Positions 1 through 32,000 of a stretch of DNA of 32,000 nt are shown here, piece after piece. The translations under genes were made by a program, and so were the position numbers. This DNA is from Azoarcus sp. (GTDB taxonomy: Bacteria > Pseudomonadota > Gammaproteobacteria > Burkholderiales > Rhodocyclaceae). A model generated the notes under the pieces. The model had not been told where the DNA came from. It did no database searches and saw nothing but the letters and a program-made list of their open reading frames with translations. Location of the stretch: contig JAUVVG010000030.1 of NCBI GenBank assembly GCA_030604735.1, forward strand, positions 12,984 through 44,983, written 5' to 3'. Numbering within the stretch: the stretch's first letter is position 1; every line of letters begins with the position of its first letter.

Positions 1-1170
1 CGTGCCCGCCACGAAGAGTCCGAACAAGACGATCACGACGTTGATCGATACCCCGGACATGATCAATATGGCGTACAGGCCGGTCATGACGAGAATGGAC
101 AGGTTTTCGTTGAAATTCTGAACCGCGATCGAGTGGCCTGCGCCCATCAGGATGTGCCCGCGATGCTGGAGCAGTGCATTCATCGGTACCACGAAGAATC
201 CCGCCAGGGCGCCGATGACCACCAGCATGATGACCGCGATCGGGACCGAACTGACCAGCGTCATGAACAGGACCACCAGACCCATCACGATACCGAGCGG
301 GATCACCCTCACCGAATACCGCAGACTGATCCAGCGCGCCGCGAGCATCGATCCGACCACGATACCGATCGCGACCACCCCTTGCAGCATCGACGCCTGG
401 GTGAGGTCGAAGCCGAGATTGTGCTCGGCCCACTTGATCACGATGAACTGCAGCGTCGCGCCGGCACCCCAGAACAGCGTGGTTACCGACAGCGAGATCT
501 GTCCGAGCTTGTCCCGCCACAGCAGCTTGAGGCAGTGCCCGAAGTCATGCAGCAGATACAGGGGGTTGTTCTTCAACGGCTTGTGATCGACGCCGGTGTC
601 CGGAACGTAGAAATTGAATACCGCGGCGAGTAGGTAAAGGAGGCTGACCAGCGCGATGGTTGCCTGGAATCCTGAATCGACCAAAGGGAGCTCAAGCGCG
701 TGAAACCAACCCAGTACCGAAGGATGGATCAGGATGCCGCCCATCACGATGCCAAGAATGATGGCGCCCACCGTGAGCGCCTCGATCCAGCCATTGGCCA
801 CCACCAGCAGGCGATGCGGAAGGTACTCGGTGAGAATGCCATACTTGGCGGGCGAATAAACCGCCGCACCGAGGCCGATGACTGCATAGGCGAACAATGG
901 GTGGCTGCCGAGAAACAGCATCAGGCAACCGCCGATCTTGATGGTGTTGCCGACCAGCATCACACGCCACTTGGGCATAGAATCGGCGAAGGCGCCGACA
1001 AAGGCTGCGAGCAGGACGTAGGACAGGGTGAAGAAAAGCTTGAGCAGCGGCTCGTACTGGTCGGGCGCGGCGATGTCTCGCAGCAGCGCGATCGCGATGA
1101 TCAGGAGCGCATTGTCGGCCAACGCAGAAAAAAACTGCGCTGCCATGATGATGTAGAAGCCCAGCGGCAT
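1..1170 (-). CDS. lplT: Lysophospholipid transporter LplT (MFS), 3' end outside window
   Basis: Not in the ORF track because its stop lies left of the window. Hand translation of the reverse complement from ATG 1170 gives MPLGFYIIMAAQFFSALADNALLIIAIALLRDIAAPDQYEPLLKLFFTLS... and stays open to base 1 (390 codons). It is strongly hydrophobic with a multi-TM pattern. The N-terminus resembles E. coli LplT (AQFLSAFGDNALL region). AGGAA lies just upstream of the ATG. Confidence 0.8.
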   Translation of the reverse strand, partial: MPLGFYIIMAAQFFSALADNALLIIAIALLRDIAAPDQYEPLLKLFFTLSYVLLAAFVGAFADSMPKWRVMLVGNTIKIGGCLMLFLGSHPLFAYAVIGLGAAVYSPAKYGILTEYLPHRLLVVANGWIEALTVGAIILGIVMGGILIHPSVLGWFHALELPLVDSGFQATIALVSLLYLLAAVFNFYVPDTGVDHKPLKNNPLYLLHDFGHCLKLLWRDKLGQISLSVTTLFWGAGATLQFIVIKWAEHNLGFDLTQASMLQGVVAIGIVVGSMLAARWISLRYSVRVIPLGIVMGLVVLFMTLVSSVPIAVIMLVVIGALAGFFVVPMNALLQHRGHILMGAGHSIAVQNFNENLSILVMTGLYAILIMSGVSINVVIVLFGLFVAGT

Positions 1171-1320
1171 CTTGTTCCTGCGCCCATGACCGAAACACGT
1201 GCGGGTTTATATCACGAAGCGATGGGACCTGCCTTGAGATATCGATAGGGAAGCGACGGATCCAATTTATTGGTCGAGTCGCCGGCGCAAAGCGGTCAAA
1301 TATGCTTAAATATCTCCTGA

Positions 1321-1333
1321 TAAACACAATTTA
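1321..1333. promoter_or_regulatory. Candidate LysR-type T-N11-A box in the lplT/LysR divergent intergenic region
   Basis: TAAACACAATTTA (T-N11-A) sits inside the dyad ATAAA-N5-TTTAT at 1320-1334, immediately followed by TTGACT (-35-like), about 50 nt upstream of the LysR ATG. Confidence 0.3.
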
Positions 1334-1382
1334 TTGACTAGCAGAAACCTTTCGCATCCCATGCCCATGACCGGGGCACGGC

Positions 1383-2339
1383 ATGTCAGGCTTGCTGCAC
1401 CCACCAAACGAGGCGATTGTGGCCGATCGCAGACTTCAGGTTTTCCACGCCGTAGCGAAGTACGGCTCCTTTACCCGCGCCGCCGAGCATCTTTTCATGA
1501 CGCAGCCGGCCGTCACCTTCCAGATCAAGCAGCTCGAGGAGCATTTCGATACCCGCTTGCTGGAACGTGGACATGGCAAGGTCAGCCTCACCCCGGCAGG
1601 CGAGATCGTCCTCGCCTATGCCGAGCGGATTCTCGATTTATCCGACGAGCTCGAATCGCGGGTGTCGGAGCTGACCGACGAGCTTGCCGGCGCCTTGACC
1701 ATCGGCACGAGCACCACCATCGCGGCCTATTGGTTGCCGCGACTGCTCGAGAGCTTCAAACGCAAGTACCCGAGGGTCATTCCCCGGGTCGTGGTCGGCA
1801 ATTCCCAATTGACCGAAGACCGGGTGGCCTCGCGGGAGATCGACCTCGGGCTGATCGAGATTGTTTCCGACCAGCCCGCGATAGAGCGTCGGACTGCGGC
1901 GCGGGATGAATTGCTGGTGATCTGCCAGCCCGGACATCCCTTGTCCAAGTACGCCTCGCTCACTGCCGAGAAATTGCTGGAGCATCCCTTCATTACCCGC
2001 GACTCGGGCAACGCCATCCGGGAGCTGGCGGAGAGCTTCTTCGAGTCGGCCGGCATCGATGTCGAGCAGCTTAGGATTTGTGCCGAGTTGGGCAGCCTCG
2101 CGACGGTCAAGTACCTGGCGTCCCAGGGACTGGGTTTCGCAATTGCCTCCAGGGCCGCGATCCAGCGCGATATCGGAGAAGGGCGGCTGGTCGCGATTCC
2201 GCTCGAACCCAAGTTGTACACCCCGCTCGAGGTTATCGTTCCAAAGGACAAGTTCCGTTCCCGACTGATCACCGTGTTCGCGGATCATGCCGCCGAACAA
2301 CTTGCCGGGATGGCCACCGAGGGCTCGGAGGACAACTGA
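1383..2339 (+). CDS. LysR-family transcriptional regulator
   Basis: 318 aa. The N-terminal HTH RLQVFHAVAKYGSFTRAAEHLFMTQPAVTFQIKQLE is typical of the LysR family, followed by a substrate-binding-type domain. It is divergent from lplT, and its stop overlaps the radA start (TGATG). Confidence 0.9.
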   Translation: MSGLLHPPNEAIVADRRLQVFHAVAKYGSFTRAAEHLFMTQPAVTFQIKQLEEHFDTRLLERGHGKVSLTPAGEIVLAYAERILDLSDELESRVSELTDELAGALTIGTSTTIAAYWLPRLLESFKRKYPRVIPRVVVGNSQLTEDRVASREIDLGLIEIVSDQPAIERRTAARDELLVICQPGHPLSKYASLTAEKLLEHPFITRDSGNAIRELAESFFESAGIDVEQLRICAELGSLATVKYLASQGLGFAIASRAAIQRDIGEGRLVAIPLEPKLYTPLEVIVPKDKFRSRLITVFADHAAEQLAGMATEGSEDN

Positions 2340-3712
2340 TGGCGAAGGCGAAAACCGCCTACGTCTGTGCTGACTGCGGCACGCAATCTCCTCGCTGGCA
2401 GGGGCAGTGCCCCCAGTGCAAGGCATGGAATACGCTGGCGGAGTCGGTGGTGGAGCAGGGCGGATCCGCCAGCAGTCGTTTCGTGGCGCTGGCTGGTACC
2501 TCCGGTCGGCTGCAACGACTGTCCGAACTCGAACCGCGTGAGGAACCTCGCACCCCGACCGGTATCGACGAGTTCGATCGTGTCCTTGGGGGCGGGCTGG
2601 TGCCGGGCGGGGTGGTGTTGATCGGCGGCGACCCGGGCATAGGAAAATCGACCTTGCTATTGCAGGCGCTGGCCGTACTGGCCGCCCGTGAGTCGGCAAT
2701 TTATGTAAGTGGGGAGGAGTCGGGCGAGCAGGTGGCCTTGAGGGCGCGGCGACTCAATCTCGATCCGGCCCATCTTCAACTGCTGCCCGAGATCAACCTG
2801 GAGCGTATCACCCAAGTGCTGAAGGACGCGCGTCCACGGATCGCCGTGATCGACTCCATTCAGACCGTATACTCGGAAGTTCTGCAGTCTCCGCCGGGGT
2901 CGGTCGCGCAGGTGCGGGAATGTGCCGCGCAACTGACCCGCTTCGCCAAGCAGAGCGGGACCAGCCTGATCATGGTCGGGCATGTCACCAAGGATGGCAC
3001 GCTGGCCGGGCCACGGGTGCTCGAGCACATGGTCGATACCGTGCTTTACTTCGAAGGCGACACCCATTCGAGCTTTCGTCTCGTGCGTGCCTTCAAGAAC
3101 CGCTTCGGCGCGGTCAACGAGCTGGGCGTCTTCGCAATGACCGACCGCGGTCTGCGGGGTGTCAGCAACCCGTCGGCGATCTTTCTGTCGCAGCACGAGC
3201 AACAGGTGCCGGGCAGTTGCGTGCTGATCACGCAGGAGGGCACCCGGCCGATGCTGGTCGAGATCCAGGCGCTTGTCGACGGTGCGCACAGCCCGAATCC
3301 GCGTCGACTGGGGGTTGGCCTCGAGCAGAACCGTTTGGCGATGCTGCTCGCCGTGTTGCATCGTCATGCCGGGGTTGTTTGTTTTGACCAGGATGTCTTC
3401 GTCAATGCGGTCGGCGGGGTCAAGATCACCGAGCCGGCAGCCGACCTTGCGGTTCTGCTTGCTATCGTGTCCTCGCTCCGCAGTCGTCCCTTACCGAAAG
3501 GGCTGGCCGTCTTCGGCGAAGTAGGGCTGGCAGGCGAGATTCGACCCGCACCGCGTGGACAGGACCGTTTGAAGGAGGCGACGAAACTCGGTTTTTCGAC
3601 GGCAATCATCCCGAAGGCCAATGCCCCGCGACAAGCCCCGGACGGAATGAAGATCATCGCTGTCGACCGGATCGAGGAAGCGATAGAACGGGCGCGGGAA
3701 ATCGAGTCCTGA
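2339..3712 (+). CDS. radA: DNA repair protein RadA/Sms
   Basis: MAKAKTAYVCADCGTQSPRWQGQCPQCKAWNT zinc finger, Walker A GDPGIGKST, KNRFG motif, and a Lon-protease-like C-terminal domain. Track ORF 2078..3712 carries a spurious 87-aa N-terminal extension; the ATG at 2339 fits homologues. Confidence 0.95.
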   Translation: MAKAKTAYVCADCGTQSPRWQGQCPQCKAWNTLAESVVEQGGSASSRFVALAGTSGRLQRLSELEPREEPRTPTGIDEFDRVLGGGLVPGGVVLIGGDPGIGKSTLLLQALAVLAARESAIYVSGEESGEQVALRARRLNLDPAHLQLLPEINLERITQVLKDARPRIAVIDSIQTVYSEVLQSPPGSVAQVRECAAQLTRFAKQSGTSLIMVGHVTKDGTLAGPRVLEHMVDTVLYFEGDTHSSFRLVRAFKNRFGAVNELGVFAMTDRGLRGVSNPSAIFLSQHEQQVPGSCVLITQEGTRPMLVEIQALVDGAHSPNPRRLGVGLEQNRLAMLLAVLHRHAGVVCFDQDVFVNAVGGVKITEPAADLAVLLAIVSSLRSRPLPKGLAVFGEVGLAGEIRPAPRGQDRLKEATKLGFSTAIIPKANAPRQAPDGMKIIAVDRIEEAIERAREIES

Positions 3713-3943
3713 GCGGCGGCAACTGAACGGAATCCAGCCGGGGCCGAAGTACAAAGTCGCAGGTTCGCGGTTGGTGGGTGCGGACATCACGAACCCGGAC
3801 ATCGGTTACAGCATGGTGCGCTCACCAGATCCAAAAAAATGGGGGCGTGCCCTCACCGAGCATGACATCCGCGGCAAATGATGGATTTCAGCGGCGGCGC
3901 ATGGCACATTACGCGCTTAGCCTCATATCCCTCGGATTGCAAG

Positions 3944-4609
3944 ATGTTCTACGGGATCACAGACCTCACGACCTTCATTCTGGGCACGATTTTCATCGTG
4001 CTGTTGCCGGGTCCAAACTCGCTCTACGTGATGTCTGCCGCCTCGCGCTGGGGCGTCGCCGCAGGGTACCGCGGTGCCTGCGGAATCTGCGTCGGCGACC
4101 TGATCCTGATGCTGCTCGCAGTCAGCGGCACCGCCTCGTTGCTGCGGACCACGCCGGAACTGTTCATGGTCATCAAGTACGCCGGCGCGGCCTATCTGGC
4201 ATGGGTCGGCATTGGTTTGTTGCGTTCAGCAATTCAAAGCTGGCGAAAGCAGGGCAGTTTCACCGAGGCTTCGGTCACGCAGAACGATGCGGTGGTGCGT
4301 AATAGTCCGCGTACATTCCGGACCGCGCTAGTGATCAGTTTGATGAACCCGAAGGCAATCCTTTTTTTCGTGTCGTTCTTCATTCAGTTCGTGGACCCGG
4401 CTTACGCCCATCCAGGACTCTCATTCATGATTCTGGGCGTCATCGTTCAGATCTGCAGCGCACTGTACCTGTCTGCGCTGATCTTCGGTGGGGCCTATCT
4501 TGCCGTTCAGTTCAGGAAGCGTCGTCGCCTCGCCGCGGGCGCAACCGGCGCCATAGGCGGGTTGTTCATCGCGTTCGGAGCAAAACTGGCGACCGCAACC
4601 TTGTCCTGA
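3944..4609 (+). CDS. leuE: LysE/RhtB-family amino-acid exporter (LeuE-like)
   Basis: MFYGITDLTTFILGTIFIVLLPGPNSLYV... resembles the E. coli LeuE N-terminus (IFIVLVPGPN). It is a multi-TM protein of 221 aa. The track start at 3878 adds 22 non-homologous residues. Confidence 0.75.
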   Translation: MFYGITDLTTFILGTIFIVLLPGPNSLYVMSAASRWGVAAGYRGACGICVGDLILMLLAVSGTASLLRTTPELFMVIKYAGAAYLAWVGIGLLRSAIQSWRKQGSFTEASVTQNDAVVRNSPRTFRTALVISLMNPKAILFFVSFFIQFVDPAYAHPGLSFMILGVIVQICSALYLSALIFGGAYLAVQFRKRRRLAAGATGAIGGLFIAFGAKLATATLS

Positions 4610-4747
4610 GCGATGCGGCGGGGGGTGGCGTCATGATGTCGACACCCAATCCCCGGCCTGAGAGGTTCCAAAGTCCGAACGCTTTCGACTTGGTGAGAGC
4701 GATCAGGCTTGTTCCGTCAGGGGCGCCGGACCGGTTTCATTCCCTCG

Positions 4748-5050
4748 TTACACGTACCGGACAGAATGGTGTCTGATATCGTAGTTTACATAATACAGAT
4801 TATCGTTCTTTCCTTCGTAGAATCTGGCGAGCCTTTCTATGCCCCGTGCATAGCCAAATGGGTCACGCGCTTTGGCCAGGATGATGCAAATCAGATGAAG
4901 TTCGAAAGGAGAGACGCCGAGCAATAGCAGGCGTTTTTTTTCGGCCAGGATTTTCCGGTACCAGGTGCGTCGACTGGGTCGCGTGGCTCGTGGGGTGAGC
5001 CTGCGTCGACAGTACAAGTTCGCGAGGTTTCGGGACCAGTCGGGGAGCAT
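4748..5050 (-). CDS. Hypothetical protein (Arg-rich N-terminus, possible winged-helix-like core)
   Basis: Starts at an internal ATG of track ORF 4748..5284: MLPDWSRNLANLYCRRRLTPRATRPSRRTWYRKILAEKKRLLLLGVSPFELHLICIILAKARDPFGYARGIERLARFYEGKNDNLYYVNYDIRHHSVRYV. The AT-richer 3' part looks coding. There is no clear RBS and I recognise no family. Confidence 0.4.
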   Translation of the reverse strand: MLPDWSRNLANLYCRRRLTPRATRPSRRTWYRKILAEKKRLLLLGVSPFELHLICIILAKARDPFGYARGIERLARFYEGKNDNLYYVNYDIRHHSVRYV

Positions 5051-5075
5051 GGGGTTTTTTAATCGACTGGGGGGA

Positions 5076-5241
5076 TCGGCGCAAGCGCCGACCGGGCTTC
5101 CTACGGACTGCGCTTCGCTCCGGTCCCTTCGGGACACGCCTTCGGCGTTCCTTCGGATCCCTTCCCCCTCCAGGCCTGTCGGCCTTCCGCGCTCCGCTTG
5201 GCCGCTGCGTTCCGCAGCGCGATCAGAGCCGCTACGCGGCT
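5076..5241. repeat. Array of short perfect GC hairpins with 2-4 nt loops
   Basis: TCGGCGC-AA-GCGCCGA (5076-5091), GTCCC-TTC-GGGAC (5123-5135), ACGCC-TTC-GGCGT (5136-5148), AGGCC-TGTC-GGCCT (5172-5185), CGCTGCG-TTC-CGCAGCG (5203-5219) and AGCCGC-TAC-GCGGCT (5227-5241). Confidence 0.7.
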
Positions 5242-5243
5242 GT

Positions 5244-5456
5244 GCCTTCTTCCCTGCCCTTGCGCTTTCCCGACCCCCTATCACTGCCGCCCTTTTGCCC
5301 GCTTGTGCCGCATCAAGTCGGAAAGAAAAGGGTAAAGGCTTCGCCCCGCTTCGCGGCCCTTGTCTTTCCTTTGTTGATACGGCCCGGCACGGTCAGGGCG
5401 ACAGCGATAGGGGGTACGGTGGGAAAAAAGACAAGAGTGCAGGGAAGAAGGAAGGC
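5244..5456. repeat. Imperfect inverted repeat of about 210 nt (rod-like hairpin, apex about 5351)
   Basis: CCTTCTTCCCTGC (5245-5257) is the exact reverse complement of GCAGGGAAGAAGG (5439-5451). Inner arms also pair: CCCCTATCACTGCCGCCC with GGGCGACAGCGATAGGGG, GTGCCG..ATCAA with TTGAT..CGGCAC, and GGAAAGA.AAGGG with CCCTT.TCTTTCC. The apical hairpin is CCGC-TTC-GCGG (5346-5356). Confidence 0.75.
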
Positions 5457-5522
5457 AAACCCGGATGGGCTCGAGCTCCAGGGGCCCGGTAGGTTTAACG
5501 ACGGAAAAAGCGAGGTGATGAG

Positions 5523-5762
5523 ATGACGATCAAAGTTCTGAAGACATACAGGCGCGAACAACCAGGGCAAACCCCGTTTAAGGTAATGACCCGCGTGTAT
5601 TTTGATGACTATTTGGAAGAATACACAGTCGGACTATTTGTCGACGGGAAGAAGCAGAAGGGCGCGACCTACTTCACCGACGATAAAGACGATGCCCTGC
5701 AAACCGCGCAGTACATGAGGAACCACCTGGACGAGATTGTAGAGGGAGTGGGACGGTCATGA
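5523..5762 (+). CDS. Hypothetical protein, 79 aa (prophage accessory gene)
   Basis: ATG is preceded by GAGGTG. The sequence is complex and non-repetitive (MTIKVLKTYRREQPGQTPFKVMTRVYFDDYLEEYTVGLFVDGKKQKGATYFTDDKDDALQTAQYMRNHLDEIVEGVGRS). It lies on the strand opposite the phage operon, has lower GC, and its stop overlaps the next ATG (ATGA). Confidence 0.6.
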   Translation: MTIKVLKTYRREQPGQTPFKVMTRVYFDDYLEEYTVGLFVDGKKQKGATYFTDDKDDALQTAQYMRNHLDEIVEGVGRS

Positions 5763-5974
5763 AAATCAGGCCTAGCAGTAGCAACGCGTTCGGAATCAGA
5801 TTCACAGGATACGATATGGTATGGGACATCCGGACAGATATGTTTCCGTGGAGATACATGATACAAGCAGAGCTCGGCGCATTGGATGCGCCGGACACTT
5901 TACCAGGGGGGATCATGATCGAGTACCTGGAAGGCACGTATGGGATGCTGCCATCAGTGGCAAAACGAAACTAA
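5759..5974 (+). CDS. Hypothetical protein, 71 aa (ATGA-coupled to the 79-aa ORF)
   Basis: ATGA overlap at 5759-5762. Sequence: MKIRPSSSNAFGIRFTGYDMVWDIRTDMFPWRYMIQAELGALDAPDTLPGGIMIEYLEGTYGMLPSVAKRN. It is followed 5 nt later by the hairpin (5979-6007) that carries the 29-bp repeat (5982-6010). I recognise no family. Confidence 0.5.
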   Translation: MKIRPSSSNAFGIRFTGYDMVWDIRTDMFPWRYMIQAELGALDAPDTLPGGIMIEYLEGTYGMLPSVAKRN

Positions 5975-5981
5975 CTAACCT

Positions 5982-6010
5982 GGATAGGAGGGGGACTCCT
6001 GTCCAGGCTG
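5982..6010. repeat. 29-bp direct repeat, copy 1 (hairpin-forming)
   Basis: GGATAGGAGGGGGACTCCTGTCCAGGCTG is identical to 6206-6234. The hairpin CCTGGATAGGAG-GGGGA-CTCCTGTCCAGG spans 5979-6007 and has one T.G pair on the plus strand. Confidence 0.95.
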
Positions 6011-6034
6011 AAGTATGAGATGAGAGGCAGAGTG

Positions 6035-6175
6035 ATGAACGACCGAGAAGAAAACATATACAACGGGTTCAAAATATTAATAATATTGATCGGATCGATA
6101 GCGATCGGATATGAACTCGGCAGCGGAGTTGGAATTGCGGCATTCTGTTTTTCTGTTGTAATGAAGTTGAAATAG
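6035..6175 (+). CDS. Small hydrophobic peptide, 46 aa (not in track)
   Basis: Hand translation gives MNDREENIYNGFKILIILIGSIAIGYELGSGVGIAAFCFSVVMKLK, with one predicted TM segment. GAGAGG lies upstream. This is the AT-richest part of the window and sits exactly between the two 29-bp repeats. Confidence 0.4.
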   Translation: MNDREENIYNGFKILIILIGSIAIGYELGSGVGIAAFCFSVVMKLK

Positions 6176-6198
6176 GTGGGCTTGAAAACAGAGAAGAA

Positions 6199-7173
6199 CT
6201 AGCCGGGATAGGAGGGGGACTCCTGTCCAGGCTGGACAACCGGCAGAGCGAACGGCAATGGGCGATCCATTGCCGTTCTGCATTGGAAGTCGGTCATGTC
6301 GAGAATCTTCCCATCGTTGCCGAAGCAGCGACAGGCACGAGCGTTCATGATGCAGCCATGGATCGGTTCAAGTCGATCAGCAAAGACCCAGTCGGATATA
6401 CCGTCAGAGACCGGTATAACGCGCTGCCTCACCGGTGGTTCCGGGGAAGCAGCGCGAGAGCCCTCCCCCACACCCCCGACGGGGCTTTGCAGGATGGAAA
6501 CGACTTCACTGGTATCGGATGCGACACCGAAGGCGGTGGCGATCATGCCGTCCGAGTTCGCGATGCGGGTCACGACCCATCCGACGAGCAGGACCAGGAC
6601 CACACCCATGATGATGATCTTGCGGGGTATCTTGCGCTTAACGGTATGAATCGTGGCTGACTTGTAGAGGTCGAAGAGTTTCTTGTCGTATCGCCAGATT
6701 TCCATGTCGGCCGCGTCGCGTTGCTGGCGGTCGTTTGGATCGAGAACGGCATGCTGCCACTTGTAAAGTGTGGTCTGCTGGAGGCCAGCGGGGCGCATCA
6801 AATGGATATGAGCCGGGGAGCCACCGCCGCCGAGGTGTTCCCTCACCTGGTGGTGGACCTTGGTCGGATACTGAGTCGCAATGAGGAAATCGAAACCCCG
6901 GTGACGGTGTTTGTCGAGGTCGACAATCTCGCCTTCCTGGGAGCGTCCTGGCTTGCCTGTCGCAGGCCAACGCTGGTGGACTTCGTCGATGACGATGAAG
7001 GCACCATCGGCGCACTGGCGCCAGTCGTCGGGGAGCGGATCGACGCCATCCAGCTTGAGGCCATCGACGTTGGAGTAGACCGGGCGGCCTTGCTTGACCG
7101 CTTCAACGGTCTCGCGCATGAGGAACAGCGACTTCCCAGAACCCGGGGAGCCGGTCACGAGCGAAATGGGCAT
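6199..7173 (-). CDS. Filamentous-phage assembly ATPase pI (Zot-like)
   Basis: MPISLVTGSPGSGKSLFLMRETVEAV... Walker A at the N-terminus, IVIDEVH Walker B-like motif, a central TM segment (IIIMGVVLVLLVGWVV) and a Cys-containing C-terminal domain. The start ATG 7173 overlaps the upstream stop (TAATG). The track start at 7275 is an extension. Confidence 0.9.
   Translation of the reverse strand: MPISLVTGSPGSGKSLFLMRETVEAVKQGRPVYSNVDGLKLDGVDPLPDDWRQCADGAFIVIDEVHQRWPATGKPGRSQEGEIVDLDKHRHRGFDFLIATQYPTKVHHQVREHLGGGGSPAHIHLMRPAGLQQTTLYKWQHAVLDPNDRQQRDAADMEIWRYDKKLFDLYKSATIHTVKRKIPRKIIIMGVVLVLLVGWVVTRIANSDGMIATAFGVASDTSEVVSILQSPVGGVGEGSRAASPEPPVRQRVIPVSDGISDWVFADRLEPIHGCIMNARACRCFGNDGKILDMTDFQCRTAMDRPLPFALPVVQPGQESPSYPG
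6206..6234. repeat. 29-bp direct repeat, copy 2 (inside the 3' end of the zot-like gene)
   Basis: Identical 29-mer. It encodes the last residues (..VVQPGQESPSYPG) of the pI/Zot ORF on the minus strand. Confidence 0.95.
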
Positions 7174-7454
7174 TAGTTGGACTTCCCTATGAAGATTTGG
7201 GCGGCCTGGATTGCGATCCGGGCCGAGAGGCCCGAGAGAACCGCCGAGAGAGCCACCCCAAAGCCCGCCATCCAAAGAATCTGAGCAGCAGCCGGAAGCA
7301 GTCCCGAAAGATTAGAGAGAACATGGCCCACCCATTCATTGAAAAGCGGTTCGATGACAACGTAAGTGCCGATGCCGAGACCCGCCCCGACGAGAATTCG
7401 GGCGACGGCAGAGACCATAATCCACATACCGACATAGAACAGCATGCCTTGCAT
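7173..7454 (-). CDS. Putative minor coat/assembly membrane protein (pVI-like)
   Basis: 93 aa and very hydrophobic (MQGMLFYVGMWIMVSAVARILVGAGLGIGTYVV...). It lies between the pIII-like and pI genes as in other inoviruses, with TAATG overlaps on both sides. Confidence 0.6.
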   Translation of the reverse strand: MQGMLFYVGMWIMVSAVARILVGAGLGIGTYVVIEPLFNEWVGHVLSNLSGLLPAAAQILWMAGFGVALSAVLSGLSARIAIQAAQIFIGKSN

Positions 7455-8782
7455 TACGATCGCCTCCAGCCGACAAGAATCATGACTGCCGCGAGCCAGC
7501 CGGTGGCGATCACCAGGGGTCGAACAGCAGTTGCGAAATCACAAAACGGGTCATATTTGACCTGGACAGCGCCGAGGCCGATGCTCAAGTTCATAGGTGC
7601 GGGGCAGGTGCCGGACGACGGTAGGCCGAAGTTCTGCGCCGAGAGTTGGACGGGATCGAGTTCGGGGAGGTCGACACTTTCCGGGTCGTCTGCCTCATCA
7701 CGGAACCAGTCGGCCAGATCGCAAACGATCGTTGCCCAGTCGCAGAAGCCAGGAAGTTCGAATGGGGGTGGCGGTTCGACAGGGGGGTTCGTGGGATTAA
7801 TATGCTCAGGTGCGACGTTAGGGTCGACTTGCGGATTACCTTCCGGGTCCGCCGTCGTGAGAGGTTCCCGGAAGGGATCGAGACGGAGACGCCAGGGCGA
7901 CTCGGGTGTCGGATCGGGGGTTATGCGGACCTTGTCTTGCCAGGGCTGACCGGTGAGCGGATCGGTGTAGGGGTTTCCGAGGGGTTCGACGAATGGCGTA
8001 ATCTCGGGAACCTGTACAGGCAATGGCAAGTGGCGAGCAACATCCGATAAAACATGAGCAGGCCAGTTAGCGGTCGTGACCGTGTTCCACTGAGAATCCC
8101 CTGCTACTTGCACTTGTCCAACACAGAAACCACCATTCAAAACCAAGTTCGTTGGACACACATCCGTTTGATGACGGGTAACCCCCTGGCCACCCGTCCA
8201 AACCAAAACGCCATTTTGATAATGCCGGTAGAGAAGTTCCGGCGCAGAATACCCTATGACTTGATATGTATTGATCCCACTGTTGAAGTACGAAACGAAA
8301 GCAGCGGCATACTGCAAAAAATCACACTGAACACCCGATGGTGATCCCGGCGCTGTGCATCCAGGAACAGAACCAGTGAAAAAACCGGACGGAATGTCAT
8401 ACGCGACAGGAGTGGACTCGGGAATAGACCAATCACCGTTAACGAAATCCATCGAAAACTCTGCCAAGAGCCACGCCGCTACAGATGTGCCGACAAACAA
8501 GAGCGGGTTAGCGCGTACAAAGGGCGCAGCATATTGTCCCCCGTTTGCCGCCATACGAAGCGAAGCAGGCACAGTGACCGACTTTCCGGCTACCTGTACC
8601 CTTGCAGCCGCTTGGAACGCAGAGCCGCTCCAAGCAACGGACGAAGGCGGCTTATAAAAAGAACCGGAAGTAGCTTGAGACCATCCACTCGGGGGGGTCG
8701 CCGCCGCGTATTGCGACGATGCAACACCGGGGAGCAGCAGCACGAGAATCAGTACAGCAAGAGCCATGCGCCCCCCAGGCAT
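7454..8782 (-). CDS. Putative adsorption protein (pIII-like)
   Basis: Lies between the coat genes and the pVI/pI genes. It has a signal-peptide-like N-terminus (MPGGRMALAVLILVLLLPGVASS), a Pro-rich linker (PDPTPESP.., PTNPPVEPPPPFELP) and a C-terminal anchor (LVIATGWLAAVMILVGWRRS). An alternative ATG is at 8767. Confidence 0.65.
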   Translation of the reverse strand: MPGGRMALAVLILVLLLPGVASSQYAAATPPSGWSQATSGSFYKPPSSVAWSGSAFQAAARVQVAGKSVTVPASLRMAANGGQYAAPFVRANPLLFVGTSVAAWLLAEFSMDFVNGDWSIPESTPVAYDIPSGFFTGSVPGCTAPGSPSGVQCDFLQYAAAFVSYFNSGINTYQVIGYSAPELLYRHYQNGVLVWTGGQGVTRHQTDVCPTNLVLNGGFCVGQVQVAGDSQWNTVTTANWPAHVLSDVARHLPLPVQVPEITPFVEPLGNPYTDPLTGQPWQDKVRITPDPTPESPWRLRLDPFREPLTTADPEGNPQVDPNVAPEHINPTNPPVEPPPPFELPGFCDWATIVCDLADWFRDEADDPESVDLPELDPVQLSAQNFGLPSSGTCPAPMNLSIGLGAVQVKYDPFCDFATAVRPLVIATGWLAAVMILVGWRRS

Positions 8783-8824
8783 GCCAGCATGACATAGTAG
8801 CCTTCCATGATTTTCTCCCTGGAT

Positions 8825-8848
8825 GGGACGAGGGTCGCCCCCCGTCCC
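8825..8848 (-). terminator. GC hairpin between coat gene and pIII-like gene (possible attenuator)
   Basis: GGGACGAGGG-TCG-CCCCCCGTCCC has about 10 bp of stem with one mismatch and no clear U-tract. Its position mirrors the partial terminator after gene VIII in Ff phages. Confidence 0.3.
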
Positions 8849-8860
8849 GGTTGAGTCAGA

Positions 8861-8989
8861 TCAGAAGAACGATGCCTTGATCCAGCGGAAGGCAAAGACG
8901 ACGACAGCGACACCGATGATGGCGAGGCCAACGGTTTCGATGTCAGTACCCGCATCAGCAATGGCGGTATTTACGGAAGTGAGATCCAT
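8861..8989 (-). CDS. Major coat protein, Pf3-type, leaderless (copy 2)
   Basis: Hand translation gives MDLTSVNTAIADAGTDIETVGLAIIGVAVVVFAFRWIKASFF (42 aa), with GGAGAA upstream. The C-terminus closely resembles the Pf3 coat (..GGAIIVLAAVVLGIRWIKAQFF). It is not in the track because it is under 60 aa; track ORF 8749..8961 is in another frame. Confidence 0.85.
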   Translation of the reverse strand: MDLTSVNTAIADAGTDIETVGLAIIGVAVVVFAFRWIKASFF

Positions 8990-9007
8990 GTGAGATTCTC
9001 CAAAAAT

Positions 9008-9136
9008 TTAGAAAAATGAACCCTTGATCCAGCGGAACAAGAAGACCACTACAGCGACACTAATGATCGCGAGACCGAGAGACTCGATGTCCGTCGATAC
9101 CAAACCAATAGAGTCCATTACGCCTTCGATAGACAT
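9008..9136 (-). CDS. Major coat protein, Pf3-type, leaderless (copy 1)
   Basis: Starts at an internal ATG of track ORF 9008..9196: MSIEGVMDSIGLVSTDIESLGLAIISVAVVVFLFRWIKGSFF (42 aa), with GGAG 5 nt upstream. It is a paralogue of 8861..8989. Confidence 0.85.
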   Translation of the reverse strand: MSIEGVMDSIGLVSTDIESLGLAIISVAVVVFLFRWIKGSFF

Positions 9137-9138
9137 AC

Positions 9139-9318
9139 CTATCTCCGGTTGAGAACGACGTAGGCGATCTGGCGCGCGGCCCAGGCTGTGGCCCAAACCG
9201 CAAAAATCGCCCCGCTTATCACCAGCCCATCTTCAGCGGATAGAGCCGGTAATCCTGTGACGTACTGAACCCAGGCAGTACAGTCGTTATTCGTGATTTC
9301 CGTGCAGACGAAGTACAC
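9139..9318 (-). CDS. Hypothetical small membrane protein, 59 aa, GTG start
   Basis: Hand translation gives (V)YFVCTEITNNDCTAWVQYVTGLPALSAEDGLVISGAIFAVWATAWAARQIAYVVLNRR. The GTG immediately follows, in frame, the TAA of the 25-aa ORF. The stop lies 2 nt before the coat copy 1 start. Confidence 0.35.
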   Translation of the reverse strand: MYFVCTEITNNDCTAWVQYVTGLPALSAEDGLVISGAIFAVWATAWAARQIAYVVLNRR

Positions 9319-9396
9319 TTAGAACACCCTTGCGAACATCACACCGAAGGTGACCGTGAGGCCGAACGAACCGAGAAACCAGATTGCTGATTGCAT
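9319..9396 (-). CDS. Hypothetical 25-aa hydrophobic peptide (pVII/pIX-size)
   Basis: MQSAIWFLGSFGLTVTFGVMFARVF, with AAGGGGAA upstream, 10 nt after the stop of the preceding micro-ORF. Confidence 0.4.
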   Translation of the reverse strand: MQSAIWFLGSFGLTVTFGVMFARVF

Positions 9397-9406
9397 GGGA
9401 TTCCCC

Positions 9407-9544
9407 TTATGAGCGTAGAAGCGCAAGCGCGTTGGAGACGATCGGAGAGGTATAAAGAGCAACGCCTGCAAGAAGTAAGGCGAAGGCTACGGACCCCAAA
9501 CACGAGACGAACAGGACCCATTCCCAGAACGAATAGATTTGCAT
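9407..9544 (-). CDS. Hypothetical 45-aa membrane peptide
   Basis: MQIYSFWEWVLFVSCLGSVAFALLLAGVALYTSPIVSNALALLRS, with AGGAA upstream. The longer track ORF 9407..9775 runs through the noncoding region downstream of rep. Confidence 0.5.
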   Translation of the reverse strand: MQIYSFWEWVLFVSCLGSVAFALLLAGVALYTSPIVSNALALLRS

Positions 9545-9735
9545 GGGGTTCCTTGATAATTGGGATAGCGATCGGTTACGTTCTGGCGCACTTATGAGCG
9601 CACAGGATTCAATGAACTGACGTTGGGCGGTCGGCGCGGGGTGGGCGGCGAGCCTGCCCACTCCCCCGCCGCCGCCGTCCTCGACAGGCCCACGATTGGG
9701 TTCCCACGCTTGCGCGTCATCGGCACGCTTGAGCA

Positions 9736-10881
9736 TTACGCCGCCCTCCTCGAGACATCGGGCAGCCCGTACCACTCCGGAGCCTGGAGGGGTTGAAGGG
9801 TGAAGGACGGCAGGCCATCAAGCAGCGTCTGGAGTTGATCGACGGAACCGTCTGACTTGATAGGACGCGGTTCGGACGCGTCGATGCCGTAGTCGCGGAG
9901 AGCCTTGACGTGCCGGAAGTAGGTGGCGCGACTGTAGAGTTCGCGGAGATCGTCGCCCCTGATCCAGTGAAGGGCCGCCGATCGGACCTTGGTCGGCATT
10001 TCGGAGACGATGCGAGCGGCCCGATCGGGCGTGACATCGTGCAGGAATCGGGTTTCGGCCCGGAACAAACTGATGATCTTGGCCATGTTGGCATCCCCTA
10101 TGAACCTAAGCGCGTTGTCGCGTAAAAAGTCTTTACCCCATTTGCATTCGATACGGACGAGTCCGAGATCGCGAGCGAATTGATATTCCTGGCTGGACTT
10201 GACCCTTTTCTTGGCTTCATCGCCCTTGGCGTGGTCGAGCATTTCCTGAGCTTTGCGATAAACGACGATGCGTTTGTGAAGCTTGCCGCTCCGCTTTCCA
10301 AAGACCACGGTCTGAGTACCGTAGACGCCTTTGGAAAGCCGGGCAGCACGAAGGCCGGTGAAGTACCGCATCACTTCGATGGAGAGCTTGTCATTGCCGG
10401 CAGCCATGTTCTCGGTGACGTGGAGTTCGCGAAGAACGGCACCGGTCCATTCGGTCCAGAGGCCGAGGTCGTGGTCATGCTTGGAGACGGACGCCTTCGC
10501 ACGGCATTCCCCAGGCGTGAAGCGCGGTAGGTCGTGGGCCTGGACGATGTCAGAGGCCTTGTCGATGGTATCGACGATGTCGTAATTCCACACGTTGTCG
10601 GGGCGGTCGAAGCGCCCGACGTTACCGGAGAGTTCAACGTTCCTGCCGTCGCAGCGCACCAGGAGCGAGGTGTCATGTGAGCCGCGACGCTGAAGGCGTG
10701 GAACCTGATAGGTGACGTTGTCGCCGTCTGGGGTGAGCACACACCACTTGCGCCCGTCCGTCGTTTCCATCATTTCGAATGACTTGCCCCGGACCCGGAC
10801 GCCATCGGAGACGATCGGCAGATCGATATCGTCTACCGCGTGGCGTTGGGCGAAGGAAAGCCAGTCGATAAAGACGCTCAT
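9736..10881 (-). CDS. Rolling-circle replication initiator (gene II/CRI-type phage Rep)
   Basis: The MSVFIDWLSFAQ.. N-terminus (IDWL motif) and its size are typical of filamentous-phage replication proteins. The ATG at 10881 forms an ATGA overlap with the upstream ORF stop. The track start at 10890 is a GTG. Confidence 0.8.
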   Translation of the reverse strand: MSVFIDWLSFAQRHAVDDIDLPIVSDGVRVRGKSFEMMETTDGRKWCVLTPDGDNVTYQVPRLQRRGSHDTSLLVRCDGRNVELSGNVGRFDRPDNVWNYDIVDTIDKASDIVQAHDLPRFTPGECRAKASVSKHDHDLGLWTEWTGAVLRELHVTENMAAGNDKLSIEVMRYFTGLRAARLSKGVYGTQTVVFGKRSGKLHKRIVVYRKAQEMLDHAKGDEAKKRVKSSQEYQFARDLGLVRIECKWGKDFLRDNALRFIGDANMAKIISLFRAETRFLHDVTPDRAARIVSEMPTKVRSAALHWIRGDDLRELYSRATYFRHVKALRDYGIDASEPRPIKSDGSVDQLQTLLDGLPSFTLQPLQAPEWYGLPDVSRRAA

Positions 10882-11246
10882 CGGCCCCACCCATGTACGT
10901 AGGGATTCGAAGCCTCAAGATCGGCAAGGTCGTAACCCATCGCAACAAGACGAGCACTAACCGAGTTCAAACCCGACGAACTAGTCTCAAATTGAGACTC
11001 CACAGCACTCTTTACTTGTACGTGCTGTGAAGGGCCGAACCGGCCGCTGGAGGTGGTCGGGACGATCGGGGTGGTGAAGGAGTCGGCACGGTAGAAAAGC
11101 TCAAGTGCACCATCAGTGATCCGGAGGACCGATTGGTCCCCGTCACGCTGAAGGCGCACCAGCTCAGTGAGGGAGTCAACGAAAGAACGCGAGCGGAACA
11201 GTTCGAATGTTCCGCTTCGCGTTTCGCGTTCGAGGACGTAGGCCAT
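10878..11246 (-). CDS. Hypothetical protein, 122 aa
   Basis: Translationally coupled on both sides (TAATG at 11246, ATGA at 10878-10881). The sequence is complex and I recognise no family. Confidence 0.6.
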   Translation of the reverse strand: MAYVLERETRSGTFELFRSRSFVDSLTELVRLQRDGDQSVLRITDGALELFYRADSFTTPIVPTTSSGRFGPSQHVQVKSAVESQFETSSSGLNSVSARLVAMGYDLADLEASNPYVHGWGR

Positions 11247-11482
11247 TACGTGAAAGCCTTTTTGCCAGCGGACGTACTGACAGAAAGCTCACCATTAAAA
11301 TGCTGCCGTAGGTCCTTCATGTACCTATCGAGCGATTCCCGGAGCTGTTTACCAAGCATTTTCGGAACAACCTGACAAACGAGAGGTGTGGAAACCCCAT
11401 CCTCTCCAGGCACCAAAACAAAGGCGACGTAATACCGCCCGCATGTGGAAGGAACATGGAAGCCTTCAACCCGTAGCGACAT
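11246..11482 (-). CDS. Hypothetical protein, 78 aa
   Basis: Its ATG is 3 nt after the upstream stop (TGAGCCATG), and its stop overlaps the next start. Confidence 0.6.
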   Translation of the reverse strand: MSLRVEGFHVPSTCGRYYVAFVLVPGEDGVSTPLVCQVVPKMLGKQLRESLDRYMKDLRQHFNGELSVSTSAGKKAFT

Positions 11483-11485
11483 GGC

Positions 11486-11809
11486 TCAGTCCTCGACCAC
11501 GAACAGCTTGTTGTCGGCAGTGACGACAGTGCGTTGTTCGCCCGTTTCCCGGTCCGTGGATTTGTAGGAACGGCGGTAGCCGCCGATCCGGCAATGAAGG
11601 GTAATGTCTTGTTCCTGGTCGGCCTGGCGGGTTTTGGCCAGAACTTCGACGGTGGCCGGACTGGAGTACGGATCAGCGGCAGGAAGGACAACGAGGTGCG
11701 CGAAGTAGGTGCCCTGCTTCTTCGCCGACATGCAACGGCCCTTGATGATGACTTCACCGACTTTGAGTGATGGACCTTGTGCCTTTGGCAGTTCTGCTAA
11801 AGCAGTCAT
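11486..11809 (-). CDS. First gene of phage operon; possible ssDNA-binding protein (gV-like)
   Basis: ATG 11809 has GGAGAA 6 nt upstream. It is 107 aa with a beta-rich-looking sequence. The function is assigned only from position and size. The track start at 11836 is a GTG inside the operator. Confidence 0.45.
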   Translation of the reverse strand: MTALAELPKAQGPSLKVGEVIIKGRCMSAKKQGTYFAHLVVLPAADPYSSPATVEVLAKTRQADQEQDITLHCRIGGYRRSYKSTDRETGEQRTVVTADNKLFVVED

Positions 11810-11827
11810 GGTGGGTTCTCCGGTTGA

Positions 11828-11845
11828 ACTTTCCACATGGAAAGT
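11828..11845. promoter_or_regulatory. Candidate operator: perfect palindrome ACTTTCCA-CA-TGGAAAGT plus extra half-sites
   Basis: 8-bp perfect inverted repeat with a 2-bp spacer. Further half-sites are TGGAAAGT (11864-11871) and CGGAAAGT (11883-11890). TCAAGCGGAA occurs twice (11878-11887 and 11891-11900). Confidence 0.5.
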
Positions 11846-11851
11846 GCTCGC

Positions 11852-11881
11852 AGACTATCCAAATGGAAAGTAACTTGTCAA
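11852..11881 (-). promoter_or_regulatory. Candidate sigma70 promoter of the phage replication/structural operon
   Basis: On the minus strand: TTGACA (11881-11876), an 18-nt spacer, then TAGTCT (11857-11852). The palindrome starts 6 nt downstream of the -10, and one half-site lies within the spacer. Confidence 0.45.
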
Positions 11882-11925
11882 GCGGAAAGTTCAAGCGGAA
11901 GATGGCGAGACAGGAGGATAAGACG

Positions 11926-12348
11926 ATGGATATAGAAGCAAAGTGCTCGCAGGTAATGCGCAGAAACGGGTGGACGCAGCGTGAGCTAGCTACCGCTTTA
12001 GGCATAAGCGAAACGACATTGTCAAACGTCTTGAAAGGGCGTCGATCGTTGCCCGTTCATGCGTTTGTCAAATTAGAAAGGATGAGGGGAATAGACGATA
12101 AATCAATCGTCGATGAACTGATCCGAGCGGCCGCAAGTGTGGCGGCCGTTGTCATTTTGTTTTCGCCAGGGGGGAGCGAAGGGCCACGAACGGCGCCGGA
12201 TTCCGATACGAGAAGTGCACAGATTACAGATTATAACGATACAGAAGAAACGACTGAGAATGCGTATGCGGACAGTTCGTGCTCAAAGCCCTGTCGGAGT
12301 TTTTTACATCAGCCGGTCATCAGCATGATCAGAATCCCTTTTGCGTGA
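11926..12348 (+). CDS. XRE-family HTH repressor (phage c-repressor-like)
   Basis: ATG 11926 is preceded by AGGAGG. MDIEAKCSQVMRRNGWTQRELATALGISETTLSNVLKGRRSLP is a classic Cro/CI-type HTH. It is divergent from the phage operon. The C-terminal half is non-homologous (hydrophobic AAASVAAVVILF followed by an acidic tail). Confidence 0.8.
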   Translation: MDIEAKCSQVMRRNGWTQRELATALGISETTLSNVLKGRRSLPVHAFVKLERMRGIDDKSIVDELIRAAASVAAVVILFSPGGSEGPRTAPDSDTRSAQITDYNDTEETTENAYADSSCSKPCRSFLHQPVISMIRIPFA

Positions 12349-12471
12349 AATAAGTCACGGATTAGAAAGGCTTGTTTTCTAGTGGGCGTGATTCGTGCTT
12401 GGGATAATGAAAGAGATGGCTCGCCTGACGGACGGCGCGGTGACGATCCGGGCGGGGTGTATGGAGAAATA

Positions 12472-12651
12472 ATGAGAAATTCGCGGCCGGATCAACGCGT
12501 CGATCTCGCAATGCGACAATTCGTCGGCAAGATCATCGAGTATCTGATGGAAGGCGGTGACCATGCCAACGCAATGATGAATATGGCCGAACGGGGCGTG
12601 CCCTACACGGTTCAGCGCCGGGTTATAGAGGGCAACGCGACCCGTCAGTGA
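12472..12651 (+). CDS. Hypothetical protein, 59 aa
   Basis: GGAG lies 5 nt upstream of the ATG. Sequence: MRNSRPDQRVDLAMRQFVGKIIEYLMEGGDHANAMMNMAERGVPYTVQRRVIEGNATRQ. This is preferred over the antisense ORF 12379..12564, but the call is weak. Confidence 0.35.
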   Translation: MRNSRPDQRVDLAMRQFVGKIIEYLMEGGDHANAMMNMAERGVPYTVQRRVIEGNATRQ

Positions 12652-12753
12652 TCAGGGCCTATCTTGATTAGGTATGCGAAGGTCGGATGACCAGGCGCCC
12701 GAATCCAGTATTACCCGATCGTGCCCGACAAAGACTCCATGCCCTGCAAAATC

Positions 12754-12770
12754 CTGATCGAAGCGATCAG
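12754..12770 (-). terminator. Possible mtnP terminator hairpin overlapping the stop codon
   Basis: CTGATCG-AAG-CGATCAG (7-bp perfect stem), followed on the minus strand by GATTTTG. Confidence 0.3.
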
Positions 12771-13507
12771 TCCTGGCAAATCCGTCCAAGCAGTTGCCGA
12801 ACCCGTGCCATCGCCTCTTGGAGAACCACCTCGATCTGTTCGAATTCGATCCGCTGTTCGCTGTCTCCGCGACCGGCCGCGTAATTGGCGATTACATTGA
12901 TGGCGGCATAAGGCAAACCGAGTTCGCGCGCCAGCGCCGCCTCGGGCATGCCAGTCATGCCGACCAGGTCGGCTCCGTCGCGTTCCAGGCGAGTAATCTC
13001 GGCCGCCGTCTCGAGCCTGGGTCCCTGCGTGGTTGCATAGACCCCGCCATCGAATACGGTTTGCTGGCAAGCCTTGGCCGCGATAAGAATCCGCTCGCGT
13101 AGCGCCCGATCGTAGGGATGGGTGAAGTCGATGTGCTGCACTGGCTGGTCTCCGCCACCTTCAAAGAAGGTGCCCACCCTGCCCCAGGTGTAATCGATGA
13201 TCTGATCTGGAATCACGAGCGTACCCGGCTTGAACTCGGTCCGTATGCCGCCCACCGATGCGACCGAGACGATCCCGGTCGCCTTTGCCTGCTTCAGCGC
13301 CCAAATGTTGGCCCGATAATTCACTTGGTGTGGCGGAATGGTATGGCCGTAACCATGGCGGGGCAGAAATACGACCGGCTTGTTGGCAAGTTCGCCGAAG
13401 ATGAGTGCGCCCGACGGTTCGCCATAAGGCGTGCGAACCACTTCGCGTCGGACGATCTCCAGTGAGGACAGACGGGTCAGGCCGCTACCGCCGATGATCG
13501 CAAGCAT
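12767..13507 (-). CDS. mtnP: Methylthioadenosine/methylthioinosine phosphorylase (PNP family)
   Basis: MLAIIGGSGLT...FLPRHGYGHTIPPHQVNYRANIWALK...GMTGMPEAALARE is typical of MTAP/MtiP. The ATG at 13507 has AAGGAGA upstream. The track start at 13546 is an extension. Confidence 0.85.
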   Translation of the reverse strand: MLAIIGGSGLTRLSSLEIVRREVVRTPYGEPSGALIFGELANKPVVFLPRHGYGHTIPPHQVNYRANIWALKQAKATGIVSVASVGGIRTEFKPGTLVIPDQIIDYTWGRVGTFFEGGGDQPVQHIDFTHPYDRALRERILIAAKACQQTVFDGGVYATTQGPRLETAAEITRLERDGADLVGMTGMPEAALARELGLPYAAINVIANYAAGRGDSEQRIEFEQIEVVLQEAMARVRQLLGRICQD

Positions 13508-13618
13508 GTGCAAAGGTCTCCTTGAAAGGCGGCCGAATTCTAGCATGCCCGCATCGGCCCTCAGGATGCGGGCACGTGGGCGCCCTCCTCCTGCACGGGC
13601 AGCTGCGAAGCCGAAATG

Positions 13619-13645
13619 TTGCAGCGCAACTGCTCATGTTATAAT
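13619..13645 (+). promoter_or_regulatory. Candidate typA promoter with extended -10
   Basis: TTGCAG (13619-13624), a 15-nt spacer, then TGT-TATAAT (13637-13645), about 30 nt upstream of the typA ATG. Confidence 0.4.
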
Positions 13646-13677
13646 TGCAGACTTTTCAATAACTTCTGGCCTTCCCC

Positions 13678-15492
13678 ATGTCCCGCGCCATCCGAAATAT
13701 CGCCATCATCGCTCACGTCGACCATGGCAAAACCACCCTGGTCGATCAGCTACTGCGTCAGTCCGGCACCTTTGCCGCGCACGAGGCGGTATCCGAACGG
13801 GTCATGGACAGCAATGATATCGAGCGCGAACGCGGGATCACGATTCTCGCCAAGAACTGTGCGATCCAGTACAAGGACACCCATATCAACATCGTCGACA
13901 CTCCGGGGCATGCCGACTTCGGTGGCGAAGTCGAGCGGGTACTGTCCATGGTCGATGGCGTGTTGCTGCTGGTCGATGCGGTGGAAGGCCCGATGCCGCA
14001 AACCCGCTTCGTCACGCGCAAGGCGCTGGCGCTCGGGCTCAAGCCGATCGTCGTGATCAACAAGATCGACCGCCCGGGCAGCCGCCCGGACTGGGTGATC
14101 AATCATACTTTCGACCTGTTCGACAAACTTGGAGCCACCGACGAGCAGCTCGACTTTCCGGTCGTGTATGCCTCGGCCCTGAACGGTTATGCCATGCTCG
14201 ACGCGAGCAACCCCGGCACCGACATGCAGCCGCTGTACGAGGCTATTCTGCAGCATGTGCCGCCGCCCGAGGTTTCCAGCGACGGCCCCTTGCAGTTGCA
14301 GCTTTGCTCGCTCGACTACTCGACCTACATCGGGCAGCTCGGTATCGGCCGGATCAAGCGCGGCAGGATTCGCCCGAACCAGGAAGTCGTGGTGCTGTAT
14401 GGCGACGAAAATCGGGGTAAGGCCAGGGTCGGTCAGATACTGACCTTCAAGGGACTGGATCGCAGTTCGGCTGAGTCGGCTGAAGCCGGCGACATCGTGC
14501 TCGTGTCCGGCATCGACCAGGTCGGCATCGGCGTGACCCTGTGCGATCCCGACTGCCTGGAGGCGCTCAAGCCGATCGCGGTCGACGAGCCGACGCTGAC
14601 GATGAACTTCATGGTCAACTCTTCGCCGCTGGCCGGACGCGAGGGCAAGTACGTGACCAGCCGCCAGATCCGTGAACGCCTGGAAAAGGAATTGCTCAAG
14701 AACGTCGCCTTGCGGGTCGAGTACACCAATGATTCGGACGTATTCCTGGTTTCGGGTCGCGGCGAACTGCACCTGACGATTCTGCTCGAGAACATGCGGA
14801 GGGAAGGCTTCGAACTCGCGGTCGGACGTCCGCGTGTCGTGTTCAAGGACATCGATGGCGTCAAGTGCGAGCCCTACGAGATGCTGACCGTCGACGTCGA
14901 GGAAGATCACCAGGGCGCGATCATGGAAGAGCTTGGCCGTCGCCGCGGCGAACTGCTGGACATGGCCTCGGACGGCAAGGGACGCTGCCGGATCGAGTAC
15001 CGTATTCCGGCGCGCGGACTGATCGGTTTTCAGGGCGAGTTCCTGACCCTGACCCGTGGCACCGGCTTGGCCAGTCACGTGTTCGACGACTACGGTCCGA
15101 TGGCTGGCGCCATTTCGGATCGGCGCAACGGCGTGCTGATCTCCCAGGAGAACGGCCAGGCGGTCGCCTATGCCTTGTGGAAGCTGCAGGATCGTGGCCG
15201 GATGTTTGTCAATCACAATGATCCGGTCTATGAAGGCATGATCATCGGCATCCATTCACGCGACAATGATCTGGTCGTGAACCCGATCAAGGGCAAGCAG
15301 CTGACCAACGTGCGCGCGTCCGGCTCCGACGAGGCAGTCCGACTGGTTCCGCCGATTGTCCTGACGCTGGAATCGGCCATCGAGTTCATCGCCGACGATG
15401 AGCTGGTCGAGATCACGCCGCGCTCGATCCGGCTGCGCAAGCGCTACCTGAGCGAAAACGATCGCAAGCGTGCGGCCAAGGCCGACGCCTGA
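13678..15492 (+). CDS. typA: Translational GTPase TypA/BipA
   Basis: [20 protein letters not shown]1 motif, [12 protein letters not shown], and EF-G-like domains. 604 aa. Confidence 0.95.
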
Positions 15493-15517
15493 TTGGATGG
15501 TCTTCCCTTCACAGAAA

Positions 15518-15546
15518 ATGGCGCCCGAAGCTGGGGCGCCATTTTT
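15518..15546 (+). terminator. Rho-independent terminator after typA (potentially bidirectional)
   Basis: ATGGCGCCC-GAAGCTG-GGGCGCCAT stem followed by TTTTT, with an A-run (AAAA) upstream. Confidence 0.8.
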
Positions 15547-15727
15547 GTTGAACGAGCGGCAAGTCCACTTACCCGCCGAAAAGTCCCTGTCGTAGCTTGG
15601 AATAAATCCAGTGCGGAGTTCGATGGCGCCGCCGCGCGGCGCCTGCTCCCTTGCTTGCTTGCTCGATAGGTCTCGGTCGTCGCGCGCTACGCTCTATAGT
15701 CGCTCGCAACGACCTTCTCACAAGCAC

Positions 15728-16615
15728 TCAGTTCTCCGCCGCGCCGCGGGTCGCAAGATAAGCCGAGAAGTCGTCAGAGACCTCAGGGTGACGTAGCGCG
15801 AACTCCACCGTCGCCTTCAGGTAGCCGAGCTTGGAACCGCAGTCGTAACGGTGTCCGCGGAACTGGTAGGACAGGACCGCTTCCTCCTTCAGCAGCGATG
15901 CGATCGCGTCGGTGAGTTGGAGTTCACTCCCCGCGCCTGGCTTCAATGCGCGCAGATGCTGGAAAATACGGGGCGTCAGGATGTAGCGCCCGACGACTGC
16001 CTGGGTGGTCGGAGCATCCTCGGGCTTGGGCTTCTCGATGATACCGGTGACCCGTTGCAAGTCGCCGTTCTGGGTTTCGGTGCTGACGATACCGTACTGT
16101 CGCGTCTCTTCGCGCGGTACGTTCATCGTACCCAGTACAGAGCAACGGTTGTAGTTGTAGACGTCGACCATTTGTTTCATGATCGGCGCTCCGCCGTGGT
16201 TGTCGAGCAGATCGTCGGCCAGGATCACCGCGAACGCTTCGTCGTCGCTGACCACATGCGATGCGCACAGCACCGCATGGCCCAGGCCGAGCGCTTCGGA
16301 CTGACGGATGTAGATGCAATTGACCCCGGTTGGAACCGTTTTCCGCACCAGGTCTAGCATGGCCTGCTTGCCGCGAGCCTCGAGTTCGGTCTCCAGTTCA
16401 TAAGCCTTGTCGAAATGATCCTCGATCGCCCGTTTGGTCCGACCGGTGATGAAAATCATCTCGGTGATGCCGGCGGCAACCGCCTCCTCCACCGCGTACT
16501 GGATCAGCGGCTTGTCGACGATGGGCAGCATTTCCTTGGGGCTGGCCTTGGTCGCCGGCAGAAAGCGGGTTCCCATTCCGGCGACCGGAAAAACGGCTTT
16601 GGTGATCTTCTTCAT
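15728..16615 (-). CDS. galU: UTP--glucose-1-phosphate uridylyltransferase
   Basis: [40 protein letters not shown] is the signature GalU N-terminus. 295 aa. Confidence 0.95.
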
Positions 16616-16632
16616 GTCGTTTCACTACTCCC

Positions 16633-19829
<3,197 letters not shown>

Positions 19830-19939
19830 TCCGATTCCCGATAAGACGCTCCACCGGCCAATTTGCCGTGGAAACTTCGTCAGCAGTATTCCGTGTTCGT
19901 TCTGATGTTGAAACCCTTGTTACGCCCGGTCACGAATGC

Positions 19940-22900
19940 TCAAGCCTCCACCGCCTCGGCCAGGCGCAGCGCTTCCTCGATGTCGACCTCGACAACCCGC
20001 GATACGCCCTGTTCCTGCATGGTCACGCCGACCAGTTGCCGGGCGATTTCCATGGTCACCTTGCTGTGACTGATGAACACGAACTGGGTCTGCGACGACA
20101 TCCGTTTAACCATCTGACAATAGCGTTCGGTGTTCGCGTCATCCAGTGGCGCGTCAACCTCGTCAAGCATACAGAATGGTGCCGGATTGAGCTGAAACAT
20201 CGCAAATACCAGTGCGATAGCAGTCAGGGCCTTCTCTCCTCCGGAAAGCAGATGGATGGAGGCGTTCTTTTTTCCGGGGGGCTGGGCCACGATCTGGATG
20301 CCTGCATCCAGGATCTCGTCGCCGGTCAGAACCAGTCGTGCCTGCCCCCCTCCGAACAACTGAGGAAAGAGCTCTCCGAAATGGCGGGTCACCGTGTCGT
20401 AGGTATCCTGAAGCTGCTCACGGGTTTCGCGGTCGATACGGCGGATGGCATCTTCCAGGGTCGAGATCGCCTCGGTCAGATCGTCGTACTGGGCGTCGAG
20501 GTAGGACTTGCGCTCTTGCGCGGTGCGCAGCTCGTCCAGTGCCGCCAGATTGACCTGCCCCAGATCGGCGATCTCGCGGGCCAGCCGGGTCACCTCGCGC
20601 TGTAGCGAGGCTTCGCGCAAATCCTCGGTCAACAACGGCATCAAGACCGACTCGTCCGCTTCGGCTTCGACCAGACGCTCCTGATGCTGTGCGGCGGCGA
20701 GTTCGGCGGCCTGGACCGACAGGCGCAGTTCGCCCACCCGATTGCGCGCCGGCGCCGCCTGCTGCTCGGTGCGCAGCCGCATTTCCTCCAGCTGTTTGAG
20801 CCTAGCCACTGCCTCTTCCTGGCGGTCGCGGCATTCGGCGAGTGTTTGCTCCCGCACCTGGCGCAGGTTCAGGGCCTCCTGCAGGGCGGCGCGACTGCGC
20901 GCGTCGTCGCTGGCCTCGTGCTCCCGCTCGCGGGTAAGTCGTTCCGACACGACCTTTCCGAGCTGCTCTTCGGCGACTGCGAGGTTGCGCGCGATGTCGT
21001 CCAGCTTGCCGGCGCATTCCCGCTCGGAGAAACGGGCTTCCTGCAGTTCCCGCGCGGTCGCCTGCTCCAGCGCGCGGGACTCTTTCAAGACACGCTCCCT
21101 GTCGCCGAGCACGGCCTGCGCGGCGTCCACCCGATTCCGCTGCAATTCGGCCAACTCGCTGCAACGCGCATGCTCCATGTCGGCACGCGCCAGGTGTTCC
21201 CGTTCGGTCGCCTCCAGGCGCACCAGATCGGCGAGGTCCCGGGTAATCTGGGCACTTTTCTCGTCGGCCCGCTGGCGCGCCTGGGTCAGCTTGAGCAGCG
21301 CCACCTGCTCCGCATGCAGTTGTTGCTGGTCATGCTGCAGCTCGCGCCTGAGCGTATCGATCTGCTCGCCAATATCGGCGACCCTGGCCTCGGACGCCAA
21401 CAGTGCGTCGTGCGTGAGCCGCACCTCGAACTCCAGCGCGACATATTCGTCGGTGAGTCGCTCGATCTCGCGCTGGCGCTCCATCACACCGTGCGTCCGG
21501 CTGTCGGGGGCGTAGTGGGCGAACATCGATCGAGTCAGGATCTTGCCGTCGGAACTGACCAGCCTGACTCCCGCAGGCAGATCGGCCTGGGCGCCCAGCC
21601 AGGGTTCGACCGACTCGATCGTGAAGCATCCATGAAGCCACTCGACCAGCAATGGCCGGATGCGCTCGTCCGTGATCACGATCCGGTCCAGCAGCGCTAC
21701 AGCGCCGGCCGGTGCTTCGGTGGTGGGCAGGCTGGATCCCGCCGGCACATCGGGCAGACCGATAAACAGGGATTCGGGCGGCATGTCGCCCAACGTTGTC
21801 CGGATGGCCTGGTCCACGTCACCGGTCAGTGCCGCGAGGCGTTCCTGCAGCAATGCTTCGACCGCGAGCTCCCACCCCGGCGCGACCTGCAACCCGCGCC
21901 ACAGCGGGGCCAGGTGATCGAGACCATGACGCCTCAGCCAGTCGCCCAGTTTGCCCTGGGTCTGGACCTTGGCCTGCAACTGCAGCAGCGCATCTCGCCG
22001 GGCGCGCAGTTCGGTCAGCTTGCGCTGGGCCTGACGCTCTTGATCGAGGGCGGACTTCAGCGCGAGCTGGGCGTCCGGCAAGCGGGACTGCAGTCCATCG
22101 AGTGTTTCGCGCCGGGTTTCGAGTGCTTGCTCGAACACCTCCACCCGGGCCTCCGCTTCGGCCATCTGCCTCGGGTCGGGGGCCTCGATGTGGACACCCT
22201 CATGCTCCAGCCGGGTGCGGCGCTGAGTCAGCGCGTCCAGGGCACGCGAGGCGCTGGCCCGGTTCGCTTCCTCGACCCGAAGCTGCTGCTCGGTCTGAGC
22301 GAGCTCACGTCTGGCCGCCGCGACCGTGGCATCAGCGGCCCGATGGGCGGATTCGGTCTCGGGCAAGTGCTGGGCGATCTCGGCATGCCGCGCATCCGAT
22401 CGTTCGACCCGGAGTCGGGCGTTGTCCAGCAGGGCCTGCCAGCGCTCGCTATCGGTCACGAGCGTCGCCTTGCGGCTTTCCCAGTGAAGCTGCTCGGATT
22501 CGAGTTCGGAGAGTCGTTTCTCGATTCGGGCCCGTGAATCCTCGAGGTGCTTTAGCTCGCCCTCCAGCCGGCTGACTTCGGCGGCGGCGGCATAGAGCGC
22601 GCTCTGGGCTTCATGCGACAGTTCGCTCGCAGCGAAGTGGGCCTCACGCGCCGCCTCTACCTCCGATTCCAGCTCCTGCAAACGAGCGCTATCAGCCTCC
22701 ATGCGCGCACTGAGCTGATTCAGCTCTTCGGCCAGCCGCTGGTGCGTCTGCCGCGCTTCCTCACGCTTCAACAGCCAAAGCAGTTGCTGGCGCTCCTGGT
22801 GCAGCGCATGCAGGTTACGATAACGTGCGGCCACCTCGGCCTGCCCCGACAAGTGTTCGATACGCTCGCCCAGTTCGAGCCGGATGTCATCGAGGCGGGC

Positions 22901-23473
22901 CAGGTTGTCGCGGGCATCGGACAGGCGGCCTTCGGTCTCCTTGCGTCGTTCGCGGTACTTGGTGACCCCGGCGGCCTCTTCGAGAAAACCGCGGATCTCC
23001 TCGGGACGGGCTTCGATGATCCGCGAGATCATGCCTGGCTCGATGATCGCGTAGGCACGCGGACCGAGTCCGGTGCCGAGGAACAGATCGACCACGTCCT
23101 TGCGCCGGACATGCACATTGTTGATGTGGTACGAGGATTCTCCGCTGCGGTCCAGGATGCGCTTGACCGAGATCTCGGCGTAACGGGACCACTGCCCGGC
23201 GGCCTTGCCCTCCGCATTGTCGAATACCAGTTCGACGCTGGCGCGCGACACGGGTTTGCGCGTCGTCGATCCGTTGAAGATCACGTCCTGCATCGATTCG
23301 CCGCGCAGTGCGCTGGCGCGGGTTTCCCCGAGCACCCAGCGCACCGCATCGATGATGTTGGATTTGCCGCAACCGTTCGGGCCGACCACGCCGACCAGGT
23401 TGCCCGGTGTTAGCACCGTGGTCGGGTCGACGAAAGTCTTGAATCCGGCGAGTTTGAGCTTGGCGAGACGCAC
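19940..23473 (-). CDS. smc: Chromosome segregation protein SMC
   Basis: (V)RLAKLKLAGFKTFVDPT..GPNGCGKSNIIDA Walker A, long coiled coils, a hinge, and C-terminal LSGGEK..LDEVDAPLD. By homology the start is the GTG at 23473. An in-frame ATG at 23521 is an alternative. The track start at 23602 is unlikely. Confidence 0.93.
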   Translation of the reverse strand: MRLAKLKLAGFKTFVDPTTVLTPGNLVGVVGPNGCGKSNIIDAVRWVLGETRASALRGESMQDVIFNGSTTRKPVSRASVELVFDNAEGKAAGQWSRYAEISVKRILDRSGESSYHINNVHVRRKDVVDLFLGTGLGPRAYAIIEPGMISRIIEARPEEIRGFLEEAAGVTKYRERRKETEGRLSDARDNLARLDDIRLELGERIEHLSGQAEVAARYRNLHALHQERQQLLWLLKREEARQTHQRLAEELNQLSARMEADSARLQELESEVEAAREAHFAASELSHEAQSALYAAAAEVSRLEGELKHLEDSRARIEKRLSELESEQLHWESRKATLVTDSERWQALLDNARLRVERSDARHAEIAQHLPETESAHRAADATVAAARRELAQTEQQLRVEEANRASASRALDALTQRRTRLEHEGVHIEAPDPRQMAEAEARVEVFEQALETRRETLDGLQSRLPDAQLALKSALDQERQAQRKLTELRARRDALLQLQAKVQTQGKLGDWLRRHGLDHLAPLWRGLQVAPGWELAVEALLQERLAALTGDVDQAIRTTLGDMPPESLFIGLPDVPAGSSLPTTEAPAGAVALLDRIVITDERIRPLLVEWLHGCFTIESVEPWLGAQADLPAGVRLVSSDGKILTRSMFAHYAPDSRTHGVMERQREIERLTDEYVALEFEVRLTHDALLASEARVADIGEQIDTLRRELQHDQQQLHAEQVALLKLTQARQRADEKSAQITRDLADLVRLEATEREHLARADMEHARCSELAELQRNRVDAAQAVLGDRERVLKESRALEQATARELQEARFSERECAGKLDDIARNLAVAEEQLGKVVSERLTREREHEASDDARSRAALQEALNLRQVREQTLAECRDRQEEAVARLKQLEEMRLRTEQQAAPARNRVGELRLSVQAAELAAAQHQERLVEAEADESVLMPLLTEDLREASLQREVTRLAREIADLGQVNLAALDELRTAQERKSYLDAQYDDLTEAISTLEDAIRRIDRETREQLQDTYDTVTRHFGELFPQLFGGGQARLVLTGDEILDAGIQIVAQPPGKKNASIHLLSGGEKALTAIALVFAMFQLNPAPFCMLDEVDAPLDDANTERYCQMVKRMSSQTQFVFISHSKVTMEIARQLVGVTMQEQGVSRVVEVDIEEALRLAEAVEA

Positions 23474-23633
23474 GTCCGGGCGGGCCACTACGGGGGTTGT
23501 ACAGGGCCCGCATGATACCATTGAAGCTCGCCCGCCTCGGGGAATGGCTGGCATGACATTCGCAGAAATGCGTGTCATCCGGTGCCGAGTTTGCGGCGGC
23601 AATCCGCACCCGCATAAGCATAATGGATCGATA

Positions 23634-24824
23634 GTGAACCCCTACCTGGACAGACTCCACCCCTATCCCTTCGAGAAACTCCGCGCGCTGTTCAATGATG
23701 TTGCCGCACCCCCGGACTACCCGCCGGTCAGGCTGTCGATCGGCGAGCCACGTCACCCGACACCGCCGTTCATCATGGAGGCCGTGGCGGCCAACCTCTC
23801 CGGGCTGGCGACCTATCCCTCGACCCAGGGTGGCGAGGCATTGCGTGAAGCGATCGCTGCCTGGCTGTCCAGTCGTTACCAGCTGGCGGGCATAGACCCG
23901 GCCACCCAGGTGCTGCCGGTTACCGGGTCGCGCGAGGCCTTGTTCGCCTTCGGCCAGTGCGTCATCGACGGGACTCGGGCCGGCGCAAAGGTCTTGTGCC
24001 CGAATCCGTTCTACCAGATCTACGAAGGCGCTGCCTTGCTGGCCGGCGCGGAACCGATCTTCATCAACAACCTGCCCGACGACGATTTCGCCTCCGACTT
24101 CGGCGCGATTCCGGCCTCGGTGATGGACGACGTACAGCTGGTTTTCGTCTGCTCTCCCGGCAACCCGACCGGACGGGTCCTGACGCTCGAAGAGTGGGCC
24201 ACCCTGTTCGATCTGTCCGACCGCCACGGTTTCGTCATCGCGGCCGACGAGTGTTACTCCGAGATTTATTTCGACGACGACAAGCCCTTGGGCGCGCTCG
24301 AGGCGGCGCAGCGTCTCGGTCGGCAGGATTTCCGCAATGTCGTGATGTTCTCGAGCCTGTCGAAGCGCTCCAATGTACCCGGCATGCGCTCCGGATTCGT
24401 CGCCGGCGACGCGCGTCTTCTGAAGGCCTTCCTGCGTTACCGGACCTACCACGGTTGCGCGATGAGCCCGACGATACAGGCGGCATCGGTCGTGGCCTGG
24501 CAGGACGAGGCGCATGTCGCCGAGAACAGGCGCCTGTATCGCGAAAAGTTCGATGAAGTGAGTCCTGTGCTCGCGCCGTACCTGCGCATCACCCGTCCGC
24601 AGGCCGGTTTCTACCTGTGGGCGGGCACGCCGATAGCCGATACCGAGTTCGCCCGGCGCCTGCAGGCTGAATATAATGTGACCGTACTGCCCGGCAGCTA
24701 TCTCGCCCGAGAGGTCGATGGCGTCAATCCGGGCAACAACTTCGTACGTATCGCGCTGGTCGCCGAAATGGCCGAATGCGTGGAAGCCGCCCAGCGGATC
24801 GCACGCTTTTGCAGCACTCTCTGA
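23634..24824 (+). CDS. dapC: Succinyldiaminopimelate transaminase (class I aminotransferase, DapC-type)
   Basis: (V)NPYLDRLHPYPFEKLRALF... is the typical DapC N-terminus. It has the SLSKRSN PLP-lysine region and lies directly upstream of dapD. The GTG start at 23634 is chosen by homology; ATG 23568 is an alternative. Confidence 0.8.
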   Translation: MNPYLDRLHPYPFEKLRALFNDVAAPPDYPPVRLSIGEPRHPTPPFIMEAVAANLSGLATYPSTQGGEALREAIAAWLSSRYQLAGIDPATQVLPVTGSREALFAFGQCVIDGTRAGAKVLCPNPFYQIYEGAALLAGAEPIFINNLPDDDFASDFGAIPASVMDDVQLVFVCSPGNPTGRVLTLEEWATLFDLSDRHGFVIAADECYSEIYFDDDKPLGALEAAQRLGRQDFRNVVMFSSLSKRSNVPGMRSGFVAGDARLLKAFLRYRTYHGCAMSPTIQAASVVAWQDEAHVAENRRLYREKFDEVSPVLAPYLRITRPQAGFYLWAGTPIADTEFARRLQAEYNVTVLPGSYLAREVDGVNPGNNFVRIALVAEMAECVEAAQRIARFCSTL

Positions 24825-24833
24825 CCTTTACTG

Positions 24834-25667
24834 ATGGAATCCCCAATGCAAGAACTGCAGAAAATCATCGATGACGCTTTCGAGAACCGTGCCAACCTGT
24901 CGCGCGCCTCCGCCCCTTCCGCAGTGCGGGACGCGGTGGCCGCGGTCATCAACGGGCTGGACAACGGCAGCTTGCGCGTGGCGCAAAAAGTCGACGGGCA
25001 ATGGGTGGTCAACCAGTGGATCAAGAAGGCCGTCCTGATTTCCTTCCGCCTGGCCGACAATGAAGTGATGGCCGGTGGCGCATCGCAGTATTTCGACAAG
25101 GTGCCGACCAAGTTCGCCGATTACACGCCGGAACAGTTCCGTGAGGGCGGTTTCCGGGTCGTTCCGCCGGCGGTGGCCCGCAAGGGCAGTTTCGTCGCGA
25201 AGAACGTCGTGTTGATGCCTTCCTACGTGAATATTGGCGCCTATGTCGATGAAGGCACCATGGTCGATACCTGGGCGACCGTCGGCTCCTGCGCGCAGAT
25301 CGGCAAGAACGTGCATCTTTCCGGTGGCGTGGGCATCGGCGGGGTGCTGGAGCCGGTGCAGGCCGGACCGGTGATCATCGAGGACAACGTCTTCGTCGGC
25401 GCCCGCTCGGAAGTGGTCGAAGGTGTGATCATCGAAGAAAACGCGGTGTTGTCGATGGGGGTCTACATCGGCCAAAGCACCCGGATCTACGATCGTGAAA
25501 CCGGTGAAGTGCACTACGGCCGGGTGCCGGCCGGATCGGTGGTCGTGCCGGGCAGCCTGCCCTCGGCCGATGGCAAATACAGTCTGTATTGCGCCGTGAT
25601 CGTCAAGAAGGTCGATGCGCAGACCCGCGCCAAGACCGGCATCAACGAACTGCTTCGGGGCGCCTGA
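24834..25667 (+). CDS. dapD: Tetrahydrodipicolinate N-succinyltransferase
   Basis: [15 protein letters not shown].. followed by hexapeptide-repeat left-handed beta-helix sequence ([40 protein letters not shown]). ATG 24846 is an equally plausible start. Confidence 0.95.
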
Positions 25668-25738
25668 GCCGTCCGAGTCGCGCGCCGGCCTTGTGCCGGC
25701 GGCATCAACTGTCCCCTGCCCCGCGGAGACGCACGACG

Positions 25739-26917
25739 ATGATCTTCGAAAAGCTGTTCCAACTGATGGCGGAAAAGAAGGCTTCCGACATTTTCATCAG
25801 CGCCGGCGCGCCCATTCACATCAAGATCCAGGGGCATGTGATGCCGATCAATCAGCAGATCATGGATCCGCCGATGATCAAGAAGATGCTCTACGAACTG
25901 ATTTCCGCAGAACAGGCGGCGGAGTTCGAGCACAAGCGCGAATTGAACATCTCGCGCGGCGTCCGTGACATCGGCAACTTCCGCATCAATGCTTTCTGGC
26001 AGCGCAGCAGCATCAGCATCGTGATGCGCTTCATCCAGGGTGACATCCCGACCCTGAACTCGCTAGGCCTGCCGCCGGTGCTGGCTGATGTCGTGATGGA
26101 AAAACGTGGCCTGGTGTTGGTGGTCGGGTCCACCGGATCGGGCAAGTCGACCACGCTCGCGTCGATGCTGGATCATCGAAACCGCAACCGCTCGGGGCAT
26201 ATCCTGACGGTAGAGGACCCGATTGAATACCTTTTCAAACATCGCAAGTCGGTGGTCAACCAGCGCGAGATCGGCATCGACACCGAAAGCTGGAACGAAG
26301 CCTTGCGCAACGCGATGCGACAGGCTCCGGACTGCATCCTGATCGGCGAGATTCGCGACCGGGAAACCATGCAGGCCGGCCTCGCCTATGCCCAGACCGG
26401 TCACCTGTGTCTGGCGACCCTGCACGCCAACAATGCCTATCATGCGTTGAACCGTATTGTGAACTTCTTCCCGATCGAGAGTCGTACCCTGCTCTATCTC
26501 GATCTCGCGGTCGCGCTCAAATGCATCATGTCGCAGCGGTTGGTGCGCAAACCTGACGGAATGCGCATTCCTTCGGTCGAGATCCTGATGAACACCCGTC
26601 ACATCTCCGAGCTGATCGAGCGCGGCGAACTCATGGAGATCAAGGAAGCGATGGAGCAAAGCCTCGCGCCTGGATCACAGACTTTCGAACAGGACTTGTT
26701 CCGCCTGTATCACGAAAAGATCATCTCGCTGGACGAAGCGCTCGGTAATGCCGACTCTCCGACCAATCTGTCTTGGCTGATCAACAACGCCCAGTTCGGC
26801 AACGATGACGAAGTCGAGGCGGCGAAGAAGAAAAAGATCGATGCCGAGTTCGAACGGACCGAGCCGGACGGCGCTTCGTTCCGCGAATTCTCGCTTCATC
26901 TGGACAATCAAAACTGA
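25739..26917 (+). CDS. pilU: PilT/PilU-family type IV pilus retraction ATPase (PilU-like)
   Basis: Walker A GSTGSGKST, Walker B DCILIGEIRD, His box TGHLCLATLHAN, and a TRHISELIERGELMEIKEAM region resembling PilU rather than the PilT AIRNLIRE motif. GGAGA lies upstream of ATG 25739; the track start at 25589 is an extension. Confidence 0.8.
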   Translation: MIFEKLFQLMAEKKASDIFISAGAPIHIKIQGHVMPINQQIMDPPMIKKMLYELISAEQAAEFEHKRELNISRGVRDIGNFRINAFWQRSSISIVMRFIQGDIPTLNSLGLPPVLADVVMEKRGLVLVVGSTGSGKSTTLASMLDHRNRNRSGHILTVEDPIEYLFKHRKSVVNQREIGIDTESWNEALRNAMRQAPDCILIGEIRDRETMQAGLAYAQTGHLCLATLHANNAYHALNRIVNFFPIESRTLLYLDLAVALKCIMSQRLVRKPDGMRIPSVEILMNTRHISELIERGELMEIKEAMEQSLAPGSQTFEQDLFRLYHEKIISLDEALGNADSPTNLSWLINNAQFGNDDEVEAAKKKKIDAEFERTEPDGASFREFSLHLDNQN

Positions 26918-29052
<2,135 letters not shown>

Positions 29053-29111
29053 TCCGATCCGGATCAACAGGCACGGGAGTGCTGGGGCACTTGGCGTAAA
29101 GGGAGGGAGTA

Positions 29112-29555
29112 ATGATCACTGAACGGCCCATTCTGCTCGTCGAGGACAACCCCGACGACGAAGCGCTGACGCTCAGGGCCTTCAGCAAGAATGAAGTTCG
29201 CCGGCCTGTTGTCGTTGCCCATGATGGTGTGGAAGCGATCGAGTATTTGTTCGGCACTGGCGAATATGCCAACCGTGACCGCCACCCGCTGCCGGAAGTG
29301 ATCCTGCTCGACCTGAAGCTGCCGAGGATAGACGGACTGGAGGTCTTGCGCCGGATCAGGGCGGAAGAGGCGACCGCGATGTTGCCGGTGGTGGTGCTGA
29401 CCACATCCGGTGAGCCCAGAGACGTCCAGCAAGCCTATCAACTCGGCGCGAACAGCTATATCCGTAAACCGGTGGATTATCAGGATTTCGTGAAATACAT
29501 CGATGCGATCGTGACCTACTGGCTGAGGCTGAACGAATCCGCAGTCGTTTCCTGA
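29112..29555 (+). CDS. Single-domain response regulator (CheY-like receiver)
   Basis: ILLVEDNPDDE..ILLDLKLPRIDGLEVL..VVVLTTSGEPRD..GANSYIRKP contains the receiver residues (DD, phospho-Asp, T, K). There is no output domain. GGGAGGGAG RBS. Confidence 0.85.
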   Translation: MITERPILLVEDNPDDEALTLRAFSKNEVRRPVVVAHDGVEAIEYLFGTGEYANRDRHPLPEVILLDLKLPRIDGLEVLRRIRAEEATAMLPVVVLTTSGEPRDVQQAYQLGANSYIRKPVDYQDFVKYIDAIVTYWLRLNESAVVS

Positions 29556-29571
29556 GCGTTCGAAGCGTCGA

Positions 29572-30084
29572 TCAGAGCAAGGCTTCGATCTTGTCGACCA
29601 ATTGCTCGGGCCGCGTGGTCGGGGCGAATCGTTCGACAACATGCCCGTCGCGATCGACCAGAAACTTGGTGAAATTCCATTTGATCGCTTCGGTTCCGAG
29701 TACGCCGGGCGCCGCCGAGGTCAGGTATCGGAACAAGGGGTGGGCCGAACCGCCATTGACCTCTATTTTTTCGGTGATCGGAAAAGCGACCCCGAAACGG
29801 GTGCTACAGAAACGCTGGATTTCATCCGCAGTGCCTGGCTCCTGAGCTCCGAACTGATTGCACGGAAACGCGATCACCGAAAAGCCGCGTTCGGCAAACG
29901 CATCATGCAGTGCCTGAAGCCCGGCGTACTGCGGTGTGAAACCACATTGACTCGCGGTATTGACCAGCAACAGGACCTTGCCGCGGAATTCGGACAAGGG
30001 CATCGCTACGCCGTCGGCGCGATTTATCCGGTAATCGAAAACACTTGCTTCCGGATTGTCTGCCTGTTGCCCGTGGTCATTCAT
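29572..30084 (-). CDS. Glutathione peroxidase family protein
   Basis: KVLLLVNTASQCGFTPQY..FPCNQFGAQEP..WNFTKFLVDRDG are canonical Gpx motifs with a catalytic Cys. The start is 1 nt after the iscX stop. Confidence 0.9.
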   Translation of the reverse strand: MNDHGQQADNPEASVFDYRINRADGVAMPLSEFRGKVLLLVNTASQCGFTPQYAGLQALHDAFAERGFSVIAFPCNQFGAQEPGTADEIQRFCSTRFGVAFPITEKIEVNGGSAHPLFRYLTSAAPGVLGTEAIKWNFTKFLVDRDGHVVERFAPTTRPEQLVDKIEALL

Positions 30085-30085
30085 C

Positions 30086-30280
30086 TCAGCTGATCTCGTC
30101 TATCCAGGCCTGCTGGATGCCTTCGAGAATCCGCTCGCCGCAATGTTTCGGGTCGTCATCGAATTCCGGTAGCGCCAGCACCCAGTTCATCAGGTCGACG
30201 AAGTTGACCCGGGTCGGATCGACCTCCGGGTGTGCTTCGGATAACTGAATCGCGATTTCTTCGACTTCGGTCCATTTCAT
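30086..30280 (-). CDS. iscX: Fe-S cluster assembly protein IscX
   Basis: [44 protein letters not shown] is typical of IscX/YfhJ. 64 aa, located after fdx. Confidence 0.9.
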   Translation of the reverse strand: MKWTEVEEIAIQLSEAHPEVDPTRVNFVDLMNWVLALPEFDDDPKHCGERILEGIQQAWIDEIS

Positions 30281-30621
30281 CAGTGCTTGCCCTCACGCGC
30301 CATGTTGATCGTGTAACGCGGAATCTCGATGACCAGCGGAGTCTGCGCCACCACCGCCTGACAGGACAGGCGTGACTGGGGTTCGAGTCCCCAGGCCTTG
30401 TCGAGCAGGTCGTCCTCTTCTTCTTCCGACTCGTTCAGCGAGTCGAATCCTTCACGCACGATGACGTGACAGGTGGTGCACGCGCAGGATTTCTCGCAGG
30501 CGTGCTCGATCTCGATCTCGTTCTGAAGCAGACCGTCACACACCGTGGTCCCCGGCTCTATCTCGAGCACGGCTCCATCCGGACACAATTCCACATGCGG
30601 AAGAACGATTACCTGGGTCAT
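30280..30621 (-). CDS. fdx: ISC-system [2Fe-2S] ferredoxin
   Basis: Cys pattern C..CACTTCHV...C with an acidic patch, 113 aa, between hscA and iscX. ATGA overlap with hscA. Confidence 0.95.
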
Positions 30622-32000
30622 ACCTCGATCTCATTGACTTTGCGTCCGGCCAGGGCCGAACGGATGCCTTTATCCATGCGTCGCGCGGCGAACTCGTCGG
30701 TCGCCGCCGACAAGGCTTCGATCCCAGCCTTGATCGCGCGGTGATCCGTGCCCGCCTTCAGTTTCATCAACTCCGCGATGGCCGCGTCGATGACGCTACG
30801 CTCTGCTTCATTCAACAGCTCGACATCCTGCAGGAGCGCGTTTCGAACCGCCTCGATCGCACGCTCCGCTTCGACGACCTGCTCCTGAAGCGCTCTTGCG
30901 TTCATGTCCTCGCTGGCATGGTCTATCCCCTGTCTGAGCATGTCTACGATCTCCTCGTCGCTCAGGCCATATGAAGGTTTGACCAGAATGCTGGCTTCTA
31001 CCCCCGAGGACATCTCACGCGCAGAAACCGACAACAGTCCATCGGCATCGACCTGGAAGGTCACCCGGATGCGAGCCGCACCGGCGACCATGGGGGGGAT
31101 GCCCCGCAGTTCGAAGCGTGCGAGGGAGCGACAATCGCTGACCAGTTCCCGCTCCCCCTGAACGACATGGAAGGCCATCGCGGTCTGGCCATCCTTGAAG
31201 GTGGTGAACTCCTGGGCGCGGGCGATCGGCAAGGTCGAATTGCGGGTAATCACCTTCTCGACCAGACCCCCCATCGTTTCCAGCCCGAGCGACAGCGGGA
31301 TCACGTCCAGCAGCAGCCAGTCATCGTCTTCCTTGCGGTTGCCTGCCAGTATATTGGCCTGAATCGCGGCACCCAGCGCGACCACCTTGTCCGGGTCGAG
31401 ATTGGTCAATGGTTCCTGTCCGAAGAACTCGGCTACCGCCCTTTGAATATGCGGCATCCGGGTCGCTCCGCCAACCATGACCACGCCCTTGATGTCCTCG
31501 GCCGCCAGACCTGCATCGCGCAAGACCTTGCGCATGGGCGCGAGCGTCTTCCGGACCAGATGGTCTGTCAATTGGGCGAAATCGTCACGGGCGATATTCA
31601 GATTGACTTCCTCTCCGGAGTCGAGCTTGGTCTTGATCGTGGTCTCTTCGCACGCGGTCAGTTGTTCCTTGGCTTCCCGCGCCTTCATCAGCAGGCGCCG
31701 CGCGTCCGTGCTGGACGGTGGCGAGATCGCCGCCTTGTCGAGAATCCAGCAGAACAGACGGTGATCGAAGTCATCGCCACCCAACGCACTATCGCCATTG
31801 GTGGCCAGCACCTCGAAGACGCCACGTGACAGCTTCAGGATGGACAGATCGAAGGTGCCACCACCGAGATCATAGACGGCGTAGACCCCCTCGGACGCAT
31901 TGTCCAGGCCATAGGCGACGGCGGCCGCGGTGGGTTCGTTGAGCAAGCGCAGGACGTTGAGTCCGGCGAGACGTGCCGCATCCTTGGTGGCTTGGCGCTG
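30618..32000 (-). CDS. hscA: Fe-S chaperone HscA (Hsp70 family), 5' end outside window
   Basis: [31 protein letters not shown] are Hsp70 motifs. The frame stays open to the window edge (461 codons), and fdx/iscX lie downstream. Confidence 0.95.

Follow-up and report, generated by a model that had tools for sequence, protein, structure and literature searches.

Inoviruses of the Vibrio 'CTX-I' group begin with a repressor, and their zot is followed in turn by a variable region, a small gene beside att, and attP (PMC12715192). An attP whose XerD arm is degenerate is known for TLCphi (PMC6744903, PMC9226527), and the att-adjacent DUF3653 protein of phage phiLf functions in packaging, not in integration (10.1101/2024.03.19.585677). 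Here we analysed a stretch of 32,000 nt of Azoarcus sp. DNA (hereafter the window). [quoted passage not shown]

The source is a metagenome-assembled genome; a chimeric assembly is possible, yet host genes run on at both sides. Collections contain one contig of the source organism, and the empty-site comparison therefore relates to related genomes, not to the same species. The following genes make up the flanks and the phage operon.

3944-4609, plus strand: LysE-family gene of the left flank (profile search)
6199-7173, minus strand: Zot/pI morphogenesis ATPase, 324 aa (PF05707, 3.3e-24; phrog_197, 6.5e-58)
7173-7454, minus strand: pVI-like minor coat/membrane protein, 93 aa (DUF2523, 3.4e-10; phrog_1242, 3.8e-18)
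7454-8767, minus strand: pIII-like adsorption protein, 437 aa, with N-terminal signal-like segment and C-terminal hydrophobic anchor (phrog_13221, 9e-35)
8861-8989, minus strand: major coat protein 1, 42 aa, without signal peptide (PF05356, 3.7e-13)
9008-9136, minus strand: major coat protein 2, 42 aa, without signal peptide, tandem paralogue preceded by a GGAG ribosome-binding site of its own (PF05356, 3.5e-08)
9139-9318, minus strand: 59-aa small virion/membrane protein in the pVII/pIX position (phrog_4644, 2.7e-12)
9319-9471, minus strand: hydrophobic ORF of ~25-50 aa, likely ATG start at 9396
9407-9736, minus strand: 109-aa hydrophobic ORF with a TAATG overlap with Rep
9736-10881, minus strand: Rep, rolling-circle initiator of the G2P/CRI type, 381 aa, starting MSVFIDWLSF (phrog_702, 3.8e-39)
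10878-11482, minus strand: two ORFs (122 aa and 78 aa) whose overlapping junctions couple their translation within the operon
11486-11809, minus strand: first gene, ssDNA-binding-like, 107 aa (phrog_8473, ssDNA-binding protein, 3.1e-23)
12767-13507, minus strand: right-flank gene of the PNP_UDP_1/MTA-phosphorylase type (mtnP)

A preliminary description of this DNA had proposed an integrated inovirus prophage, and this is upheld, since every element that it listed is present. A single strand carries the complete set of inovirus genes, from the ssDNA-binding-like gene through Rep, the small membrane proteins and both coats to the pIII-like, pVI-like and pI/Zot genes. The minus-strand operon runs from 11809 to 6199 with overlaps of the two kinds that had been claimed: TAATG at orf78/orf122, Rep/orf109, pIII/pVI and pVI/Zot, and ATGA at orf122/Rep. 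The profile searches suggested at that time gave matches to XRE, Zot, a G2P-type Rep and inovirus coat B, DUF2523 was matched as well, and the pIII-like and pVI-like assignments stand. The Rep, singled out for its FIDWLSF N-terminus, scored 34.5 bits against G2P_X_C, over the curated cut-off of 25, and 19.6 bits against Phage_CRI, under the cut-off of 21.7. The GC content of the interior (56.7%) is below that of the flanks (60.6% and 62.0%), as had been stated.

The proposed link to the Pf3 coat was likewise borne out. An end-to-end alignment of coat 1 with 1IFP, the structure of the Pf3 coat, has E = 1.3e-5 (residues 4-42 on 6-44). Among catalogued phages, the Zot of the element, which starts with MPISLVTGSPGSGKS, is nearest to Pf3 ORF301 (33% identity). 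Coat 2 shares 76% nucleotide identity with coat 1 across 85 nt (repeat family D1); one coat gene each is present in the related loci L083 and L084. The pIII-like protein has 26% identity to pIII of Ralstonia RSS/RSBg-type phages and 37% to that of L083. Homologues of the 59-aa protein occur in L083, L084 and Pf3 (ORF58). No solved structure matched the 11486-11809 product, and family searches gave no matches for the 122-aa and 78-aa ORFs or for the two small hydrophobic ORFs in 9319-9736. Neither integrase nor transposase domains were found in any of the ORFs scanned; the element encodes no recombinase, and a secretin (pIV) gene is absent from it.

The phage genes are enclosed by two dif-like sites, and a spacer separates the second of these from mtnP.

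4783-4810, minus strand: complete dif-like site at the orfL end, 28 bp; AAGAACGATAA (XerC arm) TCTGTA (centre) TTATGTAAACT (XerD arm)
12214-12241, minus strand: hybrid dif-like site at the repressor end, 28 bp; TATCGTTATAA TCTGTA ATCTGTGCACT (repeat family D6)
12242-12766, no strand: low-GC (53%) spacer of 525 bp from the hybrid site to mtnP, outside the prophage, holding a 59-aa ORF (12472-12651, plus strand)

The central hexamer TCTGTA is identical in both sites (4794-4799 and 12225-12230), which have a 10-nt core in common, and exactly the phage genes lie between them. The borders 4700-12770 given earlier were too wide; the element comprises the 7,431 bp between the two sites. The site at 4783-4810 occurs once in the window (shuffles matching, 0/100). 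Its XerD arm has the same letters as the empty dif of the relative L004 (AACCGCGATAA TTTGTA TTATGTAAACT), and its inner XerC arm agrees with that dif as well. In the hybrid site the XerD-side arm agrees with the dif XerD arm at 7/11 positions, and the XerC arm TATCGTTATAA differs from those of the relatives. Because of this unusual arm and the low-GC 525 bp beyond it, the pre-integration site may already have been altered by an older element. The spacer, which gave no family or phage matches and contains no additional dif-like site, may have been left behind by an earlier insertion at dif. The flanking dif-like sites, and hence XerCD/IMEX integration, had been overlooked in the preliminary description.

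The empty dif of L004 lies at the syntenic position in the order typA-mtnP-egtD-egtB-dif...radA. The GC skew of the window is positive left of ~13-15 kb and negative rightward, as expected at a replication terminus. In a comparison of related loci, put forward earlier as a check, the element is missing from all 80 related betaproteobacterial mtnP loci (0/80); leuE and mtnP are not neighbours in relatives. The integration locus is the terminus/dif region rather than an intergenic site between leuE and mtnP. L084, a relative with a 49% identical Zot, has a degenerate site on one side and a complete dif on the other in the same polarity as the window, and in L082, L087, L089 and L091-L093 an orfL homologue is followed directly by a dif-like site. 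L083, a circle of 5,478 bp, carries a dif-like attP in the corresponding position, after the orfL homologue. The polarity of the att site is opposite to that of the window in L082, L083 and L088.

Between Zot and the complete dif-like site lie a variable region and the gene orfL.

4748-5050, minus strand: orfL, small basic four-helix protein, 100 aa as integrated, last phage gene before dif
5245-5451, minus strand: long imperfect hairpin of ~200 nt, GC-rich and non-coding (inverted repeats I3 and I9)
5523-5974, plus strand, opposite to the phage operon: pair of cargo ORFs of 79 aa and 71 aa, joined by an ATGA overlap
5962-6010 and 6186-6234, no strand: 49-nt direct repeat with 86% identical copies (repeat family D2)

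Each copy of the repeat consists of the final 11 Zot codons and the stop codon plus a stem-loop (hairpin z = -4.9 and -2.95), and a 51-aa hydrophobic ORF (6020-6175, plus strand), read from the sequence, lies between the copies. The cargo ORFs, which do not occur at the corresponding position in L082-L084, matched nothing in Pfam, NCBIfam or PADLOC; orf79 matches phrog_7884 (unknown function, 1.3e-14). The ssDNA fold of 5040-5520 has -126.8 kcal/mol (z = -5.4; equally stable shuffles 0/100), and its hairpin is a candidate packaging signal or minus-strand origin.

OrfL has a pI of 10.9 and an AlphaFold2 model with a pLDDT of 88.5, for which a fold search gave no match; a Pfam match was not obtained either. 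Excision would shorten the protein to 85 aa, the stop codon of the circular form falling within the central region of att. No relation of orfL to DUF3653/XafT was detected by HMM, profile-profile or fold search (hhalign probability versus DUF3653, 0.1%). Its family comprises 156 representatives without annotation. Of 11 related loci, 10 have a homologue that stands after Zot and ends at most ~30 nt from a dif-like site, and the window adds an eleventh case. The stop codon of the homologues lies within a few nt of the dif-like site and often overlaps the XerC arm; this holds for divergent phages and for either att polarity. The family may act in packaging or as a new accessory factor of Xer. 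In the weakest step of our explanation, OrfL would help the Xer recombinases to act on the imperfect attP, in an XafT-like role. It is quite possible, instead, that OrfL binds the packaging signal or acts as a regulator, like PSB15 of Xanthomonas phage phiLf, and that its proximity to attP is incidental: the phiLf protein binds the packaging signal and is not needed for integration (10.1101/2024.03.19.585677), OrfL is strongly basic, its gene is immediately downstream of the 200-nt hairpin, and the distant Pf3-coat relative L098 has a DUF3653 gene in the same post-Zot slot. The tie between the orfL stop codon and the dif-like site is, however, closer than operon position alone would require, and L082 and L084, whose Zot-orfL spacers are short, lack the long hairpin.

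The other end of the element carries the control functions, including the divergent XRE repressor already recognised in the preliminary description.

11810-11925, no strand: divergent control region with clustered GGAAAGT half-sites and promoter-like sequence
11926-12348, plus strand: XRE-family repressor, 140 aa as integrated, divergent from the operon (HTH_3, 2.5e-08)

Four GGAAAGT half-sites lie in 11828-11890 (63 bp), including the palindrome ACTTTCC-ACAT-GGAAAGT, and the motif was seen 8 times in the window versus 2.7 expected; these sites are candidate operators. The promoter-like TTGACA-16-GATAGT, matching at 10/12 positions, is directed at the phage operon. The att site is located in the 3' part of the XRE gene, whose ORF extends 107 nt beyond the hybrid site; the reconstructed excised form would have 129 aa and a different tail. 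The attP of Xf109 inside the XRE-family ORF10 is a precedent for an att site in a repressor gene.

For the IMEX reading we propose the following life cycle. The circular replicative form would carry the attP AAGAACGATAA-TCTGTA-ATCTGTGCACT, in which a dif-identical centre lies between a good XerC arm and an XerD arm that is partly degenerate, and the predicted circle junction is AAGAACGATAATCTGTAATCTGTGCACT. XerCD would recombine attP with dif, so that the orfL end receives a complete dif, composed of the XerC arm of the phage and the XerD arm of the host, and the repressor end receives the hybrid site. Either a XerD-first or a XerC-first order is possible, because the XerD-side arm of this attP (7/11) is less degenerate than that of TLCphi. 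The repressor would silence the minus-strand operon via the GGAAAGT sites; upon induction, Rep-driven rolling-circle replication would provide ssDNA to be coated by coat proteins that, like the Pf3 coat, would enter the membrane without a signal peptide. Since the element has no pIV gene, the coated ssDNA would be extruded via the Zot/pI machine and a host secretin.

That the element is a dif-integrated inovirus which has become cryptic or locked, a domesticated island producing neither excision nor virions, appears unlikely to us. The missing pIV gene fits such a state, but many functional inoviruses without pIV, such as CTXphi and the Pf phages, use a host secretin. The insertions and duplications downstream of Zot also fit it, whereas the core ORFs are all full length and translationally coupled with intact starts. 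With its atypical XerC arm and partly degenerate XerD arm, the hybrid site could be refractory to FtsK-dependent excision, a block known from the sites of the gonococcal genetic island (PMC6744903); against this, identical central regions are kept in both att sites. Collections, where the organism is represented by one contig, hold no sign of a replicative form, but the circular relative L083 exists. Very improbable is a real prophage with chance dif-like sites, integrated by another route, such as a host or helper recombinase at an unrecognised att site, with borders nearer 4700/12770: short two-copy repeat families are often due to chance and D6 is only 17/21 identical, and the overrunning XRE ORF and low-GC DNA up to 12766 fit wider borders, yet site 1, which occurs once in the window, is a full dif of 28 bp with the XerD arm of the L004 empty dif, the two sites have a 10-nt core in common and enclose precisely the phage genes, at least 8 related elements end at a dif-like site right after the orfL homologue, Xf109 provides the precedent, and a recombinase is not encoded.

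In comparison with known systems, the probable IMEX-type inovirus described here shares with TLCphi of Vibrio cholerae the host XerCD integration at dif, a double-stranded attP with a good XerC arm, dif-identical centre and deviant XerD arm, a small phage gene adjoining attP and the rebuilding of a complete dif on integration (PMC6744903, PMC9226527). TLCphi differs in being a satellite without morphogenesis genes, in a XerD-side arm deviating at 8 positions (4/11 in the window) and in its activation factor XafT, which combines HTH and DUF3653, neither of which was detected in OrfL. With the Vibrio 'CTX-I' phages and the dif-integrating Xanthomonas phages Cf1c, XacF1, Xf109 and phiLf the element has in common opposite termini formed by a repressor and by a small gene next to att, variable cargo between zot and that gene (PMC12715192), the lack of an integrase and, for Xf109, an attP within an XRE-family gene. 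In those phages, however, a DUF3653 gene (xafT or PSB15) lies opposite to the zot strand, whereas here an unrelated family occupies zot's strand; their coats have signal peptides (Xf109 annotation), and Zot identity is only ~27-28%.

Pf3, a Pseudomonas phage (Tertilicivirus), has a coat of the same kind (~42-44 aa, no signal peptide, RWIKAxFF end) and homologous ORF58-like, pVI-like and pIII C-terminal proteins in the same order. It is a 5.8-kb non-integrating phage without repressor or att module, its identities of 31-47% are far under genus level, and the element has two coat genes. As the Rep region of Pf3 gives no match to the Rep of the element, and the extra ORF430 between the Pf3 pVI-like gene and ORF301 is absent from it, the earlier 'Pf3-coat-type' label fits the structural module only. 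The uncultured L082-L084, from metagenome contigs, share the module orf59-coat-pIII-pVI-Zot-orfL-dif at 35-66% protein identity, with the same att polarity in L084 and a circular genome in L083; they differ by a single coat gene, no cargo between Zot and orfL, other replication modules (Rep_trans in L084) and other repressors (DUF3693 type in L083).

By all criteria that can be tested from sequence, the element between the genes for a LysE-family exporter and an MTA-phosphorylase-type protein, the pair read as leuE and mtnP in the preliminary description, is an inovirus, for which a filamentous ssDNA virion is predicted. Its host organism is known from a metagenome-assembled genome alone. The ORF map and an explicit junction check reproduced the minus-strand operon of 12 ORFs that had been described from 11809 down to 6199, with TAATG overlaps at orf78/orf122, Rep/orf109, pIII/pVI and pVI/Zot and an ATGA overlap at orf122/Rep. 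The other intergenic gaps of this operon measure 0–18 nt, except for 93 nt ahead of the pIII-like gene. Profile searches had been suggested for the Zot, G2P-type Rep, inovirus coat and XRE families, and all of these were matched. The divergent XRE repressor reported at the other end was likewise recovered, and the GC content of the element (56.7%) lies below that of the sequence outside (60.6% and 62.0%), as had been claimed. The individual features are listed below.

Features of the prophage and its ends (coordinates in the window, strand, description)
4748-5050, minus strand: orfL, small basic protein, last phage gene before site 1
4783-4810, minus strand: site 1, dif-like
5523-5974, plus strand: two cargo ORFs of 79 aa and 71 aa with an ATGA overlap, opposite to the phage operon; orf79 is phrog_7884, of unknown function
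6020-6175, plus strand: hydrophobic ORF of 51 aa between the two copies of a 49-nt direct repeat
6199-7173, minus strand: Zot/pI morphogenesis ATPase (PF05707 3.3e-24, 85.9 bits at a cut-off of 20.3; phrog_197 6.5e-58)
7173-7454, minus strand: pVI-like protein (DUF2523 3.4e-10)
7454-8767, minus strand: pIII-like protein (phrog_13221 9e-35; 26% identical to pIII in Ralstonia RSS-type phages)
8861-8989 and 9008-9136, minus strand: coat 1 and coat 2, 42 aa each (PF05356 49.7 and 33.8 bits; curated cut-off 23.5)
9139-9318, minus strand: 59-aa protein (phrog_4644)
9736-10881, minus strand: Rep, rolling-circle initiator (G2P_X_C 34.5 bits, cut-off 25; phrog_702 3.8e-39)
11486-11809, minus strand: ssDNA-binding-like protein (phrog_8473 3.1e-23)
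11926-12348, plus strand: divergent XRE/HTH_3 repressor (HTH_3 2.5e-08)
12214-12241, minus strand: site 2, dif-like

The ssDNA-binding-like protein had no match among solved structures. No secretin gene was found in the element, so that export would need a secretin of the host, as used by CTXphi and the Pf phages. Megablast with the complete 8 kb found no match among 50,697 phage records, and scans of IMG/VR with the single Zot and the single Rep protein yielded no relatives.

The preliminary description, which had placed the prophage at 4700-12770, was right about the gene set but overlooked the dif-like sites at its ends. These emerged from a repeat search as family D6, a 21-nt repeat with copies starting at 4783 and 12214. 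On the minus strand, site 1 reads AAGAACGATAA-TCTGTA-TTATGTAAACT, a canonical 11-6-11 dif with the XerD arm TTATGTnAA that occurs once in the window. Site 2, TATCGTTATAA-TCTGTA-ATCTGTGCACT, has the same central hexamer and an XerD-side arm with 7 matches in 11 positions. Judged by sequence comparison, an empty dif in the related locus L004, the contigs of the closest Zot relatives and, weakly, the GC skew show that these predicted attachment sites do not bracket the element by chance. In L004, an Azoarcus metagenome-assembled genome, the empty dif AACCGCGATAA-TTTGTA-TTATGTAAACT, with an XerD arm identical to that of site 1, is located 150 bp past egtB in the order typA-mtnP-egtD-egtB-dif...radA, in the same neighbourhood and orientation as in the window. 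The contigs carrying the closest Zot homologues (49–53% identity) end at dif-like sites. Among the retrieved contigs, L084 is bracketed in exactly the polarity of the window, the site at its repressor end being degenerate and that past Zot a complete dif; in L082 (1-6324; Zot 50% identical, another uncultured host), the prophage abuts a complete dif-like site by egtB-egtD-mtnP-typA; and a terminal overlap of 30 nt shows L083 to be a circle of 5,478 bp, whose dif-like attP occupies the corresponding position. The GC skew is positive to the left of approximately 13–15 kb and negative to the right, a weak signal because only 32 kb are visible.

The prophage in L082 shares the chromosomal neighbourhood of that in the window, in opposite orientation. 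The dif-like site following orfL occurs in opposite polarity, with the XerD-type arm by orfL, at 1506-1533 of L082, 4811-4838 of L083 and approximately position 982 of a further related contig, L088, and in the circular L083 the degenerate arm is the other arm, CGAAGCAGCAC. Given these opposite polarities, one phage clade seemingly uses an attP in which either arm can be degenerate.

Comparison of the leuE-mtnP locus among relatives had been proposed as a check. None of the 80 betaproteobacterial loci retrieved with MtnP contained Zot or Rep. The best mtnP relatives are at most 76% identical, and in them leuE is not syntenic with mtnP. No empty site of the same species was found, the exact TypA sequence occurring on one contig only, the source itself. 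At approximately 4 kb from mtnP, the near-palindromic GCACATAATAACGGTAATTATGC is present in two Nitrosomonas loci (L050, 6030-6057; L051, 6005-6032) and in an unclassified Proteobacteria MAG (L046, 6043-6070). It could be the dif of these genomes; if so, mtnP lies near the terminus in several betaproteobacterial lineages.

An attachment site in a tRNA gene was ruled out, as the window is devoid of tRNA genes. No integrase or transposase domain was detected in any ORF of 4748-12651 with Pfam, PHROGs or NCBIfam. [quoted passage not shown]

Recombination inside the central hexamers would release a circle of 7,431 bp (approximately 4797-12227) with AAGAACGATAA-TCTGTA-ATCTGTGCACT as attP (attP sequence AAGAACGATAATCTGTAATCTGTGCACT) and would leave TATCGTTATAA-TCTGTA-TTATGTAAACT in the chromosome (restored dif TATCGTTATAATCTGTATTATGTAAACT). 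The XRE ORF and orfL converge on attP and both span it, and in the reconstruction excision alters both. The XRE ORF has 140 aa in the integrated form and 129 aa with another tail in the circle, while orfL has 100 aa and 85 aa, respectively, its stop codon in the circle falling within the central region. This layout has a precedent in the Xanthomonas phage Xf109, whose attP is annotated within an XRE-family gene. The presumed host XerC arm TATCGTTATAA resembles the arms of the relatives (nnnCGATAA) less than the phage's own arm does. Between site 2 and mtnP (12242-12766) there are 525 bp with 53% GC and an orphan 59-aa ORF (12472-12651) without a phage match. This segment may be the debris of an earlier dif insertion; a third dif-like site with up to 2 mismatches was not found in 12242-12770.

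Homologues of orfL are located right behind Zot in L082, L083 and L084. In 10 of the 11 loci other than the window in which the downstream sequence could be checked, a dif-like 28-mer lies no more than 30 nt from the stop codon of the orfL homologue; it often overlaps this stop codon, and both polarities occur. An exhaustive HMMER search returned 156 cluster representatives of the family, all of them small and with the common motif LYWxLR...RRxxYRxIxxEKxRLxxxGV, one member being fused to a G2P-type Rep domain. AlphaFold2 produced a confident four-helix model of orfL (pLDDT 88.5), for which Foldseek found nothing at E < 1 in the PDB and BFVD.

In many IMEXs of gamma- and beta-proteobacteria, a DUF3653 gene adjoins dif (PMC6744903). 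The assignment of orfL to DUF3653, the family of XafT, the Xer-activation factor of TLCphi, was rejected: hmmscan gave no match at E up to 10 for orfL and four close homologues, none of the 150 family members scanned matched, and hhalign against Xanthomonas DUF3653 proteins returned a probability of 0.1%. Nor did any other ORF match PF12375 (DUF3653). In L098, a more distant relative with a Pf3-type coat, a DUF3653 gene fills the slot past Zot, which suggests a non-homologous replacement within the same module. Positions 425-7967 of the L098 contig hold approximately 1.4 tandem genome copies, with Rep through coat repeated, and represent a tandem prophage or else an assembly-made concatemer; here the DUF3653 gene and one of 159 aa lie past Zot on the opposite strand.

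What orfL does can be inferred solely from its position. It is possible, if rather doubtful, that orfL represents a second superfamily of phage-encoded Xer accessory proteins, unrelated to DUF3653/XafT, which would support the integration of an imperfect attP into dif in either polarity and without FtsK. If true, this superfamily would let the Pf3-coat-type inoviruses of Betaproteobacteria integrate. That orfL is a packaging or regulatory factor is about as likely as that it is an Xer factor, because the att-adjacent DUF3653 protein of phiLf (PSB15) was reported in a preprint to bind the packaging signal and to be dispensable for integration. For the reading as an Xer factor, orfL provides a concrete, clonable candidate outside DUF3653, and Midonet et al. 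raised the question of such Xer activation factors (PMC6744903).

Coat 1 and the Pf3 coat structure 1IFP aligned end to end at E = 1.3e-5; hence the preliminary reading of a Pf3-type coat without signal peptide was correct, and such a coat should insert without the Sec pathway. Identity of the coat to Pf3 ORF44 was 47% (tblastn). The tandem coat paralogues (8861-9136) share 76% of their nucleotides and 26 of 42 residues, each with a GGAG ribosome-binding site of its own; most of their differences fall in the exposed N-terminus, with conservation of the membrane and C-terminal parts. The tandem pair is specific to the prophage of the window, as its nearest relatives, L083 and L084, each contain only one coat gene. 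The two coats might form a mosaic virion.

To our knowledge, the Pf3-type structural module has so far been known from one non-lysogenic, plasmid-specific phage. The structural module of Pf3 is alike, its Zot being 33% identical to that of the window, but Pf3 Rep does not match the window Rep, Pf3 ORF430 has no equivalent in the prophage, and the latter has extra repressor/lysogeny and att modules. Membership in the Pf3 genus (Tertilicivirus) was rejected on these grounds, namely the 33% identity of Zot, the lack of a DNA match, the unrelated Rep and the added modules. Pf3-type coats are part of a broader clade of temperate betaproteobacterial phages that integrate at dif and are for the most part uncultured. 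The nearest relatives of the prophage differ in the replication module (Rep_trans in L084) and in the repressor (DUF3693 type in L083), pointing to mosaicism.

Four GGAAAGT half-sites are clustered in 63 bp of the 116-bp divergent region, two of them forming the palindrome ACTTTCC-ACAT-GGAAAGT; the window contains 8 copies of the GGAAAGT motif versus 2.7 expected. A sigma-70-like promoter matching at 10 of 12 positions points toward the phage operon and overlaps the GGAAAGT sites. We infer from these elements a putative standard repressor/operator layout. At the opposite end, the GC-rich non-coding stretch between the cargo ORFs and orfL is predicted to fold on the coding (virion-sense) strand into a hairpin of approximately 200 nt (5245-5451; −126.8 kcal/mol, z = −5.4), a candidate for a packaging signal or a complementary-strand origin.

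From Zot to the orfL homologue, approximately 160–180 nt were found in L082-L084 compared to 1.15 kb in the window. The 49-nt direct repeat (5962-6010 and 6186-6234) duplicates the last 11 codons and the stop codon of Zot together with a stem-loop, and resembles the trace left by the insertion of a small cassette or by a local duplication past Zot. The cargo ORFs had no match in Pfam, NCBIfam or PADLOC, and their interpretation as defence or toxin-antitoxin genes was dropped since nothing of the kind appeared in PADLOC or NCBIfam. Weak similarity (41–49% identity over approximately 40 aa) connects orf79 to hypothetical proteins of tailed Pseudomonas phages. In a more distant relative, L096/L097 (6125-12482; Zot 33% identical; contigs of 177–310 kb), a KAP-family NTPase gene directly past Zot, with a CsrA gene nearby, constitutes further cargo in this slot. 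The Zot-orfL region corresponds to the prophage hypervariable region that Vibrio CTX-I inoviruses carry between zot and the att-adjacent gene (PMC12715192).

The site probably indicates where the terminus of replication (dif) lies in this uncultured genome, which is useful for scaffolding, and the orfL-plus-dif signature is usable for finding further IMEXs. Inoviruses integrating at dif are already familiar from Vibrio, Xanthomonas and further genera, and the prophage as such adds little. New here are the family of orfL, the duplicated coat gene and the placement of Pf3-type coats in a temperate, dif-targeting betaproteobacterial clade.

Among the known types of IMEX, a folded ssDNA attP as in CTXphi was rejected because the element supplies one dif-like half only; a second, inverted dif-like site was absent from 4800-12230, and no CTXphi-like ssDNA structure was predicted for the att regions (z = 0.3). 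The attP of the window is closest to that of TLCphi. Its centre is identical to dif, its XerC arm has the CGATAA core of the clade, and its XerD-side arm deviates at 4 of 11 positions, compared to 8 positions in the XerD arm of the TLCphi attP (PMC9226527). In layout, the prophage is closest to the Vibrio CTX-I and Xanthomonas Cf1c/Xf109 types. These, like TLCphi, have a DUF3653 gene, whereas the clade of the window swaps it for an unrelated, unannotated small protein with a stop codon that is tied to the att site.

Follow-up and report, generated by a model that had tools for sequence, protein, structure and literature searches.

The intergenic region of the filamentous Ff phages (M13/f1/fd) combines the packaging signal, i.e., hairpin A, which comes after the last morphogenesis gene, with the minus-strand origin, whose hairpins B and C are recognised by RNA polymerase. 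A folded hairpin of single-stranded DNA (ssDNA) also serves as the attP of CTX-phi. To our knowledge, the origins and packaging signals of integrative inoviruses are largely unmapped. With regard to plasmids, ssDNA promoters and ssi signals are increasingly seen as the switch for anti-defence expression before the double-stranded state is reached; as far as we know, the definition of such promoters has so far relied on a handful of sequences from enterobacteria and on the search for promoter boxes in hairpins. A 1997 study by Masai and Arai is said to be tied to the Frpo/ssi ssDNA promoters of F, and one by Delver and Belogurov from the same year reportedly to the CUP elements of IncN plasmids.

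Frpo/ssi promoters are located in conjugative leading regions and comprise Frpo1 and Frpo2 of F as well as ssi1-3 of ColIb-P9 (PMC9849209; PMC11541004; PMC12672017), with Frpo2 and Frpo1 being placed in the regions upstream of F ssb and ygeA, respectively (PMC9849209). The leading regions of IncN (R46/pKM101) and IncW plasmids contain CUP (conserved upstream repeat) elements, which are described as duplex promoter plus ArdK operator and are bound by ArdK in IncN plasmids (PMC5371602; PMC6289460). Finally, DNA mini-hairpins of the form GCGNAGC combine extraordinary stability with poor binding of SSB and are found at the complementary-strand origins of ssDNA phages and at RSF1010 ssiA (PMC13037366); one is held by the phiLf ori (bioRxiv 10.1101/2023.12.30.573655). 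Their proposed role in these ssDNA replication-initiation regions is the exclusion of SSB (PMC13037366; bioRxiv 10.1101/2023.12.30.573655).

Here, we analysed a dense hairpin block at 5076-5456 of the window, i.e., of the whole 32-kb stretch of Azoarcus sp. DNA under study. We read this block as a composite signal made of folded DNA, which an integrated inovirus carries on its packaged strand, the minus strand of the window. In 5' to 3' direction of that strand it is composed of a leader, a 213-nt rod, two linker mini-hairpins and a module of about 135 nt (Table 1).

The Ff intergenic region and the window both have a dense block of hairpins that follows the morphogenesis genes and belongs to the packaged strand, and the window shows the Ff-type location, i.e., a non-coding hairpin cluster on the viral strand, downstream of Zot. 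By analogy, a function as folded ssDNA and a primer for the complementary strand made by RNA polymerase may be common to both. In contrast to Ff, the rod of the window is much longer and antisense genes abut the block; furthermore, we know of no arrays of GNA mini-hairpins with a closed multi-branch module in the Ff region. No homology to the intergenic regions of Ff, IKe or other described phages was found among 50,697 phage records and in Rfam.

With Frpo/ssi, the block shares its position on the strand whose entry into the cell is single-stranded as well as a long imperfect hairpin directly upstream of genes templated by the entering strand, i.e., ORF 5523-5762 (plus strand) follows directly beyond the rod with the viral strand as its template. 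Several copies of the same orientation can occur for Frpo/ssi as well as for the module. The carrier, however, is a phage and not a plasmid, and no reconstituted -35/-10 boxes, the defining property of Frpo, were found for it: a consensus scan of 4900-5700 (either strand; 3' arm also by eye) gave no sigma-70-like -35/-10 pair. The C-GNA-G triloop is the same as in the GCGNAGC / GCGNNAGC mini-hairpins (origins of G4, St-1 and alpha3, RSF1010 ssiA, SL3 of the phiLf ori), and the block even shares the exact heptamers GCGAAGC and GCGTAGC with the GCGNAGC class. While the origins named show one or few mini-hairpins in unrelated contexts, the window has up to seven, embedded in a conserved 135-nt architecture plus rod.

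The hairpin block within its prophage

Table 1. Positions of the block's elements and of the prophage features in the window.
Feature	Position	Strand	Details
Small basic phage ORF	4748..5075	-	...RTWYRKILAEKKRLLLLGVSPFELHLICIIL...; between block and prophage end
dif-like site	4783..4810	-	AAGAACGATAA-TCTGTA-TTATGTAAACT (XerC arm, centre, XerD arm); found via direct repeat
Structured module, ~135 nt	5065..5211	-	mini-hairpin half of block; covariance model R1
Mini-hairpin	5076-5091		7 bp, loop AA
Mini-hairpins, abutting pair	5123-5135 and 5136-5148		5 bp each, loop TTC
Mini-hairpin	5172-5185		5 bp, loop TGTC
Rod-module linker	5203..5241	-	AGCCGC-GTA-GCGGCT (5241-5227), CGCTGCG-GAA-CGCAGCG (5219-5203)
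Mini-hairpin	5203-5219		7 bp, loop TTC
Mini-hairpin	5227-5241		6 bp, loop TAC
Imperfect rod hairpin, 213 nt	5244..5456	-	inverted repeats I1, I3, I5 and folds
Leader 5' of rod	5457..5511	-	motif (A)C(TG)ACCGG-N7-8-(G)AG...GAGCCC; alignments A3, A4
Three small ORFs	5523-5762, 5759-5974, 6020-6175	+	ORF list
Inovirus core genes	6199..11246	-	Pfam and PHROG matches
Zot/pI	6199-7173	-
pVI (DUF2523)	7173-7454	-
pIII-like	7454-8782	-
Coat B paralogue	8749-8961	-
Coat B	9008-9196	-
Rep/pII	9736-10881	-
ORF, core region	10878-11246	-
Second, degenerate dif-like site	12214..12240	-	TATCGTTATAA-TCTGTA-ATCTGTGCACT; direct repeat D4

An initial annotation of the locus had listed six perfect GC mini-hairpins followed by a long imperfect inverted repeat, and all of them are present. 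The density of six mini-hairpins in 166 nt compares to a background in the rest of the window of about 1.3 GC-rich hairpins for every 400 nt. The rod is formed by the arms 5245-5260/5436-5451 (94% complementary, including the perfect 13-mer CCTTCTTCCCTGC), 5273-5293/5395-5415 (90%) and 5320-5332/5357-5369 (92%). Its apical hairpin CCGC-TTC-GCGG (5346-5356) reads on the minus strand as the first of two abutting C-GNA-G mini-hairpins, i.e., CCGC-GAA-GCGG (5356-5346) and GGC-GAA-GCC (5345-5337).

The comparison of DNA folds with shuffled controls, which the annotation had put forward as a check, supports the structure on both strands: for 5040-5500, we obtained -118.9 kcal/mol (z -4.5) for the plus strand and -126.2 kcal/mol (z -5.9) for the minus strand, and 0/100 dinucleotide shuffles matched the real fold on either strand. 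The annotated lack of coding capacity holds as well; the long ORFs across the block are mirror-image artefacts. An exception concerns the minus-strand ORF 5075->4748, whose 3' part lies outside the block and is a real small phage gene.

Rather than being host DNA, the block lies within an inovirus prophage of 8 kb, whose genes (Rep, coat, pIII-like, pVI, Zot) are on the minus strand and are flanked by the host's LysE on one side and by PNP/BipA genes on the other (Pfam and PHROG matches). Since the small phage ORF follows beyond the block, the latter is placed inside the phage. Frames resembling this ORF come after Zot in the loci L002, L003 and L004 (sequences read by eye), and DNA-level nhmmer matches for its region were obtained in L055, L004, L064 and L003. 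The dif-like site close to the block is probably the prophage/host junction on the LysE side. It is unique in the window (4784-4805), 270 nt from the block, and related sites are carried by the phage ends in L002, L003 and L004. The second, degenerate site is a candidate for the other junction. Searching the window for the canonical dif consensus gave no match, the actual site being divergent.

The sister contig (L001) is 99.95% identical and carries the same prophage with zero differences within the block. No match was found when the block and its 15-kb surroundings were compared by BLAST with 50,697 phage records; single-protein locus scans in IMG/VR found nothing, and the tRNA scan found no tRNA. 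Another hairpin is located right at the Zot stop, where it is duplicated (5962-6010 and 6186-6234).

Folded ssDNA in the intergenic region of an inovirus had been suggested before the analysis. The location part of this suggestion stands, i.e., the block is a non-coding part of a prophage. A function as ssDNA is very probable given the strand-specific GNA triloops, the covarying stems and the conservation among inoviruses, which is always found on the Zot strand.

The ~135-nt module and its relatives

The module belongs to a family that we newly define here via the covariance model R1 and that is characterised by AAGCGGAGCGCG...AGGGAT...AGCCCGG. On the minus strand, the window's module starts with the invariant AAGCGGAGCGCG (5199-5188), which is followed by the P1 hairpin GGCC-GACA-GGCC (5184-5173) and the closing stem's 5' half (GGGGGA, 5168-5163). 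The invariant AGGGAT (5162-5157) precedes the hairpins TCC-GAA-GGA, ACGCC-GAA-GGCGT (5148-5136) and GTCCC-GAA-GGGAC (5135-5123). Next are GCGAAGC (5118-5112), TCC-GTA-GGA and the invariant AGCCCGG (5099-5093). TCGGCGC-TT-GCGCCGA (5091-5076) then forms the terminal hairpin, and TCCCCC (5075-5069) is the closing stem's 3' half. The TTC loops turn into GAA on the packaged (minus) strand. R1 has its sole match in the 32 kb here (61.4 bits, E 1.8e-11, full model length), with the invariant motifs in order and P1 hairpin, closing stem and terminal hairpin all present, and its strand is that of Rep, coat and Zot. MAFFT in combination with RNAalifold recovered the module's structure in part, and the closing stem was set by hand and then checked. 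No Rfam family matches the block or the module at gathering or permissive thresholds; matches to hya and sul1 (E 0.4-2) were dismissed as chance.

Covariation was quantified on the alignment fitted to the R1 model itself, for which 94.2% of the family's stem cells are paired compared to 77.5% in shuffles. The respective covariation score of 0.337 exceeds that of shuffles (0.089; 0/500 reach 0.337) and of slid controls (at most 0.064). Two-sided changes are found in 13 of the 20 family pairs, including all six of the long-range stem. The loops are biased towards one strand, i.e., 124 modules contain 265 C-GNA-G but only 2 C-TNC-G triloop hairpins, while the ratio is 17 vs 0 for four inovirus blocks. 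For the viral strand of the window's block, seven C-GNA-G hairpins and zero of the complementary type were counted, and the loop substitutions in its alignment with the Azoarcus indigens prophage L084 (GAA to GTA or GCA) keep the GNA form. GCGNAGC heptamers are not enriched window-wide (36 observed vs 36.3 expected); the enrichment is local and one-stranded, with 5 of the 36 falling in 5112-5354, all on the minus strand.

L084 carries a homologous block (nhmmer E 1.7e-26; fold z -8.0) although its Zot is just 24% identical. Counterparts of both linker mini-hairpins are found there (alignment A3), and the motif of the leader, which separates the rod from the antisense ORF with its start codon at 5523, recurs in L084, L067, L069, L039 and L057. 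Homologues of the rod were detected in inovirus loci only (L350, L084, L067, L426), every time on the packaged strand, and 11 two-sided compensatory changes separate the rods of window and L350. Plasmid Frpo hairpins show no detectable sequence homology with the window's rod. L067 and L069 (z -14.5) carry analogous blocks of rod and mini-hairpins and L138 carries a copy of the module, in each case on the Zot strand. Among 164 Zot loci, R1 gave 8 matches, with 8/8 on the Zot strand. A Rep-nick-like motif CTTGAT in the rod (5318-5305) was considered as plus-strand origin and dropped, as it is not conserved in L084.

Phages as well as plasmids from many genera carry relatives of the module. The pattern AAGCGGAGCGCGSA-N6-36-AGGGAT occurs in at least 120 metagenome contigs and in 18 IMG/VR contigs, and in circular relatives the module occupies the gap before the replication genes. 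Its 5' flank is more structured than its 3' flank in 88/96 loci (z -3.5 vs -1.6). A crude count of ORF orientations on metagenome loci gave no antisense bias, but we consider this count uninformative given the poor gene calling. Two further short DNA patterns (GGGAYCGRAGCGAAGCG, ACAAAGGAAAGNCAANGG) yielded mostly chance matches in IMG/VR.

The initial annotation had stated that the architecture matches nothing described. This turned out to be wrong, since the mini-hairpin half is a member of a very large family that also occurs in conjugative leading regions, i.e., next to the Frpo1/Frpo2 positions of F and, for IncN, at places for which CUP repeats have been described. We found the module at 5,022 places in 1,764 PLSDB records, 87% of which are conjugative. 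In pAOVO01 it is located upstream of ssb with every neighbouring gene on the opposite strand, and the same arrangement recurs in a MOBF plasmid that carries genes for ArdR and antirestriction. The copies in R46 (three) and R388 (two) are all antisense to ard, ccg and ssb genes. For R46, R388 and F, we infer that the module strand is the transferred strand.

The core-module matches in the F plasmid (10094-10173 and 15482-15561 of locus L440) are partial and weak (22.4 and 13.6 bits) and become convincing only when their motifs are inspected by eye. They adjoin, 3' in the sense of the T-strand, the upstream regions of two genes, ssb and the 16033 ORF, the latter of which we take to be ygeA. Each of the two F regions in which Frpo2 and Frpo1 are placed has, directly after it on the T-strand, a core copy of the window's module (AGGGAT ... 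ACAGCCCG, closing stem GCGTC/GACGC). With regard to CUP, 4/5 of the module copies in R46/R388 are flanked by ccg, ard or ssb genes, a location for which CUP repeats have been described, while a structured strand-specific module is absent from those CUP descriptions (PMC5371602; PMC6289460).

Proposed function and rival explanations

The analysis shows structure, conservation, covariation and strand specificity, homology to the plasmid elements and, on the single strand, antisense genes directly 5' of the block. Based on these sequence-level observations, the block is best read as a Frpo/ssi-like single-strand signal, which would serve complementary-strand priming and/or early expression of the antisense ORFs; we assign this reading a probability of roughly 0.6. 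Among the roles listed in the initial annotation, an origin or priming role is the best supported one. Since the module is also found beside ssDNA promoters in the plasmid region that enters first, its most likely role is to initiate transcription or priming once ssDNA comes in.

The GNA mini-hairpins and the rod are expected to remain folded and largely SSB-free when the viral single strand enters the cell. A host enzyme would then recognise the fold and start RNA on the viral strand. Here, RNA polymerase is the most likely enzyme, preferred by analogy with Frpo and the Ff minus-strand origin, and primase the alternative; by sequence, RNA polymerase, primase and PriA are indistinguishable. 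The RNA may prime complementary-strand synthesis and/or be the early mRNA for the ORFs in 5523-6175, whose template is the viral strand. In addition, the very stable fold may slow duplex conversion locally, which would prolong the phase of single-strand-only expression.

The ORFs in 5523-6175 are complementary to the packaged strand, i.e., the packaged strand is their template, and the first of them starts 67 nt past the rod. They are candidates for early genes driven from the folded block. ORF 5523-5762 matches phrog_7884 (E 1.3e-14), the sister contig's annotation calls genes for both 5523-5762 and 5759-5974, and L084 and L067 show the same antisense-ORF geometry. ORF 5523-5762 shows no similarity to its antisense counterpart in L084 and had no homologues in a search of 5.8 billion proteins; no function is known for the antisense ORFs.

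A broader reading, which we advance tentatively and at less than even odds, is that inoviruses and proteobacterial conjugative plasmids/ICEs share one ancient, exchangeable cassette for ssDNA establishment, in which an SSB-resistant GNA module of ~135 nt marks the site and a lineage-specific long hairpin is added, such that host transcription or priming is recruited. In phages, the cassette would be minus-strand origin and ssDNA-only promoter of antisense early genes, possibly for anti-defence or the lysogeny decision. If true, this would be zygotic induction in a virus. The module provides a signature that is absent from Rfam, can be detected by a covariance model and would mark such sites in many elements from metagenomes as well as in more than 1,700 plasmids. 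Its occurrence in the intergenic region of filamentous phages, on the packaged strand and beside antisense genes, is a new link to phages. Provided that the function holds, integrative inoviruses would gain a candidate minus-strand origin as well as a candidate ssDNA-only early promoter, and an exchange of cis-acting parts for establishing incoming ssDNA between phages and plasmids would be suggested.

Several other explanations were weighed against the Frpo/ssi-like signal. One of them agrees with it on the module as minus-strand origin and differs only in the role of the rod, which would be a packaging (morphogenetic) signal like Ff hairpin A. The rod is indeed found in inoviruses only and always on the packaged strand, its structure is maintained by compensatory changes, and it lies downstream of Zot, comparable to the place of the packaging signal in Ff. 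We nevertheless regard this role as rather unlikely: the nearest Zot relatives (L003, L004) have no rod but just short GC hairpins after Zot, and a structured 5' flank is also present for plasmid copies of the module, yet plasmids package nothing. Furthermore, the packaging signals mapped in integrative Xanthomonas inoviruses are hairpins of 20-26 nt (bioRxiv 10.1101/2023.12.30.573655), and the duplicated hairpin at the Zot stop is an alternative candidate for such a signal. It is improbable that the block acts mainly as duplex, i.e., as a CUP-like regulatory or promoter cassette with a repressor, whose hairpin potential would arise secondarily from operator symmetry or from cassette recombination. 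Duplex operators predict neither the 265 vs 2 bias of GNA over TNC loops on one strand nor a covarying long-range stem that spans about 100 nt, nor that the sense strand is always the one that enters as ssDNA, in phages as well as plasmids; moreover, no ArdK-like gene is noted in the annotation of the prophage's ORFs. A repeated cassette would, on the other hand, fit the multiple same-orientation copies per plasmid and the R46 copies, which occupy intergenic regions in front of the ccg and ard operons (5' ends), a location known for CUP repeats that comprise promoters and ArdK sites (PMC5371602; PMC6289460).

Covarying stems as well as the location downstream of the Zot operon on its coding strand are also what a structured RNA transcribed in Zot direction would show, be it an sRNA, a cis-regulatory element or a terminator. 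Still, we consider an RNA very unlikely, given that no Rfam family matches, all genes neighbouring the plasmid copies are antisense to the module's sense strand, the hairpins are not followed by a T-run as in terminators, and C-G-closed GNA triloops are a DNA-specific stability motif (PMC13037366). The initial annotation had also offered a folded attP of the CTX-phi type for XerCD integration, in line with a prophage that lacks an integrase and apparently relies on dif-like sites. This idea was rejected as highly improbable, as the only dif-like site (4784-4805) is outside the block, with none in 5076-5456 at up to 3 mismatches; that is, the block does not contain the CTX-phi-type inverted pair of dif-like XerC/XerD sites forming a stem. 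The abundance of the module in plasmids also speaks against an attP, as does an ORF next to the homologous L084 block that reads by eye like a tyrosine integrase. A dispersed chromosomal repeat of the host's REP type, for which the block is GC-rich, palindromic and extragenic enough, was rejected and has a negligible chance: the 32-kb window holds one module copy and one hairpin cluster, both inside the prophage, the six stems are without a common consensus sequence, and the block's relatives are spread over phages and plasmids of many genera.

Folding and strand asymmetry of the block

The initial annotation had described six perfect mini-hairpins followed by a long imperfect palindrome (the rod), and both parts are recovered. 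A perfect-hairpin scan of the window (stem of at least 5, loop of 2-5) finds all six hairpins within 5076-5241, and GC-rich hairpins amount to about 1.3 per 400 nt across the remaining 32-kb window. An inverted-repeat search yields the rod in several blocks, among which are a perfect 13-mer as well as the apical hairpin CCGC-TTC-GCGG. The fold also holds up against shuffled controls, i.e., DNA folding of 5040-5500 results in -118.9 kcal/mol (z -4.5) for the plus strand and -126.2 kcal/mol (z -5.9) for the minus strand, and none of 100 dinucleotide shuffles matches the stability of either strand.

The packaged strand of inoviruses is the sense strand of their Rep, coat and Zot genes, so the relevant single strand is here the minus strand of the window. 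On this viral strand, the TTC loops of the block read GAA. C-GNA-G triloop hairpins outnumber C-TNC-G ones by 17 to 0 in four inovirus blocks and by 265 to 2 in 124 copies of the module defined below. Across the Zot loci as a whole, clusters of at least three C-GNA-G hairpins are found on the viral strand in 20 loci and on the other strand in one. Within 5112-5354, five GCGNAGC heptamers are observed, all on the minus strand, compared to about 0.3 expected; window-wide, their total count is at chance level. Mini-hairpins of d(GCGNAGC) are exceptionally stable as DNA and bind SSB poorly; they are known from the origins of complementary-strand synthesis in G4, St-1 and alpha3, from RSF1010 ssiA and from N4 early promoters (PMC13037366). 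The Xanthomonas inovirus phiLf has one in its mapped ori (bioRxiv 10.1101/2023.12.30.573655). The loop asymmetry argues that one defined strand functions in single-stranded form.

A covarying module in inoviruses and plasmids

Four inovirus blocks (window, L084, L069, L138) have AAGCGGAGCGCG, AGGGAT and AGCCCGG in common. The pattern AAGCGGAGCGCGSA-N6-36-AGGGAT is present in at least 120 metagenome contigs and 18 IMG/VR contigs, which are visibly homologous over the ~130 nt 3' of it. From an alignment of 93 non-redundant copies of this module we built a covariance model with five helices. It has a single match in the window (5065-5211, minus strand; 61.4 bits, E 1.8e-11), covering four of the six mini-hairpins, the other two being located in the module-rod linker. 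Eight matches at E <= 0.01 are found in the 164 Zot loci, all eight on the Zot strand. No Rfam family matches the module. Only 17 of 138 pattern-derived loci have Zot; others carry DUF932, C-5 methylase, AbiE and OLD/UvrD genes.

For the 124 aligned module matches, 94.2% of the cells are paired compared to 77.5% in shuffles. The covariation score of this alignment, which is itself fitted to the model, is 0.337 compared to 0.089 in shuffles (0/500 reach 0.337) and at most 0.064 with slid partners; inspection of the raw sequences shows these pairs as well. Two-sided changes are observed in 13/20 module pairs, including 6/6 pairs of the long-range closing stem, which reads, for example, GGCGTC/GACGCC, GGTGAA/TTCAC (L084), GTCGAG/CTCGAC (L069) or GGGGGA/TCCCCC (window). 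Sequence comparison establishes a conserved, covarying and strand-specific fold.

Several elements (L376, L342, L352, L313, L436, L437) hold 2-5 module copies in the same orientation. In L342, two full copies (11991-12140, 14375-14524) flank a C-5 methylase gene, and L376 shows four short (~58 nt) model matches with 137-nt spacing at 9103-9571 (minus strand), which look like tandem truncated modules.

The Zot proteins nearest to that of the window are only ~50% identical, and their contigs show just 1-2 GC hairpins after Zot. Among the 164 Zot-anchored loci, nhmmer retrieved a block homologous to that of the window from a prophage of Azoarcus indigens (L084 9744-10153, E 1.7e-26), whose Zot is only 24% identical to the window's. 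This block folds into rod and mini-hairpins (z -8.0). As in the window, an antisense ORF comes before it; what comes after it is an ORF reading like a tyrosine integrase instead of a dif-like site. The pairwise alignment has 77% column identity, and three loops change from GAA to GTA or GCA, all still GNA. The same leader-rod-mini-hairpin layout with other rod sequences is seen in L067 (Uliginosibacterium) and L069 (Betaproteobacteria MAG; rod z -14.5); of the module itself, a further copy is present in L138 (IMG/VR). Matches of a rod-only profile are confined to inovirus loci (L350, L084, L067, L426), all on the Zot strand. Window and L350 (71% identity) both form stable rods with 11 pairs kept by two-sided changes, among them the apical CCGC-GAA-GCGG, which becomes GCGC-GCA-GCGC in L350. 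The Acidovorax/Paracidovorax prophages L039 and L057 share the leader motif (GTACCGGGCCCCTAGATTCCGAGCC) at ~9520-9830, and the rod that comes after it bears apical hairpins with GNA tips; neither has a strong match to the module model, and their blocks may have branched off at a greater distance from the other inovirus blocks.

In PLSDB, one module variant matches 1,764 records at 5,022 places by blastn (87% of them conjugative), with genera including Escherichia, Klebsiella, Pseudomonas and Burkholderia; a second variant matches 170 records. The module of Acidovorax pAOVO01 (L436) is positioned upstream of ssb, in a neighbourhood of DUF932, methylase and exonuclease genes that all run on the opposite strand, and it has a ~290-nt rod in its 5' flank. 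This hairpin (within 4374-5000) holds a degenerate second module-like sequence (CAGCGGAGCGCGGGG ... GAAGCCCGGCCGGAGGGC), a hint that inversion or duplication of module copies may give rise to long hairpins. A MOBF/MPF_T plasmid has three copies by the model (five places by blastn); the surrounding ArdR, antirestriction, Hha and DUF905 genes are again without exception on the strand opposite to them. In R46 (IncN; 22039, 23751, 26256) and R388 (IncW; 20024, 24030), the ccg, ard and ssb genes run antisense to all five model matches; four matches lie between such genes, and the first R46 match adjoins stbC. Leading-region genes are transcribed from the T-strand (PMC11541004), and this rule together with the oriT position makes the module strand of R46 and R388 the inferred transferred strand. 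The CUP repeats of the IncN regulon have been described from such ccg/ard/ssb intergenic regions (PMC5371602; PMC6289460).

An unfiltered model search of the F plasmid gives partial matches of low score on the inferred T-strand at 10094-10173 and 15482-15561 of L440. The former reads GCGTC-AGGGATGGAAGCCCGCCAGGGCGGAGAC...CTCCGTTCACGACAGCCCG-CCCCACCAGGGG-GACGCC, i.e., module core and closing stem. Each is located shortly past an upstream region, one that of ssb, the other that of the ORF at 16033, which we take to be ygeA. Frpo2 and Frpo1, which have been placed upstream of ssb and ygeA, were shown to drive early expression restricted to ssDNA (PMC9849209). Across the module family, structure is stronger over the 320 nt on the 5' side than over the 320 nt on the 3' side in 88 of 96 loci (MFE -77 vs. 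-52 kcal/mol; z -3.5 vs. -1.6 in a subsample). On the single strand, the order gene template, long hairpin, module is thus shared by the window, other inoviruses and plasmids, F among them. Homology to elements flanking characterised ssDNA promoters and a shared geometry also emerge from the sequence comparison.

Proposed role and alternatives

We consider the block a functional ssDNA structure homologous to plasmid elements, with a probability of roughly 0.85-0.9. Somewhat favoured is the more specific reading that it starts RNA synthesis on incoming viral ssDNA (priming and/or early mRNA). Once inside the cell, the viral strand would leave the block region folded and poorly covered by SSB, and a host enzyme, most likely RNA polymerase, would begin RNA synthesis at the block. 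It is RNA polymerase that does so at Frpo and at the Ff minus-strand origin. The RNA could prime the complementary strand and/or serve as mRNA for ORFs 5523-6175, and the fold could be a roadblock that holds up conversion to duplex, an effect reported for F-plasmid Frpo (bioRxiv 10.64898/2026.01.09.698686). Against this more specific reading count that a promoter scan finds no sigma-70 boxes in the rod, that the rod-only profile reveals no homology to plasmid hairpins and that the antisense ORFs 5523-6175 have no assigned function.

That the rod is a packaging signal seems rather unlikely, and such a role would be compatible with an origin role of the module. A duplex CUP-like operator or promoter cassette leaves both the loop asymmetry and the long-range covarying stem unexplained and is improbable, and still less credit is given to a structured RNA, which is at odds with the gene orientation in plasmids. 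The folded attP suggested initially is very improbable, given that no dif-like site is found within 5076-5456 at up to 3 mismatches, that the L084 block sits beside an integrase-like ORF and that the module is abundant in plasmids. A host REP repeat, named there as a refuting outcome, can practically be dismissed with a single module match in the window and no comparable hairpin density elsewhere in the 32 kb.

Single-stranded DNA promoters, ssi signals, Ff-type minus origins and GNA mini-hairpins at ssDNA origins are already known kinds of elements. We found no description of the defined covarying 135-nt module in Rfam or the literature searched, nor, in that literature, of its very wide distribution or of its occurrence between inovirus genes, where it is joined to a rod specific to the lineage and lies beside antisense genes.

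Prophage setting and integration sites

The inovirus sits on the minus strand between two host gene sets. Since a small phage ORF and a dif-like site follow beyond the block, the block is inside the prophage and the probable integration site outside the block. ORF 5523-5762 matches phrog_7884, and frames resembling the small basic ORF follow Zot in L002, L003 and L004 (read by eye; DNA-level nhmmer matches). The same prophage in the sister assembly GCA_029289255.1 differs by 9 SNPs in 17 kb, with none in the block.

Features of the prophage region in window coordinates
Feature	Position	Strand	Remark
Host genes LysR, RadA, LysE	left of prophage		
dif-like site AAGAACGATAA-TCTGTA-TTATGTAAACT	4783-4810		after small basic ORF; unique in window
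Small basic protein ORF	5075->4748	-	beyond block
Perfect mini-hairpins	5076-5091; 5123-5135; 5136-5148; 5172-5185; 5203-5219; 5227-5241		hairpin scan
Rod	5244-5456		inverted-repeat search
Three small ORFs	5523-5762; 5759-5974; 6020-6175	opposite Zot	between Zot and block
Zot/pI	6199-7173	-	
pIII-like protein	7454-8782	-	
Two Coat_B genes	8749-8961; 9008-9196	-	
Rep with G2P domains	9736-10881	-	
DUF2523/pVI gene	inovirus	-	
HTH repressor gene	inovirus region	divergent	
Degenerate partner dif-like site	12214-12240		
Host genes PNP_UDP_1 phosphorylase, BipA, LigA, ZipA	from ~12.7 kb onward		

The prophage has no integrase and apparently integrates via its two divergent dif-like sites, the left of which is read through by the small basic ORF. 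Such sites are also present in L002 (~1506-1533), L003 (~4808-4830) and at the L004 ends; relative to Zot, those of the window and L004 are inverted compared to L002 and L003. L002 (JGI 3300051197, 1-6324) is a related prophage (Zot 50% identical) with PNP_UDP_1 and a BipA-like gene as neighbours, as in the window; EgtB/EgtD-like genes intervene, and its Zot end faces the PNP_UDP_1/BipA-like side. The common neighbourhood suggests that both prophages use one hotspot for integration, perhaps the dif region of the chromosome.

Directly after Zot, the two closest phage-sized contigs (L003 4440-4500, L004 4990-5050) share a conserved hairpin, CGCGCCG-N5-CGGCGCG and then GGGGGTA. This hairpin, absent from the window, is a candidate for a terminator or a short packaging signal in the phage group. 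The window holds a 49-nt direct repeat (5962-6010, 6186-6234; 86% identical) in which CCTGG(A/G)TAGGAG-GGGGAC-TCCTGTCCAGG forms a strong hairpin. The Zot stop codon falls within one copy and the other is 224 nt downstream, such that ORF 6020-6175 is enclosed by the two; the repeat could be a terminator, the packaging signal or a module-insertion scar. The tandem Coat_B paralogues are 76% identical over an 85-nt DNA repeat (8863-8947/9010-9094) and look like a duplication of the gene for the major coat protein; the gene calls of sister contig L001 name both Phage_Coat_B.

Follow-up and report, generated by a model that had tools for sequence, protein, structure and literature searches.

A low-GC cassette of composite origin, with a phrog_7884 gene, next to zot in a dif-flanked inovirus prophage of an Azoarcus-like bacterium

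The window, i.e. the whole 32,000-nt stretch of DNA that we analysed, contains an inovirus prophage of 7.4 kb that is flanked by dif-like sites and belongs to an Azoarcus-like bacterium. Three small ORFs, here called ORF1, ORF2 and ORF3, form a cassette between a strong single-stranded DNA (ssDNA) hairpin block and the 3' end of the zot gene. The features of the locus are as follows.

4783-4803, no strand assigned: left dif-like site (reverse complement of 4785-4803, ATAATCTGTATTATGTAAA)
5245-5451, no strand assigned: core of the intergenic hairpin block; the whole block spans about 5100-5480, directly upstream of ORF1
5523-5762, + strand: ORF1, 79 aa, ATG start, with a GAGGTG Shine-Dalgarno motif ending 5 nt upstream
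5759-5974, + strand: ORF2, 71 aa, starting with an ATG at 5759 that overlaps the stop codon of ORF1, TGA at 5760-5762 (ATGA)
5962-6010, no strand assigned: repeat copy 1; 5 nt past the ORF2 stop it has a 12-bp hairpin (5979-6007)
6035-6175, + strand: ORF3, 46 aa, with a GAGAGG motif 7 nt upstream of the ATG at 6035
6186-6234, no strand assigned: repeat copy 2, with a hairpin at 6199-6235; on the - strand it encodes the genuine C-terminal 11 residues of Zot and the stop codon
6199-7173, - strand: Zot/pI-like assembly ATPase (PF05707, E 3e-24; phrog_197, E 6.5e-58; 324-aa gene call)
12214-12234, no strand assigned: right dif-like site, which has ATAATCTGTA in common with the left site

The element has the core genes of an inovirus, namely those for a replication protein, Phage_Coat_B, DUF2523/pVI and Zot/pI, and no integrase was found among the prophage genes. 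The left dif-like site is the only perfect match to ATAA-N6-TTATGTNAA in the window and forms with the right one a direct repeat (D7, 4783-4803 and 12214-12234) with a spacing of 7431 nt. In addition, the sign of the GC skew flips inside the window, consistent with sites close to the replication terminus. Core genes, dif-like flanks, skew flip and absence of an integrase together identify the prophage, as judged from its sequence, as a dif-integrated inovirus. By Zot, its nearest known phage is Pf3, at 33% identity. A blastn search with the whole prophage against 50,697 phage records gave no match, and the collections hold only near-identical copies of this Azoarcus prophage.

The hairpin block is made of nested inverted repeats, of which I9 pairs 5245-5260 with 5436-5451 (94%) and I3 pairs 5273-5293 with 5395-5415 (90%). 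When the - strand of 5090-5525 is folded as ssDNA, its energy is -119.6 kcal/mol (z = -6.1). The block is presumed to be the intergenic region of the inovirus, where it may serve as an origin or packaging signal. We found no convincing sigma-70 or Frpo-like hexamers within it, no sigma-70-like promoter upstream of ORF1 and no Rfam family in 4600-6500 on either strand.

The ORF1-ORF2 pair begins about 70 nt past the hairpin block. All three ORFs are on the + strand, complementary to that of the main phage genes: the phage operon (rep, the coat genes, the pIII-like gene, DUF2523 and Zot) is on the - strand, and zot, the last gene of the morphogenesis operon, converges on the cassette. The GC content of the cassette is 48.2%, compared with 60.4% for the window and 57.7% for the phage core, which makes it the lowest-GC 653-nt stretch in the window. 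Its 60-nt lines range from 38% to 58% GC, and the AT-richest 120 nt of the window, at 37.5% GC, are at 6046-6165. These data bear out the initial annotation in its description of the locus: the coordinates, the ATGA overlap followed by a third small ORF, the orientation against the phage operon, the low GC content and the location of accessory genes at the zot-adjacent cargo position of a filamentous prophage. The reading that it built on this description was partly supported overall.

The initial annotation had also stated that ORF1 and ORF2 do not resemble any family known to it. This does not hold for ORF1, which matches the phrog_7884 profile (E 1.3e-14, profile positions 17-65 of 66). ORF2 and ORF3 are essentially undescribed. 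ORF1 has in common with phrog_7884 proteins of Pseudomonas T7-like and other phages, such as Phi-S1 PhiS1_02, PspYZU08_01, UFJF_PfSW6_00003 and phiPMW gp57, the motif EY.V.(F/L)...G....A.Y.T.D..DA..TA, a size of 60-80 aa and a predicted fold of four strands and two helices. Relative to the other members, its first hairpin has five inserted residues and its C-terminal helix is longer, and it is set in a filamentous prophage on the strand opposed to the core genes. Nine positions are at least 90% conserved among 70 sequences (E33, A48, Y50, T52, D54, D57, A58, T61 and A62). Its GC content per codon position is 0.55/0.33/0.64. A profile search with the ORF1 family collected 112 clusters, none with a Pfam domain, and a Pfam scan of 70 family members gave no consistent family. 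As queries in word-indexed searches of 5.8 billion proteins, ORF1 and ORF2 returned self-hits only. Single-protein locus scans with ORF1, ORF2 and Zot gave no match in viral, genome or metagenome collections, nor did tblastn against the PLSDB plasmids with ORF1 and an ICE-type homologue (P0024). Our literature search found no paper that mentions phrog_7884.

Structure prediction, which had been proposed for both ORFs, was informative for one of them. The AF2 model of ORF1 (pLDDT 82, pTM 0.70) resembles the predicted structures of phiPMW, shl2 and Alpheus proteins (TM 0.65-0.79), and its structural matches in BFVD are uncharacterised phage proteins only. The PDB fold search returned nothing below E 0.3. 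Its best match, a WGR domain (E 0.4, probability 0.8, TM 0.5), is a weak lead, and the sole match in the PDB sequence search was a chance nanobody. A resemblance to YegP/DUF1508 was discarded, with an hhalign probability of 0.1. As for ORF2, its AF2 model was uninformative (pLDDT 33).

ORF2 belongs to a very rare family, of three known members. Besides its near-identical self-cluster (P0002), the only credible match among 1.84 billion representatives is P0131 (E 3.6e-5); the long repetitive proteins P0128-P0130 and P0132 were judged to be spurious multi-stretch matches. The third member is in locus L032, whose neighbourhood we examined by ORF listing and Pfam and where the gene is in the early operon of a Mu-like prophage. 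The family core reads RxTG(W/Y)..V..(L/I)RxD...Y..QxELGxLDAPx(S/T)LPGG. Between ORF2 and the P0131 gene, the differences per codon position are 16/18/35 over 50 codons, and 16 of the 24 identical residues are encoded by different codons. As divergence from its two distant homologues concentrates at third codon positions, ORF2 is a coding sequence under purifying selection.

These observations bear on the idea that the cassette is a non-coding spacer, richer in AT, in which some or even all reading frames are open by chance. In its favour, we detected no promoter upstream of ORF1 and no homologue of ORF3, and the public NCBI gene call of the contig omits ORF3. However, the family match of ORF1 (E 1e-14) and the third-position bias in the divergence of ORF2 from its two homologues leave ORF3 as the only ORF to which it could apply, and for the cassette we regard it as extremely unlikely. 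ORF3 itself is a candidate rather than a demonstrated gene, supported by its Shine-Dalgarno motif, its hydrophobicity and the near-coincidence of the ORF with a unique insert. An alternative start at 6020 would give a 51-aa product (6020-6175), the start at 6035 being likelier. The ORF has 38% GC and encodes a hydrophobic stretch of 32 residues (residues 12-43), and its Kyte-Doolittle mean over 19 residues reaches 1.92, in agreement with the small membrane-type peptide that had been annotated. No match was found by tblastn against phages, and the ORF3 cluster has one member.

The sequences that flank ORF3 indicate how it may have been acquired. Repeat copies 1 and 2 form a 49-nt direct repeat (D2) with 86% identity and an identical 29-nt core, present twice in the window where no copy is expected by chance. 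Both copies read QPGQESPSYPG-stop on the - strand, with synonymous differences. By direct inspection, copy 1 is a remnant of a zot 3' end, with a U-rich tract after it; its RNA folds have z-scores of -4.0 (+ strand) and -2.8 (- strand). Copy 2 is likely a terminator common to the converging transcripts. The 175-nt unique insert between the copies corresponds almost exactly to ORF3 and its ribosome-binding site. ORF3 lacks any homologue, and duplicated 3' ends of zot flank it; it thus arrived separately from its neighbours, and presumably later. Thus, the three genes do not form the single cassette described initially, ORF3 being separated from the pair by a strong hairpin and bracketed by the duplicated ends. 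We also considered a cassette bounded by integron attC sites; of the RYYYAAC ... GTTRRRY core expected for such sites, inspection of 5962-6015 and 6186-6240 revealed no GTTRRRY after the hairpin, and the repeat is the duplicated coding end of zot. An integron attC or a host REP element was likewise discarded for the hairpin repeat, of which there are only two copies.

The genomic neighbourhoods of the ORF1 homologues provide the sole indication of function. The majority are in lytic T7-like phages and early-type gene arrays. In Pseudomonas Studiervirinae (T7-like), they are located upstream of the RNA polymerase gene, and in a T7-like element of Nitrincola the homologue is 2 nt upstream of ArdA. 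In an integrative element, it directly precedes the gene of a 639-aa ParB_N protein, with an N6_N4 methylase, RadC, H-NS and integrases close by. Further homologues are found in small-gene arrays of tailed phages. The adjoining gene differs from case to case (ParB-like, ArdA, a 160-aa protein and others), and most neighbours are uncharacterised. In particular, the neighbour of about 160 aa in Pseudomonas phages was rejected as an obligate partner of the family, since the gene order varies and it is absent elsewhere. To judge from these sequences, phrog_7884 is an uncharacterised family of small proteins that is characteristic of regions expressed early in phages and mobile elements.

A second, unrelated inovirus with a phrog_7884 gene (E 4e-21) was found in a Rhodocyclaceae MAG (L023). 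There, an ssDNA hairpin of about 340 nt (z = -15) is followed after 54 nt by the phrog_7884 gene, which shares an ATGA overlap with the gene after it; this block and the genes for a secretin and Zot are convergent. Two unrelated inoviruses thus have the same succession of hairpin, phrog_7884 gene and ATGA-coupled gene, which could denote a module of the phage itself, for control or maintenance, that is tied to the intergenic hairpin. Such a module would act on the replicative form in replication, packaging, partition or silencing, with the ParB/KorB-type partner of L023 being replaced here by ORF2. The ParB_N/KorB gene directly downstream of the phrog_7884 gene in L023, together with the ParB_N protein downstream of the homologue in the integrative element, fits this idea. 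So does the circular form of the Azoarcus phage, in which the cassette and the HTH repressor gene are on one strand across attP. A further parallel comes from XacF1 (Xanthomonas, Cf1c group), also a dif-integrating inovirus, whose ORF11 and ORF12 overlap by 4 nt and are oriented against the main operon like ORF1 and ORF2; the XacF1 genes are nevertheless larger (127 and 152 aa), lie near the other end of the gene map and show no sequence similarity that we could see. Against such a module, the family is found for the most part in tailed, frequently lytic phages that lack both such hairpins and ParB, ORF2 is not ParB-like, and no DNA-binding fold was recognised, the WGR domain remaining the best PDB match. 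We therefore consider it unlikely.

Two adjacent small genes with an ATGA overlap at 5759-5762 have the layout of a type II toxin-antitoxin (TA) system. The initial annotation had suggested a TA or sensor-effector pair on this basis. In that case, ORF1 and ORF2 would be an addiction pair and ORF3 a type I-like toxic peptide. The location among prophage cargo is suggestive of this, and ORF3 is small and hydrophobic. The filamentous prophage Pf4 carries the PfiTA system beyond its core genes. However, no toxin, antitoxin or defence family was matched in Pfam, NCBIfam or PADLOC, and in PADLOC-DB 2.0 none of the three ORFs matched any family at E values up to 1. The predicted ORF1 fold is none of the DNA-binding folds of antitoxins (RHH, HTH, AbrB or Phd), and the PDB searches gave no fold match better than E 0.3 and no sequence relative. 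With its uninformative model, ORF2 might conceivably be a toxin of a new type. As for ORF3, it has the peptide features of a type I toxin; we found neither an Rfam antisense RNA family in its vicinity (4600-6500) nor a convincing antisense promoter, so that its antitoxin, if any, would be a novel sRNA. The pairing of ORF1 with ORF2 is not conserved either: tblastn over about 17 distinct ORF1-homologue contexts, and over L011 and L012, returned no relative of ORF2, ORF3 or Zot. In L011, the gene that precedes the ORF2 homologue is not a hidden ORF1 relative (-0.6 bits against the ORF1 profile), no ORF1 relative was detected beside the L032 homologue by ORF listing and Pfam, and comparison of the C-terminal extension of 130-aa ORF1-family proteins gave no evidence of a fusion with ORF2. 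The survey of co-occurrence proposed for the pair thus went against it. With ORF1 relatives being abundant in lytic phages, we find a TA function very unlikely.

It had also been proposed that the cassette is a defence or addiction module of benefit to the host. For ORF1, the distribution of its homologues, mostly in lytic T7-like phages and early-type arrays, argues instead for a function that serves an invading element. A host-benefit role of the cassette would concern above all ORF3, a small membrane peptide in a filamentous prophage, which might act in superinfection exclusion or anti-phage defence. A precedent exists in Pf4: its PfsE (PA0721), an inner-membrane peptide of 30 residues, binds to PilC and prevents superinfection (PMC8764522). 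Its YxWGW aromatic motif is conserved, and Y16 and W20 are required for function (PMC8764522). ORF3 resembles PfsE in being a very small hydrophobic peptide of a filamentous prophage, and low GC content and mosaic acquisition are typical of morons. In contrast with PfsE, ORF3 has GYELGS in place of the essential YAWGW and no tryptophan. It is also longer (46 aa), encoded on the other strand outside the core operon, and devoid of detectable homology to PfsE or any other homologue. Given in addition the absence of PADLOC matches and the contexts of the ORF1 relatives, which suggest offence over defence, host-benefit cargo is a quite unlikely explanation of the region, although an exclusion-type or toxic peptide is possible for ORF3 taken by itself.

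The cassette is real phage cargo, built in at least two steps. The reading that we favour, if tentatively and at somewhat less than even confidence, is that of a mosaic moron cassette of a dif-integrated filamentous prophage, not a TA or defence system, in which ORF1 most likely acts early. The cassette would consist of two parts of separate origin, the translationally coupled ORF1-ORF2 pair and the 175-nt insert that holds ORF3 alone, the latter having been added later through insertion or recombination between phages. Both hairpin copies are probable terminators of the converging transcripts. ORF1, perhaps with ORF2, would be made early and aid the establishment of the incoming element, by counteracting a host defence or re-tuning a host process. 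If it is translated, ORF3 may act in the inner membrane, for example by blocking superinfection. The early, establishment or counter-defence function of ORF1 is one that we infer from gene neighbourhood alone. It would match what is seen with its relatives, encoded in the first-expressed DNA of T7-like phages, next to ardA, or with a ParB-like protein and a methylase in an integrative element.

Other filamentous prophages are known to carry morons next to zot, for instance ctxAB in CTXphi and the toxin-antitoxin pair PfiT/PfiA in Pf4. The Azoarcus cassette resembles them in its location between zot and the phage end or intergenic region, its atypical composition and its dispensable-looking genes. 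It differs from them in that its genes are oriented against the phage operon and are unrelated in sequence and domains to CtxAB, to ParE-type toxins and to the antitoxins of the latter. A tblastn search of the phage collection with ORF1 and ORF2 returned no inovirus record.

Another parallel can be drawn with anti-defence genes, which cluster in the leading regions of plasmids and the early regions of phages (PMC11541004). HerB/YfjB are ParB-like proteins of such leading regions (PMC13370423). Similarly, ORF1 homologues are found upstream of the T7-like RNA polymerase gene or have as neighbours ArdA, RadC, an orphan N6/N4 methylase and a large ParB_N protein. The inovirus gene adjoins an ssDNA hairpin block and is on the strand templated by the packaged DNA; the parallel with phrog_7884 is positional only, and we identified no ssDNA promoter in the cassette. 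It is tempting to speculate that phrog_7884 proteins form a novel class of 'first-in' factors, for establishment or anti-defence, in elements that enter progressively or single-stranded, an idea that we put forward as very doubtful. On this view, the inovirus gene, located immediately past the hairpin, could use a Frpo-like hairpin promoter before synthesis of the complementary strand. The elements concerned would be those with T7-like early regions or ICE/plasmid leading-type regions, and filamentous phages. If true, filamentous phages would gain an equivalent of the leading region.

The cargo of filamentous prophages has yielded cholera toxin, addiction modules and exclusion factors, while environmental inoviruses are, to our knowledge, almost unexplored. 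The cassette links one of them to phrog_7884, whose small proteins, encoded in early regions of phages, are widespread but unstudied. As one layout occurs in two unrelated Rhodocyclaceae inoviruses, early establishment or counter-defence becomes a concrete hypothesis for this gene. At the same time, a tempting but unsupported TA or defence label is removed from the region. Lastly, the locus documents the insertion of a single gene, ORF3, via duplication of the zot terminus.

The region between the intergenic hairpin block and the zot stop codon contains two real genes, ORF1 and ORF2, which lie on the strand opposite to the phage genes and are atypical in composition, and it was built in at least two steps. 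The three small plus-strand ORFs of 79, 71 and 46 aa described in the initial annotation are present, the first two with an ATGA overlap, and their placement between the hairpin block and the 3' end of zot, against the phage genes, agrees with the gene map. The inovirus gene set occupies approximately 4.8-12.2 kb on the minus strand.

Features of the cassette and of the surrounding prophage
4748-5053, minus: phrog_27692 gene, left of the hairpin block (101 aa, E 2e-5)
5523-5762, plus: ORF1, 79 aa; a GAGGTG motif ends 5 nt upstream of the start
5759-5974, plus: ORF2, 71 aa; its ATG overlaps the ORF1 stop as ATGA
6035-6175 (46 aa) or 6020-6175 (51 aa), plus: ORF3, hydrophobic peptide
stop at 6199, minus: Zot (pI) gene
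8863-8947 and 9010-9094, minus: two tandem Phage_Coat_B genes, major coat, 42 aa each
within the ~4.8-12.2 kb region, minus: SSB-like gene
same region, minus: G2P-type replication protein gene
same region, minus: pIII-like gene
same region, minus: DUF2523 (pVI) gene
11902-12348, plus: HTH repressor gene, far end of the prophage; the ORF crosses the right dif-like site

As another minus-strand phage gene, phrog_27692, lies left of the hairpin block, the cassette is an opposite-strand island within the phage. The lower GC content noted previously is borne out: the cassette has 48.2% GC, the window 60.4% and the phage core 57.7%; no other 653-nt stretch of the window is as low, and the AT-richest 120 nt, formerly placed at 6061-6180, lie at 6046-6165 (37.5% GC). 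The hairpin block is intergenic and folds strongly as ssDNA (z = -6.1). No promoter was detected at the cassette, including the hairpin block, and an Rfam scan of 4600-6500 on both strands returned zero family matches. The translation-initiation regions of ORF1 and ORF3 (5518-5542 and 6015-6039) have ATGAGATGA in common, with 72% identity across 25 nt; this likeness could be fortuitous or could stem from a shared element for regulation or initiation.

Neither ORF1 nor ORF2 had been thought to resemble a known family. This holds for ORF2, which has only two distant relatives, but not for ORF1, which matches the PHROGs profile phrog_7884, of unknown function (E 1.3e-14). ORF1 has zero matches in Pfam, NCBIfam and PADLOC. 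Its tblastn relatives (35-49% identity) come mainly from Pseudomonas phages, and a profile built from them gathered 112 protein clusters, all of them lacking Pfam domains. The family takes four forms: free-standing proteins of 60-80 aa, tandem duplicates, N-terminal domains of 120-180-aa proteins, and proteins with varied C-terminal extensions. Structure prediction, advised for both ORFs, was confident for ORF1 only: the AlphaFold2 model, from a 70-sequence alignment, has four strands followed by two helices (pLDDT 82, pTM 0.70), whereas that of ORF2 is unusable (pLDDT 33). The ORF1 model has no match among solved structures (best E 0.3), and its structural matches in BFVD are uncharacterised phage proteins. 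A WGR domain (TM 0.5) was considered and is a weak lead only.

The relatives of ORF1 appear to be concentrated in the DNA that is expressed or enters first, and next to genes for anti-restriction or establishment. Those of Studiervirinae are 66 aa long and encoded in the early region, ahead of the RNA polymerase gene, and in tailed phages relatives also occur in small-gene arrays. In a Nitrincola T7-like element, 2 nt separate the end of the relative from a downstream gene for the anti-restriction protein ArdA, and a second copy lies 2 kb on. In an integrative element, it lies directly upstream of the gene for a 639-aa ParB_N protein, with N6/N4 methylase, RadC, H-NS, DUF6900 and integrase genes nearby. 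This gene set resembles plasmid leading regions, in which anti-defence genes are abundant (PMC11541004), and also recalls HerB, a ParB-like protein of such regions (PMC13370423).

As for ORF2, a word-indexed protein search found only the protein itself, and a HMMER scan of 1.84 billion representatives yielded one credible relative besides its near-identical self-cluster P0002: P0131 (73 aa, E 3.6e-5), located on two short metagenome contigs; longer repetitive proteins among the hits look spurious. A third member, sought with a back-translated pattern of the conserved ELGxLDAPxxLPGG, was found on the 243-kb metagenome contig Ga0074197_1000037 (locus L032, 6300-13150). The gene order there, a divergent HTH repressor, an adjoining Ner-type HTH (HTH_35) gene, small genes including the ORF2 relative, an rve-type transposase and an AAA_22 ATPase, looks like the early operon of a Mu-like transposable prophage. 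Twenty positions are invariant across the three proteins. The ORF2 and P0131 genes differ at 16, 18 and 35 first, second and third codon positions, and 16 of the 24 identical residues use different codons; this third-position bias shows that ORF2 is a genuine gene under purifying selection.

Since relatives of ORF1 occur in early or entering DNA and one of ORF2 in a prophage early operon, we propose that the pair most likely acts early for the phage, in establishment or counter-defence; service to the host is less probable. The most telling neighbourhood is that of a second inovirus, in the MAG Rhodocyclaceae bacterium ppb04 (JACDZI010000080.1, 900-5400), whose Zot has no tblastn match to that of the window. 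Its phrog_7884 gene (E 4e-21) starts 54 nt after a near-perfect hairpin of ~340 nt (ssDNA, z = -15), and its stop overlaps the start of a ParB_N/KorB gene as ATGA; after a further gene, of 78 aa, the block runs convergently into the secretin, Zot and DUF2523 genes. The order matches that of the window, and thus two unrelated inoviruses from a single bacterial family have one layout in common: an intergenic hairpin, a phrog_7884 gene ~55-70 nt downstream and a translationally coupled second gene, running towards the assembly genes in convergent orientation. The second inovirus encodes its own secretin, and a ParB/KorB gene is unusual for a filamentous phage.

Hairpin and ParB gene bring in the main rival to an early role, a phage-intrinsic control function tied to the hairpin and ParB-like proteins. 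A toxin-antitoxin or addiction module, suggested at first by the ATGA coupling, ranks below it, as does a role in host defence: the cassette contains no recognisable toxin, antitoxin or defence component, and the ORF1-ORF2 pairing was not seen in other loci. The co-occurrence survey found no ORF2 relative by tblastn at the fetched loci with an ORF1 homologue and no fusion linking the two families, and the P0131 gene is preceded by one that does not resemble ORF1. Cargo beside zot is well known from filamentous prophages, and the PHROG to which ORF1 belongs is catalogued, though uncharacterised. The hairpin-phrog_7884 layout, together with the early and leading-region distribution, is a testable lead rather than a demonstrated new system; that filamentous phages possess an ssDNA-promoter-driven equivalent of the leading region, encoding a new anti-defence family, we consider improbable.

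ORF3 is bracketed by a 49-nt direct repeat (5962-6010 and 6186-6234) with a 29-nt core that is identical in both copies and absent from the rest of the window. The true zot end is copy 2, CAG CCT GGA CAG GAG TCC CCC TCC TAT CCC GGC TAG (QPGQESPSYPG-stop). On the minus strand, copy 1 has two synonymous changes (CCA GGT) and encodes an identical peptide and stop. This stop directly adjoins that of ORF2; therefore, ancestral ORF2 and zot converged with their stop codons in contact. Between the copies lies a unique segment of 175 nt with little beyond the ORF3 ribosome-binding site and coding sequence; it is a later addition, by insertion with junction duplication or by recombination between phages with a common zot terminus. 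Each copy contains a GC-rich hairpin of 9-12 bp; given the U-rich tracts 3' of both on the minus strand, the hairpins probably terminate zot operon transcripts. On the plus strand they come after ORF2 and ORF3.

The 46-aa form of ORF3 is more likely than the 51-aa one, as GAGAGG sits 7 nt upstream of the second ATG. The peptide has a 32-residue hydrophobic stretch and no counterpart to the YxWGW motif of PfsE, an exclusion peptide of Pf4. Protein clustering and tblastn against phages found no homologue. ORF3 is an unproven candidate coding gene; for it alone a chance ORF is conceivable, which also ranks below phage-intrinsic control.

Copies of a dif-like direct repeat bracket the prophage at 4783-4803 and 12214-12234; a perfect ATAA-N6-TTATGTNAA core is present in the left one, and ATAATCTGTA is common to both. 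No integrase occurs among the prophage genes, and GC skew changes sign at ~14-16 kb (scan of 1-32000). The arrangement fits XerCD-type integration at the terminus, and the phage appears to have integrated at the chromosome dimer-resolution site near it. The phrog_27692 ORF reads through the left dif-like site, continues in host DNA and, in the circularised phage, would end at attP (...GKNDNL-stop), so integration alters its C-terminus. Beyond the right site (12235-12700), GC is still low (~51%), with a 59-aa ORF at 12472-12651; this DNA could be what is left of another dif-integrated element, or the actual boundary could be located further to the right.

Contig JARFTY010000069.1 (GCA_029289255.1) and the window are 99.94% identical, and the BipA encoded in the window falls into one cluster with the Azoarcus taiwanensis protein (at least 90% identity). 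The nine differences from that contig over 1-15762 are all G/T or C/A transversions, with no transitions, a pattern more suggestive of damage or sequencing error than of ordinary divergence; one alters ORF2 residue 52 (I to S). The prophage has no DNA similarity by blastn to 50,697 known phage records; the closest Zot among known phages is that of Pf3 (33% identity). In the gap that separates the repressor gene from the divergent SSB/rep operon, a 27-nt inverted repeat (11819-11899) contains the palindrome ACTTTCCA(C/A)ATGGAAAGT twice (11828-11845 and 11854-11871), likely operator sites. With its tandem Phage_Coat_B genes, 76% identical in DNA, this inovirus carries the major coat protein gene in duplicate.
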